Program-made: the position numbers and the translations under genes
DNA from: Armatimonadota bacterium
GTDB taxonomy: Bacteria > Armatimonadota > UBA5829 > DSUL01
Direction: 5' to 3'
DNA: 64,000 nucleotides
Assembly (NCBI GenBank): GCA_039811685.1
Contig: JBDHZC010000004.1
Coordinates: forward strand, 197,924-261,923
Shown here: one piece after another, positions 1 through 64,000 of the stretch
Layout: every line of letters begins with the position of its first letter
Position numbering within the stretch: position 1 is the stretch's first letter
Notes under the pieces: model-generated
The model's database searches: none
Told to the model about the DNA's origin: nothing
Seen by the model: the letters and a program-made list of their open reading frames with translations, nothing else

Positions 1-1100
1 GCTGCGCGACCGCATGTTGCGCCGATTCTGCCTGCCTTGAGTCCCCGAAGCGCGCTCTCCAGAACGTCGTCCTCCTGGATACTGTCAATGCACGTGTGAA
101 AGTTCGCGTCTGAGCACCAGCGGGAGTTGCAGCTTGTGCGGCAGCTCAGAGGCGCCATCAACACCGTGTGACGGTCGCTATCGTTGCGTTCTGGACACAT
201 CGAAGGACCAAAAATGCCGACTGTCGGAGTGTCAACTCCACGCGCCAGGTGCAAAACAGGTGAGTCATTGCTGATAACGAGATCGAGTTGCGCCACCAGC
301 GCCTGTATCTCCGTCCAGCTCAGGGCTCCTGGAGCGAAAACCGCGGCCATGCGGAGATCGCCGCCAACTTCCTGTGCCAGTGACCCTTCGCCTGAACCAC
401 TCGTAATCAGAATCGTGCCTCCCGTGTACCGCTCCAGCCTTCTTGCGACTGCCGTGAAGCGCTCTGTTGGCCATCTCTGAAGAAGCAGTGGGCTTCCCGG
501 ATGAATCCCGATCCACGGTCTCGGAGCCGCCTCGAGGAAGCTGTGGATGCGGCTGACGTGTTCAGGGCCGTAGGGCAGACGCACGGCGCCGGCGGTTCCA
601 CTGAAGCCCAGAGCTCGCACCAGACGAAGATGATCCAGTCTCGTGAGGCGTACGGATCGTACTCTGCTGCTGTGGGCGATTCTGTAGCGCGCGCTGGACA
701 GTTCATGAGGCGAAGACTTACCGCCCGTGAAGTCAATAGCCAGATCGAACTTCTCTTTTCGCAAAGAGCGTATGAGCCGCGTTCTCTTCTGAATCCGTCC
801 CAGCCACCCTTCGCCCTCCAGTGTTGAGGACAGAATGTTATGCAGCTCAGGATGTCCGCCCAGAACTTGCGCACTGTAGGGTGAAGTCAGAAATGCAATC
901 TCAGGGCGCTGGAGCCCTTGTACCAGAGGGTGCACGCAGGGCAGCGCCTGAATAACGTCTTCGAGGAAACCCGTGTGAATACAAAGGACGCGGCGGATTT
1001 CTCCTGCTTCCCTTTCAGCGCAAAACGCCTCCAGGCGCTCCTGGCTCCAGTCGCCTGGAAGCGCCACTGTCTGATTGTCCGACGGATCTCCTGTGATCAT
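1..1100 (-). CDS. Glycosyltransferase family 9 (ADP-heptose:LPS heptosyltransferase-like). Partial: the C-terminus runs off the window start.
   Basis: The third minus-strand frame is open from the ATG at 1098-1100 through position 1, and is absent from the ORF track because it has no stop inside the window. The translation contains GT9-typical motifs (…PWIGIHPGSPLLLQRWPTERF…TGGTILITSGSGEG…LVISNDSPVLHLARGVDTPTVGIFGPS). The listed ORFs 184..480, 407..874 and 501..827 in other frames look non-protein-like. Confidence 0.6.
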   Translation of the reverse strand, partial: MITGDPSDNQTVALPGDWSQERLEAFCAEREAGEIRRVLCIHTGFLEDVIQALPCVHPLVQGLQRPEIAFLTSPYSAQVLGGHPELHNILSSTLEGEGWLGRIQKRTRLIRSLRKEKFDLAIDFTGGKSSPHELSSARYRIAHSSRVRSVRLTRLDHLRLVRALGFSGTAGAVRLPYGPEHVSRIHSFLEAAPRPWIGIHPGSPLLLQRWPTERFTAVARRLERYTGGTILITSGSGEGSLAQEVGGDLRMAAVFAPGALSWTEIQALVAQLDLVISNDSPVLHLARGVDTPTVGIFGPSMCPERNDSDRHTVLMAPLSCRTSCNSRWCSDANFHTCIDSIQEDDVLESALRGLKAGRIGATCGRA

Positions 1101-1269
1101 TGCCGCTCAGTGTTGATCTCTTACTTCAGAATCGGCATCTCAACGGTGAAAATGAAGACCTGACGCATATCCTTCACTCGCAACCAGAGCCTGGTCGGCG
1201 CACTTGCTGTGCAGCGTGCTACAATCGCCTGTGTCAAAGTCGTCTTTACTCCGAACATTCGTAGCTGTT

Positions 1270-1830
1270 ATGCTGCCGGGAGATCTCCAGCGTACCATCG
1301 CAGACGCCGTGCGACCGTTGGAACGTTTACGAACACGTGTTTGTTTGACCAGGAAGGAGAATCTTCATATCACGCTGAAATTCCTCGGTGACGTATCCGT
1401 TGGGAAACTGCAGGAAGTGGCATCTCTGCTCATGCCCGTTGCTGGCCGGCGAGCGCCGTTTGAAATAGAGATTGCCGGCATTGGCGCTTTTCCCGATGTG
1501 GCTCGAGCGCGAATCATCTGGGTGGGGGTTAGTCGGGGCGCACAGGCGCTCAAGCTGCTTTCCCGGGATATTGAGGAGTCGCTTACGGGCGTCGGGTTTG
1601 AGGATGAAGACCGCTTCAAAGCGCACGTCACTGTGGGTCGGATCAGGCACGCCAGCCGGACGCCAGAATTGGAGACAGAACTGAAAGACCGTATCGGCAC
1701 ACTAGGCGGGTGCCGCGTGAGCGCGTTCTACCTTATGAAGAGCACTTTGGCTTCGGGTGGCTCGGTGTACGAAGTGCTGGAAGAGTTCCGCCTGAGTGGC
1801 GAAGAGCCATCTCCAGAGTTTGCGGGGTAA
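1270..1830 (+). CDS. thpR: RNA 2',3'-cyclic phosphodiesterase (2H / LigT-ThpR family)
   Basis: Two H-x-T/S-x motifs are present (HITLKFLGD and HVTVGRI), as expected for 2H phosphoesterases. The ORF opens at 1204, but the ATG at 1270 (MLPGDLQ…) is the more plausible start. Confidence 0.75.
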
Positions 1831-1840
1831 AAAACAACAC

Positions 1841-2875
1841 ATGGACAAGGAAAAAGCACTAGAGCTTGCGATAACACAGATCGAGCGGCAGTTTGGACGG
1901 GGGTCGGTTATGAAGCTGGGACAGCGGCCGCAACTCACCATTGACGCCATTCCTACAGGGTCACTTTCGCTGGATATCGCTCTTGGCATCGGTGGGATTC
2001 CCAAAGGCCGCATTATTGAGCTTTACGGGCAGGAGTCCTCCGGAAAAACGACGCTTGCCTATCATATCGTCGCTCAGGCGCAGAAGCGCGGTGGCACGGC
2101 AGCTTTTGTTGACGCCGAGCACGCCGTCGACCCTCTCTATGCAGCCAATCTTGGAGTGGACATCGACAATCTGCTCATTTCTCAGCCGGATACCGCCGAG
2201 CAGGCGCTGGAGATTGTGGACGCGCTGGTGCGCAGCGGCGCTGTGGACGTTGTAGTTCTGGATTCTGTCGCTGCTCTCGTCCCGAAAGCGGAGATTGAAG
2301 GTGAGATGGGGGACTCGCACGTCGGTTTGCAGGCGCGTCTGATGTCGCAGGCCATGCGCAAGATTGGCGGATCGTGCGCCAAGACCAACACTGCTGCGAT
2401 CTTCATCAACCAGATTCGAGAGAAAATCGGCGTTATGTTTGGCAATCCGGAGACGACACCTGGCGGTCGCGCGCTGAAGTTCTGGGCTTCGGTGCGTCTT
2501 GAGGTGCGGCGAATCGAGACGCTGAAGTCGGGTACGGAGCCTATTGGTAACCGAGTGCGCGTCAAAGTCGTGAAGAACAAAGTCGCTGCGCCGTTCAAGC
2601 AGGCGGAATTTGACGTCTTCTTCCAGAAGGGAATTTCGCGGGAAGGGTCACTTCTGGACGTCGGCGTAGATCAGGGACTCGTCACCAAGACGGGCACGTG
2701 GTTCAACTACGGTGAGGTTCGGCTCGGCCAGGGACGCGACAATTCGCGTTCTTATCTTGAGCAGAATCCGGAGATCGCCGACGAGCTGGAGAGCAAAATT
2801 CGCAGTGCGATCACCAGTACAGCAGTTCCCGTGGCCGAAGAGGAAGAGGAAGAACTGGAGCCTCTTGAAGTCTAG
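1841..2875 (+). CDS. recA: Recombinase RecA
   Basis: Unmistakable RecA sequence: [18 protein letters not shown] Walker A, the [18 protein letters not shown] and [23 protein letters not shown] blocks, and an acidic C-tail. Likely start [10 protein letters not shown] at 1841. Confidence 0.97.
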
Positions 2876-3046
2876 CTTTGCTCGATATTGCCTGCCTGTG
2901 AAGGGTCGCTCTCTTCGCTCGTATCCAGGAAGCGAGGACGTTTCTCGAGGAAGGAACCGGCGCCCGTCATCGCAAAGACTTCTTGGGCTCTACTGTTCAG
3001 ATTTGGGTAGATTGCGCGGTGGCCTGGAAAGCCGTCTGGGAAGGCA

Positions 3047-3829
3047 ATGATAGTCCTGATAGTTGGAGATATCGTCGGTCGGCCTGGACGGCGGGCCTTG
3101 TCCGAAACTCTGCCGGGACTGGTTGAGGAGTTCTCGCCCGATTTTGTGATAGCCAACGGAGAAAACGCGGCCGGTGGGTCTGGCATTACGCGAGAGACAG
3201 CAGCGCCGTTGTTTTCCGCTGGCGTCCACGTACTGACGATGGGCAATCACGTGTGGAATCACCGTGAGGCAATCCCTTACATCGAAGAGGACACCAGGAT
3301 TGTCCGTCCGGCCAACTTCCCGTCAGGCTCGCCGGGGCGGGGAGCAAACGTGTTTGTAGCCCGGGACGGGGTGAAGGTCGCGGTTATCAATCTTCAGGGT
3401 CGCACTTTTATGCAGCCCATTGATGACCCGTTTCGAACCGGATCACAGCTCATTGAGACGCTCAGTCAGCAGGCGGATGTCATCATTGTGGATTTTCACG
3501 CTGAGGCTACCTCGGAGAAGATGGCCTTCGCGCATTATGTGGACGGCGGGGTTGCCTGTGTTTATGGAACACATACGCACGTGGCGACGGCTGACGAAGG
3601 GGTGCTGCCGCGGGGCACCGCATACATCACAGATATCGGCATGACCGGGCCTTCGCAGTCAATTATCGGAATGCGCCCGGATGAAATTATTGAGCGCTTC
3701 GTTACGGGGCTCCCAAAGCGTTATGAGGTGGCGGGAGGGCCCACGATGCTGAATGGAATAGTGCTGGACATTGATGAGTCCAAGGGTCTGGCCCGCTCGA
3801 TCCAGCGCGTACGCAGAGATGGATCTTAG
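3047..3829 (+). CDS. ymdB: YmdB-like metallophosphoesterase (TIGR00282 family 2',3'-cyclic-nucleotide phosphodiesterase)
   Basis: Collinear with B. subtilis YmdB along its whole length: MIVLIVGDIVGRPG, NGENAAGG, MGNHVWN, VRPANFP, INLQGRTFM, DFHAEATSEK, GTHTHV and AYITDIGMTG. It sits next to recA, as in Firmicutes. Confidence 0.85.
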   Translation: MIVLIVGDIVGRPGRRALSETLPGLVEEFSPDFVIANGENAAGGSGITRETAAPLFSAGVHVLTMGNHVWNHREAIPYIEEDTRIVRPANFPSGSPGRGANVFVARDGVKVAVINLQGRTFMQPIDDPFRTGSQLIETLSQQADVIIVDFHAEATSEKMAFAHYVDGGVACVYGTHTHVATADEGVLPRGTAYITDIGMTGPSQSIIGMRPDEIIERFVTGLPKRYEVAGGPTMLNGIVLDIDESKGLARSIQRVRRDGS

Positions 3830-3943
3830 GACAGCAGGAACCGACCGCTCGGATCCGGACGTCCAAATGACAGTGAAGGGCGGACACTGGGCGTCACCGA
3901 ATCTCTTACCATTACTAGAATCAGCCCGGCAAGGACCAAAGCT

Positions 3944-4906
3944 TTGAGTAAAACGATAAAACGGATAGCAGTACTTCGAACAGCGCTCGTTGCGAGCTTG
4001 CTGACGCTGGGCTTCTCTGCCTGCGGAACTGCTCGTGAGCTTTCCATCTACTCGGGCCAGAGTCTGGCGACGGAGGGCATATCGCTGCATTCATGGGGAA
4101 GCGGTGTGTTTGAAGAGGATGACAAGACTGGATTCGACAGCACGCACAGTATCCAGATCACTTCTCCGAGTCTGTTTGCTGGGGCCTTTTTGACGCTGCG
4201 CGAACCTGTCCAGATCGCCGATCCCGCCACAATCACACAATTTGACTACATTGAAGTCACAGTCAAGTTCAAAACCACAACTCAGATCGGTCTCAGTCCG
4301 TCGGGTGGCGCTCCAACCGCAACCGTCACTTATCAGCCTTTTCCTCTGGATATAGTGGGTGGCAACTACGATTATGATGAGCTTCCGCAGGTGCCGAGAG
4401 CGCGCAATCTGAAGATGATTATGTACTCGGAGGATGGTCGTGCCCTGGAGCACACAGAGCCGATTGTGCTCAAACCGAATGATGAAGAGGGCTGGATTGG
4501 CGTGGCTTTTCCGCTGGCCGCGTTCGGATTGACTGCCGACTCCGGTGGGTTCAAACTCTCGAAACTCGCGCTGTCCTGCGACTACCCTGACACTTTCTGG
4601 GTCGGGCAGATTCACATTATCACTGACAGCAGCCCTATCTTCGTCGAGTCTCTCGGAGGGTCTGAAAGCGTGGCTCCCTACGACGCGCTGGTGTTCAAAG
4701 CAAACGCGGAGGCCGGTCACACCGCGCTTCTCTACTCATGGGACTTCAACGCCAAAGATGGGATTCAGGAAGACGCTACGGGACCCTATGCCAGCGTCAG
4801 CTACAGCACTCCTGGTGAGTACACGATCACACTGACTGTCAGTGATCCGGATGGCCTCAAGAAGCCTGCGTCAGTAAAAACGACTGTGGAGGTCACCGGC
4901 TCCTGA
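3944..4906 (+). CDS. Lipoprotein with a C-terminal PKD domain
   Basis: Signal peptide with a lipobox (LLTLGFSAC). The C-terminal ~85 aa have a PKD-like pattern (YSWDFNAKDG…TPGEYTITLTVSDPDG). Confidence 0.55.
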   Translation: MSKTIKRIAVLRTALVASLLTLGFSACGTARELSIYSGQSLATEGISLHSWGSGVFEEDDKTGFDSTHSIQITSPSLFAGAFLTLREPVQIADPATITQFDYIEVTVKFKTTTQIGLSPSGGAPTATVTYQPFPLDIVGGNYDYDELPQVPRARNLKMIMYSEDGRALEHTEPIVLKPNDEEGWIGVAFPLAAFGLTADSGGFKLSKLALSCDYPDTFWVGQIHIITDSSPIFVESLGGSESVAPYDALVFKANAEAGHTALLYSWDFNAKDGIQEDATGPYASVSYSTPGEYTITLTVSDPDGLKKPASVKTTVEVTGS

Positions 4907-4969
4907 ATTCCGGGTGCGGACAACTCTCAGAGCGCTTTAGCGAGCGGTTGTGTGGCCGGAGTTGCGTGG

Positions 4970-6145
4970 CTACGGTGCGGACGCACTGGAAGAAGTCTGC
5001 AGCTCGGAAGACCAGTAGGTGTTGCTGAAGATGGCATTCAGGGTGTCCAGACTGTCGTTCTGCGGTTTGTGCTTTTCCACTCCGGTTCGGCTGATGTCCC
5101 CGACGAAAGCAATCTGCGTTGTGGTGCCAGTGTGATCGCTCGGTAGTTCTGTATCCACCCGCACCGTGATATTGTCAACGTTCCTGTCGGCCATCAGCGC
5201 TCCTCCCGCAACTCCCAGAGCGCTTTCCAGAATGGCTTTTCTGGTCTGCGAGGGCTGCACGTGAACCGTTACAAATACGCGGTTGTCGCGCGGGTCGGCG
5301 ACAACACTGCGAAGCGCGGCTTTGCCGCCCTGAAAGACGTCGGCTCTCTGCAGATTTCGGGCGAACTGCTGTTCAACAGGCCTCGGGGCCACAACTGTTC
5401 CTGGCGCTGAGGGCTCAATGACAGAGCCTGTCGCGGAGCCAACAACCTGCGGAGCGGAAGTGCGGCCCTGGGGCACCGGGCTGGCCTGTGTGACAGAGCT
5501 TGATGGAACTTGCGGCGCTTCGCGCGCAGCACTGGCCGGTTGAGTCGCCGCCCCCTGTCTGAGTGGCTCCGTGGGGAGCCTGCGGTCGCGAGATCGGCTG
5601 ACCATTGCGGCCAGCACAATGAGCGCAAACAGACAGACACCAGCTATCAGGACAATGTTTCTCACAGTTCCGTAACCTGCGCTCTGAACAAAGGAGTCGA
5701 GCTTCCCCTGTGGATCAGGATTGGCGGCCACCGCTGCGCCTGCTGCGGAGGTCTGGACACGTATGCTCTGCGCTTTTTGGAGCATCTCGGCACGCTCAGC
5801 CTTGCTCTTTACGCTCACGTTCTGTGGCTCAATGTCCAGCGCCATCTGGTACCATACGGCCGCATCCTTGTAGCGGTCCTGGTTCATAAAGATATCGCCC
5901 ATTAGAGCGTGCGCGCCCGCATCCTCGGGAGCGATGGCCAGCGCGTCCCTGCAGACTTCCTCGGCTTCAGTGAACTGCCGCCTGGTGCGCAGCAGGTTTG
6001 CGGACACGAGCAGGGCTGTCAGGTCATGGTCCTGCGGCTCCGTGTTTCCCATTGCGGGCGCAACGGCGCCGCAATGCGGACAGAACTTCGCGGCCGGATC
6101 CACCTGTGCGCCGCATGAAGCACAGCGTACCGTTGCTGAACTCAT
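4970..6145 (-). CDS. Membrane-anchored protein with an N-terminal zinc ribbon, TPR repeats and a C-terminal domain of unknown function
   Basis: Zinc ribbon CASCG…CPHCG at the N-terminus, then TPR-like repeats, a single TM helix (IVLIAGVCLFALIVLAAMV), a Pro/Ser/Ala-rich linker and a C-terminal globular region. It starts 2 nt after the dut stop. Confidence 0.55.
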   Translation of the reverse strand: MSSATVRCASCGAQVDPAAKFCPHCGAVAPAMGNTEPQDHDLTALLVSANLLRTRRQFTEAEEVCRDALAIAPEDAGAHALMGDIFMNQDRYKDAAVWYQMALDIEPQNVSVKSKAERAEMLQKAQSIRVQTSAAGAAVAANPDPQGKLDSFVQSAGYGTVRNIVLIAGVCLFALIVLAAMVSRSRDRRLPTEPLRQGAATQPASAAREAPQVPSSSVTQASPVPQGRTSAPQVVGSATGSVIEPSAPGTVVAPRPVEQQFARNLQRADVFQGGKAALRSVVADPRDNRVFVTVHVQPSQTRKAILESALGVAGGALMADRNVDNITVRVDTELPSDHTGTTTQIAFVGDISRTGVEKHKPQNDSLDTLNAIFSNTYWSSELQTSSSASAP

Positions 6146-6147
6146 TC

Positions 6148-6603
6148 TTAGACTCCCGTGTGGCCGAAGCCGCCCTCACTCCTGCACGAACTTGACAACT
6201 CTACAGTCTCTTCTATAACCGCCTGTGTTACGGGTGCGATCACGAGTTGAGCTATCCGGTCACCGCGCTGAATGTCAAAGGGCTCTTTGCCAAGATTGAT
6301 GACAATTATTTTGACTTCGCCCCGGTAGTCCGCGTCAATCGTTCCCGGTGTATTGACCAGCGAGATACCGTGCCGCAGCGCCAATCCACTGCGCGGGCGC
6401 ACCTGGCCTTCAAAGCCCGGAGGAATCTCAAATCTAAAGCCTGTTGGCACCAGCGCTCTCTCACCGGGTAGAAGCGTCAGGACATGTTCAACCGCAGCTG
6501 CCAGGTCCATCCCACTCGACAGCTCCGTAGCGTAGGCGGGAAGCGGCAGGTCCGCCGCACCCTCCATTCTGGTAACCTGGATTGTCACGCGCGCCATATT
6601 CAT
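6148..6603 (-). CDS. dut: dUTP diphosphatase
   Basis: Canonical dUTPase motifs: [42 protein letters not shown] and GDRIAQLVI. The start is placed at an internal ATG (MNMARVTIQ…) rather than the ORF-track start. Confidence 0.9.
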
Positions 6604-6664
6604 CTCTGCTAACTTATACACCAGTTACCAGCCAGCGCGCATGTTGGTCCCGATTGTGCCAGGA

Positions 6665-8404
6665 CTAGCTTGTCGCCTCTTCCTGTTCAGAAGCAAACTG
6701 GGGCGGCACGAGGGGCAGCGTGAAGATGAACTTTGACCCCTTCCCAACTTCGCTCTCGATCCAAATCTGCCCTCCATGCGCCTCAACCAGGTGCTTCACG
6801 AGGAAGAGTCCAATACCGGTGCCATAGATTTCCCGCGTATCCCGCGTGTCAACACGGTGGAATCGATCGAAGACTTTGGCCATGTGTTCTTTCGGAATGC
6901 CAATGCCCTGGTCTTCTACGCCGATCTGGACCATGCCATCCAACTGCTGACCCCGGATTGTCACCGTCCCACCGTCCGGCGAGTATTTGATCGCGTTGTT
7001 AGTCAGGTTGGTCAATATCTGGTCCACCTTATCTTCATCCGCCACGATAGTGGGAAGGCCTTCTATGCCCGCCATAACTAGCTCGTGGTTGTGAGCGTAG
7101 GAACGCTGGGCGTTGACAACCTTTTCGACAAGTGAAGGAAGCTCGACAGGCTTCGGGTTGAGGTCCAGCGCACGCCCTGCTTCAATGCGCGAAACGTTTA
7201 GCAGATCAGAGATCAGTCGCGTCAGGCGATCGCATTCCTGATCGATAATCTCCAGAAACTCTCGCGTCGTGGCCTGGTCGTAGTAGCCTTCTGTGTCTGC
7301 CAGGAGTGTCGATACAAAGCCTTTTATAGATGTCAGCGGAGTCCTGAGCTCGTGTGAGACAGTGGAGACAAACGCAGTCTTCATACGCTCAACGCCGCGA
7401 ATCTCAGTAATATCGTTGAAAATCGCGACTGCCCCAATAGTGGAGCCATCTTCGGAGCGCACAGGCGTGCTCTGCGCCTGGAAGACGCGCGGCTCTTCGC
7501 CCGGAGGTCCCGGCAGGTCTATTTCTCCCGCCGTGTCCTGTCCTTCCTTCAGGGACGTCAGCAGCATTTCCTTGATGCTGTCAATCTTGATCGCGTTCTC
7601 AAAGCTCTCTTTGGCCAGCTCGGATTTCTCCAGCCCCAGCATGTGTTTTGCGGACTGGTTGATCTGTGTGATGCGTCCATTTGCGCTGACCATAATCAGT
7701 CCCGCGTAAACGCTCTCAATGATCTGCTCGAGCTCTTCCTTCTCTTCGACAACCTCGCGGTAGAGCTGGGCGCTGGCAACAACGGCGGCGGCGTTCTTGG
7801 CCATCAGCTCCAGCAGCTTGACGTCCTCTTCGATAAACACATTGCCATAGCGCTTATTGAAGACGTGCAGCACGCCGATGGTCGTGGTATCAATGACCCT
7901 GTTCTCAGCGTCCCGTTTCTCGACGACGAGCGGGACGCACACTCCGTTTCGCACATTCAGAAGCGCAACATTCTCTTTGAGAGTGCGCGGGTCGTTGACG
8001 GCATCGTAGAGAATCTCCGGCTTGCTTTCGCGGAAGACCTGTCCGGAGATACCAGTAGTCGCCCGCACGCGGAAGCGCTTGAGCTCCTCATCCGTGAGCC
8101 CGAGCGCCGGTTTCGTTGCCACAAGTTCGCCGGATTCCTTGTCAAACAGCATGAACACGCACTTTTCAGCCTGAAGCATCATTGAGATGCGGCTGTTCAT
8201 GCGGTTGAGGATCTCTTCAAGCTCGGTAATTGGAGCTGACGCTTCGGAAGCTTCGGAGACGCTGCGGACTTTTGCCTCAAGTTCCTTGTTTGCGTCTTCG
8301 AGGATCTTTATATATCCTCGCTTCTTCTCAAGCTCCTCTGTGAGCAGGCGAATCTGCTCCTGGGCGTCAATGGTGGTGGTATGTGGTGTGTTTTCTACGC
8401 TCAA
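6665..8404 (-). CDS. Sensor histidine kinase (coiled-coil, GAF, PAS, HisKA, HATPase_c); no adjacent response regulator
   Basis: H-box [20 protein letters not shown]-box [13 protein letters not shown], and G-boxes DQGIGIP and GTGIGL. There is an N-terminal coiled coil and a GAF-like region. Confidence 0.85.
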
Positions 8405-8483
8405 ATTTCAGGCTCCAGCGCCCGGCCCATCCACGGGTCCCGGCGTGCGCGGGTACAACTTCCCTGCGCTCATCAGGTGTTGT

Positions 8484-8714
8484 CTACGCGTTCCCCAGCT
8501 TGTGAGCGGCCGACTTGCGCTCGATACAGGTGGGACGTCCATCTGTACTGCAGTCACGCTCTGCTGCTCTCACGCGTACATTATTGGCAAATCTCATTGT
8601 GAACTGACTGCGAAAGGACGGCTTGCCAAGTTGGGCCGCCTCTGGCCAGTTTTCAAATACTGTTTGATAGACGCGGCCAGGTGTGCGTGTGTTCAACTCC
8701 TTCTCATCACTCAT
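8484..8714 (-). CDS. Small hypothetical protein (76 aa) upstream of the histidine kinase
   Basis: The ORF has an AAAGAGG Shine-Dalgarno 8 nt before ATG (MSDEKEL…). No recognisable motifs. Confidence 0.35.
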   Translation of the reverse strand: MSDEKELNTRTPGRVYQTVFENWPEAAQLGKPSFRSQFTMRFANNVRVRAAERDCSTDGRPTCIERKSAAHKLGNA

Positions 8715-8850
8715 TATTTTGACCTCTTTCACTCTGTAATGACTACCTGAAAGTCACTCCAGCAATCGTGCCCGGCATTAGCGCCTTGTGCAAGCATGCA
8801 GGGGAGTGATATGATAGGTGCCGTAGAGAAAACTTGAGAGGAGGCACTTG

Positions 8851-9000
8851 ATGTTACTTCGCCAGAAAGAACTGCGCCGTCGCCGCAAACGCGCCCTGGA
8901 GCGCTACAAAGCTCGAGCGCGACAGCAGAGTCCAGAGCAACCCAAGCCCACCGCTAAGAGTAGATCGACAAAGCGGACGAAAGATCAGAGTAGCGCCTGA
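8851..9000 (+). CDS. Small, highly basic protein (49 aa, Arg/Lys-rich), hypothetical
   Basis: It is not in the ORF track because it is under 60 aa. A perfect SD (GAGAGGAGG) lies 7 nt upstream of the ATG at 8851. The product is MLLRQKELRRRRKRALERYKARARQQSPEQPKPTAKSRSTKRTKDQSSA. Confidence 0.4.
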   Translation: MLLRQKELRRRRKRALERYKARARQQSPEQPKPTAKSRSTKRTKDQSSA

Positions 9001-9039
9001 CCGAGCATAGATGGATCGCTGCGGCGATTCCAGTTCCGG

Positions 9040-9249
9040 TCAGATCTGTCGAGGCTCCTCTGTGGAGCCTCCTTTTTCCTGTTGGCTGCCGGAAGCGTCT
9101 TGCTCGGGAGTCAGAGTCCTCGCCTTACATACGCCGCCGCAACTGATACACCTGGGCCCCTCGTATTCCAGGCACTGCATAAGGCCGCAGTCACGGCAGA
9201 CGACGGGAGTGATCACGGAATGCCAGCAGATAGGGCAGGCTACTTGCAA
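9040..9249 (-). CDS. Small Cys-rich protein (three CxxC motifs), putative zinc-ribbon protein
   Basis: 69-aa product with CPIC…CRDC…C…CISC. It lies 80 bp downstream of the MauE/DoxX gene on the same strand. The overlapping plus-strand ORF 9011..9349 has no features. Confidence 0.35.
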   Translation of the reverse strand: MQVACPICWHSVITPVVCRDCGLMQCLEYEGPRCISCGGVCKARTLTPEQDASGSQQEKGGSTEEPRQI

Positions 9250-9328
9250 GACAGGATATCCTTTTAGTCGTAGAGTACTGGAGGCATATTACCGCAAGCT
9301 GTACAGGCCGCGCAACCGTCGCCAGCCT

Positions 9329-9997
9329 CTAGGCAGGCGAGGTCTCTGAGGAATCCTCAGCATGGGTGAACGCTCGTAACGGTGCTTCCCGTGGCACGCT
9401 TACGCGCAGAACCAGCACGCTGAGCGCCAGACCCGCTAAGCGCCACACGACATGTCCCCACGAAATCTTGTCCGCGTCCGCAGAGGCAGTGCTGAGCGTG
9501 AAGCATCCGCAGTCAATATCCAGTCCACGCATCAGTGCGCTTGCCATGGCGATGGAGAACGTCAGATAGAGAATGGCGCTCACCAGCGCCGCTCCTCGCG
9601 TTACCAGCCCGAGAATGAGAAGTACGCCAGTTACAAACTCCACCCAGACCAGCGAGATCGTGAAGACGTTCACCAGAGCTCTTGGAAGAAGGCGGTAGTT
9701 TTCTACCTTGTTGGCAAAGGGCTGCGGGTCAAAGAGCTTGTTGTAGCTGGCGTAGATGAAAATCACGCCAAGCATCAAGCGCAGGGCGAACACGACGGCC
9801 TTCCTGCCAGCCAGCGCCGCACCCAACAGCACTGCGATCAGCAGCGCGAGCTGGAAAGGTTTGGAGAGATAGGCGCCTATCCTGTCTGACCCTCCCGCGA
9901 GTCCTCCGGATTGCCATTCTAGCGCCACGCGAATCGCCAGCGCTGCCAAAGCCACGGCCATCACCGCACAACCGGCTCTCGCGCGACCTGCGCTCAA
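9329..9997 (-). CDS. MauE/DoxX-family integral membrane protein
   Basis: Four or five TM helices and the MauE/DoxX-type DIDCGCF motif. Its start codon overlaps the rhodanese stop. Confidence 0.7.
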   Translation of the reverse strand: MSAGRARAGCAVMAVALAALAIRVALEWQSGGLAGGSDRIGAYLSKPFQLALLIAVLLGAALAGRKAVVFALRLMLGVIFIYASYNKLFDPQPFANKVENYRLLPRALVNVFTISLVWVEFVTGVLLILGLVTRGAALVSAILYLTFSIAMASALMRGLDIDCGCFTLSTASADADKISWGHVVWRLAGLALSVLVLRVSVPREAPLRAFTHAEDSSETSPA

Positions 9998-10467
9998 GGC
10001 GCGGCTCCCTCAGACACTGGCATGCTTCGCTCGTTCACCCAACTGTTATAACCATCTCTGTAGTAGGTTACGTGCTTCCAGCCGTGTTGCAGGAGGTAGC
10101 CGCTGACCTTTTTTGACAGATCACAGCTCTCTGACTCGTCACAGTAGACGATGACAGGCTGATCCTTTGGGATGCGCTTCTCGATGGACGGCAAATACTT
10201 CTCACGCTCCTCCCACGGCAGAAGAAGCGCTCCCTGAATATGCCCCGTTTCATATTCGACTCTGGGTCGCGCATCCACAAACACAGCCTTGTGTTCGTCA
10301 AAGGCCGCGGCGGCCTCTTCGAACGCAATCGCTTTGGCCGCTTTGGGGAGTGGAGGAGTCACCAGAGGGATGCCCTTAGGAGCCGCAGCGTTGGCGATTA
10401 ACCCCACCGCTGAGGCCCCCAGAACAATGAGAATCGCAGAACCGAAGACTGAGCCAGCACGGCGCAT
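9994..10467 (-). CDS. Rhodanese-domain protein (periplasmic, signal peptide)
   Basis: Signal peptide, then a rhodanese fold with the active-site loop VIVYCDESESC. Translationally coupled to the downstream MauE/DoxX gene. Confidence 0.8.
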   Translation of the reverse strand: MRRAGSVFGSAILIVLGASAVGLIANAAAPKGIPLVTPPLPKAAKAIAFEEAAAAFDEHKAVFVDARPRVEYETGHIQGALLLPWEEREKYLPSIEKRIPKDQPVIVYCDESESCDLSKKVSGYLLQHGWKHVTYYRDGYNSWVNERSMPVSEGAAP

Positions 10468-10552
10468 CAGACTACCTCAGCTTTCGCGACACAGCTTCGT
10501 GGTCGTGCATCGAGTCGAAATGACCTGAATCTCCTGTCACGCCGGAGAGATT

Positions 10553-11257
10553 CTAGCTAGACGCCAGCGTGCCGGTGACCGTCTGCACGACAGGAGCGCC
10601 GTTGGCCTCGTTGGAGCGAATCAATATGCTTTCATAGACGCGGCCGGAGTTCGTGCCGTTGTTCTTTACGGTCACTTTGATTTCCCACGCGCCCTTCTCC
10701 GAGCCGTGTTTCACCGGCTTACCGAGAGTAATGAAGTTGGCCTGAGTCTCGGCGCTGGTAACCCAGATTTTGGCCGGATTGCTGGATTTGACAATTATCG
10801 TCTGCTGAAAGGTCTTGCCTGGTTTGAGGGTTCCGAAGTTCACGCGCTGGGGGAATACATCGAGCGGCGGCTGGATCAGGCCCGCTGCCGTAAGCGAAAC
10901 AGTGCCGTTCTGTGGATCATTTGTCTCCACTGTGATGCTCTTCATCACTTTGCCGCGGTAGCCAGCGGAGTTGAATACGGCTGTGATCTTGGCAGACTTG
11001 CCCGGCGCTATTGTTTTTGTGGATGCCTGTGCGTTGGTGCACCCGCAAGAGGTGCGAACGTTGTTGATTGTCAGAGTCTGATCGCCTGTGTTCTTGAAGT
11101 CCCAGACGAGATTCACTTTGGCGCCCTGAGGCTCTTTTCCCCAGTCGTACTTCGTGTTTGAGAAAGCAATCTTGGGGGCGGCTGAAGCCATGGAGGCGCT
11201 TAGAGCCACCACAACGGCAAATGCAGCCACAAGACCACTGTATCTGTGCATTCTCAT
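10553..11257 (-). CDS. Secreted DUF1573-domain protein
   Basis: Signal peptide, then a DUF1573-like N-terminal domain with a conserved …NTGDQTLTINNVRTSCGCT… block, followed by a second β-rich domain. Confidence 0.7.
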   Translation of the reverse strand: MRMHRYSGLVAAFAVVVALSASMASAAPKIAFSNTKYDWGKEPQGAKVNLVWDFKNTGDQTLTINNVRTSCGCTNAQASTKTIAPGKSAKITAVFNSAGYRGKVMKSITVETNDPQNGTVSLTAAGLIQPPLDVFPQRVNFGTLKPGKTFQQTIIVKSSNPAKIWVTSAETQANFITLGKPVKHGSEKGAWEIKVTVKNNGTNSGRVYESILIRSNEANGAPVVQTVTGTLASS

Positions 11258-11718
11258 CTAATCTTATCTCCTGTAGTTCACATACGCGCCTGACAGAGTT
11301 CTCTGCGCAAAATGTAGTCAACCGGGCGCGCGCAATGCTATCCTATATACGCACAAAGAACCGGAATCTCTCCCTCCGGCCGAAAATGCCCGTATTTCTA
11401 TCAGGCTAGCACAGGCTCAGTTGCCTCGTCAATGCATCAAGCCTGACAAGATTGACAGGCTATCTTCCGGGGATTATACTCCCCAAGCAAGGGATAGCAA
11501 GCCGCAGAACACCATCTGAACACGCTGATAGCGTCCGGTTGGTAGATGGCTTTCGGCGCTCGAGAACTTTGTTCCGTGTTTTCCCGTAAACCAATTGGGA
11601 CTTCATCGTGCCCAGCGGTGCTGTTGAATCCCATATCACCGCCCGGAGCGTTCTGACAGGCGCATTGTTGCGCCAGAGGACAGCCGGGTGTGAGCACACT
11701 GAGGCGTTATACGATTCT

Positions 11719-12645
11719 ATGGAAAACGCGATTGAGATCCGCGATCTAACGAAGTCGTTTCACAATATGCTGACAAAAGAAGATGTTATCGCCGTTGATC
11801 ATCTTACTCTGGATGTTCCCCCTGGTCAGATTTTTGGCTTCCTCGGCCCAAACGGCGCAGGCAAGACCACGACAATAAAGATGCTTCTCGGGCTGATTTT
11901 TCCGGACTCAGGCACCGCGCATATTTTTGGGCAGCCGGCCGGCGACATAGACGTCAAGAGGAAAATTTCTTACCTTCCGGAAAGCCCCTACTTTTACGAG
12001 CACCTGAGCGGCTACGAAGTGATGGACTTTTATGGACGTCTCTTCAACATCCCGGCCAAAGCGCGCAAGAAGCGCGTAGAAGAGCTACTGGAACAGGTTG
12101 GGCTGGGGGCGCAGATGCACAAACGGCTCCGGCACTACTCCAAAGGGATGCTGCAACGTGTGGGATTGGCTCAGGCGCTGATAAACGATCCGCAACTGCT
12201 GTTTCTCGATGAGCCCACGTCTGGCCTTGACCCGATAGCGCACCTGGACATCCGGGACCTCATCCTGCGGCTGCGAGAAGAGGGCAAGACCCTGTTTATC
12301 AGCTCTCACCAGCTTTCGGATGTTGAAATGGTCTGCGACCGCGTATCCATTCTCAATCACGGAAAGCTGCTCAGAGTTGACAATCTCAGTGCGCTGCTGG
12401 CAGGGGAGACAACTCAGGTCAGGGCGGCTAACATCACGGATGAAGTTTTCCAGGGCGTAAAAGAGATCGCGCCCGAATCCATGGTGTCAGATGGCGCTCT
12501 CTCTGCGCGGATCGACCCAGAAAAGGTGGATGAGCTCGTTGACTACATCCGGCGAAGTGGAGGTTCAGTCGTCGCCGTGACGCCTGTCCAGCGGACTCTG
12601 GAAGACATATTTATCGAGACGGTACGGGGAGGGAATCTCTCTTGA
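11719..12645 (+). CDS. ABC transporter ATP-binding protein
   Basis: Walker A GPNGAGKTT, signature LSGGMLQRV-like (YSKGMLQRVGLAQAL) and Walker B LLFLDEPTSGLD. Start at MENAIEIRDL (11719). Confidence 0.9.
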   Translation: MENAIEIRDLTKSFHNMLTKEDVIAVDHLTLDVPPGQIFGFLGPNGAGKTTTIKMLLGLIFPDSGTAHIFGQPAGDIDVKRKISYLPESPYFYEHLSGYEVMDFYGRLFNIPAKARKKRVEELLEQVGLGAQMHKRLRHYSKGMLQRVGLAQALINDPQLLFLDEPTSGLDPIAHLDIRDLILRLREEGKTLFISSHQLSDVEMVCDRVSILNHGKLLRVDNLSALLAGETTQVRAANITDEVFQGVKEIAPESMVSDGALSARIDPEKVDELVDYIRRSGGSVVAVTPVQRTLEDIFIETVRGGNLS

Positions 12646-13490
12646 GCACGTGGATTATCGCTCTGAACACTTTTGGGGAGGCTATGCGCAAGAAGATTCT
12701 GAACGTCTTCCTGATCCTTGCGCTCGGGTCGGTCATCATCTCGCTCACGTTTACGTTTCTGACATTCCGCCAGCAGGTGGATATCCTGAAGAGCTTTGGC
12801 CTGGGAATGATTCAGTTCTGGGGGCTGTTCATCGCGATTATCATGGGCATTACGCTGATACCGCAGGACATGGATCAGCGCACGATCTATACCATTCTGT
12901 CCAAGCCCGTGAAGCGCTATGAATACATTGTAGGGCGCTTCCTGGGCGCCGCAATGACGCTCGGCGTCAATGTTTTGCTGATGGGGCTTGCGTTTCTCGT
13001 AGTGTTTCTCATCAAAGTGAACACGGGGGACGACAGCGCAATGGATGCCCTTGCCAATTACCACATTGGCGAGTTCTTCTCGCGCTTCCACTGGTCGGCT
13101 GAGATTCCGGGGCTGATCGGCGGCATACTGATGGTGTTTCTAAAGCTGCTCCTGCTGGCCGCCGTGGCGATCTTCTTTTCTGTGTTCATCAGTATGACTG
13201 TGAACTTCTTTCTGACGGCTGCGGTGTTCATTGTTGGCAGCATGTCCAGTGTCACGGAGTCCATGGCCAACAATCCGGAAACGTCGCCTCTGTTACGCGT
13301 TATCTACAAGGGTTTTCACCTTCTGGTTCCCAACTTCGGCAACTACGACATCCAAAATCCTCTCATCCATCCGGATGTTCCGCAGTCTGATATCGGCATG
13401 TATATGGTGAAAGCGGCCCTTTACGGGCTCGCGTACACGATCGTACTCATCGTTCTGGGCGTTCTGGTTTTTGAGCGGCGGGAGGTATGA
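12642..13490 (+). CDS. ABC-2 type transporter permease
   Basis: Six predicted TM helices. Overlaps the ATPase stop (ATGA-style coupling). Confidence 0.8.
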   Translation: MSTWIIALNTFGEAMRKKILNVFLILALGSVIISLTFTFLTFRQQVDILKSFGLGMIQFWGLFIAIIMGITLIPQDMDQRTIYTILSKPVKRYEYIVGRFLGAAMTLGVNVLLMGLAFLVVFLIKVNTGDDSAMDALANYHIGEFFSRFHWSAEIPGLIGGILMVFLKLLLLAAVAIFFSVFISMTVNFFLTAAVFIVGSMSSVTESMANNPETSPLLRVIYKGFHLLVPNFGNYDIQNPLIHPDVPQSDIGMYMVKAALYGLAYTIVLIVLGVLVFERREV

Positions 13491-14767
13491 TGGATACCGG
13501 TCGATCCAGGAGACAGGGGCTGATAGGGCTGGTTGTCGTGCTGCTTGTGTTCGTCGCCTATATGCAGTCTGTTCTGGACCCCCAAAGACAGAAGTATCAG
13601 CCAGGAAAGGTGACACGGGTTGAAATTGGTACGGAGTTTATTGCCGCAACGCTGATCGGTCTGAAAGAGGTTGTCGCCGGACTATTGTGGGTGCGTGCGG
13701 ACGAGTTCTTCCACACGGGCAACTATGAAGCCATTATTCCAATGGTGCGCATTATCACCTGGCTGGATCCTCATCAGCTCGATGTATACGACACAGGCGC
13801 GTGGCATCTTGCGTACAACTTCACGGATTCTCAAGAGCGATCGGACCGGCGCTATATACCGGCTGCCCGCGCGCTCCTCGAGGAGGGGATTCACAATAAC
13901 CCGAACATCTTCGACCTCTACTTTTCGCTGGGATGGACGAATTTCCAGAAAATCCAGGACTACCCTGATGCTGTCAAGTGGTTCAGGTTAGCCAACACCA
14001 AGGGATCAATCGATCCAGCCACAGGTAAGATACGCCCGCCGAAGGCGCAGTTCAAAGATCGTCCGCAGTTTGTGGGACACAGCCTTGCGCATGCGTACGA
14101 ACGCGCGGGAGATATCGATCAGGCTATTGCACAGTGGAAGCAAAACATTCGCGACAATCAGGCTTATGCCAGACAATACCCGAAGGATCAGGGCAACAAG
14201 GCGATGATAGACGTCGCGAACAACAATTTACATGCGCTGGAGTTTGAGAAGAAGGTACGTGCAGAAATCAGGCCTGTGAAGAACGTGCACTTCGACGCCC
14301 ATTTTCAGCGCCTTGGTCCGCGCAAGTTCAGAGTTTTTGGAACGCTCGACCTGCCAACCGGAGCCCGCGTCAGAGTACGTTTGGCGGACAAAGATTTCCG
14401 CGAGCAACAGTTCAAGACCTTTACCTATGACATCAATGACAAGCAGACCATTCTGATTGACGATCTCTACGTTCGCGACGGAAAGTTCGATCGGGTTATT
14501 GATATTCAGAGAGATGCTGCCATCTATCCTCTCAGGTCAAAAGATTATACTCTGACTCTGTCGTTCAACCCGCTTTCTGCACCGGATTTCGTGCAGGGTA
14601 TGCCGGCGGAACAGAAGATTGACGGGGGTCGCAGAGGAGAAAAGCTGCAGTACGGCGCGGTAGGCTGGCACGGTGAGGGATTGGCTGACCAGAAGTATCT
14701 TGTGGTCAAAAACGGCGTTCGAATGCTGGAAAAGCAGATCCCTTTGACACGCGCCGACCTGGCCTGA
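13487..14767 (+). CDS. Membrane-anchored accessory protein of the ABC operon (N-terminal TM helix, α-helical TPR-like repeats, unknown function)
   Basis: Its start overlaps the permease stop. One N-terminal TM helix is followed by a ~400 aa soluble domain with no catalytic motifs I recognise. Confidence 0.55.
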   Translation: MMDTGRSRRQGLIGLVVVLLVFVAYMQSVLDPQRQKYQPGKVTRVEIGTEFIAATLIGLKEVVAGLLWVRADEFFHTGNYEAIIPMVRIITWLDPHQLDVYDTGAWHLAYNFTDSQERSDRRYIPAARALLEEGIHNNPNIFDLYFSLGWTNFQKIQDYPDAVKWFRLANTKGSIDPATGKIRPPKAQFKDRPQFVGHSLAHAYERAGDIDQAIAQWKQNIRDNQAYARQYPKDQGNKAMIDVANNNLHALEFEKKVRAEIRPVKNVHFDAHFQRLGPRKFRVFGTLDLPTGARVRVRLADKDFREQQFKTFTYDINDKQTILIDDLYVRDGKFDRVIDIQRDAAIYPLRSKDYTLTLSFNPLSAPDFVQGMPAEQKIDGGRRGEKLQYGAVGWHGEGLADQKYLVVKNGVRMLEKQIPLTRADLA

Positions 14768-14896
14768 CTTCGACAGAATGCTGCTCGGATCTCTCCACCG
14801 CTTGACGGACGGTGTTTGCGTCAGTATTATGGTGTGCGCCTGTCCGCTCTCAGCCCGGTGCAGCTTCACAATATCTTGTTTCGGAGCAACTGATTA

Positions 14897-15928
14897 TTGA
14901 CAACTAGACAGCCCGTCCGCAAGACTACTTCCACGCGCTCGCAGCGGCCTGGAAAATCCACCTCCCGTCGCCGGAAAAAGCCTTCCCTTTTCAGCGTAGT
15001 CTGGAAACTCTTTCTAGTTGCTGTCTTCGCCGCTGTCTCTCTGGCTGTTGGGGTCGCAACGTACTGGACAGTCAAGAGTCCGTCCATTCGTCAGGCTGCC
15101 ACGGCGGCGGTTACGGGCGGGTTGTCACCCGACAAGGCCTTTCCAGGGCGTAGTGAGCTTAATATTCTGCTGCTCGGCCGGGACGAGGACCGCGACAACA
15201 AAGATCGTGTCATGAACACGCGCGGACGCACCGATACGATAGTCCTCGCCCATCTCGATTTTGCCCAACGGCAAGTGAATCTCCTCTCCATACCGCGTGA
15301 TACGCTGGTGCGGATTCCTGGCTACTCCGGCCGGCACAAGATTAACGCAGCGAACGCGCTCGGCGGTCCGGAGTTGACGGCGCAGACTGTCGAAAACCTT
15401 ATAGACATCAAACCTGACGGCTATGTTCTGGTTGACTACAAGGTGTTTCAGACACTGATTGACCAGGCTGGCGGAGTTCAAGTGAATGTCCCGAAGCAGC
15501 TCGACTATGACGACAACTGGGGCAATCTGCACATCCATCTCAAGCCCGGGCCGCAACATTTAAACGGGGAGCAGGCGCTCGGGCTGGTGCGCTTCCGGCA
15601 CTCTAACGACGGTCGCGCGGACTCTGACCAGGAGCGCATCGCGCGCCAGCAGATGCTTCTCGCCAGCGCCCGCCACCAGTTTACGCGTCCAGCGATGCTG
15701 CTTCGTTTGCCTGAGGTCTTTTCGACTCTTATGGAGCAGACCGATACCACGCTAACAACAGACCAGGCGCTGTGCCTGGCAAATTTTGCGCGCAGTGTCG
15801 GCAGCAACATGCGCATGGAAGTGTTGCCTTCAATTCCGGCGCGGTCCGCGCTGCGTATGGATCGAGTCCGCGCGCGGCAGCTTGTGGAAGAGATGTTCAT
15901 CAAAGGACAAAGCAAAGAGTCCACGTAG
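14897..15928 (+). CDS. LytR-CpsA-Psr (LCP) family cell-envelope phosphotransferase
   Basis: Basic N-terminus, a TM helix, and LCP motifs: ILLLGRDEDRD…RTDTIVLAHLD, LLSIPRDTLVRIPG and INAANALGG. The start appears to be TTG. Confidence 0.8.
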   Translation: MTTRQPVRKTTSTRSQRPGKSTSRRRKKPSLFSVVWKLFLVAVFAAVSLAVGVATYWTVKSPSIRQAATAAVTGGLSPDKAFPGRSELNILLLGRDEDRDNKDRVMNTRGRTDTIVLAHLDFAQRQVNLLSIPRDTLVRIPGYSGRHKINAANALGGPELTAQTVENLIDIKPDGYVLVDYKVFQTLIDQAGGVQVNVPKQLDYDDNWGNLHIHLKPGPQHLNGEQALGLVRFRHSNDGRADSDQERIARQQMLLASARHQFTRPAMLLRLPEVFSTLMEQTDTTLTTDQALCLANFARSVGSNMRMEVLPSIPARSALRMDRVRARQLVEEMFIKGQSKEST

Positions 15929-15958
15929 GCGCCCTGACGCCTGCGTTGCTTACGGACT

Positions 15959-16393
15959 GTGACGGCTCCTATTGACCACGTCTGGACTCCATCGTTCCAG
16001 ATTTCCCCAGATACCGCACTTGCCCTGATAGCGCCTCATCTCGATCTGGCGATACCGGCGCCACTGTTTGTGGGTGAAGCTGACGGCAGCCACCCTTGCG
16101 CATTCTCCGGCTACCGCTACATTCCAGACCGGACGGCTTGTGCGCTTGACCGATCAGACGAGATGTTTCAGAACTCCGCCGAAGATTTAGGACGCTTTCT
16201 GCGTCCTGCGCAACATACGCTCTTCAGGGCTGTTTACGGGTTGGGAGAGGGCGACCCGGCCCTGTGGAAGCGCGCAGGGCGGAGGAGTCTGGTCTACGGG
16301 GTCACCCAGACAAGCTACGGCGCGGCGATATCGGACAGCGCCCTTCAGGCTGCTGGAAAATCGGCTCTTCTCGGGGCGATTCACATCTCTTGA
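15959..16393 (+). CDS. Hypothetical protein (possibly a truncated fragment)
   Basis: 144-aa ORF with no clear motif or SD; coding status uncertain. Confidence 0.3.
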   Translation: MTAPIDHVWTPSFQISPDTALALIAPHLDLAIPAPLFVGEADGSHPCAFSGYRYIPDRTACALDRSDEMFQNSAEDLGRFLRPAQHTLFRAVYGLGEGDPALWKRAGRRSLVYGVTQTSYGAAISDSALQAAGKSALLGAIHIS

Positions 16394-16430
16394 TGTCAGA
16401 GGCAGCTGGAGACTCATTACGGGTCTCGGC

Positions 16431-16462
16431 AAACAAAAACACCCGGTGGCCGCTACCGGGTG
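16431..16462 (-). terminator. Rho-independent terminator downstream of cspA
   Basis: Minus strand reads CACCCGGTAGCGGCCACCGGGTG (a 7-bp GC stem), followed by TTTTTGTTTG. Confidence 0.5.
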
Positions 16463-16535
16463 CTATCCAATCGTCTCTATTCACCTCAGAACGCTTTGCC
16501 GCGGGGCATCAGTACGCTCCAGGGATTTCTCTGTG

Positions 16536-16736
16536 TTACAGAGCCGATACGTTATTGGCCTGCGGACCCTTCGGACCCTGCACAACCTCAAACTGGACTG
16601 ACTGTCCCTCTTTCAGCGTGCGGTGGCCATCCCCGTTGATTGCGGAAAAGTGTACAAATACGTCTTTTCCATCCTGAACGGAAATGAAGCCATAGCCCTT
16701 GGAGTCACTGAACCACTTAACAGTGCCGGTCTCCAT
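16536..16736 (-). CDS. cspA: Cold-shock protein (CspA family)
   Basis: [18 protein letters not shown]…VFVHFSAI, with RNP1 and RNP2 motifs. Start taken at METG. Confidence 0.92.
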
Positions 16737-17039
16737 TGCTTTCCGACCCTTCCATAACCATGACACATGAGAAGCGCGTCCGAACTGATATTCCTGGCTG
16801 CGGAAGCAAGCGACCGTTGCAAATCCGAATCAGAATCTCACGTTGCGTCCGAGCTACCGACTATACTCCGACGGAAGCTGGGATCGAATTCCCACCTCAC
16901 ACCGATCCTTTTGCGCGAGTTTTTCAGATTCCTTCTAAGAGTCTCAAAAAAAGTCGGAATAATTCTTCTTAGCGGTGGGAATGTGTCCGAATTGCAATAG
17001 AAGTGAAGCGGCCGACGTTCAGGCTGGCTTCCACGCAGG

Positions 17040-17378
17040 CTAACCCCTCTGACTGAAATGCCGGATTTCAGCTTCAAATTCGCGGCGCATCTCATCCATG
17101 CGGTTCTCCGCTTCTTCTTGCGTCTGCTTCAGTCGCTCCAGCAGTCCAAGAATTACCTCAACGCCTGCAAGATTTACTCCCAGATCCTGCGTCAGCCGTT
17201 GGATTTGTTGAAGTCGCTGAATGTCTTCTTCTGAGTATAGCCGGTTGCGTCCGTTGCGCCGCTGCGGCTGCACAAGTCCCAGGCGCTCGTACAAGCGCAG
17301 AGTCTGGGGGTGCATGTGGCACAGCCGAGCAGCAATACTGATCATGTAAACTGGCTCGTCCTTGTGTTGTGTACTCAT
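17040..17378 (-). CDS. hspR: Heat-shock transcriptional repressor HspR (MerR family)
   Basis: MerR HTH ([30 protein letters not shown]…[12 protein letters not shown]) and a C-terminal coiled coil. It is the last gene of the dnaK operon, as in Streptomyces. Confidence 0.8.
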
Positions 17379-17452
17379 TGTCGCTCAAACCTCCAGTCTG
17401 CATTTCCCACGCGGAGATGAGTCCCGCCGGCGCCGCTAGTTGGTTCGGAAGC

Positions 17453-18442
17453 TTATCCAGCTTTCAACCCTTGAGCGATTGCCAGCTCCGTCAGCACCTC
17501 CTGTTCTCTTGCTGACAGCGGTTTCGGAACTGTAATCATCACTCTCGCCATCAGATCGCCGCTGCCTTCCCCCTTCAGCTTTGGCATTCCCTTGCCTTGC
17601 AGCCGCAAAGTCTGCCCGCTCTGTACGCCTGCTGGAACCTTCATGGTGACGCGCCCGGTCATCGTTGGCACAGCAATCTCTCCCCCCAGCGCTGCCAGCA
17701 GATAGGGCACCTGGACATCTTCAGTGAGGTTGTCCCCATCACGTTTGAATCGCACGTGTGGTTTGACGACTACGTTCAGGATGACGTCTGCCTTCTGCCC
17801 GTTGGCGCCAGGAGCTTCGCCAGCCAGCCTGATCTTGGAGCCCGTATTCACGCCTCGCGGTATCTTGACTGTCAGCCGCCGTCCACCTACGCTAATCTGA
17901 CGCTCTGAGCCTGAGTACGCTTCTTCCAGGGACACCTGCACTTCCGCCTGAACGCTTTGTGGCTGAGGCGCAAAGTTTGCCCCGAAGCCCCCAAAGCCGC
18001 CCTGGTCTACGTGGAACCGTCCGCCTCGTCCTCGGGTTGCGCCACCGAACAAGCCTTCAAAGATGCTCCCGATATCAGGGCCGCCTGCGCCGCTTCCAAA
18101 TCCGACATCGTCAAAATTGCCGTCGAAGTGGAACCCACCGCCACCCGGGCCGTACGCTTCAAAATCCGTTGCTGTGGCGCCTGCCTTCTGCGCTTGCTGC
18201 CACTGTTCCCACTGTGGGCCAAAGCGGTCGTACGCCTTGCGATTCTCCGGATCTTTGAGGACCTCATAGGCTTCGCTCACGAGCTTGAACTGCTCTTCCG
18301 AAGCTTTATCGCCGGGGTTGACATCCGGGTGGTGTTTGCGGGCGAGCTTGCGGTAAGCCGACTTGATCTCTTTTTCTGTCGCGCTTTTAGGAACGCCAAG
18401 AATTTTGTAATAGTCCTTGCTTGCCGCCATCGTATGCCTCAA
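17453..18442 (-). CDS. J-domain co-chaperone, class B (CbpA/DnaJ-like, no zinc-finger region)
   Basis: J domain DYYKILGV…HPD, a G/F-rich linker, and a C-terminal substrate-binding region. No CxxCxGxG repeats. Confidence 0.85.
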   Translation of the reverse strand: MRHTMAASKDYYKILGVPKSATEKEIKSAYRKLARKHHPDVNPGDKASEEQFKLVSEAYEVLKDPENRKAYDRFGPQWEQWQQAQKAGATATDFEAYGPGGGGFHFDGNFDDVGFGSGAGGPDIGSIFEGLFGGATRGRGGRFHVDQGGFGGFGANFAPQPQSVQAEVQVSLEEAYSGSERQISVGGRRLTVKIPRGVNTGSKIRLAGEAPGANGQKADVILNVVVKPHVRFKRDGDNLTEDVQVPYLLAALGGEIAVPTMTGRVTMKVPAGVQSGQTLRLQGKGMPKLKGEGSGDLMARVMITVPKPLSAREQEVLTELAIAQGLKAG

Positions 18443-18530
18443 ACTACTGCCGAACCAGGATTGGAACGGTAGAGGAAGCGGGTGTTGCCCCGCCTCCCTT
18501 TTACAATCACCACCTCATCGCCGGCGATCC

Positions 18531-18965
18531 TCAACCGACTTCGATGTCAATCTTCTTCGGCCTGACGGCCTGTGATTTGGGGATGGTCACCTGCAGCAGC
18601 CCATCCCGATAGACCGCTTTCACATTCTGGACATCCACCGGAATACCGATAGAGAATGACCGTGAAAACGGACCATACTGACGCTCAACGCGTACCCATT
18701 GCCCGTCATCCGGTTGCGGAAGGCTGCGTTCACCAGAGACGTTCAGCGTATCTGCCGTGACTTCTATGTTGATGTCTTCCATCTTTACGCCAGGCACTTC
18801 GCAGACAACAACGATATCGTTGTCGCTCTCACGCACATCGCACTCCGGCGTCCAACTTGAACTCCGCGCCTCTTCCGCTCCGCCACGCCGCGCGCCGTGT
18901 CGCCACGGCTCAAACAGCTCCGCAATTTCCCTGAACGGATCTCGTCCCCTTACATCCATTCGCAT
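18531..18965 (-). CDS. Hsp20/α-crystallin small heat-shock protein
   Basis: α-crystallin domain pattern (…VRESDNDIVVVCEVPGVKMEDINIEV…GLLQVTIPK). Confidence 0.85.
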   Translation of the reverse strand: MRMDVRGRDPFREIAELFEPWRHGARRGGAEEARSSSWTPECDVRESDNDIVVVCEVPGVKMEDINIEVTADTLNVSGERSLPQPDDGQWVRVERQYGPFSRSFSIGIPVDVQNVKAVYRDGLLQVTIPKSQAVRPKKIDIEVG

Positions 18966-19077
18966 CTGCTTTCACCTCTCAAGTAGTCTTTGTGAATGTT
19001 TTTGTGGCTTCTACCCTGCTCCTCTGGGGAGGAGATCAGCCTGGCGCAGTTGCAACTGCGCCAGGTGTCGTGTGTGT

Positions 19078-20913
19078 TTACTCCTCTTTGTACTCGGCCT
19101 CGATCACGTCTTCGCCGCCGTTCGACGCGGCGGCTGCCCCTGCCGGTTCCTGTTCCGGAGACTCCTGTTCCGCGCTCTGCCGGTAGAGAATCTCGCTAAG
19201 CTGATAAGCTGCCTGCTGCAGCTCTTCTGTGGCCGACGCGATATCCTGCTGGTTATCGCCCTTCAGCGCTTCCTGCAGCTTGTCGCGCGCGCTCTCCACG
19301 CGGGCGCGGACGTCTTCCGGCGCTTTGTCACCAAGGTCTGTCAGCGTCTTGTTGGTATTGTAGATAAGGCTGTCAGCGCGGTTCTTGATCTCCGCAACCT
19401 CTTTGGCCTTGCGGTCATCATCAGCGTGCGACTCCGCCTCGCGCACCATCTTTTCGATATCGCCCTTATCCAGATTACTGGAGCCGGTAATCGTGATACT
19501 TTGCTCGCGTCCGGAAGCCCGATCCTTCGCGCTCGCATGCAGAATGCCGTTGGCGTCAATGTCAAAGGTCACTTCGATCTGCGGGATACCACGAGGCGCG
19601 GGTGGAATTCCAGACAGGTGGAACATTCCGAGGCTCTTGTTGTCGCGGGACATCTCGCGCTCACCCTGAAGCACGTGCACTGTAACTTCGGTCTGCCCGT
19701 CAGCGGCCGTCGTGAATGTTTCAGATTTGCGCGTAGGGATCGTTGTGTTTCTCGGAATGAGCTTGGTGCACACGCCGCCCAGAGTCTCGATGCCCAGTGA
19801 AAGCGGTGTCACGTCCAGGAGCACAACATCCTTCACTTCACCCGCCAGAACGCCAGCTTGGATAGCAGCGCCTACTGCCACGACCTCATCCGGATTAACG
19901 CCCCTGTGCGGGTCCTTGCCAATGAGCTTCTTGACCAGCTCCTGCACCTGTGGCATTCGGGTTGAGCCGCCAACCAGAATCACTTCATCAATGTCTTTGT
20001 CCTCGAGTTTGGCGTCTTCAATAGCCTGCTTGTACGGCTTCACGCAGCGGTCCAGCAGGTCCGCAGTCAGCTCCTCAAACTTTGCTCGGGTGAGCGTGAC
20101 ATCCAGGTGCTTTGGGCCGTTAGCGTCGGCCGTAATGAAGGGCAGGTTGATGTTCGTCTGGACCACGTTAGACAGCTCAACCTTCGCTTTCTCAGCGCCT
20201 TCGCGAAGCCTCTGAAGCGCCTGCTTGTCTGAGCGCAGATCAATTCCAGATTCTTTCTTGAACTCATCAGCCACATACTCGACAATGCGCTCATCCCAGT
20301 CATCGCCACCCAGATGCGTATCGCCATGCGTGGACTTGACTTCGAACACGCCTTCGCCCACCTCCAGGATGGACACGTCAAACGTTCCCCCTCCAAGGTC
20401 CCAAACCAGAATGGTTTCGTTTTCCTTTTTGTCCAACCCGTACGCCAGGGCGGCAGCAGTTGGCTCGTTGATAATCCTCAGTACCTTGAGCCCTGCGATC
20501 TCGCCTGCGTTCTTGGTCGCTGTGCGCTGGGCGTCGTTGAAGTAAGCCGGTACAGTGATCACCGCGCTCTCCACTTTGTCCCCAAGGTAGGCTTCCGCGT
20601 CTGTCTTCAGCTTCTGAAGAATCATGCTGGATATCTCTTCAGGAGAATAGTTCTTGCCGTCGATCGAAACGCGCTTGTCCGTTCCCATATCGCGTTTGAT
20701 CGAGATCACGGTGCGCTCGGGGTTGACGATAGCCTGACGCTTTGCCTGCGTCCCTACCAGCCGTTCGCCATTCTTGGTGAATCCAACAACGCTCGCCGTA
20801 ATTCTGGAGCCTTCGGCGTTTGGGATGACGGTGGGCTCGCCGCCCTCCATAACCGCGACGACCGAGTTAGTGGTGCCAAGATCGATACCAACTGTTTTTG
20901 CCAATGCAATCAC
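19078..20913 (-). CDS. dnaK: Chaperone DnaK (Hsp70)
   Basis: Full-length Hsp70: [26 protein letters not shown], a substrate-binding domain and an EEVD-like acidic tail. A GGAGGTGA SD precedes the ATG. Confidence 0.97.
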
Positions 20914-21020
20914 CTCCGCCCGGAACTCGTCCGGTCTTTTTCACTGTGTAATCCGTGTGGAGCAGGCTCTGTTCTGAACCGCTCTCCAGTGGTTTTTACC
21001 CACATCTTTTTATCGCAGGG

Positions 21021-21070
21021 ATTATCAAGTATTGAGTCTAATATTGTCAATGCTCTTGCTAACAGCATTG
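21021..21070 (-). promoter_or_regulatory. Putative σ70-type dnaK promoter overlapped by an inverted repeat
   Basis: Minus strand: a TTGACA -35 (plus-strand 21045-21050), a 17-nt spacer and a TGATAAT -10 (plus-strand 21021-21027), about 100 nt upstream of the dnaK ATG. The inverted repeat CAATGCT-N9-AGCATTG (21048-21070) overlaps the -35. HAIR-like half-sites (ACTCAA / CTTGAT) overlap the spacer and -10. Confidence 0.4.
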
Positions 21071-21213
21071 TTCCCTTCTGCGAAGATTTTTATCGTTTTT
21101 TTGGTTCGGCCGCGCTTCGTTCGCACTTTGGCGGCGTCCGGCCGCGCACAGAGCTATCATAGGCTGCAGAAACGGGCAGTTCTGCCCGGACTCTTTACAC
21201 ATTCAGGAAACTA

Positions 21214-22113
21214 ATGAAACTTGCTTTGATTGGAACAGGTACAATGGGAGCGGCGATGGGGCGGCGATTTCTGGAAGCCGGGCACGACCTGGCTGTCTGG
21301 AACCGCACGGCTGAGCGAGCCTTACCTCTCAAAGAGCGCGGAGCAACTGTGACGCGCACTCCTCGAGACGCCGCACAGAACGCTGCGATAGTCCTGTCTT
21401 CTCTGAAAGATGACGAAGCCATTTGCGAGGTCGCACTTGGAGAGGATGGCATTTTGCGCGGGCTTCAGGATGGGGCCGTGCACTGTGATACAAGCACTAT
21501 CTCCCCTTCTGTAGCCTTCGATCTGTCCCAGTCGTATCACAACTCCAACCGCTTCTTTGTCCACTGTCCGGTGCTTGGAAGCAGGAGGCAAATCGCTGAG
21601 GGCGCCCTGCTGATGTTCGCAGCCGGGTCGGCTGAGGCTGTTGACACGCTGGAGCCAGTCCTCAGTCTTCTCGGGAAGCGGACGTGGCGATTTGAACAAC
21701 CTTCCGCAGCGGCGTCGCTGAAGCTGGCCTGCAATATGCTCATCGTGAGCATGATCTGTGGCTTTTCTCAATCACTGGCCTTTGCGCGTAAGAGCGGTTT
21801 GGATCCGGCCCTTTTCACGGAAGTCATCCAGTCTTCCGCTCTTGCTTCGCCGATGTACGCCAGCAAGGCCCGGCAGATTATGGAGGGGGACTGGTCGGCA
21901 AACTTCATTGTCAACAACATTATCAAGGATATCGACCTTGCTCTGGCAGCAGGAGACACTGAGAACGTCCCGCAGCCAATGCTGGCGATGATGCGCCAGT
22001 TCTTCGCCGCCGCCAGCGCCTCCGGGTATGCCGAGGAGGACTACTCCGCAGTCAGCAAGGTCTTCGCCCGGCTGGCCGGAGTCGACCCTGAGGCGTCAGC
22101 GGGAGGTGAATAA
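21214..22113 (+). CDS. NAD(P)-dependent oxidoreductase (3-hydroxyisobutyrate / 6-phosphogluconate dehydrogenase-like)
   Basis: N-terminal Rossmann motif MKLALIGTGTMGAAMGRR and a β-HAD-family pattern. Confidence 0.8.
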   Translation: MKLALIGTGTMGAAMGRRFLEAGHDLAVWNRTAERALPLKERGATVTRTPRDAAQNAAIVLSSLKDDEAICEVALGEDGILRGLQDGAVHCDTSTISPSVAFDLSQSYHNSNRFFVHCPVLGSRRQIAEGALLMFAAGSAEAVDTLEPVLSLLGKRTWRFEQPSAAASLKLACNMLIVSMICGFSQSLAFARKSGLDPALFTEVIQSSALASPMYASKARQIMEGDWSANFIVNNIIKDIDLALAAGDTENVPQPMLAMMRQFFAAASASGYAEEDYSAVSKVFARLAGVDPEASAGGE

Positions 22114-22116
22114 ACA

Positions 22117-22584
22117 GTGCCTTCAGAAGTTTTGGAGACTGTGGAGAACCGAAGCCGCAGTGGGTGCGGGTGCCGGAACGGGCTGCTTAGATGCCTGGTC
22201 GCCCTGTTCATCATGGCGGCAGTAGGCTTTGGCGCCTTCTACTGGGTTGTGGCACAGATTTCCAGGGATCTCGATCGCTACAGTGTCCGCATGACGGCCC
22301 CCTCGCCGGACGGACGCTTTGTCGCAAGTGTTGTGACGCATGGCTTCGGCGCGTCTGTCTCTCATAAAGAGGTAGGCGTCTATCTGCGCCCGCAGGAGCA
22401 GGAACCCGTCTATCAGGACCGCGCGGACTATGTTTTGTATGGAAAGCGCGACGATCTGACTGTGCGCTGGGCCTCCTCCGAGACGCTGGTAATTACGTTG
22501 CCTCCTGCTGGCCCCAGGTCCGAGTTTACCGTGTATCGAACTGTCTGGAGGAAGATCAAAATCAAGTACGTCTCCCGGCAGTAA
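22117..22584 (+). CDS. Hypothetical membrane protein
   Basis: Coupled to the upstream gene (4-nt gap), with one TM helix. No motifs recognised. Confidence 0.45.
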   Translation: MPSEVLETVENRSRSGCGCRNGLLRCLVALFIMAAVGFGAFYWVVAQISRDLDRYSVRMTAPSPDGRFVASVVTHGFGASVSHKEVGVYLRPQEQEPVYQDRADYVLYGKRDDLTVRWASSETLVITLPPAGPRSEFTVYRTVWRKIKIKYVSRQ

Positions 22585-22641
22585 ACATCCGGGAACCACT
22601 TTCAGATATGCGGAGTTATTCCTGCGGAGGAGCAATCCGAG

Positions 22642-24879
22642 ATGGCCGTCCAAGAGCACAGCGTCCATACCGCCCCTGAGGGCGAAGTTTGCGATCTGAG
22701 TATCGGTGGAATGCACTGCGCGTCGTGTGTGGCTAACGTCGAGCGCGCTTTGAAAAAAGTCCCCGGCGTCGAGTCTGCTTCTGTCAATTTTGCGACGCAG
22801 GAAGCCCGCGTTCACACCTCTTCGCATGTCAGCCCTGACGTCCTCGCGCAGGCGGTGCACAAGGCTGGCTATGAGGCGGAAGTCATCGTGCCGGAAAGCG
22901 CTGGGCACGACCATTCCCATATGCGCGATGAGTACCCGGACACCGTCCGCAGCTTCAGAACCGCCGCCGTTCTGACCGTTCCAGTTTTCATCCTTGGGAT
23001 GTTCTTTATGAACTGGTATCCGGGGCACTGGATATCGCTTGTACTGACTACGCCCGTCGTTTTCTGGTCCGGGCGCGGGTTCTATACGGGTGCGTGGGCG
23101 GCGCTGCGCCACAAGTCTTCGGACATGAACACGCTGATTGCGATGGGCACGTTCGCGGCGTACGCCTACAGTCTGGTTGCGCTGGTGGCGCCCGGTCTGC
23201 TGCACTCGATGGGTGGTCATCCCCATGTGTACTTTGAGACAGCCGCCGTCATCACGACTCTGATTCTCTTTGGCCGGATGCTGGAAGCCCGGGCGCGCGG
23301 GGAGGCCTCCACCGCTATCCGCAGTCTGATGGAACTCCAGGCAAGAACCGCGCGGGTTGTTCGCGGTGGGCAGGAAGTGGATATTCCTGTGGAGCAGGTC
23401 GTCACGGGTGACCTGGTCATTGTCCGCCCGGGGGAGAAGGTGCCGGTTGACGGTGTTATCACAGAAGGCGCTTCTTCGCTTGATGAGTCTCTCATGACCG
23501 GAGAGTCCGTGCCTGTTGAGCGCGGAGTAGGCGATGAGGTCATTGGAGGCACGCTAAACGCCGCGGGCTCTTTCACGTGCAAAGTCACGCGCGTTGGGCG
23601 GGAGACCGCCCTGCAGCAGATTGTGGAGCTGGTGCGCCAGGCTCAGAGTGAGAAAGCGCCCATCCAACGCCTGGCGGACCTTATCAGCGCCTGGTTTGTC
23701 CCCACCGTCATCGCTATTGCCGTTGTTACTTTTCTCGTCTGGTACAACGTGCGTCCGGTAGACACTCGCTTGACGGATGCATTGGTCTCCTTCGTCGCTG
23801 TTCTCATTATCGCCTGTCCCTGCGCTCTTGGGCTTGCCACTCCGGCGGCCATTATGGTCAGCAGCGGCGTTGGCGCGAAGCTTGGCATTCTCATCAAAGG
23901 CGGAGAAATCCTCGAGCGGGCAGGGCGCATCCAGACCGTAATACTGGACAAAACTGGCACTATAACGTCCGGAACACCGCAGGTGACAGATGTCATTGGA
24001 TTTGGAATAGAGCGCCTGGACGCGCTGCGGCTGGCCGCTGCTGTTGAGCGCCGCTCCGAACATCCCATCGGCGAGGCCATCGTACGCGCGGCTGAGTCAG
24101 AGGGCGCCGTACTTCCGGACCCTTCCGATTTTCAGTCTCTAGCGGGCTTTGGTGTTTCTGCAGCAGTAGAAGGCCAATCTGTTCAGGTCGGTAGTGTGCG
24201 GATGAACGCCACGCAAGGGGACCTGCCGGACAGCGTTCAGACGCAGGCCAGAACCCTGGCTGCTGATGGCAAGACTCCTGTGGTCCTCTGGGTGGAAGGC
24301 CGGCCCCTGGCTCTGATCGCCGTTGCGGACACCGTCAAACCGGGCTCTGCTGACGCTGTGTGCCACCTGAAAGCCCTTGGGGCAAAGGTAGTAATGCTCA
24401 CAGGTGATGACCGCCGCACAGCGCAGGCTGTGGCGGACCAGGTTGGCATCCAGCACGTTCTTGCGGAAGTTCCGCCGGATGGCAAGGCTACTCAGGTGAA
24501 AGCCGAACAGGCCACTGGCGCAGTGGTCGCGATGGTGGGGGACGGAGTGAACGATGCTCCTGCGCTGGCGCAGGCGGACGTAGGTATCGCTATTGGCGCC
24601 GGAGCGGACGTAGCGCTGGAAGCCTCCGACATCACTCTGATGCGTGGAGACCTTTCAGACGTTGTGAACGCTGTGCGCCTCTCACGAGCTACACTCTCCA
24701 CTATCAAGCAAAATCTCTTCTTCGCCTTTATCTACAACGCCATTGGGATTCCCGTAGCCGCCGGCGTTCTCTACCCGGTTACCGGCTGGCTCCTCAATCC
24801 GATGATCGCCTCCCTTGCCATGGCCATGAGCTCCGTCTCCGTCGTCACCAACAGCCTGCGCCTGCGCGGGTTCAGGTAG
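22642..24879 (+). CDS. copA: Copper-translocating P1B-type ATPase
   Basis: HMA domain GMHCASC, the CPC transduction motif ([11 protein letters not shown]), DKTGT phosphorylation site, GDGVNDAP and a TGES-like TGESVPV. Confidence 0.92.
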
Positions 24880-24893
24880 GCAACCCTCACACG

Positions 24894-24965
24894 TCGTACA
24901 CCTTCAGCACCTCGTCGCCGTAGTGGTTGATGACTTTGACGGCGATTTTGCCGGACCGCGATGCT
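24894..24965. repeat. Direct repeat copy 1 (72 bp): a duplicated 3' end of mod, downstream of the helicase gene
   Basis: 69/72 identical to 28617-28688. On the minus strand it would encode …VKVINHYGDEVLKVYDV*, which is the mod C-terminus, but here it is orphaned and noncoding. Confidence 0.85.
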
Positions 24966-24985
24966 GGCGAAATCCTTGGCGTTCC

Positions 24986-26179
24986 TTACAGGATATCTAT
25001 GTCGTCAGTTGTCAATGACTGGCCAGTGGGTTTGACTTCCTCTCCTTTCTGCCTGACGCTGACACTGCGCCCGATCTCCGGTTCTAGCCATTCAAGCTGC
25101 GGCAGCGGAGTTCCACTTGTACTCATATACACCCAGTCCTGTGCGCGTGTAGTGCCAACAAAAAGGAGATCCTCTGGCGGTGTGGGCACGTTCTCAAAGC
25201 GGTGCCACGAGAGGTAAGGCATGAAAACACTGTTGAATGTGAGTCCTTTTGCCGAGTAGTAGGTCATCACTTTTGGAGCGTCTGATGTGTGGTCCGCCTC
25301 TTTATTAAACTCAGCTGGGATTCCCGCTTCCTGCAGACCCTTGGTGTTTCCGATCGCTAGACGGTTTGTGGGTACAAGAATTGCAACTCGCTCTCCCATG
25401 TTCACCCGCTCTCGAACAAGTCGGATCAGATTCTCCGACTCGTCGTGGTAGTCTGCTGCTTTGTACAGGACCACCGTTTCGCTCTGCTTGGTTGGGGTGT
25501 ATTTCTGTGCCAGGAACTTCCCTCGCTCAGCCTCGTCGAGTAGGAAACACGCTGCCGCATTATGAACGTGGGGGCAGCACCGGAAGGCATTGATAAGGGC
25601 TATATTCTCCTGCTTTAGCCCCAGGGCTTCCAGCACCTGCCGCTCGTCAGTACCCTCTTCGTAGAGTCGCTGCTTCTGATCCATCGCTACCATAAGATGT
25701 CGACTGATCAAGGTGAGCGTGCTCAAGGATTCGGCATCAATATCCTGTGCTTCGTCCACGAGAACAAACTCATACAGTGGGCGAGGTAATCGCCGGGCTA
25801 GTAGATGGCTTCTCACTGCAGCTCTCATCTCCGTGAACGCAGGACATCTATCATTTCTGTTCCATGGAAGCTGCCGGCCAATGTGGTCTCTGTAGTAATC
25901 GCAACACCAGCTGTCCCAGGTGCAAACACTATCTTCCGGGAGATCAATCAAAGTGGAGTCGGCCTGAATGTACTCTTTCAGCGCATTTGTATAGACAAAC
26001 AACTTGAAACTGTCGGGAGGAAGACCGTACTTTGTTCGCAAATAGTCCGCGCGATGCACAAGAACCATGGACTTGCCAGAACCAGGAGGCCCGGTGATAG
26101 CTCGGCTTCCGTCCATAGGTTGCTCCACGGCCCGCTGCTGTTCGGGTGTCAGGCGTGCAAAAGGCACGAGCCAAGCCAT
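24986..26179 (-). CDS. Compact SF1 UvrD-like helicase with Cys-rich inserts
   Basis: Walker A GPPGSGKS, motif II FVLVDEAQD, a UvrD_C-like YYSAKGLTFNSVFM and motif VI VGTTRAQDWV. Cys clusters CTWDSWCCDYY and FRCCPHVHNAAACF are present. Its ATG lies 3 nt after the stop of the Hsp70-like gene. Confidence 0.8.
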   Translation of the reverse strand: MAWLVPFARLTPEQQRAVEQPMDGSRAITGPPGSGKSMVLVHRADYLRTKYGLPPDSFKLFVYTNALKEYIQADSTLIDLPEDSVCTWDSWCCDYYRDHIGRQLPWNRNDRCPAFTEMRAAVRSHLLARRLPRPLYEFVLVDEAQDIDAESLSTLTLISRHLMVAMDQKQRLYEEGTDERQVLEALGLKQENIALINAFRCCPHVHNAAACFLLDEAERGKFLAQKYTPTKQSETVVLYKAADYHDESENLIRLVRERVNMGERVAILVPTNRLAIGNTKGLQEAGIPAEFNKEADHTSDAPKVMTYYSAKGLTFNSVFMPYLSWHRFENVPTPPEDLLFVGTTRAQDWVYMSTSGTPLPQLEWLEPEIGRSVSVRQKGEEVKPTGQSLTTDDIDIL

Positions 26180-26182
26180 TTG

Positions 26183-28576
26183 CTACTCCTTCCCGCTGGG
26201 ACCGATTGGGAGCACCCCTCCTCCGTCTTCTCCATTGCCACCCATCTTTCGGCGACGGCTTTCTTCGTCACAAGCCGAAAGGAGTTTGTTGTCTCCTACC
26301 ATACGCGCTGCAAGGCGCAGCCAGCCCACCTCCCAATCCTCCAGAGCTTCAACAGGTCCGAACGTCTCAAGAGCTTGCGACAGCGCTGCATCTCGCCCGT
26401 CCTTGTCGCCTTGCCCGCTTAGGATTTTAGCGTAGAGAACGAGGTAGCCTGCTTCCCGTTCGCGTTCCAAAGCTTGCTCAACCAACAAACGCGCTTTTTG
26501 AAGTTCACCGCGATGCTCGAGAGAATCGGCGAGGTTAAATAGGGGCCCACCCCAGTTTGTGCCAGCTTGGGCCGCGGCCGTGTAGAAAGTCTCCTCCCGT
26601 TTATGATCGCCTAACCGCCCTGCGTAGATTCCGGCCAAGTTCAGCAGGCCCGGTTGCGGAGTACCGGCGATTGTATTTGCTGTCTTTAGATGACTGAGAG
26701 CCCGCTCGAATTGCCTTACCTCTGCACAGAGTACCGCGAGCTCCCGGAACGCGGCCACGCGGGCCCATCCCGCGTAATCTCCTGTTCTAATCTTTTCCTC
26801 GATCTCAATAATCTTACCGCGAGTCTCGTTTGGGTCGACCACGTGGGTCAGAGGCCGTTCAACTGTGAGGCCGAATGGACTCCCCGGCGCTCCAGCGCGA
26901 AATGCCCGTATTGCCAGCATCTGGTTGTCGTCCATATGATACTGAACTACTAGGGATTCCCCCTTGGTCACCGGTCCCGAGATCCTCCAAATCGCAGATT
27001 GCAGCCGACGCTGGGCACGTCCGTCGTCAGCCGTCAGATCGATCCGAAGATCCAATGATTCAGCTGTCTCCGGTATGCTAAGGGTGTCTATCTGGCCCCA
27101 GCCGTCCGCAGGATATGGCACAGCTTCGCCCTTGGGAATCAGGGTGAGAATCCCATCTCTTGTGCGGAGGCCGATGCTATCGCTCAGAACTGGCTGAATA
27201 AGACCCGCGCCAAAAAGGCGCAGTGCCAATGAGTGCAAGGCTGCCCCCTCGGCGACGGCAGTCTGTATCTGTCCGTGGTCGTCAAAAGTCCGCACTTGTG
27301 CTTGAGGCCCCAGGTGTTGTTCCAGCGCCTCCACAACCTGTGGAATCAGGCTGCTGCCGCCGACGAGTAGCACTGTATCCACGTCGGTTGGTCGCAAATT
27401 AGAGCGGGCTAGCGCATCATCCAGCGGCGCAAAGATGGAGCATGTGACGCCGTAATCACCCTCAATAGGCACTGTGATGTCTTCGTCGAGAAACGGAGCG
27501 AGGATTGCCTCGAACTGTTCTAGCGTGAGAGAGGGGCTGGGTAGCAGAAGCTGCCTGCCATTTAACACACACTGATGGCTTGATGGAAGTACTGCAGTGT
27601 GGCGATCGGTATCTGTCGGATCGAAACGCTTGAAATCCTTGAGCCTTCGTACGCTGTTGCACAGCGATATCTTCAGTGACTCAGCCACGCCGAGAAGGGC
27701 TGGCTCCAGGAAGTACTTTCGCTCCTTGAACTCTATTTCGCTGGACGATATCCCATTTGCTTCGAGCAATGCAGGAATCAGGACTTCATGTACAATGGAG
27801 TTATCAATGTCACCACCACCAAGCCGGTGGTAACGAGACACCGCTAGCGGAGCCACGCTTATCGGACGCTCCGGTGACTGGCGCGTGAGCTGAAGTACCG
27901 CTATGTCGCAGGTGCCGCCGCCGAAGTCGAACACCACAAGGCGCGACGAGCCGCAGCGCTGCAGGGGATCCTCGTCTGGTAGGCCGTTGAGAAAAGTCAG
28001 AAACGCTCCAATCGGCTCATCAAGCAGATCCCCCGGCATTATCTGTATGCCTGCTTCGCGTGCCGCCTCCACAGTGTCCGAGCGCTGGGGCACCTGGAAC
28101 GAGGCAGGTACCGTAACGACGGCCCTCTGAATGGCCGTGTCGTCGCGCAGCGTTTCCACCAGACACCCTAAAACTTTCGCTGCGATGTCGCGTGCGCATC
28201 GAAAGCCTTCCGGCGCCTGGTTGTAAGTGCGCGTAATGCCCATTTCATTCTTGCATTCGTAGAACAGGTCCCGGTAAGGTAAGAGGTTATACTCGGTGCT
28301 CTCAGCTCTTAGCCGCTTGGCGCCTTCCCCGACAAGTACCCGGTTTGGCAGAACAGCCACCACCGAAGGGAACAGCGGACTCGTAGTATTGCCGGCATTT
28401 AGTGTCTCTTGGGGAATATCGAGGCAACGCACCTGGACGCTCTCTGGCTGGTTTGGATCCCAGCTTGCCTCGGCGACAGTTGAATTCGTTGTACCGAGAT
28501 CAATGCCAATTCCCGTTACGGCTTCATCGGGTACGTCGTTCTGTCGTGCTGCCATAAGTTCACTGAAGTAGCTCAT
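26183..28576 (-). CDS. Hsp70-like ATPase (nucleotide-binding domain plus β-sandwich) with a C-terminal TPR array replacing the helical lid
   Basis: Hsp70/actin-fold motifs [20 protein letters not shown] and VLLVGGSSLIPQV. A β-rich segment is collinear with DnaK SBDβ. The ~250 C-terminal aa are TPR-like repeats. An AAAGGA SD precedes the ATG. This protein is distinct from the housekeeping dnaK at 19078..20913. Confidence 0.8.
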   Translation of the reverse strand: MSYFSELMAARQNDVPDEAVTGIGIDLGTTNSTVAEASWDPNQPESVQVRCLDIPQETLNAGNTTSPLFPSVVAVLPNRVLVGEGAKRLRAESTEYNLLPYRDLFYECKNEMGITRTYNQAPEGFRCARDIAAKVLGCLVETLRDDTAIQRAVVTVPASFQVPQRSDTVEAAREAGIQIMPGDLLDEPIGAFLTFLNGLPDEDPLQRCGSSRLVVFDFGGGTCDIAVLQLTRQSPERPISVAPLAVSRYHRLGGGDIDNSIVHEVLIPALLEANGISSSEIEFKERKYFLEPALLGVAESLKISLCNSVRRLKDFKRFDPTDTDRHTAVLPSSHQCVLNGRQLLLPSPSLTLEQFEAILAPFLDEDITVPIEGDYGVTCSIFAPLDDALARSNLRPTDVDTVLLVGGSSLIPQVVEALEQHLGPQAQVRTFDDHGQIQTAVAEGAALHSLALRLFGAGLIQPVLSDSIGLRTRDGILTLIPKGEAVPYPADGWGQIDTLSIPETAESLDLRIDLTADDGRAQRRLQSAIWRISGPVTKGESLVVQYHMDDNQMLAIRAFRAGAPGSPFGLTVERPLTHVVDPNETRGKIIEIEEKIRTGDYAGWARVAAFRELAVLCAEVRQFERALSHLKTANTIAGTPQPGLLNLAGIYAGRLGDHKREETFYTAAAQAGTNWGGPLFNLADSLEHRGELQKARLLVEQALEREREAGYLVLYAKILSGQGDKDGRDAALSQALETFGPVEALEDWEVGWLRLAARMVGDNKLLSACDEESRRRKMGGNGEDGGGVLPIGPSGKE

Positions 28577-28616
28577 GCGATTCCTTTCTTGCCAAGTTTG
28601 TGATGAGTTCCTTCCA

Positions 28617-28688
28617 CCCTCACACGTCGTACACCTTCAGCACCTCATCACCATAGTGGTTGATGACTTTGACGGCGATTTTGCCGGA
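28617..28688. repeat. Direct repeat copy 2 (72 bp): the native 3' end of the mod gene
   Basis: Identical to 24894-24965 except for 3 transitions; it encodes the last ~22 codons and stop of mod. Confidence 0.85.
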
Positions 28689-31415
28689 TTCGGGACGGGC
28701 GAAGGGGCGGCTTGTGGTGAGGTAGAGATCGGCCCACGCAGCTTCGTCCACCTCCGCTCGGAGCGCTCTCTTCAGTTTGTCGTATGGCTCGCCTGCGCCT
28801 GTGAAATAGGCGTGGCGCACGAAGAAGCTCTCTTCGTTGTAGCTCGTGTCTATGAACCAGGCGGCGATCTCGTCGGTTGCGTCTGACCGGAGCTCGCCAG
28901 TCGTCGGATCGTAGATGTCCACACCGCGGATAGTCACCTGCACCTGGTCGCCAGACAAGTGGCTCACCACGATATCCGGCTCTCCGAAGATCATGAAGAG
29001 GTTTCCGGCGCCGGTTTTCTTCAGGAGTTCGTCGCCCATCGTGAGGTCGGCGTTGATCCTTGTGGGAAGGACGACGAGGTTTCCGTAGCGCTTCGTCTCC
29101 TCGCCGACGTGTGGATCGAAGGCGAGGCCGGCGATGAGGAGCGTGTCGAATCCAGCGCCCTTCACAGCCTCCTTGGCGGCTTCACGTACGAGGTCCGGCG
29201 TGACGGTCCCAAACTCCGGGCCCACACAGACGGCCACCCGCTTTGTGGTCTCCCCTTCCGTATATTCACCGGCCGCGTGCAACCACTCGCCAGGGTAGAT
29301 GTCCAGACGGTCGAACTTCAGCCGCTCACCCTTGACGGTGTTCTGGACACCGGCCTTCTTCATGTTTTCGATGATGGTGACGCCAAACTCGCCCGCTCCG
29401 CGGATAGAGAACTGGTAGCCGTCCTCCGTCGGCTTTTCAAGCTCTTTTTTGCTCTGCACGGATATCTGGCGGTGAGGAGACAGGCTTTCGACGGTGAAAG
29501 GGCCTGTAACGCGGATGCGCTTGTTGTCTTCGTAGGGCTTGTCGTAGAGAAACTCGGCGTCGGCCCGGCGGGCGATGCTGGCGTCAATCTCCTGCTGGCG
29601 CTCCCGGCGCAGGTCCCACCATTTCTTCAGCAGGGCCTCCGCCTCACTGCCCACTGGCTTCTTCCCGCTGTCCCCTGTCCGCGGCACTTCCCACTCTTCC
29701 CAGCTCTTTCCGAAGGCCTGGTTGATTTTTGCTCGCAAGTCCTCCAGCGCGGGCTGCCACTTTTCGTGGATGGTGTCTATCTCTTCGTTGTTGGCGATGG
29801 ATTTCAGCGTGATGTGCGGCACGCGCTGGTAAACAAAGCCGCGCTTGATGTCGTGGCCAGTGGTCAGTGATTGGTGGTCAGTGGGCAGTGAGGCGTGGTC
29901 GGCTTCCAGCCCTCTGATTTCGGACTCTTTCTTGCGCCCCTCGGGGGAATCGGCCAGCAGGTAGTAAGGAAACTTCGCGCACATAAGGCGTGTGCGGGCA
30001 AGGGTCAGCGCTACGCGAGAGGTGTCGCAGGTGATCCAGCGGCGTCCCCACTGCTCCGCTACGTACGCCGTCGTGCCGCTGCCGCAGGTGGGGTCCAGGA
30101 CGAGGTCGCCGGGGTCGGTGGTCATGAGGAGGCAACGCTCGATCACACGGCGCGCGGTCTGGACCACATACTGCTTGTCTTCGCTCCAGCCTGCTATGAC
30201 GGTGTCAGTCCAGAGAGCGTTCAGTGGGACAGCACCGAAATCGTCGAGGAACCTAATGTACCCTGCCGAACTGCGCCGCGCGGAAACGCGACCGGCAGTG
30301 ATCAGACGCGCCATACCTTCAGGGTTCGACTTGTAGCTGTTCGCATATGTGCGCCCGTTCACTACCACCTCGAATACAGGGTTGCCTTGTGTCGCCAAAT
30401 TGTCGTGGCGGAACAGCTTGCTGCCGGCCGGCAGCTGTTGTATCGCAGCTAAATCATCTGTCGGGAGTGTGCGGGTACTTCCGTCAGGCAGCATTGCATA
30501 GCGGTATTCTGCTGTGCCGCCACCGCCCAACTCCTTGTTTAGGTAAAGCTGATGGTACTTCACAGCCTCTCGGTTCTTCGTGTACCACAGCAGATAGTCT
30601 GCAACCCCGGTCAGCAAGCGCGACTGGAAACCGCTGGTTTTCGCAAAGACTATCTCGCCGCAGGAATTCTCACTCCCAAACACCTCGTCCAGAAGGCACC
30701 GCACCAGGTGCACGTTCTCATCACCAATCTGCACGAACACGCTGCCGGATTCAGTGAGAAGCTCGCGGGCGACGACCAGCCTGTCGCGGAGATACGCGAG
30801 GTACGAGTGGATGCCGTACTCCCACGTGTCCCGGAACGCCCGGACCTGCTCCGGCTGGCGCGTCAGGTCAGAGGCTGCCCCGTCCTTCACATCGCGCTTG
30901 CGCGTGGACACCTGCCAGTTGCTGCCGAACTTGATGCCGTAGGGCGGGTCTATGTAGATCATCTGGACCTGCCCCTTCAGCCCCTCCTTCTCCGCCAGCG
31001 AGTTCATCACCAGCAGGCTGTCGCCCAGGATCATCCTGTTGGACCAGTGGTTGGCGTGCTCGTAGAACTGAATCTGTTCCTCGAACGGCAGGCCGTTGAA
31101 GGCATCGCCGAACAGATCGAGCTGGGCGGGGGGCGCTGGAGACGCTTGGGCGCTCGCCTGCCGCCGGAAGTCCTCGATAATCGCCTGCGGGTGAATCTTC
31201 TCCTGAATGTAGATGGGGACAGACAGCACGGACAGGTCCTCAGCGTCCTGCTGGTCCTTGCCCTTCCACACAAGCTGGGGGTCCAGCGACGGATCGCGCG
31301 GATACAGCACCGCCTTCGGCTTCTGCTCGTCCTCGCTTACAAACCCTCGAAGCTCCTCCGTCGGTATGTTCGGCCGGGTGTCGGAATGGGTGATGTTCTC
31401 AATCTTCTTGTTCAT
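28620..31415 (-). CDS. mod: Type III-like restriction-modification DNA methyltransferase (Mod; N6-adenine/N4-cytosine class) with a long C-terminal extension
   Basis: Catalytic IYIDPPYG motif, AdoMet-binding region (LDPTCGSGTTAYVA) and a ~350 aa C-terminal extension. Start set at ATG 31415 (MNKKIENI), which has an AGAGGA SD. The ORF track opens it at GTG 31442. Confidence 0.85.
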   Translation of the reverse strand: MNKKIENITHSDTRPNIPTEELRGFVSEDEQKPKAVLYPRDPSLDPQLVWKGKDQQDAEDLSVLSVPIYIQEKIHPQAIIEDFRRQASAQASPAPPAQLDLFGDAFNGLPFEEQIQFYEHANHWSNRMILGDSLLVMNSLAEKEGLKGQVQMIYIDPPYGIKFGSNWQVSTRKRDVKDGAASDLTRQPEQVRAFRDTWEYGIHSYLAYLRDRLVVARELLTESGSVFVQIGDENVHLVRCLLDEVFGSENSCGEIVFAKTSGFQSRLLTGVADYLLWYTKNREAVKYHQLYLNKELGGGGTAEYRYAMLPDGSTRTLPTDDLAAIQQLPAGSKLFRHDNLATQGNPVFEVVVNGRTYANSYKSNPEGMARLITAGRVSARRSSAGYIRFLDDFGAVPLNALWTDTVIAGWSEDKQYVVQTARRVIERCLLMTTDPGDLVLDPTCGSGTTAYVAEQWGRRWITCDTSRVALTLARTRLMCAKFPYYLLADSPEGRKKESEIRGLEADHASLPTDHQSLTTGHDIKRGFVYQRVPHITLKSIANNEEIDTIHEKWQPALEDLRAKINQAFGKSWEEWEVPRTGDSGKKPVGSEAEALLKKWWDLRRERQQEIDASIARRADAEFLYDKPYEDNKRIRVTGPFTVESLSPHRQISVQSKKELEKPTEDGYQFSIRGAGEFGVTIIENMKKAGVQNTVKGERLKFDRLDIYPGEWLHAAGEYTEGETTKRVAVCVGPEFGTVTPDLVREAAKEAVKGAGFDTLLIAGLAFDPHVGEETKRYGNLVVLPTRINADLTMGDELLKKTGAGNLFMIFGEPDIVVSHLSGDQVQVTIRGVDIYDPTTGELRSDATDEIAAWFIDTSYNEESFFVRHAYFTGAGEPYDKLKRALRAEVDEAAWADLYLTTSRPFARPESGKIAVKVINHYGDEVLKVYDV

Positions 31416-32004
31416 GGGTCCTCTGGGCCTCATGGGACGCACGCTGAATGTTACGTTGCCGCAGCCGCGCCCGCGTCATGCGCTCGCGCAGGCCACCTTC
31501 CTCAAGGAAGGACTTCTCCAGGCTTCTCAGCAGGCGGTCCAGCAGATAGTTCGTCTGGTGAATCAGGCAGATGATGGTGTTTGCCGCGACCTCCGGAGGC
31601 GCGTGGGCCACACGAGTCTCATAAGTCTTATAGGACACATGCTCCCCGTACGCCAGCTTCCGGATTACCTGCGCCTGCGGGTGGTTTTTGTCCCACGCCG
31701 GCAGTTTGCGCGTGCGCAGAAAGTCGCGGTAGTCCTCCAGAAGCTCCTCCAGACTGGCGCGCGCGACGTTCATCAGCTTGATTTCCGTCTCTTTGGAGGT
31801 CGCCGAAGCCATGCTCCCTTCCACGATGTTTTGCTTGCCAGACCTTGCCGCCTGAATCATCTGATCGTGTGTCCGGCTGCGCCTGTCAACAAAGCGCTGA
31901 CAAAAGGCGGCCGTCGCGTCATAGACGATCCTGGCTTTCTGGTAGGCCGCAAGGTCCTGGTAGCCTCCGTGCTTCGGGATGAAGCCTGCTTCAGACATCG
32001 GCAT
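31399..32004 (-). CDS. Four-helix-bundle protein (TIGR02436; 23S rRNA intervening-sequence protein family)
   Basis: Characteristic block …QKARIVYDATAAFCQRF…QMIQAARSGKQNIVEG…EIKLMNVARASLEELLEDY…. It overlaps res at its 5' end and mod at its 3' end. Confidence 0.75.
   Translation of the reverse strand: MPMSEAGFIPKHGGYQDLAAYQKARIVYDATAAFCQRFVDRRSRTHDQMIQAARSGKQNIVEGSMASATSKETEIKLMNVARASLEELLEDYRDFLRTRKLPAWDKNHPQAQVIRKLAYGEHVSYKTYETRVAHAPPEVAANTIICLIHQTNYLLDRLLRSLEKSFLEEGGLRERMTRARLRQRNIQRASHEAQRTHEQED
31413..31441. repeat. Res/Mod junction repeat, copy A (29 bp)
   Basis: CATGGGTCCTCTGGGCCTCATGGGACGCA matches 32002-32030 at 26/29. In one frame it encodes the four-helix-bundle C-terminal tail ASHEAQRTHEQED*; in another it encodes MRPMRPRGPM, which leads into mod. 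Confidence 0.8.
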
Positions 32005-34996
32005 GGGTCTTGTGGGTCTCATGGGACGCATGATGGAGCCAGGCCCGTATCGTCTGCTTCGCATCCCACGGATCGCTTATCTCCAGGAACGCCCAGCGGC
32101 CGTAGCCGCCGTGGTTGTTGATGGCTGGAACCCACAGTGTCCGGGCCGTAGCGGTCTTCGCCGTCTTGTCCTTTCTCTTTTCACCGGAGCACTCGAGGAT
32201 CAGGTTCAGCGTCTGTCCGTCCCCCTGCCGGACGTGGCAGATGAAGTCCGGGATGTAGCTGCGCTCCTCCCCGGAAAGCGAATAGGGAATTGTGAAGCCG
32301 AGGTTGTGGTTCTTGACGTAGTGTGCGACTTCGACCATCTCCTCCAGCGCCTGCGCAAGTTTTTGCTCCCACGACTCCGTGTCGGCCACGACGTGCGAGA
32401 TGTGGCACTTTTCCGGATCGGTCGCATACACCGGGCGCGTTGTGTCGAAGTCCACGTAGCGCGTGGAGCCGACGGTGTCATACGGTCGCAGGATCGGTAT
32501 CAGCCGCTTTTCGCCCTCCTGGGACGCCACAATCGCCCTGTAGATACGGTCGGCGGCGTCGTGCTGAAACTGGGTCAGGAGCATAAGCTGCGGGAAGCAG
32601 TTGTCCTTGCAGGTGAGGCATTCCTCAAGCCAGCGGCGGGCGATTTCGACCAGATCCGGGAAGTACCAGTGTTTGATATTACCCTCTTCGTCCCGGAAGT
32701 ACGCCTCGAGCGTCCGTTTGGCCAGGATAAAGGCCACCTCTTGCATTCGGTGTTTGCGAAGGTCATCCAGGTTGTGAATAACGGTTTCACCGACAAAGGC
32801 GCCCATCTTCGTGCGAGTGGTAACATCTTCGGTCGTGAGGGCGAAGCGTGAATCCTCTGTGAAATCTGCGGTCAGCCGCTCCGCGGGAAACTCATAGCGG
32901 TATCCCGAAACACGCGGGAAGGTGATCTCGCATGCAATCCGGTCTTCCAGCGCCCGGACGCGCGTGGGGATCGGTCCGGGTTTCGGGTCGGTCATCGAAC
33001 CGGCCGCCGGGATAAAGGAAAACGGAACGCCGTACACCTCTGCGTATTCTGCGGGGAACAGCCCGTTGTCATCCGGCTGATGGCTCATTCGGCGCAGCCC
33101 GCGTCCAACCACCTGCTCACAGAGGAGCTGTGTCCCAAATGCGCGTACCCCGAGGATATGGGTCACGGTGTTCGCATCCCAGCCTTCGGTGAGCATTGAG
33201 ACTGAGACAACGCAGCGCACATGCTCCCCCAGCTTTCCCCGTTTACCGACCGTGTTCATAACCTCGCGCAGCAGGTCCTCATCGGTCAACTTGCTGGCGT
33301 CGCGTCCAGGGAAGCGCGCTACATACTCCGCCTTGAACTCCTCGATCTCGGCGGCGGCTATCTTCTTGAACTCATCGCTCATCGCCTCGCCCGATTCGAG
33401 CTGCTCGCTGTCAATCAGAATCGTGTTCGGACGGTGCAGCCACTGGCCGTGCTCGACATTGCTGAAAAGAGGGAGCGCCCCGGGCACATTGACCGTCTGG
33501 CCATCTTCGAGCGGTTTCTCCCATCCGGCGATGAAGTCGAAGACGAGCTTCGAAACGTTCGTGTTGTTGCAGACGACAATGAACACCGGCGGAACGCCGG
33601 AATTACCGGCGTCATCTGTGCTCTGCTCCCACTGCCGGTAGTATTTCTCGTAGTTGCCGTAAAGGCTGCGAATGGCGCCTTCCAGCTCTGCTGGCAGCTT
33701 TGGTTCAACGGGAGCAGCCTCCGTGCCGCGGCCTTTTTTCGGGAGATCGTCCCGGATGCGCGTCCACAGATCGCGGTACGTCGGCTGGTCGCCCGTCATG
33801 GAATCGTCCGCTACGGGCACGCGCGGGACTTTCACGATGCCGGACTCGATGGCGTCCACGAGAGAGAAGTCCGAGACAACCCACGGGAACAACATCCCTT
33901 CCGGATAGCCTGACCCGCGAAGGAAGAACGGTGTTGCGGACAGATCGTAGATGGCCTTTACACCTATCTTGTTCTTGACCGCCTCAATGCCTGATATCCA
34001 GACGCGGGCTGCTTCGTCGCGCTTCTGCGCCTCTTTGCGCTCATCGCCGGTCAGCTTTTCTTCGGGGGCTTCCGGCTTGCGCCTGTAGCAGTGGTGCGCT
34101 TCGTCGTTGATGACGATGATGTTCTTCTTCGAGCCAAATTGCCGGCACACTCTGCGCACCATTTCATCGGGCGTCTCCGTGAACGTCGAGCTTGACGAAC
34201 CTCCACGCGACTGCAGCACCTCTTTGGTGAGCTTCCCGGCCGAGATCTTTTCCCGGTGGAGGAATGCGTGGTAGTTCGTGATGAGGATATTGGCCTGACC
34301 GAGATCTTCGCGCATGTCGGCGGGCACAACATCCATAGTCCGGTAGTAGTTGTCCCCGTCGTTTGGGAGCAACACGCGCAGGCGGTCTTTGATGGTGATT
34401 CCCGGCGTGATAATCAGAAAAGTATCGGAAAAGCGCGTGTCCTGCCGGTTTGCCAGCTTGTTGAGGGTGTGCCAGGCGATAAGCATGGCCATAACGACCG
34501 TCTTGCCAGTTCCCGTGGCCATCTTGAGCGCAAGGCGGTCCAAACCGGGATTGCTGGCGTTGTTGAAGTCTTTCAGCTTTGTGGCCAGGGACGCATCGCC
34601 CATTTTGCCCGCGCACTCGGTTAGGTAGATCAGAGTCTCCAGCGCTTCGATCTGGCAGAAGTAGAGCCGCCGCTCGCGATCTTCAGCGGTCCAGTGCGCA
34701 AGAAGCTGCCGGGTAACGGGGGTAACGCCTGGTCTGCCCTCCCGCCGCCACAATCCCACGCGCTCGCGCACCAGATTGATGAAGGTATTCTCTTCGATTC
34801 GCTCCTGCGTCCATTCCGTAGCCAGCACAAGCTGTTTGCTTTTCTTCTTGGCTTTTGGGACGGGAATGAAGTAGGAGCTGCGCCTGCGGCTTTCGACGAT
34901 GTCGCTCGTGATGCCATCTTCATCGAAGCGGAAGTGGCGGCGGGGCTCCTCAAAAGGAGAGTTGATAACGGGGTTTTCGATTACGACCTGAGCCAT
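31991..34996 (-). CDS. res: Type III restriction endonuclease Res subunit (SF2 helicase-nuclease)
   Basis: Classical Res N-terminus MAQVVIENPVINSPFEEPRRHF. Helicase motifs I (MATGTGKT) and II (VINDEAHH) and motif VI (QVVGRGLRR) are present across ~1000 aa. Confidence 0.9.
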   Translation of the reverse strand: MAQVVIENPVINSPFEEPRRHFRFDEDGITSDIVESRRRSSYFIPVPKAKKKSKQLVLATEWTQERIEENTFINLVRERVGLWRREGRPGVTPVTRQLLAHWTAEDRERRLYFCQIEALETLIYLTECAGKMGDASLATKLKDFNNASNPGLDRLALKMATGTGKTVVMAMLIAWHTLNKLANRQDTRFSDTFLIITPGITIKDRLRVLLPNDGDNYYRTMDVVPADMREDLGQANILITNYHAFLHREKISAGKLTKEVLQSRGGSSSSTFTETPDEMVRRVCRQFGSKKNIIVINDEAHHCYRRKPEAPEEKLTGDERKEAQKRDEAARVWISGIEAVKNKIGVKAIYDLSATPFFLRGSGYPEGMLFPWVVSDFSLVDAIESGIVKVPRVPVADDSMTGDQPTYRDLWTRIRDDLPKKGRGTEAAPVEPKLPAELEGAIRSLYGNYEKYYRQWEQSTDDAGNSGVPPVFIVVCNNTNVSKLVFDFIAGWEKPLEDGQTVNVPGALPLFSNVEHGQWLHRPNTILIDSEQLESGEAMSDEFKKIAAAEIEEFKAEYVARFPGRDASKLTDEDLLREVMNTVGKRGKLGEHVRCVVSVSMLTEGWDANTVTHILGVRAFGTQLLCEQVVGRGLRRMSHQPDDNGLFPAEYAEVYGVPFSFIPAAGSMTDPKPGPIPTRVRALEDRIACEITFPRVSGYRYEFPAERLTADFTEDSRFALTTEDVTTRTKMGAFVGETVIHNLDDLRKHRMQEVAFILAKRTLEAYFRDEEGNIKHWYFPDLVEIARRWLEECLTCKDNCFPQLMLLTQFQHDAADRIYRAIVASQEGEKRLIPILRPYDTVGSTRYVDFDTTRPVYATDPEKCHISHVVADTESWEQKLAQALEEMVEVAHYVKNHNLGFTIPYSLSGEERSYIPDFICHVRQGDGQTLNLILECSGEKRKDKTAKTATARTLWVPAINNHGGYGRWAFLEISDPWDAKQTIRAWLHHASHETHKTHADV
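32002..32030. repeat. Res/Mod junction repeat, copy B (29 bp)
   Basis: CATGGGTCTTGTGGGTCTCATGGGACGCA encodes the res C-terminal tail ASHETHKTHADV* in one frame and MRPMRPTRPM, leading into the four-helix-bundle protein, in another. Confidence 0.8.
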
Positions 34997-35220
34997 GGTA
35001 TCTCGTGTCAGCCGTGTAGTCCGCGCACGCTGATCAGCTTAATATAGCGAATCACCGGCCTGCGGTCAATCAGAAGCTGAAGGAGAGAGCGCAATACAGC
35101 CCAATTTCGTCCCCTGGAACCTGCCCCCGACTTTTGTTCGTTGGGCTAAAATGGAGTGGTTCGCACAGCCGCTCCCAGTGCGTCAGCATCCGCTCGGTCA
35201 ACAGTAGGGGTTTTGTGTCT

Positions 35221-38184
35221 ATGTCTCAAGACAAAATCATCATTCACGGCGCGCGCCAGCACAACCTTAAAGATATCGATCTTGAGATTCCGCGCGACAA
35301 ATTGGTGGTGATTACGGGACTGTCCGGCTCGGGCAAGTCTTCGCTGGCCTTTGACACCATTTATGCGGAGGGGCAACGCCGGTATGTAGAGTCGCTCTCA
35401 GCCTACGCGCGGCAGTTTCTGGGGCAGATGGACAAGCCGGATGTTGACGACATTCAGGGGCTGTCACCCGCCGTCTCCATCGACCAGAAATCCACCACGC
35501 GCAATCCGCGCTCTACTGTTGGCACGGTGACGGAGATTTATGACTACCTGCGCCTGCTGTTTGCCAGGGTGGGGACCCCGCACTGTCCGAAGTGCGGTCA
35601 GGCGGTTGCCCAGCAGACCACAGAGCAGATTGTGGATACCGTCCTCAGCCTGCCGGAGGGTAGCCGGCTTCAGATTCTCGCTCCTCTCGTGCGTGGTCGC
35701 AAAGGCACGTATCAAACGGTTATTGACGACGTCCGCCAGCAGGGGTACGTCCGCGTGCGCGTTGACGGGCAGATGCACGAGGTGACCGACGACATTGAGA
35801 TGGATCGCTACAAGCAGCACACCATCGAGGTTGTCATTGACCGCATCGTGCTGCGCTCGGACGCCGGGCAGCGCATCTCTGATTCTATCTCCACGGCCCT
35901 GCGCTTGGCCGGTGGCAACGTGAGCGTTTTCGTTCAGTCCCGTAAAGAAGGCGACCAGGACGGCTTTGATGAGCAGGAGCTCACCTTCAGCGAACACTTC
36001 GCATGCCCGAACTGCGGCGTCAGTCTGGAAGAGGTCGCACCTCGTAACTTCTCCTTCAACTCTCCCTATGGCGCCTGCCCTGAGTGCCACGGGCTGGGTG
36101 CGTTTCAGAAGATAGACGCCGACCTTGTCATCCCGAACAAAAAGCTGTCAATCAATCAGGGAGCTATTGCGCCACTCGCTCGCTCGACCAGCGAATACTG
36201 GCAGAAGGTTCTAAAGGGAGTTGGCGAGGCGTACGGCTTTACAATGGATACGCCTGTTGAAGACCTGACTGCCAAACAGTTTCAGATTTTGCTCAACGGT
36301 TCCGATCGGCAAATCGAAATACACTCTGAGAGCAGGTATGGGCGCGGGAGCGTGTGGCAGACCCGCTTTGAGGGCGTGCTCAACTGGCTGGACAGGCGCT
36401 ACAGAGAATCGACGTCTCCTCAGCTTCGCGAAGAGACCGAAAGACTGATGACCAGCCACCCGTGTCCGTCCTGTCACGGCGCTCGCCTGAAGCCGGAGAG
36501 CCTGGCCGTAACACTGGGGGATCGCAATATTTCGCAGGTGACGGAGCTGTCAGTCAGCGCCGCACTGGACTTCTTCGACGGACTCGCTCTTTCTGAGCGT
36601 CAGCAGATTATCGCGCGGCAGGTCGTCAAAGAAATCAAAGTACGTCTAGGTTTTCTACGAGATGTTGGACTGACCTACCTGACTCTCAACCGTGCAGCAG
36701 GCACGCTTGCGGGGGGCGAGGCTCAGCGCATCCGTCTTGCGACGCAGATAGGCTCCGGCCTGATGGGCGTCTTGTACATTCTGGACGAACCAAGCATCGG
36801 GCTTCACCAGCGCGACAACCATCGCCTCATTGAGACTCTTGTGCGCCTGCGCGATCTCGGGAACACGATCATCGTTGTGGAGCATGACGAGGACACGATG
36901 CGGGCCGCGGACTGGATCATTGATATTGGTCCGGGAGCCGGAGAGCACGGCGGCTTTGTCGTGTCCGCAGGTCCGATCGAGGAGATTATCAGAAATTCGG
37001 AGTCTTTTACCGGCCGCTACCTCGCCGGAGTTGAGCGCATCGAAGTCCCGGTTGAGCGCCGATCGCCAAACGGCAAGTTTGTCGAAGTCAAAGGCGCTAC
37101 GCAGCACAACCTTAAGAACATAGACGTGCGCATCCCGCTTGGAGTATTTACCTGCGTGACCGGAGTCTCTGGTTCTGGCAAGTCGACTCTGATTCAGGAG
37201 ACTTTGTATCCGCGGCTGATGCGCGAAGTCTATGGAACCTTCCGTGGCGCGGGCAAGCACAGAGAAATGAAGGGGGCGGAGAACGTCGACAAGGTCATCG
37301 ACATCAATCAGTCCCCGATCGGTCGCACGCCGCGTTCAAATCCAGCCACCTACACGGGTGTTTTCGATATGATCCGGCAACTCTTCGCTCAGACTCCGGA
37401 TGCCCGTATGCGTGGGTACAAGCCCGGCCGTTTCAGCTTCAACGTGAAGGGAGGCCGCTGCGAGTCATGCCACGGGGATGGGATCATCAAGATTGAGATG
37501 CACTTCCTGCCGGACGTCTATATTCCGTGCGAGGTGTGCAAAGGCAAGCGTTATAACCGGGAAACGCTGGAGGTTCGCTACAAAGGCAAGACAATCGCGG
37601 ACGTTCTGGACATGACCGTCCAACAGGCGCTGGAGTTCTTCCGAAATATTCCTCCCATCGCGCGAAAGCTCTCGACAATTCACGATGTTGGACTGGACTA
37701 TATCAAGCTGGGACAACCCGCGACACAGCTTTCGGGGGGTGAGGCCCAGCGCGTGAAGCTGGCTACGGAACTGGCCAAGCGCGGCACAGGGAAGACCCTG
37801 TATATTCTCGATGAGCCCACCACCGGACTCCATTTCCACGACATCAAGAAGCTGCTGGAAGTCTTGCAGCGCCTGACTTCTCAGGGCAACTCTGTACTGG
37901 TTATTGAGCATAACCTGGACGTCATCAAGACAGCAGACTGGATTATTGATATGGGGCCGGAAGGTGGCGAGCAGGGCGGTACAGTCGTGGCGCTGGGGAC
38001 ACCAGAAGCTGTCGCCGCGTGCGAAGCCAGTCATACCGGACGCTTTCTCAGGCCCATGCTGGACGCAGAGAAAGTGCAGCAGGCGGCGTTGAATGCCTCC
38101 ATAGATTCAGCCTCCGAGAACGGCAGCGGCCGACGTCGTCCGGCTAGAAAAAGCGCGGTGAAAAAGGTGGAGGCTGCCGCTTAG
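35221..38184 (+). CDS. uvrA: Excinuclease ABC subunit A
   Basis: Canonical start [24 protein letters not shown]. Two ABC modules ([12 protein letters not shown] and [10 protein letters not shown]), zinc-finger Cys pairs and LSGGEAQR signatures. It is transcribed divergently from res. Confidence 0.97.
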
Positions 38185-38193
38185 AGGGACGCC

Positions 38194-38859
38194 CTAGCTC
38201 TCCCGCTCGAAGACGACGCGGGCCGGGCTTCCGTCTGCGCCTGCGAACTTGGCGGGCAGGCAGATCATCTTCCACCACCCACCGCCGACGTCCGTCAGAT
38301 CCAGCCCTTCCACCGCAATGACGCGCGCGCCAAGGACGATATCGTGGACAGTATGCGAGCCTGTGTTGAAGCCTTCGATAGAGAGATAGTCAACGCCAAT
38401 CAGGCGAATTCCTCTCTCCACAAGCCAGCGTGCCCCCGACTCTCCAATGTGCGCATAGTCCCGGGTAAAATCTCTGATTCGCATCAGACCTCGAGTCGTA
38501 TTGGAAGTTCGCAGAATCAGGCGCTGGCATTCAGGCGTATTTTGCAGATCATTCGCTTCAATTGCGCCCCTATGCTGTGCCAGATCCAATACATAGGCGG
38601 GGCCAATCAGGGTGTCAAGATTGAGGGTATCCACTCCTTCATCGCAATCGACAAAGTGGCATGGGGCGTCGAGGTGGGTTCCGGCATGGGCGGAAAAGCG
38701 CGCGTGAGTGAGGTTGCAGGAGTCACCGTTGCGGATTGAGGAAATGCGTTGTAACTCAACGGGTGGGTCTGTCGGCCAGACCGGCGTACCCGGCCCAAGC
38801 GGGACGGAAGCGTCTACGCGGGTTGTCCGGCGTGCATCCTGCATTGTGGAGCGGCTCAC
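38194..38859 (-). CDS. Cyclase-family protein (kynurenine formamidase-like)
   Basis: Cyclase-family HxGTHxDxPxH motif (SAHAGTHLDAPCHF). Confidence 0.7.
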   Translation of the reverse strand: MSRSTMQDARRTTRVDASVPLGPGTPVWPTDPPVELQRISSIRNGDSCNLTHARFSAHAGTHLDAPCHFVDCDEGVDTLNLDTLIGPAYVLDLAQHRGAIEANDLQNTPECQRLILRTSNTTRGLMRIRDFTRDYAHIGESGARWLVERGIRLIGVDYLSIEGFNTGSHTVHDIVLGARVIAVEGLDLTDVGGGWWKMICLPAKFAGADGSPARVVFERES

Positions 38860-39095
38860 TCCTGGATCAGTATTCGGATTCGACTTCTCAGAGTCTCAGG
38901 ACACCGGCACTCCTGTCCCTTTTCTCTCACAACTTTCCAGAATGAGGCCTCGAACTCGAACAGCCCGCAGCAGTGTCTGCAAATGTTCAGGTGCTCTTCG
39001 ACCTCTTCAAGTGATGCAGTCGCGCCTTCCCTGTCAAGGAATTCGTACAACCGCGCGACTGCCTCCCGGCAGCTAATCTGTCTGCGTTCCGACAT
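38856..39095 (-). CDS. Anti-sigma factor, zinc-finger type (zf-HC2, ChrR/RsrA-like)
   Basis: HLNICRHCC motif (H-x3-C-x2-C). It is encoded immediately after, and overlapping, the ECF sigma gene. Start taken at MSERRQ (39095). Confidence 0.7.
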
Positions 39096-39654
39096 ATCCC
39101 ATTTCACGAGCCTGCTCGTAAAGCAATTTCTGTAAGAGTTTGCGCCCTCGATAGAGCCGAGAGCGGACGGTGCCAATTGGAATCCCGAGAATGTCCGCGA
39201 TTTCCTGATACGCGAATCCTTCCACAGCGTTCAGAATGACAACCATTCGGAACTCCTCTGGGAGCTTGTCGATGGCGGCCATAATGTCCTCGTGGACGAA
39301 CTTCCCCAGGACCTGGGATTCCGGGTTTTCCGATCCCTGATTGTTGCGGCTGACTTCATTGAGAAAGTAGAAGTCTTCAACTTCTGGCAGATCAACACGT
39401 TCTGGCTCTCTGGATTTCTTTCGGTAGCTGTTGATGAACGTGTTGGCCAAAATTCTAAACAGCCACGCCCTGATGTTTGTTCCGCGTTTGTACTGATCAA
39501 AGTGACGAAATGCAAGCAGCATTGTCTCCTGAACCAGGTCTTCGGCCTCCGCGGGGTTGCGCGTCATGCGCATTGCGCCCGAATAGAGGCTGTCCAGGTG
39601 CGGAATGGCCAGTTCTTCAAATTCTCTGCGTGTGCTGTTATCTGTTGCCGTCAT
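39073..39654 (-). CDS. ECF (σ70 family) RNA polymerase sigma factor
   Basis: Region 2 (…[17 protein letters not shown]…[14 protein letters not shown]) and region 4 HTH ([23 protein letters not shown]). Start placed at MTATDNS. Confidence 0.85.
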
Positions 39655-39792
39655 GGTCGCATGCCCTGCTGCAGCTTCGTGGGCACAAGTTCGCCTGTTC
39701 TGGAGCGCCGCATCTCCAGCTAGCCGGAGTATACCCAAGCCACTCGGATAAGGCTACAGCGAACGGCCTGATACTCCGCTCGGCCTGAATTC

Positions 39793-40377
39793 TTGTTTGC
39801 GCAATGCGCCGACTGCAGTACAGAGTGTAGGGCGAGGTCTAATTCATTGTCAGATCTATTTCCCATCTACTGCCGCTCGTGCCACAAGCAGATTGACGCC
39901 TCAGCTCGCGTCTGTCCGTTTTGCGGAGAGGCGCAGGGACTGAGCGGCGCCACTCCATCTCCTCCCGCATATACACCCGGCCCTTCGCAGCAAGCCTCTC
40001 AGAGCGCTACCGCAACCCAGACGTCTGCCGGCGCCCTGGATTTTTGCCCGTATTGTCAGACGCAGGTCACTTCTGGAGATATTTACTGTCGCGCATGTGG
40101 ACATGCGCTTGTGCCCGGTGTCCGGATGTCCGACTCAGATGTCGCGCAGGCCTATGCTATCAGCGCTGTCATAGCAGCTCTGCTGTGCGCTTCCCCGGCG
40201 GCGGTCGTTCTTGGCTTGATTGCGATGGTTAAGGGGTCTCGCGGTCTGGGCTGTGCGGCTATTGTTCTGTTTCTTATGGTCAGCGCCGTGTTGGCGTGGA
40301 TGTCATTTGGCGCTGTGCACTCTCTGCTTCCACACGCTCTTCCCAGGTCTTTGCCCGGGCTGGGGCTGCCCGAGTGA
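39793..40377 (+). CDS. Double zinc-ribbon membrane protein, hypothetical
   Basis: Two Cys4 ribbons (CRSC…CPFCG and CPYC…CRACG) followed by two TM helices. Confidence 0.5.
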   Translation: MFAQCADCSTECRARSNSLSDLFPIYCRSCHKQIDASARVCPFCGEAQGLSGATPSPPAYTPGPSQQASQSATATQTSAGALDFCPYCQTQVTSGDIYCRACGHALVPGVRMSDSDVAQAYAISAVIAALLCASPAAVVLGLIAMVKGSRGLGCAAIVLFLMVSAVLAWMSFGAVHSLLPHALPRSLPGLGLPE

Positions 40378-40408
40378 ACCAAAGACGCTGGATTTTCGGT
40401 ATTATTAG

Positions 40409-40830
40409 TGTGGCGGATGTCGAGCGGCCGACTGACCTGTGTCAATCGGTACAGTGTCAGTAGGAAAGTCCGGGCTCCACAGGGCAGGGTGCCGGATAAC
40501 GTCCGGGGCCGGACGGGGCTGCGCTCCCAGAGCGCTCAGGCCTCCAGGAGCGATACGCGTCCGGTACGGAAAGTGCCACAGAAAAGAAAACTCTGACGCG
40601 CGGTTGGGATTTCCCGCCAGCGCTCAGAAAAGCTGAAACGGTGGTGTAAGAGACCACCAGGCCCGTCGAGAGGCGGGCGCTGGGTAAACCCCACCTGGAG
40701 CAAGGCAAGGAGAGGGAGCCCGCGGCCCGCGGTTTCCTCTCCGGTGCAGACCGCTTGAGCCGCAGCGCAAGCTGCGGCCTAGATAGATGGCCGCATAGAA
40801 CAGAACCCGGCTTACGGACATCCGCCACGC
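40409..40830 (+). ncRNA. rnpB: RNase P RNA, bacterial type A
   Basis: Universally conserved blocks are present: GGAAAGUCCGGGCUCCACAGGGCAGGGUGCCGGAUAACGUCCGG (P4 5' strand/P5-P7), GAAAGUGCCACAGAAAA, GGUAAACCCCACCUGGAGCAA and ACAGAACCCGGCUUACGG (P4 3' strand). A P1 helix forms between GGCGGAUGUCG (5') and CGGACAUCCGCC (3'). Confidence 0.9.
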
Positions 40831-41000
40831 TTTCGGTCCTGCCAGGACATGTTCGGACTGTCTGCTCTGATTTCCCGTTGGGCCGCCTTTTCACTTGGTA
40901 AGACACCGTCCGCGCTGTAGTTTGTATAAGTTATCTCAACATAGTTGTATTCACCTGGACTGTTAAGAGGGGTTGGTAAGGGCACTGAACTAACAGCCAC

Positions 41001-41570
41001 TCACGCACTCTTATCGCTGAGTGCCCGCTCAATTCTTGTATCTGGAATCAGCCACATAACAGCTACCAGCACAAAGATTGTCTGAGCCAGCCATGGCCGC
41101 ACGAAAGCAAGTGCGAACGCCAGCAAATACAGCAGTGTTGATGCCTTCCCCTTCTGATCTTTGCCGATGGCCTTCTTGAGAACTGAATCCGTGCCCTGAG
41201 AGCGGATGATCGCTGCTTGAAGAACAAAGTAAGCAGTGGCTGTGGCCAGAAGATCGATCGCGTAAACGGCGGTCGGAAGGGTCGAATCGTGGTTGTTTCC
41301 CATCCATCCTGTAGTCACGGGCAATAGCGACAGCCAGAAGAGCAGATGGAGATTCGCCCAGAGAATCGCTCCCGTCACGCGTTTACATGTGTGCAGCATG
41401 TGATGGTGGTTGTTCCAGTAGATACCAACATAGATGAAGCTCAGCACGTAGCTGAGAAAAACCGGCAGAAGCCCGGACAAGGCGCCAGCTGTATTGCCGT
41501 GCGGGACTTTGAGCTCCAGGACCATAATCGTGATGATTATCGCCAGTACGCCGTCGCTGAAAGCCTCCAT
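41001..41570 (-). CDS. TMEM175-like / DUF1211 family membrane protein (putative K+ channel)
   Basis: N-terminal RMEAFSDGVLAIIITIMVLEL signature and six TM helices. Confidence 0.7.
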   Translation of the reverse strand: MEAFSDGVLAIIITIMVLELKVPHGNTAGALSGLLPVFLSYVLSFIYVGIYWNNHHHMLHTCKRVTGAILWANLHLLFWLSLLPVTTGWMGNNHDSTLPTAVYAIDLLATATAYFVLQAAIIRSQGTDSVLKKAIGKDQKGKASTLLYLLAFALAFVRPWLAQTIFVLVAVMWLIPDTRIERALSDKSA

Positions 41571-41704
41571 CCGTCCTGTGCCCACTGCTGTCTTGCTCCA
41601 CCCTCCTCTTGGCTGACGCGCGCATTATAATCAAGGCAAATATCGCCCGGCACGCTGCGCTCGCGGGCAAGCTGGTCCTGCCTTGGCAGTAGTAAGATGA
41701 GCCT

Positions 41705-42313
41705 ATGACTACTGAGAGACTCCAGCAACAGATAGGATTCATCCTTGAGATCGACAAGCTCAAACGGGTATTGCGGCAGACTGTGCTCACCGATGCCTCG
41801 CGTCCGGAAAACAGCGCCGAACACTCGTGGCACATTGCGCTGATGGCCTTTCTTCTTCAGGACTACGCCGCGGGCGATATCGACCCAATGCGCGTGGCAA
41901 AAATGCTCCTCATTCACGACATCGTGGAGATCGATTGCGGAGACACGTATTGCTACGACGAGCAGGGGATGATCGGCAAGTACGAACGTGAGCAGGCGGC
42001 GGCAAAGCGGATTTTCGGTCTTCTGCCAGCGGATCAGTCAGCAGAGCTTCTGGAGCTTTGGGAAGAGTTCGAGGCGCGAGAGACGAATGACTCCCGATAC
42101 GCCAATGCGCTGGATCGCTTCCAGCCATTGCTGCACAACTTTGCGACTGAGGGACTGACGTGGCGCGACCACGGCGTAACTGCGGACAAAGTCCTGGCGC
42201 GCAACCAGCACATTGCGGATGGCGCGCCGGATGTGTGGGAGTATGCCAGAGAAATGATCCGGGAAGCAGTAGCTCGGGGCTATCTTCTTGAGTCGAAAAA
42301 GTCTCCTCTCTGA
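41705..42313 (+). CDS. HD-domain phosphohydrolase (YfbR-like 5'-deoxynucleotidase)
   Basis: HD motifs: ENSAEHSWH…LLIHDIVEIDCGD. Confidence 0.75.
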   Translation: MTTERLQQQIGFILEIDKLKRVLRQTVLTDASRPENSAEHSWHIALMAFLLQDYAAGDIDPMRVAKMLLIHDIVEIDCGDTYCYDEQGMIGKYEREQAAAKRIFGLLPADQSAELLELWEEFEARETNDSRYANALDRFQPLLHNFATEGLTWRDHGVTADKVLARNQHIADGAPDVWEYAREMIREAVARGYLLESKKSPL

Positions 42314-42448
42314 GTGCCGCGCGCGGAAGGTCTTGACAGGGCAATTCTCGAAGCTTTTCCAACATACAGGCGGCTGTGCCGCTATCTGTCCATGGTACGA
42401 TCCGGTGATTCACAGTTGGTAGAGGTGCGAGTGAAGGTTAAGCTTCTG

Positions 42449-43441
42449 ATGACTGCGTTTGTTTGCGCTGCGGCTGTTTATATGGCCGGGTGCTCAAAAA
42501 CGCGATCTGAAAATCCTGCCCGGAGCAGTCGTAGCGCGTTGACGATTGCCGTGATTCCGAAGGGCACCACGCACGATTTCTGGAAAGCGGTGCATGCCGG
42601 CGCCGAGAAAGCCGCGCGAGAGCTCGACGTAAAAGTGAGCTGGCAGGGGCCGCTCAAGGAAGACGACAGAGAGGCGCAAATCCGCACTGTCGAAGACTTT
42701 GTCAACTCGGGTGTCTCCGGCATCTGCCTGGCGCCGTTGGACGACACCGCTCTGGTGACTCCGGTCAACAGCGCTGTGCAGCAGAATATCCCCGTCGTTA
42801 TCTTTGATTCTGACCTCAAGAGTGACCGCTACACCAGTTTTGTCGCCACAGACAACTACAAAGGCGGGCAGCTTGCCGGTCACCATATGATCAGTCTGCT
42901 GAACGGCAAAGGGCGCGTGCTGGTCCTGCGTTATCAGGAAGGCAGCGACAGTACTTTCAGGCGGGAATCGGGCTTTCTGGACGCACTCAGGAAGAGTCCG
43001 GGAATAAAGGTCATCAGCGCGAATCAGTACGGCGGTGCGACGCGAGATTCGGCGCTGCGTGCCAGTGAAGACCTCCTGACGCCGCTGAAGCAGGGCGCAG
43101 GAATCCAGGTCGACGGCATCTTCTGTCCAAATGAGTCAACAACCTTTGGAATGATGCGAGCGCTGGAAAACGCCAAAGTCGCAGGCACTGTCAAGTTTGT
43201 CGGCTTTGACAGCGCTCACGAACTGGTGGACGGACTGAAAAACGGACACGTGAATGCCCTCGTCGTCCAGAATCCACTGAAAATGGGTTATCTGTCTGTC
43301 AAGACGATGGTACAGCATATCCGGGGCGAAGCAGTCCCAAAACGCATTGATACTGGCGTGGAGCTTGTGACGCGGGACAACATGGATCAGCCTGCTGTCA
43401 AGGATCTGCTGAATCCTCCAATTGAGAAGTGGCTGAAGTAG
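42449..43441 (+). CDS. Sugar ABC transporter substrate-binding lipoprotein (RbsB/LacI-type periplasmic binding protein)
   Basis: Lipoprotein signal (MTAFVCAAAVYMAGCS) and a type-I PBP pattern (IAVIPKGTTHDFW…). The ORF is open from 42314; the ATG at 42449 is preferred. Confidence 0.75.
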   Translation: MTAFVCAAAVYMAGCSKTRSENPARSSRSALTIAVIPKGTTHDFWKAVHAGAEKAARELDVKVSWQGPLKEDDREAQIRTVEDFVNSGVSGICLAPLDDTALVTPVNSAVQQNIPVVIFDSDLKSDRYTSFVATDNYKGGQLAGHHMISLLNGKGRVLVLRYQEGSDSTFRRESGFLDALRKSPGIKVISANQYGGATRDSALRASEDLLTPLKQGAGIQVDGIFCPNESTTFGMMRALENAKVAGTVKFVGFDSAHELVDGLKNGHVNALVVQNPLKMGYLSVKTMVQHIRGEAVPKRIDTGVELVTRDNMDQPAVKDLLNPPIEKWLK

Positions 43442-43475
43442 CCGCACGGCACAGACTTCGGAGCTGCCGGGGCTG

Positions 43476-44471
43476 GTGAGCGTCTGCAACAGGCTACTCG
43501 CTGCAGCGGAAAAAGCTCTGTTGGTCGCCTGGGTAGGCCCCGGACTTGGTCTTGTCTTCGTCTATCTTCTCTTCTTTTTTCACGCTCAGCCCTCGTTTCA
43601 CAGTTGGGGAAACACGGAGACGATCTTCCGTCAGACGTCTATCGTTGGCACGGCGGCTATTGGCCTGACCCTGGTCATCATTGCTGGCGGTATTGACCTG
43701 TCGGTGGGATCGGTTGTCGCTGTCTGCACAGTTGCGACCGCGCTGCTGCTGCGTGCCGGGGCGCCCTCTATTGTCGCGGGGCTGGCGTCTATCTTTCTCG
43801 GCCTGATCACGGGCTTTATAAATGGCCTCATCATCACAAAGCTGCGCGTCGTACCGTTCATTGTCACGCTTGGCACTCTGTCGGTATTCCGTGGACTCGC
43901 CAAGGGTCTGGCGCTGGAGCAGACCGTAAGCGCCCCCTCCACCTGGATCAATGGTATCCTCGCCGCGCTCAGCCCGGACAAGCGCTGGATGTTGTTTCCG
44001 ATTGGCGTCTGGGTTATGGCGCTTGTGGCAGCTCTGGTCGCAGTACTCTTGCGCGTGACAAGGCTCGGCCGCTACTTCTTTGCGATTGGCTCAAACGAAC
44101 AGGCGGCAAGGCTCAGTGGGGTGCCGGTAGACCGGGCAAAGGTTTGTGTTTACACGCTGGCAGGCGCTCTGGCTGGTCTTGCCGGGTTGATGCAGTTCTC
44201 CCGCCTGACGGTCGGTGACCCGACTGTCGCTGTTGGACTCGAGCTCGACGTGATCGCCGCCGTCGTGATAGGAGGTGGAAGCCTCAGCGGCGGGCAGGGT
44301 TCGGTACCCGGATCGCTCTTTGGCGCGCTTATCATGACGGTTATCAGCAACGGTTGCCGCCAGGTTACTCCTCCGTTGCCAAACTGGACTCAGGAAATCA
44401 TAACAGGCGCCATCATTGTTCTCGCCGTTGCTGTTGATCGCCTCAGACAGAGCCGCCGCATGGCACATTAG
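43476..44471 (+). CDS. Sugar ABC transporter permease (RbsC-like)
   Basis: Around 9 TM helices and a permease EAA-like region. No ATPase gene lies adjacent. Confidence 0.8.
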   Translation: MSVCNRLLAAAEKALLVAWVGPGLGLVFVYLLFFFHAQPSFHSWGNTETIFRQTSIVGTAAIGLTLVIIAGGIDLSVGSVVAVCTVATALLLRAGAPSIVAGLASIFLGLITGFINGLIITKLRVVPFIVTLGTLSVFRGLAKGLALEQTVSAPSTWINGILAALSPDKRWMLFPIGVWVMALVAALVAVLLRVTRLGRYFFAIGSNEQAARLSGVPVDRAKVCVYTLAGALAGLAGLMQFSRLTVGDPTVAVGLELDVIAAVVIGGGSLSGGQGSVPGSLFGALIMTVISNGCRQVTPPLPNWTQEIITGAIIVLAVAVDRLRQSRRMAH

Positions 44472-44535
44472 GCTTTTCGACGTTCTCACTCTCGACGTCT
44501 CCTCTTATGAAGAAACGCTCACCAATGCTGATACA

Positions 44536-45687
44536 ATGACTGTATCTGTCATGAACGCGCCGACTTCCGCCTACATCCATATCCCGTTCTGCGCTGCCAA
44601 GTGTGGGTACTGCGATTTCAACTCTTACGCGGGGTTGATGCCGTTGGCCGACCGCTATGTGGAGGCGCTGTGCCGCCACATCGAGACTGCAAATGCACAC
44701 CTTCGAGCCCCTCTCAAGACAGTCTTTTTCGGCGGAGGGACGCCCAGCATCCTTCAAGCCCGTCACCTCGAGCGCATTCTCCACTGTCTGCGGCAGACCT
44801 TTGGCCTCGATCCGGATGCGGAAGTCACTCTGGAAGCCAACCCTGAATCGGCGACCTTTCAAAAGCTGTGCAAGACACGGGAAGCTGGCTTCAATCGCAT
44901 CAGCATCGGCGCGCAGTCCTTTGACGACAGTGTTCTTGAGTCGCTCGGCCGCGTGCACACGCATCAGCGCTTTCTGAGCGCTTTGGCAGATGCGAGGCGC
45001 GCGGGTTATGCGAATATAAGCTTCGATCTTATGTTCGCTCTGCCCGGGCAGACACTCCAGAATGTGCTTGAGACAGTGCGTCAGGCTATCCAGCTCGCGC
45101 CTGAGCACATTTCAGCCTACTGTCTCACAGTCGAAGAGGGCACGGACTTTCACAGGCTTCACCGTCTGGGCAAACTGGAGTTGCCGGACGAAGACCTGCA
45201 GGCCGAGATGTTCCTCTCCATCCAGTCAGCCCTGACTCAAGCGAACTTTGAACACTATGAAATCTCCAATTATGCCCGCCCGGGCTTTCGGTGCCGGCAC
45301 AACGAAGTTTACTGGCGCAATGAACCCTACTGGGGTTTCGGGACAGGGGCTGTCGGCTACGTTCAGGGACAGCGTACAAAGTGGGAGATCAATCCGCGCG
45401 ACTACATTGAACAGATTGAGCAAGCCGGTCAGCCGAGGGTAGAGGAATCAGAAAAGCTGGAGGGCAGGGCGCTACTTGGAGAGACTATCATGCTGGCGCT
45501 TCGTACGGCGGAGGGGATCGATCTCGACAGTGTATCACAGCGCTTTGGCACAGACGTCGCTGCGTGTTACTCGGGCGAGATTCAGCGATTCTCTGCGGCT
45601 GGAGTCCTGCAGCGCTCTGGAAGCACGCTTTGCCTGACAAAAGACGGTCTTCTGCTGGCAAATGAGATTCTTTGTGAGTTCCTCTAG
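44536..45687 (+). CDS. hemW: Radical SAM heme chaperone HemW (coproporphyrinogen III oxidase-like)
   Basis: YIHIPFCAAKCGYCDF radical-SAM Cys triad, the GGGTPS motif, and a HemW-type C-terminal domain. Start at MTVSVMNAP. Confidence 0.88.
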   Translation: MTVSVMNAPTSAYIHIPFCAAKCGYCDFNSYAGLMPLADRYVEALCRHIETANAHLRAPLKTVFFGGGTPSILQARHLERILHCLRQTFGLDPDAEVTLEANPESATFQKLCKTREAGFNRISIGAQSFDDSVLESLGRVHTHQRFLSALADARRAGYANISFDLMFALPGQTLQNVLETVRQAIQLAPEHISAYCLTVEEGTDFHRLHRLGKLELPDEDLQAEMFLSIQSALTQANFEHYEISNYARPGFRCRHNEVYWRNEPYWGFGTGAVGYVQGQRTKWEINPRDYIEQIEQAGQPRVEESEKLEGRALLGETIMLALRTAEGIDLDSVSQRFGTDVAACYSGEIQRFSAAGVLQRSGSTLCLTKDGLLLANEILCEFL

Positions 45688-45989
45688 TCGGCGGACTACG
45701 GGCGGTGAACGCGATTTCGTCCTTGACAGCAGCCTGTGCGTGACTTATATTTGAAGTAATTCAAAGAGTGGCAGCGGTCCTGGCTCGCTGCCCGCGTTAT
45801 TCAGCAGCCCGGCCCCAAGCGACTGGCCGTCGGGGTTTTCCGGCGGTAGCCGCACGGTTCGCGGCTCTGAGGTCCGACTCATCTCACTCACACGTTTCCT
45901 TGCGCTGGCTGACGTCCAGCGGACTGGTGTGAGAAATCGATTACGCCGCGAATACGCCTGCCGGCTGTGGAACACTACTGACAGAAACT

Positions 45990-48900
45990 ATGACTCTGAC
46001 ACTGAAGATATCTACCACCCTGCGAGCCCTTCGCTCAATCACCCTCGCGATAGCACTCACTCTCGCTCTTACAGCGTCCAGCAGATCTGCAGAATTGCGA
46101 GGCTGGTGGGTGGATGCGTTTGGCGCGGGCGCCCGCAGCCAGTCCGAGGTCACCAAACTGCTGGGGACGCCCGGCGTTGCCTCCAGCAAAGGGGACATTC
46201 GCAACGCCAACTGCAATGCGGTGTTTGTTGAGGTTCGCCGTCGAGCTGACACAATGTATCCATCCGGAATGGGTGAGCCTTACATGTCTGGCCTAAGCCC
46301 GTCCAACTTCAACGCGCTGCAGGCCATTATCAACGCCGCCCACGACACAACCGGCGGAAAGCAGCGCATCGAGGTGCACGCCTGGATTGTCACGTTCGCA
46401 ACGGCCACCGGCTCTTCGGTCAGCCCGGTTTACTACCAGCACAACAACCCGAATGACCCGGACAACTACTGGATCACGCTGGATGATGCGGGGAACGAAA
46501 CGGATGACAAAGCATTCGATCCGGGACATCCGAAGGCCGCGCAGTATATTCACGATGTCTGCATGGATCTCGTCAATAACTTTGACATTGACGGTCTTCA
46601 CTTTGACTATATTCGCTTTACCGGCATAAACCAGGGTTACAATCCGACCAGCATCAGCCGCTTTCGTCAGCAGTTTCCTAACAAGCCGGCGCAGATTCCC
46701 TACACTGATGACGATTTTGAGCAGTGGCGCCGCGACCAGGTAACTGCTGTCGTTCGCAATGTCTACGCAAGCGTTCAGCAGTCCAAACCATGGGTCAAAG
46801 TATCCGGCGCGTTTGTCGGAGGCGCACCTGGCCCAACAGCCTCCACGCGCAACGCTTTCAAGAACACGCGGCCTTATTATCAGTACTACTCCGACTGGGA
46901 CAGTTGGCTGCAGGAAGGCATCATTGACATGGCGGTGCCGATGATGTACTTCGACCAGGCGGGCTCTTACGCGGCGGATTACACGCGCTGGATGAACTTC
47001 GGCAAAGATCGCAAGGCCAGCCGCCAGATGGTGATCGGTCCCGGAGTGTACCTTAACTCTCTTTCCAACGCTATCTCACAGATTAAGCAGACGCGAAACC
47101 CCTCTCCATCCGGCAACTATGCGGATGGTTTTGCGGGTTATTCCTACCGCGTTCCGTATGCCGGAGGCACGTGGGCAGGGTTTGCTCCCAGCCTAGTGTC
47201 ACAGGTGACGCCGTCGCCGACCGATATCCCCACAATGCCATGGAAAACAGCACCGACGAAAGGGCACATACGCGGTCATATCTTTGACGGATCCACGGGC
47301 GCTCCCGTGGATGGCGCCAGTGTAACAGTCACTGGCCCGGTAACCCGTACTCAGAAATCTGACGGAACAGGGCACTATGCCTTCATAGACTTGCCGCCCG
47401 GCACTTACACTGTCTCGGTCGCAAAGCCTTATTTTGCTTCTGCTTCAGCGCAGCAGGCTGTGGCGGCCGGAACGATGGCTGTGCGTAACTTCACTTTGTC
47501 TCCAAGCGGCTGTACGTACGCGACGATATCCGGTGTAACAGCGCAAGGGATCAGCACGCAGTTTGCCACAATCCTGTGGACAACCGACTTACCTTCAGAC
47601 AGCCGGGTGGAATACGGCACTACTGCCTCTTATGGCTCTATGACGCTGCTCGATCCCGCCCTGGTTACGAATCACAGTGTGGTGCTCTCCGGTCTCTCCG
47701 CCAATACACTGTACTACTATCGCGTGATATCTACTCCAGGTGGTGGTTGTAGCAGCGTGTCGTCCGGCTCCACTTTCACCACAACAGGCGTAGCAGTGCC
47801 GGACGTCGTCATAGAGTCCAGAAAATCGAATGGCACGCTCACGCCGTCCCCATCCTACACAGAGGCAGGTTCGTGGGGTGACAGCACTGCCAAGAGTTCC
47901 GCTCAGGGTCTCAGCGGTTCTGGATCCCGATACGCAACCAATTTCACAGGCGCTACGGCCACATTCGTGCCCAGTCTGCCTTATTCGGGACCGTACGAGG
48001 TTTACGTCACATGGGGGGCTTCATCCAACGGCGCCAGCACCAACTTCAAAGTCATCTCCGGGGGCTCTGTAGTCTACAACCATAACTGGGATCAGAACAA
48101 TGCGCAGCCTTATGAAAATCAGTGGCAGTACGTGGGAGAATACACGTTCAATGCTGGCCAGTCGGCTTCAAATGCCAGTGTCAAGATTGACGGAAACGCT
48201 TCCTCGAAGGGGACTACAGGCGGTACTCCCAGGCTGATGTCCGATGCGGTGAAGTTTGTGTTCAAGGGGTCGGCAGGTGACGTAGAGCCTCCATCGCGTC
48301 CCGCGGGGCTGCAGGTGCAAAGTGTCACTACCAGCGAAGTTCACCTCTCCTGGACGGCCTCCACGGACAATATCGCGGTAACCGGTTATCGCATCTACAA
48401 GGATAATCAGCCTGTTGCCACTGTGTCAGAACCTGAGTACACAGATGTCGGGCTCTCGGCAAATACCTCATTCAGCTACGGTGTCTCCGCTTATGACGCA
48501 GGGGGCAATGAGTCCGCTATTTCTGTTCCAGCCACCGCTGTTACGCTCTCAGAGGCTCCGACACCCGAGACAATCACCTGCAACAAGAATGCTGGAGACT
48601 GGTACACCACGAGCGACTTTGTGTTCAGCACTCAGGGCGGGTTTGGCCCCGGTCGGGTGGCGAAATACCGCGTTGCCTGGGATAAATCGCCTACACACAC
48701 CTGGGGAGGTTCTGGGGAAAGTGACTGGACTCAGTTGGGACTGCTGAAGTACGCTTCGTCGGAAGGCAGTTGGTACTTCCATGCCCAGAGCTACAATTCT
48801 GCCGGAGTCCCCAACGGGTCATACGACTTCGGCCCCTACAACTTCGACGCAACCGCACCCACCATCCCTGCCGTTACAGATGATGGCGCGACGACTACCA

Positions 48901-49754
48901 GCGTTTCCAGCCTGCACGCCTCTTGGAGCGCTACCGATCCGGGAAGTGGGGTCGCGGAGTATGAGTACCGGCTCCTGGAGCAGGGTGGGCCAGTCATAAG
49001 GGATTGGACCAGCGCCGGTTCCGCGACTGAAGTGACCGTCACTTTCCTGTCCTTAGCCCCTGGTAAGACCTATGTTTTTGAGGTCAGGGCGACCAATGCC
49101 GCCGGTCTGACCAGTGGTGTCGGGACGTCTGACGGGATCACAGTTGTTGCCGGGCAGAGTGTGGCGCGAATTGGGCAGCTCAAACAGCTTGAGGATGATA
49201 CTGTCATTCAATTGAGCTCCGCCAAGCCCGTCTGTGCTGTATTTGGCTCTGAACTGTACATCTGTGAGTCAGATCGAAGCGCCGGTATCAGCGTGGTGGG
49301 TAACGGATTTTCTCCTGGTGATCTGGTCAGTGTCAGTGCGACGCTCACGACAACCGCGTCTGGTGAACGCCAGTTGAAAGATGCCATCCTTACGCCTGCC
49401 GGGAGTGGATCGCCCCTGAAAGCGCTCAGCGTGTCAGTTGCGTCGCTCGGAGGAGTCTGGTCCGGTGTGTACACTCCGCCAGTTGGCGGCGCGCCGGGGC
49501 TGCAGAATACGGGGCTTCTGGTTCAGGTTACTGGGCGCGTGACTTTTGCGGGGGCCGACTTCTTCTACCTGGACGACGGGTCCAGCATCAGCGATGGCTC
49601 CGGGTATATCGGAGTAAGGGTCTATTGTCCGATTGACGCTGTTCCTGCTGTGGGGACGACAGTTTCAGTCACTGGTATCAGCTCGTCCTGGAAGTCTGGC
49701 GCGCAAGTGTGGCCGATGATCAAGGAGGTCTCCGGAGGAATCTCTACGCCGTAG
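45990..49754 (+). CDS. Large secreted multidomain protein: glycoside-hydrolase-like TIM barrel, carboxypeptidase-regulatory-like domain, fibronectin type III domains and β-rich C-terminal regions
   Basis: Signal peptide; a GH-like (GHL10-type) region (…YYQYYSDWDSWLQEGIIDMAVPMMY…); a CarbopepD_reg-like domain (GHIFDGSTGAPVDGASVTVTG…GHYAFIDLPPGTYTV); and Fn3 domains (…LYYYRV and PSRPAGLQVQSVTTSEVHLSWTAS…GYRIY). Confidence 0.75.
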   Translation: MTLTLKISTTLRALRSITLAIALTLALTASSRSAELRGWWVDAFGAGARSQSEVTKLLGTPGVASSKGDIRNANCNAVFVEVRRRADTMYPSGMGEPYMSGLSPSNFNALQAIINAAHDTTGGKQRIEVHAWIVTFATATGSSVSPVYYQHNNPNDPDNYWITLDDAGNETDDKAFDPGHPKAAQYIHDVCMDLVNNFDIDGLHFDYIRFTGINQGYNPTSISRFRQQFPNKPAQIPYTDDDFEQWRRDQVTAVVRNVYASVQQSKPWVKVSGAFVGGAPGPTASTRNAFKNTRPYYQYYSDWDSWLQEGIIDMAVPMMYFDQAGSYAADYTRWMNFGKDRKASRQMVIGPGVYLNSLSNAISQIKQTRNPSPSGNYADGFAGYSYRVPYAGGTWAGFAPSLVSQVTPSPTDIPTMPWKTAPTKGHIRGHIFDGSTGAPVDGASVTVTGPVTRTQKSDGTGHYAFIDLPPGTYTVSVAKPYFASASAQQAVAAGTMAVRNFTLSPSGCTYATISGVTAQGISTQFATILWTTDLPSDSRVEYGTTASYGSMTLLDPALVTNHSVVLSGLSANTLYYYRVISTPGGGCSSVSSGSTFTTTGVAVPDVVIESRKSNGTLTPSPSYTEAGSWGDSTAKSSAQGLSGSGSRYATNFTGATATFVPSLPYSGPYEVYVTWGASSNGASTNFKVISGGSVVYNHNWDQNNAQPYENQWQYVGEYTFNAGQSASNASVKIDGNASSKGTTGGTPRLMSDAVKFVFKGSAGDVEPPSRPAGLQVQSVTTSEVHLSWTASTDNIAVTGYRIYKDNQPVATVSEPEYTDVGLSANTSFSYGVSAYDAGGNESAISVPATAVTLSEAPTPETITCNKNAGDWYTTSDFVFSTQGGFGPGRVAKYRVAWDKSPTHTWGGSGESDWTQLGLLKYASSEGSWYFHAQSYNSAGVPNGSYDFGPYNFDATAPTIPAVTDDGATTTSVSSLHASWSATDPGSGVAEYEYRLLEQGGPVIRDWTSAGSATEVTVTFLSLAPGKTYVFEVRATNAAGLTSGVGTSDGITVVAGQSVARIGQLKQLEDDTVIQLSSAKPVCAVFGSELYICESDRSAGISVVGNGFSPGDLVSVSATLTTTASGERQLKDAILTPAGSGSPLKALSVSVASLGGVWSGVYTPPVGGAPGLQNTGLLVQVTGRVTFAGADFFYLDDGSSISDGSGYIGVRVYCPIDAVPAVGTTVSVTGISSSWKSGAQVWPMIKEVSGGISTP

Positions 49755-49786
49755 GCGCGCAACGGATCATCGCTTCAGGAGTAGCA

Positions 49787-49814
49787 ACGGCCGCCTGCAA
49801 ACGCAGGCGGCCGT
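49787..49814. terminator. GC-rich hairpin between convergent genes (putative bidirectional terminator)
   Basis: ACGGCCGCCTGC-aaac-GCAGGCGGCCGT is a perfect 12-bp stem. Flanking T-runs are weak. Confidence 0.4.
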
Positions 49815-49856
49815 CCTTTCACCGGGTTGGCCGCAGTGCGGCCATTTATGCAACTT

Positions 49857-50669
49857 CTACCTGGGTATCGGTGGCGCCGGGTTGTCTGGTTTCGCGCTGC
49901 CCTTCTCCAGTTTCAGCGCCCACTTGATTCCGTGAAGAATATGCTGCTGATAAACCGGGTTTTCCCAGACATCTATCCGGTGTCCGAGCGATGTGTAAAA
50001 CACCCGGCCCTTCCCATAGTCTTTCACCCAAGACACCAGAAAGTCACCAGCAGCCGGGGTGTCAGCGCACGGGTCGGTTGTCGTGCTGAGCAGCACATGC
50101 ACGTCCGGTCTATTGTTTTCTTTGAAGAGATAGATCTCATCGAAGATTGTCCAGCTCTTGCCGAGCTGCTTCACCGCCGGATGCTTCAGATCGTTGACGA
50201 TCGCCTCGATCGAACACTGCTTTCGATGCGTCCTGAACTCACCACCCAGCATCTCAACATAGCTTCTGTCGCCTTGAACCTCAGAAGGGTGATAAGTGTC
50301 GGATGCGCTGTGCATCCCCACAAAGCCCTTGCCTGTCTTCAGCCAGTCCAAAAAGCCGTGCAGATCCGGGATACCGAGGTTTCCCGTAGTATTGGCGAAT
50401 ACCACGCCGTCATAGGCCTTCAACGCAGCTACCGACATCTTTTGTTTGACTTCGGCTTCATCCCTGGCGTAGTCCACGTCGTAAATTCCGCTCTTAGCTC
50501 CCAGGTCTGCCAGTACTTCTTCAGCGGTCGGGATGGAATCGTGCCGGAATGCTGCGGTATGAGTCACGACCAGAAGATGTTTCGTTGCTTTGGGAGCGGC
50601 GAAACACTGAGACCCCGCAACAGTCAACGCCACCACCGCAACCGCCATCACAATGGACGATTTCTTCAT
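49857..50669 (-). CDS. ThuA-domain (class-I glutamine-amidotransferase-like) secreted protein
   Basis: Signal peptide plus a ThuA-like pattern (HLLVVTHTAAFRHDSIP…GFVGMHSASDTY). Confidence 0.7.
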   Translation of the reverse strand: MKKSSIVMAVAVVALTVAGSQCFAAPKATKHLLVVTHTAAFRHDSIPTAEEVLADLGAKSGIYDVDYARDEAEVKQKMSVAALKAYDGVVFANTTGNLGIPDLHGFLDWLKTGKGFVGMHSASDTYHPSEVQGDRSYVEMLGGEFRTHRKQCSIEAIVNDLKHPAVKQLGKSWTIFDEIYLFKENNRPDVHVLLSTTTDPCADTPAAGDFLVSWVKDYGKGRVFYTSLGHRIDVWENPVYQQHILHGIKWALKLEKGSAKPDNPAPPIPR

Positions 50670-50708
50670 TATGCTCTCCCATCTTGACAGCGCGGATGTC
50701 TTGTCTGT

Positions 50709-51878
50709 CTAGCTGTTAACCGAGGCAAACTCAACTGGAGGAGTCTTCGAACCAACCGGTCGAAGCGCCTGCACGCTCACCTCTGCAGCTATTTCCGACG
50801 CGATAGACCGGTATTCCTCCGCCACGCGCGACTCCGGCGCTGCAATGACAGTGGGAACTCCCTTGTCTGAATCCTCGACAATGCGCGGGTCAAGTGGCAG
50901 CCGTCCCAGGAAGCGCACGCCAAAGTCCTTCGCCGCCTGCTCCGCGGCGCCTTTGTGCCCGAAGATATCGGTTTCATTCTGGCAGTGCGGGCAGACAAAC
51001 GTAGCCATGTTCTCAATAATCCCAAGCACCGGAACTGTCAGATTCTCAGATCGGAACATACGCACCGATTTGCCAGCTATCTTGGTTGCCAGGTCCTGTG
51101 GAGTCATAACAACTACAACACCGCTCAAAGGGACTTGCTGTGCCAGGCTCATTGGAGCGTCTCCGGTTCCCGGCGGCAGATCAACAATGAGATAGTCCAG
51201 GCTCCCCCAGTACGTATCTGTCAACATCTGCCTAACTGCGCTGGCGACCAGCGGGCCACGCCAGATTACAGCCGTGTCTGAAGGCGCCAGGAATCCGAGA
51301 GACATCAGCTTGAGGTCGTACTTCTCCAGCGGGATCATCTTCCGCTTGACCTCACCTGTGTTGTGATCCGGAATATCCTCGAGCATCGGCTGTTCATGAA
51401 TGTCGAGCATCATCGGGAGGCTGGGGCCGTAGATATCGCAGTCCAGAAGGCCCGTATTCGCGCCAGCTTTCTGCAGGGCGGCCGCTATATTTACGGACAC
51501 AGTGGATTTGCCCACGCCGCCTTTGCCGCTGGCGACTGCGATAACATTTTTGACGCCGGGCAGCGCCTGTTGTTCAAAAGACTTGGGAACCTGGCTGGCC
51601 CAGCGGATATTGACCTTCTCAACGCCGGGCAGCGCGCTGACAGCAGCCGTGCAATCGTCCTCAATCGTGTTCTTCAAAGGACACGCGGGTGTCGTCAACA
51701 CTACTTCAAAATCTACAACACCGTCTGTAACAATGATGTCCCGCACCATGTTGAGCTCGACAAGCGAGCGGTGCAATTCTGGATCATTAACTGTGCGCAA
51801 GACTTCCAGAACTGCCTCTGAGGTCAGGCCGGAATCCTTAGCGCCACTTTCCTGCTGGTTTTTACGACCGAAAATCAT
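50709..51878 (-). CDS. apbC: Mrp/NBP35 (ApbC) Fe-S cluster carrier ATPase with an N-terminal MIP18/DUF59 domain
   Basis: Deviant Walker A SGKGGVGKSTVSVN, a CxxC pair (CPHC) and an N-terminal DUF59 region. Start at the internal ATG 51878, which has a GGAGGT SD. Confidence 0.88.
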   Translation of the reverse strand: MIFGRKNQQESGAKDSGLTSEAVLEVLRTVNDPELHRSLVELNMVRDIIVTDGVVDFEVVLTTPACPLKNTIEDDCTAAVSALPGVEKVNIRWASQVPKSFEQQALPGVKNVIAVASGKGGVGKSTVSVNIAAALQKAGANTGLLDCDIYGPSLPMMLDIHEQPMLEDIPDHNTGEVKRKMIPLEKYDLKLMSLGFLAPSDTAVIWRGPLVASAVRQMLTDTYWGSLDYLIVDLPPGTGDAPMSLAQQVPLSGVVVVMTPQDLATKIAGKSVRMFRSENLTVPVLGIIENMATFVCPHCQNETDIFGHKGAAEQAAKDFGVRFLGRLPLDPRIVEDSDKGVPTVIAAPESRVAEEYRSIASEIAAEVSVQALRPVGSKTPPVEFASVNS

Positions 51879-52616
51879 GAAGACCTCCGAGTGGATTATC
51901 ACTAAAGAGACTGATGTGTGGCAAACCGCGGGTCAATGGCGTGACTCTTCGGTTCTCCACCCTGTCTCTCCCTGCAGAGCTGCTGGCATCTTACAGACTC
52001 CGCATGCCTTGCTGGATATTTCGCCTGCCCGGCATGGGCTTCTGGCAGCACCTGGACCAAAACTCGGGGGGATAGCAAGGCTTACAAGACCGTTGAGGCG
52101 AGGCGGATATGGCAGCGCCGGGTCAGCATATTTGGTTCCAGTCTCCGGAAGGATTGTGGAACAAACAACTAGCCCCGGTACGGCCGAGGGGGATGTTTGC
52201 TCCCGTGCCGGGATAGCCCACTTCGGGTTCTGTTTTTCGCGCAGCAGAGTCTGTGAGCGCGCCCAGTCGTGACAGATAGCCGGAGCGGCCAGAGGCCGAA
52301 TCTCGGCTGAGAGGTCTGCCAGAGTCGTAAGCTGTTTGTGTGGGTGCTTTACAGCCACCGAGCGCGTTGAGCTTTAGCGCGAATGCCGGTGAAGTCTTCT
52401 TGCAGACCTCACTTGCGTGAAACTGTTTACAATTTAGATTCGTGCAGTTGGGACAAAAGGGTGCGCGCGTCGCAGCGCCCTTTGACGGGGTATCCAACTC
52501 TTTCATAGCGGCCAGGATTTGACGTCGCCGGAGGAGCTGGATCGGCAGTAAAGCGCTAGCCGACTGCACTGAGATGGTCTGGTGCGGATGCGCCGCTGCG
52601 ACGATGGGAGGGATAG

Positions 52617-53501
52617 TTGGACCAGAGTAAGCCGCTTTACACTAGAAGCATAGACATTCCAAGCCTGCCAAGTGGCATGGCCAGTATTGTCTCCGTGGCC
52701 AGTTCAGACAGCGCGACGGCTGATGACGTCGCCAACGCGATCATGCTGGACCCAGCGCTCTCGACCAAAGTGCTCCGGATGGCCAACTCGGCCTTCTACG
52801 GGCGCTTGACGAAGGCCGAGACCGTCACGCAAGCCGTAGTCACACTCGGGTTCAGCGCTGTCAAGACCGTTGCGCTGGCTGCCTCTGTGGTTGACCACGT
52901 ACTGCCGGAAACCGGCGTTCCAGGTCTCAGTTGGCAGTCTTTCTGGCAGCACTGTGTCGCAACGGGCGCCGCTGCGGAAATCATTGCCCGCTATCTCACT
53001 GGTTCCAGACGGGGAAGTGAGTCTGCCTTTGTTGCGGGTCTGTTGCATGACGTCGGCAAACTCATCATTGCCCGCAATTCTTCTGAAGACTTCGGAAAAG
53101 CTGTCTGGATCGCATCAGGAACAAATGGCGATATGCGCTTTGCCGAACGCAAGGTCTTCGGGACTGATCACGCGACTGTCGGCGCCCTTCTTGCGCAAGA
53201 GTGGCGGATTCCAGAAGCGATCGGCCGCCCGATCGGGCAACACCACGATATGAATCCTGGCGCCGATCCGATGGTGCTGGCTGTCAGCGGAGCGAACCTG
53301 CTTTCAAAAGCCATGTATGGCGGATATCTTACAGACTGTAAGGTCCAGGTGAGCGCTGCAGAGGTGACTCGCGCCTGTGGATTGGAAGAGTCAGCTTTGC
53401 AGAGTGTGGCGTCCGAAGTGCCTCAGCGGCTGAGTGAGTGTGGCGAAGTCTTGTCCTGGGCGGCAAATATGCCCGAAGGCGGTGCGCTCAAAGCCGCATA
53501 A
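52617..53501 (+). CDS. HDOD-domain signalling protein
   Basis: HDOD pattern (…LLHDVGKLII…). Confidence 0.7.
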   Translation: MDQSKPLYTRSIDIPSLPSGMASIVSVASSDSATADDVANAIMLDPALSTKVLRMANSAFYGRLTKAETVTQAVVTLGFSAVKTVALAASVVDHVLPETGVPGLSWQSFWQHCVATGAAAEIIARYLTGSRRGSESAFVAGLLHDVGKLIIARNSSEDFGKAVWIASGTNGDMRFAERKVFGTDHATVGALLAQEWRIPEAIGRPIGQHHDMNPGADPMVLAVSGANLLSKAMYGGYLTDCKVQVSAAEVTRACGLEESALQSVASEVPQRLSECGEVLSWAANMPEGGALKAA

Positions 53502-53642
53502 CTCACCTTTGATCCTTGGCCTCCCTCTCCAGAAACCGGCCCTGAGAAATCTCGGGGCCGTTTTGGTTTGTCTTACAGGTGACTGTGCTGGAATTCTGAG
53601 GCTCTGATATTGTAAGGTATGGGGGGAGGTTATTTCGAGGAT

Positions 53643-54788
53643 ATGCGGGCTTTCTTCTTTCGATTGATAATCGGGTTGGCGACGCTGAGCCTTGTCGGGA
53701 TGTGCGCTTCAATAGCTGAGGCCGGTCTGGTTGTTGGCGGGGTTGTGGTGGACGCCTCTACAGGTGCGGCCCTAACAGGAGCCACCGTTGCGCTTTTCGA
53801 TGACAGTGGAGACGTGGTTGGTACAGATCTCACAGATGGCGACGGGACGTGGGCCATTGAGACTGAGTGGAAGCACGCGCATCTCAAAGCTCCCTCCAGC
53901 GGTGGCAGTCTCTTCTCATCGTTGATTGGCGTTGTCACCTGGCCGGTTCGCACAACCGCTCGCTTCGTCGGCGGGTCTACAAAGGCGCTTTTCAAGGGCG
54001 CGGCGAGAGCGGCTGGTGGCGCGGCGGTTGCCGGGGTGTCTGTGGCGGCTGTATCGGGCGCAGGCCCTGTAGCGGAAGCGGCCGTGGGACAGATAGGCCG
54101 CACCGTTGGACGCGCGGCCTCCGATGCTGTGGTGGGAGCTCTGGACGATGACTCGCCCGAGGACGAGCGATCTGACCAGATGCGGAACAGTGACCCTCAA
54201 CCCGGAGAGGTCACAGTGCGCGTGTGGAAACAGGGAGCCAAAGACTATCATGGTCGTGTGTCGGTCTATGCTCTCGAACGCTTCCGCGATGAGAACGGGC
54301 ACAGCAAAGCTGCGGCGACTGTTGACCCCGTCCTGCTCGCCTCTGAAGAATCAGGTGGTGTGTCGTCCGCTCCGCGCCACTTTGGGATTCTCAACCACGT
54401 CTCAGCCGATCCTATGATCGTCGAGGCGGGCGCTACAGTCAGGCTCAGTTGTCAGATGCCTCTGCCTGACGAGATGCTATCTTCGACCTGCGTCGTCGCG
54501 TGGGACCTGTCGACACGCCAGCGGCAGTCACTGACTCGTACGGAGGAGGGAGCCTGGCAGGGAGAAATGGAGCTTCCGAAAAAAGGCCCTTACAGAAACC
54601 ATGAAATCACCATCGTTGCCTATCGCAACCTGGATCAAAAAGCCGGTGGTGACGAAAAGTTGGAAGCGCGTCTCTGGGACAAAGATGCGTGGAATCCGAG
54701 GAAAGCCTACCCGGTTGACCCGGTGCTTCTGGTTTCGCGCAATCGAGGCCAGGTGACGGTCACCGTCATCAAGCCGCCCAGGCCCTAG
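53643..54788 (+). CDS. Secreted hypothetical protein with an N-terminal carboxypeptidase-regulatory-like β-sandwich
   Basis: Signal peptide, then GGVVVDASTGAALTGATVALFDDSGDVVGTDLTDGDGTWAIE. Confidence 0.5.
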   Translation: MRAFFFRLIIGLATLSLVGMCASIAEAGLVVGGVVVDASTGAALTGATVALFDDSGDVVGTDLTDGDGTWAIETEWKHAHLKAPSSGGSLFSSLIGVVTWPVRTTARFVGGSTKALFKGAARAAGGAAVAGVSVAAVSGAGPVAEAAVGQIGRTVGRAASDAVVGALDDDSPEDERSDQMRNSDPQPGEVTVRVWKQGAKDYHGRVSVYALERFRDENGHSKAAATVDPVLLASEESGGVSSAPRHFGILNHVSADPMIVEAGATVRLSCQMPLPDEMLSSTCVVAWDLSTRQRQSLTRTEEGAWQGEMELPKKGPYRNHEITIVAYRNLDQKAGGDEKLEARLWDKDAWNPRKAYPVDPVLLVSRNRGQVTVTVIKPPRP

Positions 54789-54819
54789 ATCGATCTAGCT
54801 CACAAACGATTGGCGATCT

Positions 54820-55716
54820 CTATGCTGTCTGGGCGACGGGATCGGCAAAGAGCGATTCGACGAACTCCTCCGGATTGAACACTTTCAGATCGTCCAGTTG
54901 TTCGCCAGTGCCGACCAACTTAACCGGCACTCCCAGTTCATCACTGATACTGATGACTGTCCCACCGCGAGCGGAGCTGTCCATTTTTGCCAGTACAAGG
55001 CCCGTAATATCGACAGCCGACAGAAACTCCCGTGCCTGCGATATCGCGTTCTGCCCTGTAGTCGCGTCCAGTACCAGAAGCGTCTCATCCGGACCTCGCC
55101 CATTGGCCTTCTCCACTGCGCGCGTGATCTTCTTCAACTCTTCCATCAGGTTGGATCTGGTGTGCAGGCGCCCGGCCGTGTCCACGATAACGATGTCGAC
55201 GCCTCTGGCCTTGGCCGCGGATACGCTATCGAAGACGACAGCGGCCGGGTCGGCGCCCGGAGCGTGCTTGACAATCTGACAGCCCACACGCTGCGCCCAA
55301 ATTTCAAGCTGATCGATCGCCGCCGCGCGAAACGTGTCCGCAGCGGCAAGCAACACCTGCTTTCCCTGCTGCGTGTACATATACGCCAGCTTCGCAATGC
55401 TTGTTGTCTTGCCAACTCCGTTGACGCCGGCAACGAACACGACGGTGGGAGGAGTGTCTCCTGTGGCGATTTCCTGCGACGTATTCGCCCCCATCATACC
55501 TGCCAGCGTCTCTTTCAGCGCCGCCTGTACGCCGTCTGCGTGCTGTCTGGACTCTCGTATGCGCTCGAATATCTTCTCGACCGTCTCGTAAGAGACATCT
55601 GCGCTCAGCAATGCCTCTTCCAGCTCCTCTTCCGTCGCCGCGTCGAGAATCGTCTTGCCCTGAATCTTACGAGCAATGTTCTTGAATACGCCCAAAAACC
55701 GCATTCGCCGTGTCAA
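54820..55716 (-). CDS. ftsY: Signal recognition particle receptor FtsY (NG domain only)
   Basis: SRP-GTPase motifs: GVNGVGKTTSIAKLA, DTAGRL and the TKMDSSARGG-like LAKMDSSARGG. No A-domain. Confidence 0.9.
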   Translation of the reverse strand: MTRRMRFLGVFKNIARKIQGKTILDAATEEELEEALLSADVSYETVEKIFERIRESRQHADGVQAALKETLAGMMGANTSQEIATGDTPPTVVFVAGVNGVGKTTSIAKLAYMYTQQGKQVLLAAADTFRAAAIDQLEIWAQRVGCQIVKHAPGADPAAVVFDSVSAAKARGVDIVIVDTAGRLHTRSNLMEELKKITRAVEKANGRGPDETLLVLDATTGQNAISQAREFLSAVDITGLVLAKMDSSARGGTVISISDELGVPVKLVGTGEQLDDLKVFNPEEFVESLFADPVAQTA

Positions 55717-55808
55717 ACCCCTCTTAGTGTAGTCTTCAGGATGTTAGACCCAGAGTTGTGCCAGGCGCAAGTCGCTCGTGGCCCGATAACCGCCCAGTTG
55801 CGTTGTCG

Positions 55809-56753
55809 TCAGGGAGAGCTCATCAGCTTTAGGCCCGGCGTACGCGTCCTCATTTTGAGCAGAGAGTCCGTTGTCGGGTCGGTGATGTAGAGAGTCTTTC
55901 GATCGGGACCGGCGAAGGCGATATTGCTTGGCCCGTGCCCTGGGCCTGTCGGCATCACATAGCTATCGAAGGTTTCTCCACGCGGGGAAATCACCAGCAC
56001 CTGATGCGCTCCAAAGTGCGCGACCCACAGATTGCCTGCAGTATCAAACGCTATACCGTCCGGCTCTCCTTTCCCTGCGCTGGACAAGTCTGCGAATTCC
56101 TGCGCCCTGCCAAGCATGCCGTTGCTCCGCACGGAGAATCGCAAAATCCGGTTCTTTTGAGACTCAGCCACATAAAGCCAGCGCCCGTCCGCACTGAACG
56201 CCAGGCCATTAGGGAAGGCCAGACCGTCTGCTACGCGCGTGACTTTGCGCGTCGTAGCTTCCACTCGGTACACGCACCCTGTGGGATTGCGGAGTCCCGA
56301 CCCTGCAGGGTCTGTAAAGTACAGATTGCCCTTCGCATCAAAGGCCAGATCGTTTGGCCCCCGGAAGCCTTTCACGCGGTATTTTTCGGCGTATATCTCG
56401 CAGCGTCCATCTGGATGGATTCTCACGATGGCGTTCCGTTCGTTGTCGCACGCAAAAAGCGAGCCGTCTTTGTAGAACGCAAGGCCGTTGGTATTCCTGA
56501 ACTGGAGTGGGTTGTCAATGCGGCTACTCTTCAGCCATTGCGCTTCACATTCTCCGTCCAGAGAGACTCGCGCAATTGCGTTTCCTGATGCCTGCGAGCA
56601 TACGACATGCTGCTTTCCATCGTAAGCGGGGCCTTCGGGAAACTTCAGACCCACGCAGACCTCAGTCACTTCTGCCAGGCTTATCTGAGCGCAAATTACC
56701 CCACAAACCACTGTCATCGCGGCAATCCTGAGCCGTTTCCACCGTATCTTCAT
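55809..56753 (-). CDS. SMP-30/gluconolactonase/LRE-family β-propeller protein (secreted)
   Basis: Signal peptide, then repeated …GPNDLAFDAKGNLYFTD… and …PNGLAFSADGRWLYVAES… blades. Confidence 0.7.
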   Translation of the reverse strand: MKIRWKRLRIAAMTVVCGVICAQISLAEVTEVCVGLKFPEGPAYDGKQHVVCSQASGNAIARVSLDGECEAQWLKSSRIDNPLQFRNTNGLAFYKDGSLFACDNERNAIVRIHPDGRCEIYAEKYRVKGFRGPNDLAFDAKGNLYFTDPAGSGLRNPTGCVYRVEATTRKVTRVADGLAFPNGLAFSADGRWLYVAESQKNRILRFSVRSNGMLGRAQEFADLSSAGKGEPDGIAFDTAGNLWVAHFGAHQVLVISPRGETFDSYVMPTGPGHGPSNIAFAGPDRKTLYITDPTTDSLLKMRTRTPGLKLMSSP

Positions 56754-56976
56754 TCCCATCTCCGCTTTGCGCATTTCGACGCCACCTGTTCTCTCTTCCT
56801 TACCACTTTCCACCCCACTGAGTAGATAGCCGTGGCCCGCTTCCCGCGCCAAAGCCGAGTTCTGCTCAGTTGACAGGCCACAGATCGTGGCAGTCTGTAC
56901 TCTGTGTTGATGTATACTGACTATACCTCTCTGTAGCCAGACGTGTATCCCAACGGCGGCGATAAGGAGTTATGAA

Positions 56977-57774
56977 GTGGCTTTTCAACTCAATGACAAT
57001 GATGTTATGTCGTACCATCGCGACGGTTTTCTGCTTGTCCCTCGACTTTTTGACAGTGAGCTGATTGCGATGCTTTCCCATACGGCGCGAGCAGATCAGC
57101 GCTACCAGTCCCTGGCGGTAGATAGAAGCGATCGAGAAGGCGCTGCGTCGCGTCTGTCCTTGCGCTATGATCTGCCTGAGGATCTGTACGGTGGTCTGGT
57201 GCGCTCAGAAGACATCGTTCTGACCACGGAGAGGCTTCTGGGTGAAGAGGTCTACCACTATCACCACAAGATGATGATGAAGGAGCCGTTTGTTGGAGGC
57301 GCATGGGAGTGGCATCAGGACTACGGCTACTGGTATCACGGGTGGTTCCTGTCTCCCGCAATAACAAGCTGTATGATAGCCGTTGATCGGGCGACCCGCG
57401 CGAATGGCTGCTTACAGGTTATTCCTGGATCGCACGCTCTCGGCCGCATCGACCACGGGGGCGTGGGAGATCAAATGAGCGCCAACCAGGAGCGCGTGGA
57501 CGCTATTCTGTCTCGCTACGAAAAGACCTACGTGGAGATGGATCCGGGAGATGCTCTCTTCTTCCATTCAAACCTTCTGCACCGCTCAGACCAGAACACG
57601 AGTCCGGATCCGCGCTGGGTACTCATCTGCTGTTATGCCGCCCGCTCAAACGAACCGGCCAACGGCCTGCCTCCGGCTTACGAGTATCTGGAGCGCTGGA
57701 GCGTAGATCGTATCAAGGAAATTGGCAAGCAGCACCTGATGAGTCTCACCGGGTCTTCATCGGCCAGCCCATAA
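56977..57774 (+). CDS. Phytanoyl-CoA dioxygenase (PhyH) family Fe(II)/2-oxoglutarate oxygenase
   Basis: PhyH-like layout with a WHQD facial-triad motif, a distal His (HRSDQN) and an N-terminal FxxxGFLxV. Confidence 0.75.
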   Translation: MAFQLNDNDVMSYHRDGFLLVPRLFDSELIAMLSHTARADQRYQSLAVDRSDREGAASRLSLRYDLPEDLYGGLVRSEDIVLTTERLLGEEVYHYHHKMMMKEPFVGGAWEWHQDYGYWYHGWFLSPAITSCMIAVDRATRANGCLQVIPGSHALGRIDHGGVGDQMSANQERVDAILSRYEKTYVEMDPGDALFFHSNLLHRSDQNTSPDPRWVLICCYAARSNEPANGLPPAYEYLERWSVDRIKEIGKQHLMSLTGSSSASP

Positions 57775-57810
57775 AGACTTCGCAGAGACGCTAACCGCTA
57801 TGGGCGGGAG

Positions 57811-58584
57811 CTACTTGCCCATCTTTCGCAGATTCTCGAGACACTTGGCAACAGCCTCGAGTGGAGCGCAAGGATAGGATTCCTGCTCGACGATGTACCA
57901 CTCGGTGCTGCCGATGTTCTCGCACAGGTCAAAGATGAGCGGCCAGTTCACGTCTCCTTCACCAACCAGAGCCTTGTCGTTAGTTGCGGAGTGTTCTTTC
58001 AGGTGGACAGTAAGCGCGCGGCCGGGGTAGCGCTTGAGAATAGGCGCTGGGTCTGCGCCTCCCACCAGCGCGTTGCCGGTGTCAAGCTGCATCACGACTT
58101 CCTTAGGTGTGTTAGAAAAAAAAGTGTCCCACGGCCACTCTCCGTCCAGCGCCTGGAATTCGATGTGGTGATTGTGGTATCCCACGCGCATTCCTTCCGC
58201 CACGGCGAGCTCGGCGGATTGTGAAAACATTCGGGCAGTCTCCAGCCAGGCGTCGCGCGAGCTCGTGCGCTCGGCAGGCAGTCCTGGAACGATCAAGAAT
58301 CTGTTTCCCAGAGCTTTGTTGAACTCTATGGTCGTTCCAATCTCCTGCGCTGTGATCGTATCCAGTCCAGTGTGTGTTCCCGCGCACTTCAGCCCCAACT
58401 CCGAAAGCATCGTTCGGAGCTCTTCGGCGGAGTAGCCGTAGTATCCGGCAAACTCCACGCCCGCATAGCCCATGTCAGCCACTGCCTTGAGTGTGCCGGG
58501 AAAGTCCTTTGCGCAGTCGTCACGCACGGAGTAGAGTTGAACGGCGATAGGTATGTCGGGCATTGGTAAGCGCTCCAGAGTCAT
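57811..58584 (-). CDS. Sugar phosphate isomerase/epimerase (xylose-isomerase-like TIM barrel)
   Basis: Conserved E/H metal ligands in a TIM-barrel pattern (…GYAGVEF…, …VGYHNH…). Confidence 0.75.
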   Translation of the reverse strand: MTLERLPMPDIPIAVQLYSVRDDCAKDFPGTLKAVADMGYAGVEFAGYYGYSAEELRTMLSELGLKCAGTHTGLDTITAQEIGTTIEFNKALGNRFLIVPGLPAERTSSRDAWLETARMFSQSAELAVAEGMRVGYHNHHIEFQALDGEWPWDTFFSNTPKEVVMQLDTGNALVGGADPAPILKRYPGRALTVHLKEHSATNDKALVGEGDVNWPLIFDLCENIGSTEWYIVEQESYPCAPLEAVAKCLENLRKMGK

Positions 58585-59009
58585 AGATTAGTGGACAAGG
58601 GTCTGGAATGACCAGTTTCCACGCTGAAGTTCGCTAAGCGTTAGCGCCTTTCCTATGTCTCCTCTGCAGAATGTCTAATCAGTGAGAAAATCCTGGACAT
58701 CAGCGTTTGCTCTGCTGGAATTCTAGCGTTTCACGGAGCGATTTCGGCAAGTATCACATCTGCCAATCGCGATTGAGCCCCACGCACGGTCCTCTCGCCT
58801 GTTAAGAATCGGATGCCAGCCTGGACACCTGATTTTTGCCAGTTTCTGGAGGCATTTCACGAAATTGGCACGGAAGTTGCACCAGTAACAGCAGGCGAAA
58901 GGACGCCTGCAAATTCGTCAGACTTTGGTCGGCTGAACCCTGAACCAGCCGTAGAAGTAACACCCACAAACGCCAGCCACCAGGCGGTTAATACTACAGG
59001 AGACAGGAC

Positions 59010-59663
59010 GTGCATCCTTTGAACAAGACTCTCACCTTCCTCGGACTTGCTGCTGCAATCATCTGCTCTGGCGGCCTTCGCGCATCGGCTGCTGTGAATC
59101 TGGAGCTGAGGCCCATCACCCAGAACGCCAATATCGGAGAGACTCTCGGCTACGATCTGTACGCCTTGTCAACTACAGGCAGCGACGAGTTCGTGTCTGC
59201 TATGGACGTCATTCTTACTTGGGATCCCGCTCTGATCCGTCCCGAGGTTGGCACAGATGGAATGGGTGCCCCGCAGCCGGAGTGGGATTTCGACGGTCTG
59301 CTTTACCAGGCCAGCGGCATCAACAATCGTGATATGATCACAGGAGATATCATTAACGACGGCGCCTTCATGTACACCGCAGCCGCACCGCTGGGCACTC
59401 CCGTCGCTATCTCGCCCACTGGTCTGAAGATCGTGGAGTTTCGCTTTACGGCGCGTGCGATGACGTCCGGCACGTCCATTCAAATCCCCGCTGCGTTTGG
59501 CCAGGATCAGACGAGAGTCTTTGACGGAATGAACGCCAATACCGACATCAAAGGACTACTCACCGGCGCCCGTATGACAGTTGTTCCTGAGCCAAGCGGC
59601 CTTCTCGCTCTGGCCACAGGAGCGGTGTCGCTCCTCGGCCTTATCAGACGTCCGCGAGTGTGA
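59010..59663 (+). CDS. PEP-CTERM sorting-signal protein
   Basis: N-terminal signal peptide and C-terminal VPEPSGLLALATGAVSLLGLIRRPRV (PEP motif, TM helix and basic tail). GTG start. Confidence 0.7.
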   Translation: MHPLNKTLTFLGLAAAIICSGGLRASAAVNLELRPITQNANIGETLGYDLYALSTTGSDEFVSAMDVILTWDPALIRPEVGTDGMGAPQPEWDFDGLLYQASGINNRDMITGDIINDGAFMYTAAAPLGTPVAISPTGLKIVEFRFTARAMTSGTSIQIPAAFGQDQTRVFDGMNANTDIKGLLTGARMTVVPEPSGLLALATGAVSLLGLIRRPRV

Positions 59664-59737
59664 TCAATCCCGCTTTAGTCTGACAGCATCAAGGGCCGGC
59701 GCCTGGTGTCGGCCCTTAGTTCTGTACTACGCGCAAC

Positions 59738-62581
59738 CTATTGTTGACGCCGGCGCTTGGCGTCCAGCAGTTTTGAGCGAGTCGGCGCGGGCGTGCTCTC
59801 AGGTAGAGAAGAGCCACTGAGGACCCCGCCACTCTCGTCCTCCTTTACGAGGACTTGCGCTTCAGACGTCGTTGAAATGTCCATTCCGGCCCCCGCTGGC
59901 GGGTCAGTGCTTCTCACGCGCTTTCTATTCAGTAGATCAGACGTAGAAGGCGCCTCTGCAGAGCGAGGCTGTCTGCGAGGCAGGAGCCGGGCTGCTTTCT
60001 GCGCAACTTCCAGCGCTTCCGTCGGGGACAGTATCAGCCTGCGCACGGCGATATCCAATGGCATAAGGAGGAGCGCTATCAGGGTGAAGAATCTCCAGAC
60101 TTCTGTGTAGCGTCGCTGATTTCGGGGCGCTTTTTCGAAGACCGTGCGAGGACTCGGATTGAAGCGCCCTCCGGATGTCCGTGCCAGCTCTCGCAGCAGG
60201 GGCGTATTCGCCTGAGTTGTCCGGTACTCCTCCGGGTAGGCCAGGCTGGCTGAAGCCATGCTTTGCGCTCTCCCGTGTCCCTGCTCTGACACGCTTACAA
60301 TGTAGTCACCTGGCTGAGTTGCCGGAAATGACCCCTCATAGCGTCCTCGCGCCGTCTGCTCGAGCGCAATATCGGCCGTGCTTCCGCCTGGCAGAACGGC
60401 GTGCGCGCGAAGACGCCTGTCCGGTGCCGATTTGCCGTCCGTGGAGGAAGCCTCCACCCGCACATGCGCTCTACCGTTCTCAATGTCCATTGTTGTCTCC
60501 CACTGAGAACTCTGGCTCCGGCGCATTACCCAGCGCACGCTCTGTGCCCAGAGAGCTGGAAAAGTCGGCCAGGACAACCAGTGCGCTGCCCATCTCGAAC
60601 GCGCGTCTGACGTGAAAGCCAGCGAACGCCCCAAACCGTATTGCCAGCTCGCTAGAACTGGATCACCTCGGTGTGAAAACAGCGCCTGATTCGCCGTAGC
60701 CTTCGGCGTGGTGGAAACGTAACCCAACAGAGGCGGCATCTGCTGAAAGTCCAGATTCCGGACAGGCTCCTGGTTTGCGTTGATTACGGGTTTGAACGCC
60801 TCTTCAACAAGCAGAGAACGCGACGCAAGCAGCGTGTCCCGCGTAAAGATTTTTGGCAGGTTGCGGGCGCTCTGCGTCAAATAGAACGTTCCTTTCCCAG
60901 CCCCGGCAAGCTGTTTCAGAAAAGGGACATCCGCTCCGTCACCGATCGCCACAACGCTGACTGTTATTTTCTTTGTGGCCATTTGCTGTGCCAGTTGCAG
61001 ACATCCGGCCTGATCCTCTGCATCACTACCGTCGGCCAGAAGAATGACGTGGCGAATCGCGGTGGTTTGTGCGGAAAGCAGTCGCTCCGCCCGTACAAGG
61101 CTTGGATAAACCATTATTCCGCCGCCTCCCGCGCGAATGCTGCGGATATCTCGCGAAAGAGACAGTTTTTGTGAGGCAGGCCGCAATGGCGCAACCAGTT
61201 TCGGGTCAGAATCGCAGGCGATGACCCCGAGTTCGTCCGTTGGTTGAATAGCGTCGATGCATGCTACGGCAGCCTCGTTGGCAATGCGGATCTTTTCAAC
61301 TCCCTGCTCCTCAATGCCCATTGACCCGGATTTATCCACAACAATCAACAAGCTCAGAGAAGGGACGATCTGCTGACTGCGAATAGTCATTCGCACGGGA
61401 AGCGCGTCTTCCACCGGCGTCTTGAAGTAGCCACCTGCGCCGAAGCTCTGAGATCCACCGATCATGATCAGCCCGACTCCCAGTTGTCTGACTGCGCTTC
61501 GGATCGCCAGCATCTGGTTTGCGGACAGATCCGTAGCCGGCACATTTGAGAGAATCAACCCGTCTATCCCCAGATAATCCGCTGCGGTCTCGGGAATCTG
61601 AAACGGGCGGATGACTTCGGGGGAGATTCTAGCTGCTTTCAGAGCGCTGATGAGTGGCTCATCCAGCCGGGCGTCGTCTGTGGCCAGCAGGATGCGTGGC
61701 CTCCCAGTCACAACTGCAAAGGCGTACGCTTTGTTATTCTCAGCCTCTGTGTCGGCGCCAGGCTGCAGGTCCGCTCGGTAGTGAAGGCTGCCCTCTTTTT
61801 CCGCCTTCTGCGGGATCAGAAAAACAGACCGTCCAGCGCTGAGAGAGACCGTACGTTCGCCCACTGGCTGACCATTCCGATAAACGCGCAGTCGTGCTGT
61901 CTGCGCTCTGTTGGCTCCAACTACCACCCGCGCCTCAAAGGGTTCGCCAGTCTTCAGACTGGACGGGATGCTGAAGGATTCCACCCACGCCTCATCCTGC
62001 TTTGGGCTGCCTGTCGAAACTGTATCTATCGCAATGCCGCCGCTCTGAGCGATATGGGCCTGCGCTGAGGCGTCTCCTACAGTCTCGTTCCCGTCCGAGA
62101 GCAGCACAATGTGCCGCGATGCGCTGTCTGGAAGAGATGCCATCGCGAGGCGAAGCGCAGCCGCTATATCTGTCCCTGCATCCCGCGCAACCGCCTGCGA
62201 TTTTTCGGGAAGCCGGCCGTGAGAAGGGGACGACTCCACTCTTGCATCGGAGCCAAAGACAATCAATCCAGCGCTGTCACCGGAGCGCATCCCGTCCTGA
62301 GATGCTTTTATCCATTCCAACGCTTTGGCCTGGCTGTCTCCTGACACGCTTCTGGAGACGTCCAACACGTACATTGTGCAAAGCTCGCGCACTCGGGTCA
62401 CTGTTTGAGGACCCGCAACCGCCATAATCAATGCCGCTACTATTACACTGCGAAGAAGAGTCGCAGTGAGGCTGCGCGCAGGGTTCAGCCCGGCCAAACT
62501 CTCGCGCGACGTGCGCCAGACCAGATACAGGACAGGCGGTAGCGCCAGCAGCCAGTAGGGGTGAAGAAAGCGAACTCCCAT
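59738..62581 (-). CDS. BatA/BatB-like membrane protein with two von Willebrand factor type A domains
   Basis: N-terminal BatA-type TM segment (FLHPYWLLALPPVLYLVW); two VWA/MIDAS motifs (YVLDVSRSVSGD and LLIVVDKSGSMG); C-terminal TM helix. Confidence 0.7.
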   Translation of the reverse strand: MGVRFLHPYWLLALPPVLYLVWRTSRESLAGLNPARSLTATLLRSVIVAALIMAVAGPQTVTRVRELCTMYVLDVSRSVSGDSQAKALEWIKASQDGMRSGDSAGLIVFGSDARVESSPSHGRLPEKSQAVARDAGTDIAAALRLAMASLPDSASRHIVLLSDGNETVGDASAQAHIAQSGGIAIDTVSTGSPKQDEAWVESFSIPSSLKTGEPFEARVVVGANRAQTARLRVYRNGQPVGERTVSLSAGRSVFLIPQKAEKEGSLHYRADLQPGADTEAENNKAYAFAVVTGRPRILLATDDARLDEPLISALKAARISPEVIRPFQIPETAADYLGIDGLILSNVPATDLSANQMLAIRSAVRQLGVGLIMIGGSQSFGAGGYFKTPVEDALPVRMTIRSQQIVPSLSLLIVVDKSGSMGIEEQGVEKIRIANEAAVACIDAIQPTDELGVIACDSDPKLVAPLRPASQKLSLSRDIRSIRAGGGGIMVYPSLVRAERLLSAQTTAIRHVILLADGSDAEDQAGCLQLAQQMATKKITVSVVAIGDGADVPFLKQLAGAGKGTFYLTQSARNLPKIFTRDTLLASRSLLVEEAFKPVINANQEPVRNLDFQQMPPLLGYVSTTPKATANQALFSHRGDPVLASWQYGLGRSLAFTSDARSRWAAHWLSWPTFPALWAQSVRWVMRRSQSSQWETTMDIENGRAHVRVEASSTDGKSAPDRRLRAHAVLPGGSTADIALEQTARGRYEGSFPATQPGDYIVSVSEQGHGRAQSMASASLAYPEEYRTTQANTPLLRELARTSGGRFNPSPRTVFEKAPRNQRRYTEVWRFFTLIALLLMPLDIAVRRLILSPTEALEVAQKAARLLPRRQPRSAEAPSTSDLLNRKRVRSTDPPAGAGMDISTTSEAQVLVKEDESGGVLSGSSLPESTPAPTRSKLLDAKRRRQQ

Positions 62582-62599
62582 TTTATGTACGCGCTCTCC

Positions 62600-63979
62600 T
62601 CACATGCGTCTATGAAAAAGAAGCCACTCCGTGCAGAGCACGGCCAGCGCAGCCAGTACGAACCACGGATAAAGCTCTTTGTTGGCCGCTGAGGTGTGTG
62701 ATTCGGCGGCTGTCTCGGCCGCGGGTGTGTCGGGCCTCGCCACTCGCAAGTCCGACTGCTCAGTTGACGAGAGATTCACCGCGAAGACGCCCGTCCGTTC
62801 ACCCTGTTTCCACGAATACAGCCCGGCCGTCAGTGTCTCGGAGAAGTCTTCAATGCCTTCCGGCAGCGCTATCCTCCTTCCATCAGGGGTAGTGACGGTA
62901 GTGATCCGCTTGGATCTCGCCTCCAGCCGGACAGTTTCGCCGGGAGTGTACGACCCCGTGACCTCTCTCTGATTCAGCAGCCACGCCACTGTGTTTGAGA
63001 CGAGAATCGGAAACGTCACGCGCAGCGGCAGATCGGATTGAACAAAGTCCCACCCGAAGCTGATTTTCCGCATCCCGTTCTTCTGCCCGCCAACAATCAG
63101 AGGATTTCCTCCAGCTTCGGCCAGCGTACTCGCCCATTCCGCCGGCCTGAGAGAAGAAAACTCCGCAAAGCGCATGCTGGAAAGCTCTGCGTGTCGCGAA
63201 ATGTCTACGCCGGGACGCCAGACGGGCTCGTCAGATTCTCGGACTGCGCCTGTCTTTGCGGGGGCGCCAGGACCGCTGGAGCTGATAAACCACTCGGCGC
63301 CGGGAGCCTCAGCCTCCGCATCTGTTCTATCCCAGATGACGATGTCGAAGGCTCCCAGTTTGTTTGGCGAGGGAGCTGTTTGCGCCTTTGTCACTTCAAG
63401 CTCATCATCTGTCGCCAGAGCTTGTTCCAGAAACATATTGCCAGGACCTACTATCAGCACTCTCGCCTTGCGCGTCCGCCCGATGACCGCATAAGCGATG
63501 TTGTCCTGCGGCAGCGCATCTTCTGGTGTTATCCGCGCCACAAGCACTCCGCTTACGGAGGGCGGCAGGTCAAACGGCAGTCCCTGCGACTGCCCCGGTT
63601 TCAGTTTCACTTCACGCGCGTCAATGAGTCTATCGTTGAGGCGCAGGCTCAGGGTCACTTCGGCAGCCTCTCCAGAGTGACCCAGGTTCGACAAGCGTAC
63701 GAAAGCGCCCGTCCTCCCGGCCTGCCGGTCCACATTCAGCAGGGTGATTGCCGTATTAGCAGCGCTTGCGCCGGCGCGGATAGTCTCGAGGGGCAGCCCC
63801 GCGCGCAGGTCCTCCGGCAGTTCCGGATAAGACCCGTCGCTGTAGATGATTATCCTTGCCGATCGGCTGCTCTTGCACGCGGCCCGTGCCAGGGCGACCG
63901 CATCCTGCATGGATGAGGGTAGTTGCGTCTGGCGTACTAACCCCAAAGCCGAGTTCAAAGCAGCCTTGTCAGACGTCAT
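62600..63979 (-). CDS. Hypothetical membrane-anchored protein of the Bat-like cluster (C-terminal TM helix)
   Basis: Same strand as, and 18 bp upstream of, the VWA gene. C-terminal TM helix LYPWFVLAALAVLCTEWLL. No catalytic motifs. Confidence 0.45.
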   Translation of the reverse strand: MTSDKAALNSALGLVRQTQLPSSMQDAVALARAACKSSRSARIIIYSDGSYPELPEDLRAGLPLETIRAGASAANTAITLLNVDRQAGRTGAFVRLSNLGHSGEAAEVTLSLRLNDRLIDAREVKLKPGQSQGLPFDLPPSVSGVLVARITPEDALPQDNIAYAVIGRTRKARVLIVGPGNMFLEQALATDDELEVTKAQTAPSPNKLGAFDIVIWDRTDAEAEAPGAEWFISSSGPGAPAKTGAVRESDEPVWRPGVDISRHAELSSMRFAEFSSLRPAEWASTLAEAGGNPLIVGGQKNGMRKISFGWDFVQSDLPLRVTFPILVSNTVAWLLNQREVTGSYTPGETVRLEARSKRITTVTTPDGRRIALPEGIEDFSETLTAGLYSWKQGERTGVFAVNLSSTEQSDLRVARPDTPAAETAAESHTSAANKELYPWFVLAALAVLCTEWLLFHRRM

Positions 63980-64000
63980 CGGGGATAGGACCTGAGTACG

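Follow-up and report, generated by a model that had tools for sequence, protein, structure and literature searches.

A stranded 3′ end of a Type III-like mod gene brackets an Hsp70-like/helicase gene pair and may be a scar of 3′-end displacement

Introduction

Accessory defence genes occur in or appended to RM, BREX and DISARM operons, for example PrrC within EcoprrI and BrxU in BREX, and integrative elements commonly carry the 3′ end of the gene they insert into, this copy being left as a direct repeat. Such 3′-end copies carried by integrative elements are also discussed in an article (Furuta, Abe & Kobayashi 2010, PMC2853133) that, in its passages on the subject, cites Nobusato 2000 for long target duplication, where direct repeats of more than 30 bp surround an inserted RM unit. 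Orphan 3′ ends of Rhs, CDI and T6SS genes have been attributed to C-terminal displacement by homology-facilitated illegitimate recombination (Kirchberger et al. 2017, PMC5361080, citing Jackson 2009, Poole 2011, de Vries & Wackernagel 2002 and others).

Here we describe a locus in which the 3′ end of a Type III-like mod gene occurs on both sides of an Hsp70-like/helicase gene pair, within a 64-kb window (the whole stretch of DNA that was analysed). As with accessory defence genes, a defence operon is the platform for further defence cargo; those reports, however, give gene content and no tail-duplication footprint of cargo arrival. As with integrative elements at the 3′ ends of tRNA, tmRNA and protein genes, with their attL and attR, the repeat is the 3′ end of the target and the target is kept intact, but such elements depend on an integrase of the tyrosine or serine type and on a core site that is fixed, and the window has neither. 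With long target duplication, as the relevant passages of PMC2853133 describe it, the locus shares a small defence unit without a mobility gene, near-identical repeats of more than 30 bp and, across related cases, varying repeat length. In those passages the RM unit is inserted and the repeat is single-copy in the empty-site genome, whereas in the window the target is an RM gene, another two-gene module is inserted, no empty site was found and related orphans resemble diverged alleles more than copies of a single target. Common to the locus and the Rhs, CDI and T6SS cases are a conserved upstream gene acting as homology anchor, cargo added beside it with no recombinase involved, and an old 3′ end that is shifted downstream in the same orientation and decays, so that arrays build up (here, for example, at loci L055 and L064, described below). 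In those cases what is displaced is a toxin tip, variable and functional, with its immunity gene; in the window it is the most conserved piece of the gene, for which no function is evident, and the cargo, a defence-type module, is unrelated. A scar of this kind is already known, and on our best reading the cargo became joined to an RM system by host recombination and not as a self-mobile element.

The mod 3′ end is repeated around a two-gene module

A repeat scan of the window revealed a direct repeat of 73 nt per copy, copy A at 24883–24955 and copy B at 28616–28688, with starts 3733 nt apart and 70 of 73 positions identical. Local alignment of the copies scored 65.5 against a shuffle maximum of about 12, a 73-nt repeat was matched in 0 of 100 shuffles, and the repeat scan and a DNA search found these two as the sole occurrences in 64 kb (expected 0). 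Outside the window, a 32-nt core of the repeat was not found in 80 related RM loci or the other fetched loci, save in cuts of the source contig and in contig L002 from another sample; with two copies in the window, the sequence is thus not a generic dispersed repeat.

Copy B is the working 3′ end of mod, a Type III-like methyltransferase gene (28620–31415, minus strand, extendable to 31442; 931 aa; Pfam N6_N4_Mtase; PADLOC MTase_III PDLC03632, 1016 bits). It holds the last 22 codons (...SGKIAVKVINHYGDEVLKVYDV*), with the stop at 28620–28622, and 4 nt after the stop, and a family alignment shows the mod reading frame running unbroken into the conserved C-terminus of the family. Copy A, on the same strand, is an orphan: it carries 22 codons (SGKIAVKVINHYGDEVLKVYDV), a stop at 24887–24889 and 4 nt after the stop, has no gene body upstream, and scored 57 bits (E = 2.9e-15) against a profile of the mod tail. 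Its outer end lies 3 nt from the stop (24877–24879) of copA, a convergent P-type copper ATPase gene (22642–24879, plus strand; Pfam E1-E2_ATPase, HMA and Hydrolase; Logan contigs L170, L253, L254 and L255) that abuts the tail as a host neighbour and marks the boundary outside the element. The two stops are 7 nt apart, and no DNA is inserted between them. The copies differ at 24914, 24917 and 24920, where copy A has G and copy B has A. On the coding strand, these differences read TAC/TAT, GGC/GGT and GAC/GAT (A/B) in consecutive codons, so that all three, within 7 nt, are synonymous third-position changes; the codons of copy A end in C, as expected for mod (GC3 0.78), and those of copy B in T.

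Between the copies lie 3.66 kb with exactly two genes, both on the minus strand. The first (26183–28576) encodes an Hsp70-like ATPase of 797 aa with a C-terminal TPR region (Pfam HSP70 at residues 23–265, and TPR_2), and the second (24986–26179, stop codon at 24986–24988) encodes a short UvrD-like helicase of 397 aa (Pfam UvrD-helicase, UvrD_C and AAA_19). Non-coding DNA at the two cargo ends amounts to 30 nt and 39 nt, the former being the spacer from the helicase stop to the orphan tail (24956–24985), which contig L002 spans. A sequence-only reading had proposed 72-bp repeats at 24894–24965 and 28617–28688. The repeat is real, but its first copy had been placed 10–11 nt out of register, and the orphan tail, correctly located beside convergent copA, lies 30 nt and not 20 bp past the helicase stop. 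The three G/A differences, the identity of the 28617 copy as the last ~22 codons and stop of mod (to which 4 nt are added here) and the count of exactly two enclosed genes all held up, as did the repeat itself in the pairwise alignment that the reading had proposed as a check and in a search bearing on the generic repeat element that it had named as a refutation.

The Hsp70-like protein has 4163 homologues at ~45% identity, in which the ATPase motifs are invariant; the nearest is 49% identical. In 58 of 70 unrelated loci, the gene immediately after the Hsp70-like gene encodes a helicase homologue, and in other genomes the pair is a conserved two-gene unit in defence islands, without repeats of its own. 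Because its neighbours elsewhere include Type IIG, DISARM and BREX genes, the module is probably a defence unit, a candidate anti-virus gene pair. In PADLOC the Hsp70-like protein matched 0 families, the helicase gave weak GajB-like and NERD+UvrD matches only, and models of one described defence system matching both proteins were not recovered; a published description of the pair was not found in the literature. The module was present in 0 of 80 related res–mod loci (the best 80 hits per scan), and its genes have a GC3 of 0.575–0.59, compared with 0.78 for mod, 0.74–0.78 for RM genes and 0.67–0.69 for host genes. Given its absence from the related loci and a GC3 lower than that of mod, we regard the pair, foreign in composition, as an add-on to the operon, which agrees, together with the recurrent gene order, with the earlier description of a discrete module.

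The locus in independent samples

The source is a MAG (GCA_020846715.1), in which the repeat might reflect a join that is chimeric or collapsed, or the assembly of an episome into the chromosome through the shared 73-mer, and a k=31 graph alone cannot separate an integrated form from a circle plus an empty site. Three of the four junctions are, however, present in independent samples with 0–3 mismatches (Logan contigs): copA to tail in L170 (0 mismatches; three further contigs stop at 24912, with breaks at that position in four samples), tail to helicase in L002 and L003, and the region upstream of the Hsp70-like gene to the tail in L002–L004. At the fourth junction the mod protein simply continues, as it does in all homologues. 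A second contig, of 338 kb, carries the same proteins in the same neighbourhood, and copies A and B differ at 3 positions and are therefore not one collapsed sequence. As contigs from independent samples break at or cross three of the four junctions, we conclude that the locus is not mis-assembled; an artefact, which the sequence-only reading had flagged as a possible refutation, is extremely unlikely. An unoccupied mod–copA site was not found, and in each of the four Logan samples that contain an identical copA the sequence breaks off at the repeat, indicating that the site is occupied there.

Contig L002 (SRR31740696) is 3763 nt long, that is 3733 + 30 nt, with an identical 30 nt at both ends and the order helicase, tail, Hsp70 upstream; in its sample no branch leads from the tail into mod. 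This layout, the signature of a cycle in a k=31 graph, would suit Campbell-type integration, in which a circle bearing one mod tail and the module enters when homologous recombination crosses over once within the 73-nt tail, reversibly and independently of a recombinase, since this yields exactly direct repeats of the homology around the insert. L002 nevertheless starts at the repeat boundary, precisely the point at which L170, the copA contig from that sample, ends, which attaches the cycle to the chromosome, and its missing exit into mod is explicable by assembler tip clipping and bubble popping. L003 (3720 nt, two samples) is broken on both sides, as the integrated form predicts; moreover, 73 nt is a short substrate for RecA and the circle has no evident origin. 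We consider this route improbable. Equally doubtful is a version in which the mod tail would be a portable homology arm, the tail and module together forming a 3733-bp recombinase-independent cassette that could loop out via the 73-nt repeats and re-enter any genome with this very conserved Type III mod C-terminus, and in which L002, closed on itself, would be the circular or tandem form. Were this correct, defence cargo would spread between phyla by hitch-hiking on invariant RM gene ends.

Orphan 3′ tails at other loci

Besides the window, a profile scan found a second tail copy of res at L055, L064, L079 and L085 and of mod at L011. At L127, it is a rhodanese-like gene whose 3′ end flanks the module on one side; an orphan allele of this tail, with its own stop and three synonymous differences, flanks it on the other. 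At all of these loci, the window included, the orphan lies on the strand of the intact gene and downstream of it, with the cargo between. The orphans or repeats measure 33, 60, 73, 102, 109, 125 and 126 nt, their start points differ, and three target genes are involved. Orphan and intact copies differ at first, second and third codon positions by 3/1/12 in L064, 1/3/16 in L055 and 0/1/3 in L011, third positions making up 12 of 16 differences in L064 and 16 of 20 in L055. The orphans at L079 and L085 are decayed, and that at L011 has its own distinct C-terminus and stop; the cargo bracketed by mod tails there comprises pAgo, a DpnII-MboI-domain protein and a Schlafen/AlbA_2 protein. At L055, the orphan leads into an AAA-ATPase gene, and this junction is colinear with the one that joins res natively to the ATPase gene at L081; the distal junction is thus the old one and the new cargo proximal. 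The window agrees with an old native junction on the distal side, the orphan stop lying 7 nt from that of copA.

This variety bears on a site-specific or transpositional origin, in which the mod tail would have held the att site of an integrase or received a transposon or integron cassette, the enzyme having acted in trans or having been lost afterwards. Such insertion leaves a direct repeat of the target 3′ end, as integrative elements do, and the mod orphans of the window and L011 appear to start at the same codon (G of GKIAVKV). That shared start coincides with the onset of family conservation and for this reason is probably a detection limit, and the variation in orphan length, start point and target gene speaks against a fixed att site. 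No integrase, transposase or resolvase domain was found in or beside the module by Pfam (neighbours uvrA to dnaK), in agreement with the earlier statement that neither integrase nor transposase is present, and a search for terminal inverted repeats returned no inverted pair with arms at both cargo ends. The 30 nt from the helicase stop to the repeat are too little for an attC site, and a flanking repeat is absent in 55 of 56 other module loci. We judge an origin of this type very unlikely.

A mod or res tail was likewise found near 0 of 81 other module loci (best 80 hits per scan), and, as flanking repeats are also missing there, the repeat is a property of the target and not of the cargo. The description of the module as a mobile-looking unit was accordingly too strong: it lacks ends of its own and is almost always repeat-free elsewhere, and on our reading it is cargo moved by host recombination.

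A proposed displacement of the mod 3′ end

The account that we favour, and to which we give about an even chance, is that the orphan tail is the scar of a 3′-end displacement with one homologous and one illegitimate join, which brought in a donor tail together with the cargo. The ancestor would have had the order res–(cargo)–mod, with mod ending 7 nt before the convergent copA stop. DNA arriving from a related operon, with the Hsp70-like/UvrD-like pair behind a mod 3′ end, would have undergone homologous recombination inside mod, a gene in which the final 22 codons hardly vary across the family. The far end of the incoming DNA, at most 30 nt past the helicase stop, would have been connected by an illegitimate join to the resident mod at a point 69 nt upstream of its stop; this non-homologous joint must sit in the 30-nt spacer (24956–24985). 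The outcome would be an intact, partly donor-derived mod, new cargo, and the last 22 codons of the resident stranded beside copA. Such a process would be homology-facilitated illegitimate recombination and would not require an element-encoded recombinase. We infer the order of steps within a single event, how the donor was arranged and where the homologous crossover lay. As the gene whose own tail is repeated, mod is plausible as the anchor because its C-terminal 22 aa are nearly invariant across 20 aligned homologues. Once in place, the 73-nt repeats would be expected to permit RecA-dependent loss of the module, restoring mod–copA.

The third-position-biased divergence of the other orphans and the synonymous-only differences in the window suggest, at the level of sequence, two alleles, donor and recipient, rather than one copied target. 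Against displacement, the donor arrangement (the same mod family followed by the module) is absent in 80 RM and 81 module loci (best 80 hits per scan), and there is no close relative: the next mod homologue is 66% identical, none being higher among 5.8 billion proteins, and the next Hsp70-like protein is the one at 49%. The GC3 profile of mod, in which the central TRD (target-recognition domain, codons ~271–420) has a lower GC3, shows no donor-like 3′ segment beyond the 3-nt patch.

The absence of any mod tail beside the module in those same loci would favour a long target duplication of the type of Nobusato 2000 and Furuta 2010, in which a module without mod homology entered the mod tail and 73 nt of the target were copied to either side of it (breaks staggered widely and then filled in would be one way), the 3-nt patch arising later. 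As PMC2853133 outlines the class, its repeats exceed 30 bp and its inserts are below 20 kb without a mobility gene, and here the repeat has 73 nt and the insert, at 3.66 kb, carries no such gene; the near-identity of the copies is like that of the published cases, at 44/46 or 47/47. The 96% identity, with 3 differences within 7 nt, would also fit a true duplication followed by a short conversion or damage patch, and all three differences are C-to-T on one strand and could stem from one clustered damage or conversion event. Three third-position-only changes in consecutive codons of a neutral orphan, the rest of its 73 nt being unchanged, are, however, unlikely to be independent mutations (rough estimate ~1e-3, taken as (1/3)^3 × a clustering probability), the other family orphans and that at L127 differ as diverged alleles do, some with their own stops, and the mechanism of the class has never been established. 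We therefore rate long target duplication as rather unlikely, though more than marginal. At the other loci, two steps could be involved, a true duplication and a later allelic replacement of the intact gene.

Of the insertion routes that the sequence-only reading had put forward, the homology-based or illegitimate one gives the best fit, whereas the site-specific one fails on the variable orphans, the three target genes and the lack of an integrase and inverted repeats. Its phrase "duplication of the target" is possible in the sense of a true long target duplication; the synonymous differences would favour a two-allele origin.

The res–mod slot

The first gene of the operon encodes the res subunit (31991–34996, minus strand; 1001 aa; Pfam ResIII), a BPTD_3080-family restriction endonuclease (NCBIfam NF046055, 1226 bits). 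The gap between res and mod ranges from ~20 nt to 4 kb in related RM loci, and here the slot is occupied by a second small cargo, a four-helix-bundle gene (31399–32004, minus strand; 23S rRNA IVP/4helix_suffix; PF05635, TIGR04258 and TIGR02436). A short minus-strand repeat of 34 nt (family D2; 85% identity, spacing 589, score 21.5 against a shuffle maximum of 11) accompanies it: the first copy, at the res 3′ end (32002–32035), now feeds the start codon of the four-helix-bundle gene, and the second copy of this res tail/start-codon junction (31413–31446) feeds the mod start codon directly.

The mod tail is repeated beyond the gene pair

The operon is flanked by uvrA and copA, and its features all lie on the minus strand: res, encoding a BPTD_3080-family endonuclease (31991–34996), a four-helix-bundle gene (23S rRNA IVP/4helix_suffix, 31399–32004), mod (28620–31415; PADLOC Type III methyltransferase, 1016 bits), a gene for an Hsp70-like ATPase with TPR (26183–28576), a gene for a 397-aa UvrD-like helicase (24986–26179) and, last in locus order after the helicase, an orphan mod tail (24883–24955). 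A repeat search of the 64-kb window returned exactly two copies of a 73-nt direct repeat, one at the orphan tail (24883–24955, copy A) and one at the working mod gene (28616–28688, copy B), with starts 3733 nt apart and 70 of 73 positions identical; 100 shuffles gave 0 matches. Copy B comprises the last 22 codons of mod, its stop codon and 4 nt, and encodes …SGKIAVKVINHYGDEVLKVYDV followed by the stop, whereas copy A has no gene body. Only 3 nt separate the outer end of copy A from the stop of convergent copA, with a spacing of 7 nt between the orphan and copA stop codons. At each of the three mismatches the plus strand has G in copy A but A in copy B; the corresponding coding-strand codons (A/B) are TAC/TAT, GGC/GGT and GAC/GAT, all synonymous third positions in consecutive codons.

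These data bear out the sequence-only reading on the two near-identical copies, on copy B as the 3′ end of mod, on the three G/A differences and on the position of the orphan next to convergent copA. Its coordinates for the left copy (24894–24965) were 10–11 nt off, and the gap between the helicase stop and the orphan tail, put at 20 bp, measures 30 nt. The generic repeat element that it had named as an alternative was rejected: the window holds only two copies, and among the other fetched loci the core occurs only in the copies of the source contig and in one metagenomic contig from the Logan assemblies (L002). An upstream extension of the orphan (a common TTCGCC with a 1-nt shift) was too weak to count, and a promoter and terminator scan of the mod–module gap and the orphan gave no signal above shuffled expectation. 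The helicase stop TAA (24986–24988) is in frame with the orphan tail, such that read-through would add ...GTPRISPASRSGKIAVKVINHYGDEVLKVYDV; this shared frame is probably a coincidence, with a chance of 1 in 3.

The repeat structure is recovered in independent assemblies

Because the sequence derives from an Armatimonadota metagenome-assembled genome (GCA_020846715.1), the mis-assembly that the sequence-only reading had raised as a possible source of the repeat had to be considered. Logan contig L170 (SRR31740696) matched window positions 20907–24912 with 0 mismatches and ended 30 nt into the repeat. All four contigs with identical copA, L170 among them and each from a different sample, ended at this base, which is how a k=31 graph behaves at a repeated 31-mer. 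Another contig (L003, 3720 nt, found in two samples) was delimited at its ends by the repeat's two exact blocks. Both L002 and a further contig, L004, began at 28645 and spanned the Hsp70-side junction, and L002 also spanned the helicase-side junction. The fourth junction, from the repeat into the body of mod, is the unbroken, family-conserved mod C terminus, and a second, 338-kb contig also has these proteins in this neighbourhood. From the independent Logan assemblies, the 338-kb contig and the continuous mod C terminus, we conclude that the repeat–module structure is real. It also appears fixed in the sampled population. The unoccupied site that the sequence-only reading proposed to look for was not found: exact matches to the proteins from copA (722 and 745 aa), res, mod, the IVP gene and a 299-aa host gene led only to occupied sites or incomplete contigs.

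One contig departs from this picture. L002 (SRR31740696) covers the window from 28645 to 24883 in 3763 nt, equal to the repeat spacing of 3733 plus 30 (k−1), has the same 30 nt at its start and end, thus closing on itself, and carries the B-type patch (TAT GGT GAT) in the helicase-side copy, at the orphan position. The graph of this sample is a cycle with an entrance from copA and no exit into mod, and no identical IVP protein is on record for SRR31740696. Assembler cleaning, with a popped three-SNP bubble and a clipped tip, can produce such a cycle; it could also represent a circular or tandem form of the tail and module, and the B-type orphan could reflect gene conversion between the copies.

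The gene pair is foreign to the operon and the repeat belongs to the target

Neither the Hsp70-like gene nor the helicase occurred within 10 kb of res–mod in any of the best 80 related loci (one genome per species; mod 54–64% identical), and the idea that the module is a normal partner of this res–mod family was accordingly dropped. The GC3 of the pair (0.575–0.59) also stands apart from that of the restriction-modification (RM) genes (0.74–0.78) and the host genes (0.67–0.69). Given this absence and composition, the gene pair is foreign to the RM operon.

Homologues of the Hsp70-like protein, at about 45% identity, number in the thousands. In 80 metagenome loci, the helicase lies directly downstream of the Hsp70-like gene in 58 of the 70 with enough sequence, and the gene upstream of the module is co-directional in 40 of 47. 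Frequent immediate neighbours are Type IIG enzymes, DISARM DrmD/DrmMI/DrmA, BREX PglX/BrxA/BrxH, PsyrA, MkoA (Mokosh), DndB and Mrr. A phage-borne module was considered and rejected, viral contigs yielding one ortholog only and otherwise phage DnaK-like matches. PADLOC (v2) does not cover the pair, and we found no paper on an Hsp70-like/UvrD pair as a defence system, Hsp70-like domains turning up in the searched literature only in CoCoNuT and GTPase-centric systems. Judged by its gene neighbourhoods, the pair is a conserved, widespread defence-island module and a candidate undescribed defence system; its Type IIG, DISARM and BREX company makes this Hsp70-like/TPR ATPase and short UvrD-like helicase worth anti-phage testing.

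No direct repeat surrounds the module in 55 of 56 other module loci, and no mod-type or res-type tail was found near these loci; the repeat is therefore part of the target and not of the module. The same count, together with the lack of inverted repeats at the cargo ends, led us to reject a self-mobile module with terminal repeats of its own. The sole exception is L127, where the module sits between the 3′ end of a rhodanese-like gene (…GWRAWCAAGYPTEDEEKAGRSDGS and stop), a non-defence gene convergent with the module, and an orphan allele of this gene end at the opposite edge (…GLRAWCAAGYPTERE and stop). The two tails occupy 2713–2745 and 6990–7022, and the orphan terminates at a stop of its own and shows three synonymous differences. 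The footprint matches that of the window at a different target gene. As the sequence-only reading had stated, there is no integrase or transposase among the neighbours of the module, and its description of a discrete unit holds, the pair being an add-on; the mobile-looking unit is, however, cargo moved by host recombination and not self-mobile.

Orphan tails recur in the Type III family

In the related res–mod loci, mod begins anywhere from about 20 nt to 4 kb after the res stop (≤100 nt in 15 of 68 loci and >400 nt in 50 of 68), so that the res–mod interval serves as a variable cargo slot in this BPTD_3080-type Type III family, of which at least 574 loci are on record. Its contents include AAA_15/AAA_21 ATPases of 407–603 aa (L032, L047, L053, L055, L079, L081), PIN-like small genes (L064), four-helix-bundle genes (L022, L086) and many unannotated ORFs.

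Comparison of gene-tail profiles with six-frame translations revealed an additional res tail at four loci (L055, L064, L079, L085) and an additional mod tail at L011 and in the window. All of these orphans lie on the strand of their gene and downstream of the intact copy, and the repeats are 60–126 nt long with differing start points. Between the intact and the orphan copy, changes at first, second and third codon positions number 3/1/12 in L064, 1/3/16 in L055 and 0/1/3 in L011; the L079 orphan, with an in-frame stop, and the L085 orphan are more decayed. In L011, a Desulfobacteraceae metagenome-assembled genome (CAYVMN010000018.1, 12671–18655), the 60-nt mod-tail duplication (56/60 identical) encloses genes for a pAgo (Piwi, 776 aa), a DpnII-MboI-domain protein (410 aa) and a Schlafen/AlbA_2-HATPase protein (461 aa), and the orphan ends in …VYDT with its own stop, as against …VYDLND in the intact gene. 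The L055 orphan leads directly into an AAA-ATPase gene, as intact res does in L081; the distal junction is therefore old and the newer cargo lies beside the intact gene.

Other apparent res-tail duplications were discarded: that of L027 reflects a run of N at a scaffold gap, those of L086 and L022 are low-complexity and weak, and that of L032 is a 61-nt REP-like unit in tandem at the res stop (7195–7315). The same res–mod gap of L032 holds a RayT/IS200-like ORF (9239–9892, 217 aa), assigned from its N-terminal sequence only; the tandem and this ORF mark another way in which the slot gains sequence.

The window itself carries a second footprint at the res–mod junction. In cargo-free relatives the mod ATG is overlapped by the res stop (…CATGGCTAA). 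In the window this res-tail/start-codon junction is doubled over 34 nt (85% identical), one copy (32002–32035) providing the start codon for the four-helix-bundle gene and the other (31413–31446) the one for mod. The duplication brackets the IVP gene between res and mod (31399–32035), and the final ~14 codons of the IVP ORF come from the duplicated res tail.

Proposed displacement of the 3′ end by incoming DNA

We propose that incoming DNA, carrying a related copy of the end of an anchor gene together with new cargo, would recombine homologously within that gene, and that its far end would be joined illegitimately inside the tail of the resident gene, leaving the resident tail stranded. Such 3′-end displacement fits the variable repeat length, the three target genes, the constant orientation and downstream position, the allele-like, synonymous-biased divergence with sometimes a separate stop, and the native distal junction. 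The same model was proposed for the orphan 3′ ends of T6SS, Rhs and CDI loci (PMC5361080). The last 22 residues of mod are near-invariant, making its tail a good anchor.

The case is weaker for the window than for the family, because the two tails differ at just three clustered positions and are otherwise identical, and because none of the 80 RM loci or 81 module loci showed a donor arrangement (mod tail followed by the module). A serious rival is therefore a genuine insertion with long target duplication, after which a single conversion or damage patch arose; such insertions are documented around RM genes, their mechanism unexplained (PMC2853133). Independent point mutation is unlikely to have placed three third-position changes within 7 nt of a neutral orphan while leaving its remainder unchanged. 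Of the insertion proposed by the sequence-only reading, the homology-mediated or illegitimate route without a recombinase fits best, while target duplication is less likely: the copies more probably represent one donor and one recipient allele.

Both candidate mechanisms are of known kinds. The value of the finding is that a Type III family repeatedly accretes defence cargo by the orphan-tail route, and that an undescribed Hsp70-like/UvrD-like module is flagged by it. The orphan tail is a concrete, datable footprint of defence-island growth without mobile-element machinery, in which homology comes from a conserved restriction-system gene, fresh cargo is joined next to that gene, and its former end persists as a scar. 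Such scars are seen in several phyla at two cargo slots of one widespread Type III family, one following res and one following mod, and again around the same cargo at another gene; orphan tails could therefore serve systematically to find recent defence cargo and to order acquisitions.

By GC3, no donor-derived 3′ segment of mod was detected past the three-codon patch. The only dip is central, over codons ~271–420 (about 30156–30605), a poorly conserved part in which GC3 falls from 0.8–0.95 to 0.58–0.70. This part is presumably the target-recognition domain, and the dip suggests that the specificity domain of mod was exchanged separately from its conserved ends.

Follow-up and report, generated by a model that had tools for sequence, protein, structure and literature searches.

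Organization of the locus

The 64,000-nt stretch of Armatimonadota DNA analysed here (the window) carries two minus-strand genes directly after the mod gene of a Type III restriction-modification (R-M) operon, at the positions and with the spacing originally predicted. Gene 1 (26183..28576), here called Hsp70-TPR, encodes a 797-aa Hsp70-like ATPase with an SBDβ and a TPR tail, and gene 2 (24986..26179) encodes the 397-aa core of a compact SF1A (UvrD/PcrA-like) helicase; both assignments come from the ORFs, Pfam, AF2 models and Foldseek. The 3-nt spacer (26180..26182, minus strand) lies in the sequence TAGcaaATG, in which the TAG stop of gene 1 is followed by three nucleotides and the ATG of gene 2, indicating translational coupling.

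The R-M operon (28620..34996), which lies outside the module, contains res (31991..34996), a four-helix-bundle gene (31399..32004) and mod (28620..31415), all on the minus strand. It was recognized through Pfam ResIII and N6_N4_Mtase, PADLOC, TIGR02436 and TIGR04258, and the match of mod to PADLOC MTase_III (1015 bits) bears out its earlier identification. The pair lies downstream of mod on the same strand, at a distance of 43 nt from mod to gene 1, and no terminator-like site was found between the two. The immediate flanks of the pair are mod and copA; the locus is located between uvrA and copA, with the dnaK-dnaJ heat-shock cluster about 5 kb away.

The insertion repeats noticed in the original prediction are real, and take the form of a 73-nt direct repeat with 96% identity between copies. 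Copy B (28616..28688), directly before gene 1, is the functional 3' end of mod, while copy A (24883..24955), directly after the helicase gene, is a remnant of the last 22 codons and stop of mod. Both copies encode the peptide SGKIAVKVINHYGDEVLKVYDV*, with three synonymous differences, and they enclose a 3660-nt cassette that holds only the two genes. The cassette, with this duplication at its borders, was inserted recently, and the duplicated mod 3' end shows that it arrived separately from the R-M operon.

The Hsp70-like ATPase

Gene 1 is distinct from the housekeeping dnaK, a separate gene at 19078..20913. Pfam HSP70 matches its residues 23-265 (E 2e-26), and the AF2 model (pLDDT 92.9, pTM 0.89) places a nucleotide-binding domain (NBD) at residues 20-455, a β-sandwich at 460-573 and 12 helices at 584-778. 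As claimed earlier, the Hsp70 ATPase motifs and an SBDβ-like segment are retained, judging by the alignments, the profile search and the AF2 model. The NBD (27212..28519, minus strand) is the most conserved domain, with a mean entropy of 1.35 bits. In alignments of 32 and 117 sequences, D26, G28 and T29 are invariant, and K87, E187, D217 and T222 are either invariant or kept in at least 90%. The interdomain linker and SBDβ-like β-sandwich (residues 456-575; 26852..27211, minus strand), located by profile alignment and the AF2 β-strands, are more variable than the NBD (1.82 bits for the SBDβ-like region). The profile search aligned positions 22-578 of the family alignment with DnaK residues 3-498, that is, with the NBD and SBDβ, and the best Foldseek matches were DnaK and BiP lacking the lid (E about 1e-26, about 20% identity).

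TPR-like helical repeats (residues 584-778; 26243..26827, minus strand) take the place of the lid, according to AF2 and the profile search, in which the top PDB match of the helical tail was a consensus TPR protein (E 6e-43). The replacement of the lid by TPRs had been proposed from the start, but the proposed length of about 250 aa was too great: the repeats span about 195 aa. Two conserved asparagines, Asn646 and Asn681, are 35 residues (one repeat) apart. In the C-terminal tail (residues 779-797; 26186..26242, minus strand), the 117-sequence alignment revealed a G787-x-L789-P790 motif whose three residues are kept in at least 85% of the sequences; among 99 partner-linked Hsp70-TPR proteins, 70 have G.[LPM]P within their final 25 aa. 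The gene 1 C-terminus (...GGGVLPIGPSGKE) has no EEVD tail, again as claimed.

NCBIfam models rejected the assignment of gene 1 as DnaK (95.5 bits against a cut-off of 822.55), HscA (85.5 against 708.55) or a YegD-type protein (PRK11678; 28.1 against 331). The possibility, raised at the outset, of a HscC/YegD-type chaperone with a normal lid was thus not borne out by the NCBIfam scores, the AF2 model or Foldseek, and neither was a DnaK type.

The compact helicase

Gene 2 contains Pfam UvrD-helicase and UvrD_C domains and all of the SF1A motifs (Q, I, Ia, II, III, IV, V and VI), in agreement with its prediction as an SF1 helicase of about 400 aa with UvrD_C-like and motif VI elements. The protein is short compared to UvrD, PcrA and Rep (397 versus 650-720 aa) and scores 37.9 with the NCBIfam UvrD model, against a cut-off of 1144. 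Foldseek matched the AF2 model (pLDDT 85.8) to PcrA, UvrD and Rep with TMq of 0.60-0.74 and 13-16% identity. The alignments extend over 615-660 columns with mostly query-side gaps, arguing that the large 1B and 2B insertions are absent. The Walker A motif and motifs II (DEAQD), III, IV, V and VI show little or no variation among 119 relatives. The (near-)invariant positions are Q14, G30-K36, D142-D146, D167/Q170, R200, K311-F315 and V341/R345/A346, and Q171/Y173 are also (near-)invariant in a set of 32 sequences. Based on this motif conservation in the two proteins, both enzymes are predicted to be catalytically competent.

Two cysteine clusters had been suggested to form a metal site. The clusters are present in gene 2; however, the only conserved cysteines are C92 (TFDxWC) and C201 (YRCxP), both of which belong to ordinary helicase motifs, so that a conserved metal site is unsupported.

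Both ends of the helicase are distinctive. The N-terminus carries an invariant M-x-W-L-x-P, and the C-terminus consists of a disordered linker and an acidic-hydrophobic tail (residues 374-397, ...TTDDIDIL; 24989..25060, minus strand), recognized from the AF2 model (pLDDT below 50) and the alignment. The family motif of this tail is D-Φ-x-D-Φ-L: of 99 proteins, 85 end in two hydrophobic residues, 66 have D at position -3 and 65 have D at position -6.

Co-occurrence and genomic neighbourhoods

The original prediction turned on whether the two genes are found together elsewhere, and they are. Of the 67 genome loci with room for a gene behind Hsp70-TPR, 58 have the helicase gene directly downstream, and Hsp70-TPR lies directly upstream of the helicase gene in all 51 metagenome loci with room for an upstream gene. 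The genes are tightly spaced across the family, with gaps of -4 to +8 nt in 100 of 116 pairs and a 4-nt overlap in 58 of the 116. In addition, the pairwise-identity (distance) matrices of the two proteins are correlated (r=0.77; permutation maximum 0.12). In gene order, coupling and co-evolution, Hsp70-TPR and the helicase are a real unit. The remaining 9 of the 67 genome loci have a solo Hsp70-TPR gene without a helicase remnant, suggesting that the ATPase may also work without the helicase.

Relatives of Hsp70-TPR with a length of about 800 aa number more than 4000. At least 435 were confirmed by tblastn in species-representative genomes, from about 15 phyla, and the SBD-TPR half alone forms 331 clusters at 50% identity. 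The distribution of the pair is patchy and mobile. The nearest relative is only 47-49% identical, and the best relatives, at only about 45% identity, belong to unrelated phyla. Sequenced phages and model organisms yielded no members of the family, and in plasmids of cultured strains only distant variants were found. One distant plasmid variant has an N-terminal RNxxxH (HEPN-like) extension, and a plasmid copy is flanked by IS6 and IS256. Locus L172 lies beside an integrase and a Mob relaxase, and a distant clade adjoins Type I R-M, Abi_alpha and DUF4145 on an integrase/Mob element. Most loci are nonetheless chromosomal, without mobility genes in their immediate flanks.

Neighbours were scanned as 173 proteins, 89 upstream and 84 downstream. 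Raw counts were 7 for ResIII, 7 for N6_Mtase, 6 for Eco57I, 4 for SNF2 and 4 for PLDc_2, and DrmD/A/MI, PglX, BrxH, DpdE/F and SngC were also present. The commonest upstream families are ResIII, N6_Mtase, Eco57I, SNF2, Type_ISP_C and DUF499, and many downstream neighbours are housekeeping genes (CPSase, D-Ala-D-Ala ligase, transporters). Inspected loci have as neighbours Type ISP, GmrSD, a PDC-S37-like helicase, DISARM-like genes, a PLD-helicase, DUF1156/DUF499, AbiJ-TIR and NERD, and NERD-UvrD proteins adjoin the pair in some. In a qualitative tally of the raw counts, defence-type neighbours are frequent across loci, with R-M of types IIG, III, ISP and I along with DISARM, BREX, Dpd and Abi genes. 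Type III R-M is not a constant partner, however: mod and res adjoin the pair here, but ResIII accounts for only 7 of the 89 upstream and 3 of the 84 downstream neighbours, and at most loci R-M genes are lacking within two genes of the pair. Neighbourhoods are thus variable, many of them with R-M, DISARM, BREX, Dpd or Abi genes, and the conserved housekeeping context that had been considered as a counter-indication was not found.

A candidate defence module and its possible mechanism

The pair recurs in many phyla, often among anti-phage genes, and its pattern matches no named system, which makes it a strong candidate for a new kind of bacterial immunity. The module itself is a self-contained, horizontally mobile unit of two genes. 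No effector domain (nuclease, NADase or pore) was found in it, and the likeliest explanation is an undescribed defence module that would operate without a nuclease. A general role in conflict with phages or other mobile DNA is probable. The original prediction offered defence as an inference, and it keeps that standing here with the support of co-occurrence, context and the identity of the Hsp70.

How the module would work can be outlined more tentatively, as gating of the helicase by titration; this specific mechanism is possible but doubtful. Hsp70-TPR would serve as sensor and gatekeeper, and the helicase as client and output. The EEVD tails of Hsp70 and Hsp90 dock in the TPR co-chaperones Hop and CHIP, and peptide-binding TPR grooves of this kind carry conserved Asn residues. 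In a similar way, judging from conservation, the D-Φ-x-D-Φ-L terminus of the helicase may dock in the TPR groove of gene 1; as an alternative or additional contact, the M-x-W-L-x-P N-terminus could occupy the SBDβ pocket. With the helicase docked in this manner, the Hsp70 ATP cycle would decide whether it is held or released. During infection, competition for the SBDβ and TPR sites might come from a sudden abundance of phage proteins or from a single specific one, following the titration logic by which DnaK controls its client σ32. Once freed, the motor would translocate along DNA of the phage or the host, or perhaps along RNA, stripping replication or transcription complexes and thereby blocking the phage or aborting the infection. 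The statement as a whole (self-contained mobile module, conflict role and mechanism), when weighted towards the general role, is on balance slightly favoured.

The position behind mod raises an alternative, which we consider unlikely, in which the pair assists ATP-dependent translocating restriction systems (Type III, ISP, IIG, I, DISARM, BREX, Dpd) in an accessory or quality-control capacity. Restriction motors that had stalled or collided would be cleared from DNA by the helicase and disassembled by the Hsp70-like ATPase, with restriction alleviation, self-protection or boosted restriction as the possible outcome. The short, terminator-free interval after mod is consistent with this model, as are the co-directional R-M-type operons directly upstream in L005, L086 and L089 and the families that are commonest upstream. 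However, the partner systems are of many unrelated types, with R-M lacking within two genes at most loci; the sole conserved unit is the pair; and the 73-nt duplication marks a separate arrival of the cassette. Unrelated systems are, moreover, routinely adjacent in defence islands.

It is rather improbable that the pair is a selfish or mobile-element function instead of a host defence, whether as a toxin-antitoxin-like addiction module with the Hsp70-like protein neutralising a toxic helicase, or as an anti-defence or establishment function of plasmids and integrative elements. Two tightly coupled genes in one cassette, a holder-and-held logic and the lack of an apparent anti-phage effector would suit such a function, and so would the flanking duplication here, the insertion sequences on the plasmid and the mobility genes in L172. 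Against it stand the mostly chromosomal loci with flanks devoid of mobility genes, and the presence of two large ATP-consuming enzymes with all catalytic motifs conserved, which is atypical for toxin-antitoxin modules. In practice, toxin-antitoxin-like behaviour overlaps with defence by abortive infection.

A role in housekeeping or stress, such as that of a specialised chaperone working with a HelD-/UvrD-like motor to recycle RNA polymerase or repair complexes that have stalled, draws on the profile match of gene 2 to the RNA-polymerase recycling factor HelD (E 3.7e-19, besides UvrD and PcrA) and on the location near uvrA and the heat-shock cluster, but is very improbable given the patchy distribution with best relatives in unrelated phyla, the variable context, the recent insertion, the canonical DnaK already in the genome and the family not being found in model organisms.

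Comparison with known systems

A full-text literature search did not find the pair described, and no PADLOC (2023) model matches gene 1; the earlier impression that the pair belongs to no named system therefore stands. Gabija, a defence-island system of two genes, the OLD-family ATPase-TOPRIM nuclease GajA and the UvrD-like helicase GajB, resembles the pair in gene number and in its UvrD-family SF1 motor. Solved GajB structures are among the fold and sequence matches of gene 2 (Foldseek TMq 0.41), but PADLOC GajB models match fragments only (for example residues 128-293 or 303-355; best E 1.9e-14), and GajB is about 500 aa with accessory domains, whereas gene 2 is a bare 397-aa core. The partner also differs, being the GajA nuclease in Gabija and an Hsp70-like ATPase here; no GajA/OLD/TOPRIM nuclease was found in the window locus or the related loci inspected. 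Identity with Gabija was rejected on the lack of GajA and the fragmentary GajB matches. The best PADLOC match of gene 2 is the candidate system C3a187 (NERD plus UvrD; E 3.4e-19, profile positions 201-542 of 559). The C3a187 helicase is fused to a NERD nuclease domain, whereas the match of gene 2 begins at profile position 201, covering only the motor part, and gene 2 has no NERD Pfam match; this assignment was likewise rejected.

Gene 1 shares with the canonical Hsp70s (DnaK, HscA, HscC, YegD) the NBD fold, the catalytic residues, the hydrophobic linker and the SBDβ. It differs in having TPRs where these proteins have an α-helical lid, in lacking an EEVD-type tail, in scoring 8-9 times below the curated NCBIfam Hsp70 cut-offs, and in its patchy, mobile association with a helicase, while canonical Hsp70s are operonic with DnaJ/GrpE or HscB. 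The likeness to Hop/CHIP and DnaK-σ32 would lie in the acidic-hydrophobic tail on a flexible linker, the Asn-lined TPR groove and a client held until competitors appear; unlike in Hop and CHIP, it is the Hsp70-like protein that carries the TPR and its partner that carries the tail, with D-Φ-x-D-Φ-L in place of EEVD.

Hsp70 proteins also occur in GTPase-centred conflict systems (PMC7159879). The predicted CoCoNuT Type III systems contain CnuD/CnuCD proteins with Hsp70-like NBD/SBD and helical repeats (Bell et al., eLife 2024, PMC11090510). The likeness to gene 1 is one of architecture only, an NBD-SBD followed by α-helical repeats, together with a location in defence superoperons with R-M, BREX or Druantia-type systems; CoCoNuT systems are accompanied by HEPN RNases, and the distant plasmid variant of the family has the RNxxxH extension. 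In CoCoNuT, however, CnuD is partnered by a McrB-like NxD GTPase (CnuB) and a DUF2357 McrC homologue (CnuC), and no CnuB- or CnuC-like genes were found in the window or among the 25 commonest Pfam families of the 173 neighbour proteins. CnuD has degenerate Walker-A-like motifs and is predicted to be a weak, RNA-binding ATPase (PMC11090510), in contrast to the invariant catalytic residues of gene 1. Finally, the repeats of CnuD are HEAT-like with coiled coils, whereas those of gene 1 are TPRs and its partner is an SF1 helicase.

Organization of the locus

Both genes of interest lie on the minus strand of the window, where the gene for an Hsp70-like ATPase with TPR repeats in place of the lid (Hsp70-TPR; 26183..28576, 797 aa) is followed by the gene for a compact UvrD-like helicase (24986..26179, 397 aa). 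The predicted 3-nt spacer between them was confirmed, the junction reading TAG-caa-ATG. A Type III operon is located 5' of the pair on the same strand, with res at 31991..34996 and mod at 28620..31415/31442; the identification of mod was borne out by a match to the PADLOC Type III methyltransferase model (1015 bits). Between res and mod, and overlapping both, is a minus-strand gene for a four-helix-bundle protein (31399-32004), which belongs to TIGR02436, the '23S rRNA intervening sequence protein' family, and has a TIGR04258 suffix domain. A 34-nt direct repeat, 85% identical (31413-31446 and 32002-32035), has one copy at the start of mod and one at that of the four-helix-bundle gene, and codes for similar N-terminal peptides of the 'MRPMRP...' type in the two proteins. 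The housekeeping dnaK (611 aa) resides about 5 kb from the cassette in a separate minus-strand heat-shock cluster (17040..20913) together with hsp20, dnaJ and a MerR/HspR-like regulator, and so the Hsp70-TPR gene is indeed distinct from it. The sole Rfam match in the window at the gathering threshold is a class A (bacterial) RNase P RNA (RF00010; 40412-40830, plus strand; 230 bits).

The original prediction had the pair bracketed by repeats, and a 73-nt direct repeat (24883-24955 and 28616-28688, 96% identical) does enclose exactly the two genes. The upstream copy (28616-28688) is the working 3' end of mod, and the downstream copy codes for an identical stretch of 22 residues and a stop, with three synonymous differences. 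Because this repeat duplicates the mod 3' end around the two genes, the pair entered behind mod as a separate insert of 3.66 kb, which restored the 3' end of the gene. Flanking direct repeats are not a general feature of the cassette: among 41 loci with sufficient flanks, a repeat longer than 13 nt occurs only at the window's own locus. As the 40 other loci lack such repeats, the 73-nt repeat is a scar left by insertion at this site and does not belong to the element as such. A search for an empty site was negative, and an exact look-up of the mod protein matched the source contig only.

Logan contigs bearing the pair end inside the 73-nt repeat. One of these (L002, a 3763-nt contig from SRR31740696 corresponding to window 24883-28645) holds the two-gene cassette only, and the same 30 nt, within the repeat, are present at both of its ends. 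In the window the two repeat copies differ, but in this contig the downstream copy matches the mod-type copy at 100%. The identical ends are consistent with a cycle in the assembly graph and are no proof of a circular form or intermediate. A promoter and terminator scan of the cassette gave counts not above the expectation from shuffled sequences, and is not informative for this phylum.

The Hsp70-TPR protein

The Hsp70-TPR protein retains an Hsp70 ATPase and a segment resembling the substrate-binding β-sandwich (SBDβ), as predicted. The Pfam HSP70 model covers just the first half of the nucleotide-binding domain (NBD; E 2e-26), and scores against curated DnaK, HscA and YegD-type models fall roughly an order of magnitude under the cut-offs; NCBIfam models gave only sub-threshold DnaK and UvrD matches for the pair. 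A profile of 117 family members aligns with DnaK residues 3-498, that is, with the NBD and SBDβ, and the C-terminal part of the same profile matches consensus TPR proteins (E 6e-43). In the AF2 model (pLDDT 92.9, pTM 0.89), the NBD spans residues 20-455 and the β-sandwich residues 460-573, followed by twelve helices (residues 584-778) and a short tail, and the best Foldseek matches are lid-less DnaK and BiP in domain-docked states, at about 20% identity. These results uphold the replacement of the lid by TPR repeats and the absence of an EEVD tail, with a repeat region that is shorter, at about 195 aa, than the roughly 250 aa originally claimed.

Family alignments show that the Hsp70 catalytic residues D26, K87, E187, D217 and T222 are invariant or nearly so, and that conservation extends to family-specific motifs, ECKNDIG and VSRYHRLGGGDID among them. 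The NBD is the most conserved part of the protein (mean entropy 1.35 bits, versus 1.82 for SBDβ and 1.91 for the TPR region). Within the TPR region, N646 and N681 are conserved one repeat apart, and a G-x-L-P motif (GxLP) is conserved within the otherwise variable tail.

The helicase

The partner is, as proposed, an SF1 helicase of about 400 aa. According to Pfam and family alignments it is a UvrD/PcrA-type SF1A motor with all motifs conserved, namely Q14, GPPGSGKS, VDEAQD, DxxQQxY, YRC, AKGLTF and VGxTRA. In structural superposition, its AF2 model (pLDDT 85.8) matches UvrD, PcrA and Rep (TMq 0.60-0.74, 13-16% identity), and because the Foldseek alignments are 615-660 columns long, the large 1B/2B domains must be missing from this protein. 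Although residues 374-397 are predicted to be disordered, conservation returns at the very C-terminus: of 99 partner-linked helicases, 85 end in two hydrophobic residues, 66 have D at -3 and 65 have D at -6. The N-terminus carries an invariant hydrophobic M-x-W-L-x-P motif.

Two Cys clusters had been suggested to form a metal site. The clusters are present in this helicase, but only C92 and C201 are conserved across the family, and both belong to standard helicase motifs (TFDxWC for C92; YRCxP, an NYRS-like motif IV, for C201). A Cys4-type metal site is therefore not supported.

Conservation of the pair

The Hsp70-TPR protein and the helicase form a unit. A scan of one genome per species yielded at least 435 confirmed relatives of Hsp70-TPR, and the 80 loci retained from this set come from about 15 phyla, all of them from MAGs. 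The helicase gene comes next downstream, in the same orientation, in 58 of the 67 Hsp70-TPR loci that have 1300 nt or more of sequence on that side, and in a metagenome search that started from the helicase, Hsp70-TPR is directly upstream in every one of the 51 loci with at least 2500 nt of upstream sequence. In 116 pairs compared, the two genes overlap by 4 nt in half, and the gap lies within -4 to +8 nt in 100. The pairwise identities of the two proteins are correlated (r = 0.77, against a permutation maximum of 0.12). The two genes are co-translated and co-inherited.

In the nine loci with a solo Hsp70-TPR gene (L031, L054, L064, L068, L069, L074, L075, L082 and L084), tblastn detected no helicase remnants and nothing recurrent was found downstream as a substitute partner, the genes there encoding PQQ-like, glycosidase, FMN reductase, HD, SLFN/AlbA and uncharacterized proteins. 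At L068, SLFN/AlbA_2-HATPase_c_4 and a DNA methylase are among the downstream genes.

Taken by itself, the SBDβ-TPR half falls into 331 clusters at 50% identity; nearly all complete members are 780-810 aa long. Members of the family occur widely across environmental phyla, among them Acidobacteriota, Desulfobacterota, Planctomycetota, Verrucomicrobiota, Bacillota, Armatimonadota and several Proteobacteria. A search of records from cultured organisms returned no phage copies and two plasmid matches, both distant variants, which could explain the silence of screens in model organisms.

Genomic neighbourhoods and alternative explanations

The pair shows a strong but qualitative association with defence genes. 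Its neighbours are not conserved (173 flanking proteins, both sides), and the variable flanks contain many R-M, DISARM, BREX, Dpd and Abi-type genes. The commonest upstream families are ResIII, N6_Mtase, Eco57I, Helicase_C, SNF2, PLDc_2, Type_ISP_C and DUF499, and PADLOC matches among upstream neighbours include Type IIG R-M, DrmD/DrmA/DrmMI, PglX, BrxH and DpdE. Downstream, defence-type genes (NERD-UvrD, DpdF, SngC, a PDC-S37-like helicase and DUF3800) are mixed with plain housekeeping genes. Three inspected loci contain, respectively, GmrSD, Type ISP and a 1730-aa MTES_1575 helicase; DISARM-like genes and a PLD-helicase; and DUF1156/DUF499, AbiJ-TIR, HNH and NERD.

The co-directional placement of the pair after Type III, ISP, DISARM and DUF499 operons would also be expected if it were an accessory to translocating restriction systems; however, these partners are diverse and often missing, and the pair is inserted separately. 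Less probably, the pair might provide a selfish addiction or anti-defence function for mobile elements. The similarity of the helicase to HelD in profile searches could point to a housekeeping chaperone with a HelD-like recycling motor, but the distribution is patchy, the nearest relatives are only about 45% identical, synteny is absent and a canonical DnaK is already present.

The main reading, that the pair is a candidate defence module matching no named system, is supported by the strict pairing, the variable context with its many defence-type genes, and the lack of a PADLOC model for Hsp70-TPR. We consider a role in conflict or defence probable.

Distant variants

A three-gene variant lies between IS6 and IS256 on plasmid pSMS3-3 of Antarctobacter heliothermus (NZ_CP022543.1 61049-66480), and because it comes from a cultured strain it offers a possible experimental entry point. 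Its first gene encodes an Hsp70-SBD-TPR protein of 959 aa, lengthened at the N-terminus by about 180 aa; the extension contains 'IRNRHAH', an RNxxxH motif, and has a weak, below-threshold match to Pfam HEPN_Swt1. A 387-aa SF1 helicase, 25% identical to that of the window, follows after a 3-nt gap, and a third gene encodes a 456-aa protein with no Pfam match.

A distant clade with about 27% identity is represented by L172 (IMG/VR UViG_3300029360_000449, 9983-14955), which encodes an 802-aa Hsp70-TPR, a 389-aa helicase and a 455-aa third protein of unknown family that is not similar to the third protein of the plasmid variant; a similar pair is found in L173. The L172 genes adjoin Type I hsdRSM, Abi_alpha, DUF4145, SLFN/AlbA_2, a Mob_Pre relaxase and an integrase, and the whole looks like an integrative mobilisable element, not a phage. 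Among the protein cluster representatives, P0296 is an Hsp70-TPR that ends in a response-regulator receiver (REC) domain, and P0321 joins an Hsp70-TPR and the C-terminal half of the helicase in one reading frame, which may reflect a deletion or an assembly artefact. These distant variants suggest a core that occasionally gains effector or signalling parts.

A possible mechanism

Both proteins keep all residues required for ATP hydrolysis, and no nuclease or other known effector domain was found in either. We propose that Hsp70-TPR holds the helicase as a client. EEVD tails dock in the TPR domains of Hop and CHIP, and by analogy the acidic-hydrophobic C-terminus of the helicase, on its flexible linker, may act as a TPR-docking tail; the conserved TPR Asn pair would resemble a peptide-binding groove. 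SBDβ could plausibly bind the M-x-W-L-x-P N-terminus of the helicase and the GxLP tail of Hsp70-TPR, with GxLP perhaps serving as a pseudo-substrate. The Hsp70 ATP cycle would then capture and release the motor, and phage proteins that compete for the docking sites could tip the balance, the same competition logic by which DnaK controls σ32. Once freed, the motor might displace proteins bound to DNA or RNA, or run into ongoing replication, leading to protection or abortive infection. This specific mechanism, with Hsp70 gating of the helicase tipped by competing phage proteins, is rather unlikely to be correct as it stands.

It is possible, though less likely than not, that the pair represents a distinct, previously unrecognised immune class, in which the Hsp70 cycle is an infection sensor that binds a phage protein or is titrated by phage proteins and gates a bare, nuclease-free SF1 motor. 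If so, immunity would consist of mechanical remodelling of replication or transcription complexes, not of cutting or poisoning, and the Hsp70-TPR and helicase core would be a sensor chassis open to reuse, much like the STAND/Avs or CBASS cores, with distant branches that carry HEPN or REC domains and a third gene.

As a defence system, the pair would be the first with a catalytically intact Hsp70-type chaperone as a core component and among the few helicase-containing systems without a nuclease, and would provide a route to learning how a chaperone cycle senses infection and how a motor alone stops phage. At 3.6 kb and two genes, the module is compact and easily cloned, and mutational handles are available in Hsp70 D26, K87 and T222, in TPR N646 and N681, in the GxLP motif, and in K36 and the C-terminal tail of the helicase.

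Comparison with known systems

No named system was recognized in the original prediction, and this judgement held: PADLOC-DB v2 gave no match for Hsp70-TPR and only generic UvrD-type matches for the helicase, and full-text searches turned up no description of an Hsp70-TPR and SF1 helicase module, only precedents for Hsp70-like domains in predicted conflict systems. The closest described systems are Gabija and the CnuD proteins of CoCoNuT Type III. Gabija combines the UvrD-like GajB with an OLD nuclease; the pair has no GajA and its GajB matches are only fragmentary, which places it outside Gabija. CnuD has an Hsp70-like NBD/SBD with helical repeats, and is predicted to be an RNA-binding, poor ATPase that acts with McrB/McrC homologues and HEPN (PMC11090510). 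The pair does not have the defining features of a CoCoNuT, as it lacks McrB and DUF2357 and its Walker A motif is not degenerate. Hsp70 proteins also occur in predicted GTPase-centred conflict systems (PMC7159879). The pair is best placed among the NTPase/helicase modules of defence islands and the chaperone-based conflict systems, as an apparently undescribed variant.

Follow-up and report, generated by a model that had tools for sequence, protein, structure and literature searches.

A four-helix-bundle suffix gene in a Type III-like res–mod junction, flanked by nonamer arrays that probably travel with it

Organization of the locus

The window, by which we mean the whole 64-kb stretch of Armatimonadota DNA analysed here, carries on its minus strand a restriction-modification (R-M) locus of three overlapping genes. 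The first, res (31991–34996, minus strand), encodes a BPTD_3080-family Type III-like restriction endonuclease of 1001 aa (NF046055, 1226 bits; cut-off 800), of which the profile stops at residue 984. The last, mod (28620–31415, minus strand), encodes a full-length Type III N6/N4 methyltransferase of 931 aa, counted from the ATG at 31415 (PADLOC MTase_III, 1015 bits; match to PF01555), in an open reading frame (31442–28620) that opens with MRPMRPRGPMNKKIEN. The pair has the properties of a Type III-like BPTD_3080 R-M system, and the res-then-mod order recurs in 57 loci. Between the two lies a four-helix-bundle (4HB) suffix gene (31399–32004, minus strand), whose product of 201 aa combines an N-terminal TIGR02436 bundle with a TIGR04258 suffix. 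The remaining genes within 5 kb are uvrA and an Hsp70-like gene. Neither a sigma-70-like promoter nor a minus-strand terminator was found at 31200–32300, and the GC content of the cassette is not foreign-looking relative to res and mod. A Logan assembly of a separate sequencing run is identical across positions 31007–34562, and the arrangement is therefore not confined to one assembly.

The assignment of the middle gene to TIGR02436 in the sequence-only reading was borne out (29.8 bits; cut-off 24), and the protein belongs equally to TIGR04258 (84.6 bits; cut-off 40); its score against Pfam PF05635 (30.7 bits) is slightly under the gathering score of 33.8. Homologues at 66–80% identity, annotated as four helix bundle suffix proteins, number in the thousands. 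An AF2 monomer model is all-helical (pLDDT 86.9), and its best fold match in the PDB is 2rld, of the S23 family (probability 0.99, target-normalised TM 0.61, E = 0.22); a sequence search of the PDB gave no match, and PADLOC has no model for the protein. A phage origin is unlikely, since a viral collection held a single relative.

The flanking repeats and their reading frames

The 29-bp repeat noticed in the sequence-only reading was reproduced: the 29-mer CATGGGTC(C/T)T(C/G)TGGG(C/T)CTCATGGGACGCA (plus strand) has only two matches in the window, at 31413–31441 and 32002–32030, which agree at 26 of 29 positions, and none in 100 dinucleotide-preserving shuffles (chance expectation 0). A repeat search of the window extends the pair to 34 nt (31413–31446 and 32002–32035; 85%, 589-nt spacing), and the junction-pair score of 20 stands against a maximum of 13 among mismatched junction pairs, drawn as a null from 30 loci. 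The 29-mer is a tandem repeat of three 9-nt units, CATGCGTCC-CATGAGRCC-CASARGACC-CATG, and TRF reports period-9 arrays, CCCATGAGA and CCCATGAGG, at the two copies (L087/L088). It is also internally repetitive, with CCCATG... occurring three times, and both copies give similar H-x-T peptides. Folded alone as RNA, neither copy is significant (z-scores of −1.2 and +1.2).

The upstream copy (copy A), or 5' array (32002–32035, core 32002–32030, minus strand), reads CAT-CATGCGTCC-CATGAGACC-CACAAGACC-CATG on the gene strand. Together with the first bases of the 4HB gene it supplies the last ~12 codons of res, which ends ...ASHETHKTHADV followed by a stop, and its last ATG (32004–32002) is the annotated start of the 4HB gene. 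The 4HB open reading frame extends further upstream (32064..31399, minus strand) and includes MRPMRPTRPMPMSE... in that portion; the start typical of the family is probably the second ATG (MSEAGF...). The downstream copy (copy B), or 3' array (31413–31446, core 31413–31441, minus strand), reads CAGCGTGCGTCC-CATGAGGCC-CAGAGGACC-CATG, codes for the tail of the 4HB protein, includes a GAGGA Shine-Dalgarno-like site and has as its last ATG (31415–31413) the annotated start of mod. The unit CATGAGACC encodes H-E-T in one frame and ATG-AGA-CCC in a second, and holds TGA within the third. Read-through of the arrays gives both res and the 4HB protein their ASHE... tails, and this read-through, together with the array-borne ATG starts of the 4HB gene and mod, accounts for the overlaps of res with the 4HB gene (14 nt) and of the 4HB gene with mod (17 nt), which are counted from the source-record starts, i.e. 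the last ATG of each repeat copy. The earlier description of a gene that overlaps both neighbours, with repeat copies that end one protein and begin the next, thus agrees with the reading frames. Most members of the 4HB family end ...RARLEERKKxRx, and the C-terminal 13–15 residues of the window protein (...ASHEAQRTHEQED, then a stop) reach past this usual end; we therefore regard them as an extension read from the array.

A third, internal patch (31611–31641, minus strand) reads CATGTGTCC-TATAAGACT-TATGAGACT-CGTG and encodes HVSYKTYETR, within the loop that joins helix 3 to helix 4. The patch is paralogous to the flanking units and agrees with copy A at 22 of 31 positions in a by-eye count. 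Between repeat J and the homologous internal patch of other 4HB genes, 21–23 of 29 positions agree, and TRF finds period-9 arrays at this position in many loci.

Res–mod junctions in other loci

The comparison set comprised 57 comparable BPTD_3080-type res–mod loci, the nearest relatives of which are only 50–78% identical to the window; no res–mod relative above 78% was found. The sequence-only reading had expected loci that lack the 4HB gene to show res directly abutting mod across a single copy of the junction sequence. The abutment was seen, in 28 of the 57 loci, but the junction sequence was not, a 29-mer-like sequence being present at none of these 28 empty junctions. The other 29 junctions hold different, defence-type cargo (DUF5131, AAA_15/21 ATPases, GmrSD, Fic, Abi_2, HEPN/MNT and other genes), and around none of these is there a comparable flanking repeat. 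Comparison of the loci accordingly supports the proposal that the 4HB gene was inserted between res and mod.

A tblastn search with the window 4HB protein detected no relative in 80 res loci. Among the loci examined, the cargo in the window is alone in being a detectable 4HB relative, and it alone has matching flanks. The nearest res relative (78%) carries a different cargo, without such a repeat. An exact-pattern scan of metagenome contigs for a degenerate 28-mer returned 0 matches, and a search for nonamer arrays in 845 kb of res loci and the 64-kb window gave, as its only match at lag 9, a coding motif in mod. We also considered the res tail as a homologue of the GFLKQAQAESTKEVAHG tail that is conserved in one res subfamily; 5 of 17 residues agree, the DNA is dissimilar and the homology is not convincing.

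Nonamer arrays in other four-helix-bundle loci

The closest relative of the window 4HB protein, P0002 (76% identical in amino acids and about 80% in nucleotides over the open reading frame), is encoded in a Type I operon of the order hsdM-hsdS-4HB-hsdR (locus L081), where the gene is flanked by units like those of the window, about 15 of them upstream and about 10 downstream. Copy B agrees with the upstream (5') array of L081 at 25 of 29 positions, compared with 26 of 29 between the two window copies; by our own estimate, roughly 1e-5 such matches would be expected by chance over the approximately 2.4 Mb searched. The 5' array of the window aligns with the end of the L081 5' array, and the 3' arrays of the two loci are placed alike relative to the 4HB open reading frame. 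In an orthologous Type I locus, whose hsdR is 87% identical, the cassette is kept with much shorter arrays; the 4HB protein there has 196 aa, as against 211 aa, a difference equivalent to five units, and unit number shifts between the cassettes in 9-nt steps. No empty hsdS-hsdR site was found near L081, the closest hsdR (87%) being accompanied by the cassette and the next being about 71% identical.

A strict detector, requiring at least three RRGAC cores at exactly 9-nt spacing, called 36 arrays in 318 kb from 80 metagenomic 4HB-suffix loci, as against 0–1 at lags of 5–8 and 10–14 nt. Of these, one is a mod coding motif; 34 of the other 35 lie within 300 nt of the ends of a 4HB gene. A loose detector called upstream arrays in 32 of the 80 loci, downstream arrays in 19 and arrays in the loop-coding region in 18 (other lags, 0–1). 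The nonamer units within 4HB genes are the same as those outside. The family consensus is nnA(A/T)(A/G)GGAC, and the window units are CATGAGACC-like. Detectable arrays occur in about 30–45% of 4HB-suffix loci and are not obligatory. The survey of other 4HB genes for flanking repeats, proposed in the sequence-only reading, was positive: a 10-mer common to the upstream and the downstream flank is present in 17 of 69 loci, compared with 4.2 expected (flanks were compared with k = 10–11, shared 8-mers being too noisy). Within a locus, the upstream and downstream arrays resemble each other in unit type more than do arrays taken from separate loci. Arrays occur in either orientation, are often inverted relative to each other and in some loci form convergent, non-coding hairpins. 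A few solo arrays, 1–2.6 kb from a 4HB gene, were seen in L150 (about 292–367), L155 (3397–3494 and 3744–3766) and L140 (208–230). Rfam has no family for the array-bearing loci, no recombinase linked to the cassette was found, and we found no published description of the arrays.

The window arrays are short and degenerate, copy A having two perfect RRGAC cores and copy B a single one, and neither detector calls them; we assign them to the nonamer family because of their similarity to the L081 arrays and their CAT periodicity.

Proteins of 70–80% identity are encoded in Type I, II and III R-M and type I-C CRISPR-Cas operons and in housekeeping contexts. Judged by this distribution, the 4HB gene family is evolutionarily mobile, in line with the suspected mobility to which the sequence-only reading referred.

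Origin of the repeats

Taken together, these comparisons show, at the level of sequence, arrays at both ends of the 4HB open reading frame and a third patch in the loop-coding region, with length varying by 9 nt, and they show the arrays to be inherited with the 4HB gene and not with the host junction. The explanation that we favour, and consider likely, is that the 29-nt copies are terminal arrays of a 9-nt tandem repeat borne by a widespread 4HB-suffix cassette that lies in the res–mod junction. The repeat is assigned to the cassette because the same units flank the 4HB gene in an unrelated Type I operon and because 9-nt arrays concentrate at 4HB gene ends.

The sequence-only reading had instead taken the repeat for a duplicated host junction, i.e. 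about 29–34 bp of res/mod sequence duplicated when the 4HB gene inserted, which would make both copies host sequence. Direct repeats do lie exactly at the borders of the insert, each provides a workable tail-plus-start junction, recombination between them would give back an intact res–mod overlap, and the res tail has the length of the GFLKQAQAESTKEVAHG tail, with which it shares the residues noted above. The host sequence that should be present once at empty sites is nevertheless absent from all 28 (the nearest relatives being only 50–78% identical), filled junctions lack comparable repeats, the metagenome collection contains no exact match to the degenerate 28-mer and the closest res relative has other cargo and no repeat. 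The repeat also fails to differ between independent insertion sites: a target-derived sequence should differ between targets, and the occurrence of the same units in the Type I operon and inside 4HB genes, together with their changes in 9-nt steps, therefore argues against a target origin. Usual transposon target duplications are, moreover, far shorter than 29–34 bp. We consider this origin improbable and the claim of a duplicated junction not upheld.

A related possibility is that an array already stood at the target and that a circular or linear array-bearing 4HB cassette integrated there by Campbell-type recombination, splitting or duplicating the array. The few arrays away from any 4HB gene (L150, L155, L140) and the greater agreement in unit type within a locus would fit such a history, but it is unlikely given that all but one of 35 strict arrays lie no more than 300 nt from a 4HB gene, that neither the 28 empty junctions, the window nor the 845 kb of res loci contain any (the mod coding motif excepted), and that flanking arrays are often mutually inverted, which is not the product of a simple single crossover. 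A similarity due to chance or low complexity, or to convergent selection for protein tails rich in His and Thr, might be suggested by the internal repetition of the sequence and by the H-x-T peptides that both copies encode. All three differences between the copies, however, change a tail residue (T/A, H/Q and K/R), and selection at the protein level cannot explain arrays that in many related loci are non-coding and in either orientation. The shuffles, the far lower junction null, the 9-nt spacing counts and the Type I match effectively refute this explanation, to which we give almost no weight.

Comparison with known systems

Genes of the PF05635/TIGR02436 families are among the commonest unexplained passengers of rRNA intervening sequences and R-M loci. 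Suspicions that they are mobile go back to the 1990s, and to our knowledge no cis element has been defined for them. The S23p (PF05635) genes in 23S rRNA intervening sequences of Coxiella and Leptospira belong to the same protein superfamily as the window 4HB gene, and the elements have in common repeated termini and a small open reading frame that is viewed as a selfish insert moving horizontally. In Coxiella, two to three tandem heptamers (GACAGAT), variable in number among strains, lie just upstream of the S23p start (PMC4990558). Heptamer and nonamer share a GAC core and differ in unit length (7 versus 9 nt). S23p elements occupy helix 25 or 45 of the rRNA, whereas the window gene occupies a protein-coding operon junction between res and mod; its flanking arrays are direct and hence unable to form the RNase III stem by which an intervening sequence is defined, so that it does not qualify as one. 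Unlike S23p elements, it also has the additional TIGR04258 suffix domain and arrays that are translated.

Avd, of diversity-generating retroelements, is basic and oligomeric and binds nucleic acid together with a reverse transcriptase. Avd proteins form a homologous four-helix-bundle family (PMC10053308), but the gene table shows no reverse transcriptase gene within 5 kb of the 4HB gene, which does not fit an Avd role, and the listed neighbour families of 4HB-suffix genes (R-M, CRISPR-Cas I-C, housekeeping) include none either. With transposon target-site duplications and integron attC cassettes the window element shares a short, repeat-bounded open reading frame found in many genomic contexts; it differs in that its repeat is not target-derived and takes the form of a tandem array whose length and orientation vary. 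Neither a transposase nor an integrase gene was observed beside the cassette, and the window has no attC-like imperfect palindrome, the copies lacking a significant fold. Accessory genes embedded in R-M operons include prrC and the rlo genes of Type I loci, which resemble the present case in forming a variable cargo slot amid conserved R-M genes.

Possible mechanism and significance

The res–mod junction is a slot that, in about half of the related systems, is occupied by accessory genes of various kinds. Gene overlaps of the kind seen here would couple translation, and the insertion may for that reason be non-polar on mod, while the direct arrays could permit clean loss of the cassette through recombination or slippage. 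Supply of stop and start codons was ruled out as the general function of the arrays, because they occur in both orientations and as non-coding hairpins; the same features make a main role at the nucleic-acid level more likely. The leading candidates are repeated binding sites for the putatively oligomeric 4HB protein, or else sites of recombination or of RNA processing, the last being likened to the ends of S23p-encoding rRNA intervening sequences.

We tentatively suggest, as a possibility less likely to hold than its opposite, that 4HB-suffix genes with AWRGGAC nonamer arrays constitute an undescribed class of operon-invading cassettes, in which the arrays are cis-acting ends, candidate 4HB-bound or recombination/RNA-processing sites, that can also supply a stop codon, a Shine-Dalgarno site and a start codon. 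If so, such a cassette would settle between co-transcribed genes without breaking them, with a preference for defence operons (R-M Types I–III, CRISPR-Cas I-C).

The locus illustrates that a repeat flanking an insert need not be a target-site duplication, however plausible that inference, corrected here, had been. It also yields a searchable signature, namely RRGAC cores at strict 9-nt spacing at both ends of a 4HB gene and in its loop-coding region, which connects cassettes of unrelated operons and accounts for the odd C-terminal tails and overlapping starts in the window. Binding of the arrays by the protein, array-mediated gain or loss of the cassette and modulation of R-M or CRISPR-Cas expression thereby become testable; if the suggested class is real, its members may regulate or parasitise the defence systems of their hosts.

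The 4HB gene and its flanking repeat

The three genes considered here lie on the minus strand: res (34996..31991), encoding a 1001-aa BPTD_3080-family endonuclease (1226 bits, cut-off 800; the family profile ends at residue 984/1001), the four-helix-bundle (4HB) ORF (32064..31399), with the TIGR04258 suffix (84.6 bits, cut-off 40) and the TIGR02436 bundle (29.8 bits, cut-off 24), and mod (ORF 31442..28620), encoding a full-length Type III methyltransferase. The AF2 model of the 4HB protein is an all-helical bundle (pLDDT 86.9); among solved structures, 2rld from the S23 family ranks first, at E = 0.22. Over 3.5 kb of the locus, a separate Logan assembly shows no difference. GC3 is alike in the 4HB cassette, res, and mod (0.74-0.78; next gene 0.59), and therefore the cassette either is no recent arrival or entered together with the restriction-modification (R-M) block.

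The 29-bp repeat described in the sequence-only reading is real, and its peptide readings are correct. The 29-mer, CATGGGTC(C/T)T(C/G)TGGG(C/T)CTCATGGGACGCA, has exactly two sites in the 64 kb, 32002-32030 (copy A, 5' of the 4HB gene) and 31413-31441 (copy B, 3'), and zero matches across 100 shuffles of the window. The copies are identical at 26/29 positions, and the pair can be extended to 34 nt at 85% identity. Read on the gene strand, copy A is CAT-CATGCGTCC-CATGAGACC-CACAAGACC-CATG and copy B is CAGCGTGCGTCC-CATGAGGCC-CAGAGGACC-CATG; TRF assigns both a period of 9 (the window being entered as loci L087/L088). An internal nonamer patch of the 4HB gene, CATGTGTCC-TATAAGACT-TATGAGACT-CGTG, lies at 31611-31641.

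The unit CATGAGACC gives H-E-T when translated in frame 1, M-R-P in frame 2, and a TGA stop in frame 3. Translation of res continues across the 5' array in frame 1 (ASHETHKTH) to a stop 11 nt past the array, within the 4HB coding sequence. That sequence begins either at an array ATG or 6 nt further on, at the following ATG; the latter fits the usual family start, M(S/T)xGFIP. Family members usually end ...RARLEERKKxRx; the window protein, without that stop, is extended by frame 1 of the 3' array (ASHEAQRTH) and terminates 14 nt past it, within mod, whose start is the final ATG of the array, three bases 3' of GAGGA. In the gene calls of the source, an Armatimonadetes MAG (GCA_020846715.1), 4HB and mod are annotated from the last ATG of the respective copies, giving overlaps of 14 nt (res/4HB) and 17 nt (4HB/mod). 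Between the genes there is neither an intergenic promoter-like site nor a minus-strand terminator-like site, and the repeat copies have no significant RNA fold. Such overlaps would couple translation and render the insertion non-polar, and recombination between the direct arrays would delete the cassette, leaving a functional res-mod overlap.

Directly 3' of mod, on the same strand (24986-28576), are genes for an Hsp70-like protein (797 aa; long extension at the C-terminus; unmatched in PADLOC; GC3 0.59 vs ~0.75 for the R-M block) and a 397-aa UvrD/GajB-like helicase (PADLOC NERD+UvrD, 3e-19), which may be a further defence pair. Within mod, 29640-29686 and 29849-29895 are the arms of an inverted repeat (47 nt, 72% complementary) that contains GGTCAGTG repeats and lies in a low-complexity stretch encoding ...ADHASLPTDHQSLTTGHD....

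Occupancy of the res-mod junction

Scanning one genome per species for res yielded 80 loci (50-72% identity) from many phyla, in 57 of which the positions of res and mod could be established. The two genes abut or overlap in 28/57; in 29/57 they are separated by 0.5-4.3 kb. The cargo consists of typical defence-island genes, namely DUF5131 (5 proteins), AAA_15/AAA_21 ATPases (4), GmrSD (3), and Fic (2), together with DUF3800, Abi_2, AIPR, HepT/MNT, and HEPN; no detectable relative of the window 4HB protein is among the cargo of these loci. The closest res relative in a large protein database (78%) has a 176-aa protein and an AAA ATPase at this position. With 28 junctions empty and 29 variously filled, res and mod enclose a variable cargo slot, of which the 4HB gene is one occupant; this bears out the proposal that the gene was inserted there.

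Cargo is nearly always on the res strand and frequently overlaps res or mod (L001-L080; 3415-5788 in L169, the locus of the closest res relative). One res subfamily (P0135, P0140, P0144, P0156, and others; L029, L040, L049, L073) has a conserved 17-residue tail, GFLKQxQxExxKEVAHG*, whose last codons hold the Shine-Dalgarno site (AAGGAAG) and ATG of mod, a conserved overlap that differs from the junction in the window.

Origin of the repeat

The repeat had also been taken for a duplicate of the res-mod junction, produced on insertion, in which case loci without the 4HB gene should carry one copy. Its position at both edges of an inserted gene fits that idea. Nevertheless, 0/28 empty junctions resemble the 29-mer, a comparison in which this lineage is without any close empty site; there, res tails vary past a conserved ...IR motif and mod begins MAKKK or MPKKK. 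A flanking repeat is likewise absent from the other 29 filled junctions (best ungapped score 11, against 20 for the window and a null maximum of 13) and from L169, and scanning the metagenome collection for a degenerate 28-mer gave no exact match.

The units recur instead with the 4HB gene. The family is very large (a protein search returned at least 8000 candidates) and also unusually uniform, the best 120 hits being 66-80% identical and mostly 184-195 aa. The closest among the matches listed, P0002 (76%), is encoded in an unrelated Type I operon, hsdM-hsdS-4HB-hsdR (L081), with ~15 units upstream (CATGAGGCC CATAGGACC CATGAGGCC CATAGGACC CATGGGACC ...) and ~10 downstream (... CATGAGACC CATGCGTCC GATGAGCCC AATGAGACT ...). 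As in the window, genes there read into the arrays: hsdS ends on the TGA that the first unit supplies, and array-encoded residues (HGAHVPHETHASDEPNE...) make up the 4HB tail. The two cassettes align at a mean column identity of 80%, with arrays at equal positions at both ORF ends. Across 168 other loci, the best match to copy B is the P0002 upstream array (TAGGACCCATGAGGCCCATAGGACCCATG, 25/29), essentially as good as the match between the window's own copies; the usual per-locus best is 16-19 of 29, and further matches (21-23/29) fall within other 4HB genes, in the helix 3-4 loop segment HxSYxTYxTY, the counterpart of the internal patch in the window's gene. With empty junctions unlike the 29-mer, filled ones devoid of it, and the units belonging to the cassette, host-junction duplication is not supported; judged from these comparisons, the repeat is a nonamer array that the cassette itself carries at its ends, not host sequence.

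In an orthologous Type I locus, where hsdR is 87% identical, the cassette is retained and has an upstream array of ~50 vs ~150 nt and a 4HB protein of 196 vs 211 aa, equal to five units, and some 4HB homologues have SHxSHx... expansions in the loop, which argues that array length changes in 9-nt steps, as in slippage-prone tandem repeats. In-frame loop expansions in P0047, P0080, P0094, and P0101 (alignment A1, columns 137-165; e.g. SHQSHESHRSHQSHRSPESPESPESH) look like the nonamer repeat grown within the ORF.

Arrays across the family

A metagenome scan added 80 loci with 4HB-suffix genes (TIGR02436 bundle plus TIGR04258 suffix). A strict detector (at least three RRGAC cores at exact 9-nt spacing, either strand) gave 36 hits over 318 kb; with the spacing set to any other value between 5 and 14, the number was 0-1. 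Setting aside one hit, which is a coding motif of the window's mod, leaves 35 arrays, 34 of them no more than 300 nt from an end of a 4HB gene (18 upstream, 15 downstream, 1 internal). A looser detector (0-1 at other spacings) placed arrays upstream in 32/80 loci, downstream in 19/80, on both flanks in 14/80, and in the loop-coding region in 18/80. Arrays were thus detected in under half of 4HB-suffix loci; those of the window, ~three units and degenerate, are missed by both detectors. Taken together, 131 units give the consensus nnA(A/T)(A/G)GGAC. Flanking repeats, anticipated for other 4HB genes, are borne out: both flanks share a 10-mer in 17/69 loci vs 4.2 expected from permuted pairs (0/2000 permutations reached 17/69). 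Arrays occur in either orientation, and convergent pairs (RRGAC... then ...GTCYY), read in seven loci, would form hairpins.

The res loci (845 kb) and the 64-kb window contain no strict arrays besides the mod motif. That motif, KDxxDxxxD (window 31236-31258; AGGACNNNCAGGACNNNNAGGAC), is conserved coding sequence near the Mod N-terminus that mimics a three-unit RRGAC array, and was discarded as a false positive; it recurs ~170-250 nt into mod in L024, L030, L036, L038, L040, L051, L065, and L073. Nonamer arrays also occur 1-2.6 kb from the 4HB gene, on the far side of its neighbours (L150, 292-367; L155, 3397-3494 and 3744-3766; L140, 208-230), some as convergent hairpins, which suggests that arrays can enclose neighbouring genes along with the 4HB gene, or can survive singly.

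Discussion

Counted by nearest large neighbours, 4HB-suffix genes adjoin type I-C CRISPR-Cas genes (upstream Csd1 in 8 loci and Cas7 in 5; downstream Cas4 in 6 and Cas1 in 7), R-M genes (N6_Mtase 6, Eco57I 2, plus ResIII, HsdS, and HsdR), SelB (3), and assorted housekeeping genes, mostly co-directional and closely spaced. From the neighbours' Pfam families and a Cas4-like coding sequence directly downstream, some appear to lie within type I-C operons. In L108, L110-L112, L121, L126, L128, L146, L147, and L168 the gene (~3001-3560 in long loci) appears to lie just 5' of cas4, and ATGAC/AAGAC units extend into the first cas4 codons (e.g. MTNMTYKYSEDDL). A viral collection of 2.9 million contigs held one relative only. 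Occurrence in contexts as varied as Type I operons, type I-C CRISPR-Cas genes, and housekeeping genes supports the suspected mobility of 4HB genes, in the evolutionary sense.

Supplying starts and stops, as in the window, is ruled out as the arrays' general role, because elsewhere they are often non-coding, inverted, or hairpin-forming. More likely, they act at the nucleic-acid level, as candidate binding sites for an oligomeric 4HB protein or as recombination or RNA-processing sites.

We found no description of these nonamer arrays or of this cassette architecture in full-text searches of the literature. By analogy, the nearest precedent is the S23p (PF05635) genes of 23S rRNA intervening sequences, viewed as selfish inserts that spread horizontally and have inverted repeats at their ends; the S23p start of Coxiella is directly preceded by two to three tandem heptamers (GACAGAT), whose number varies by strain (PMC4990558). 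The window cassette departs from these in the length of its unit, in its host site, and in the geometry of its repeats. Also homologous is Avd, from diversity-generating retroelements (PMC10053308), but no reverse transcriptase gene lies near the window 4HB gene. Insertion at a cargo hotspot is supported, and the cassette is a variation on a known theme, that of repeat-bounded S23p/4HB selfish genes.
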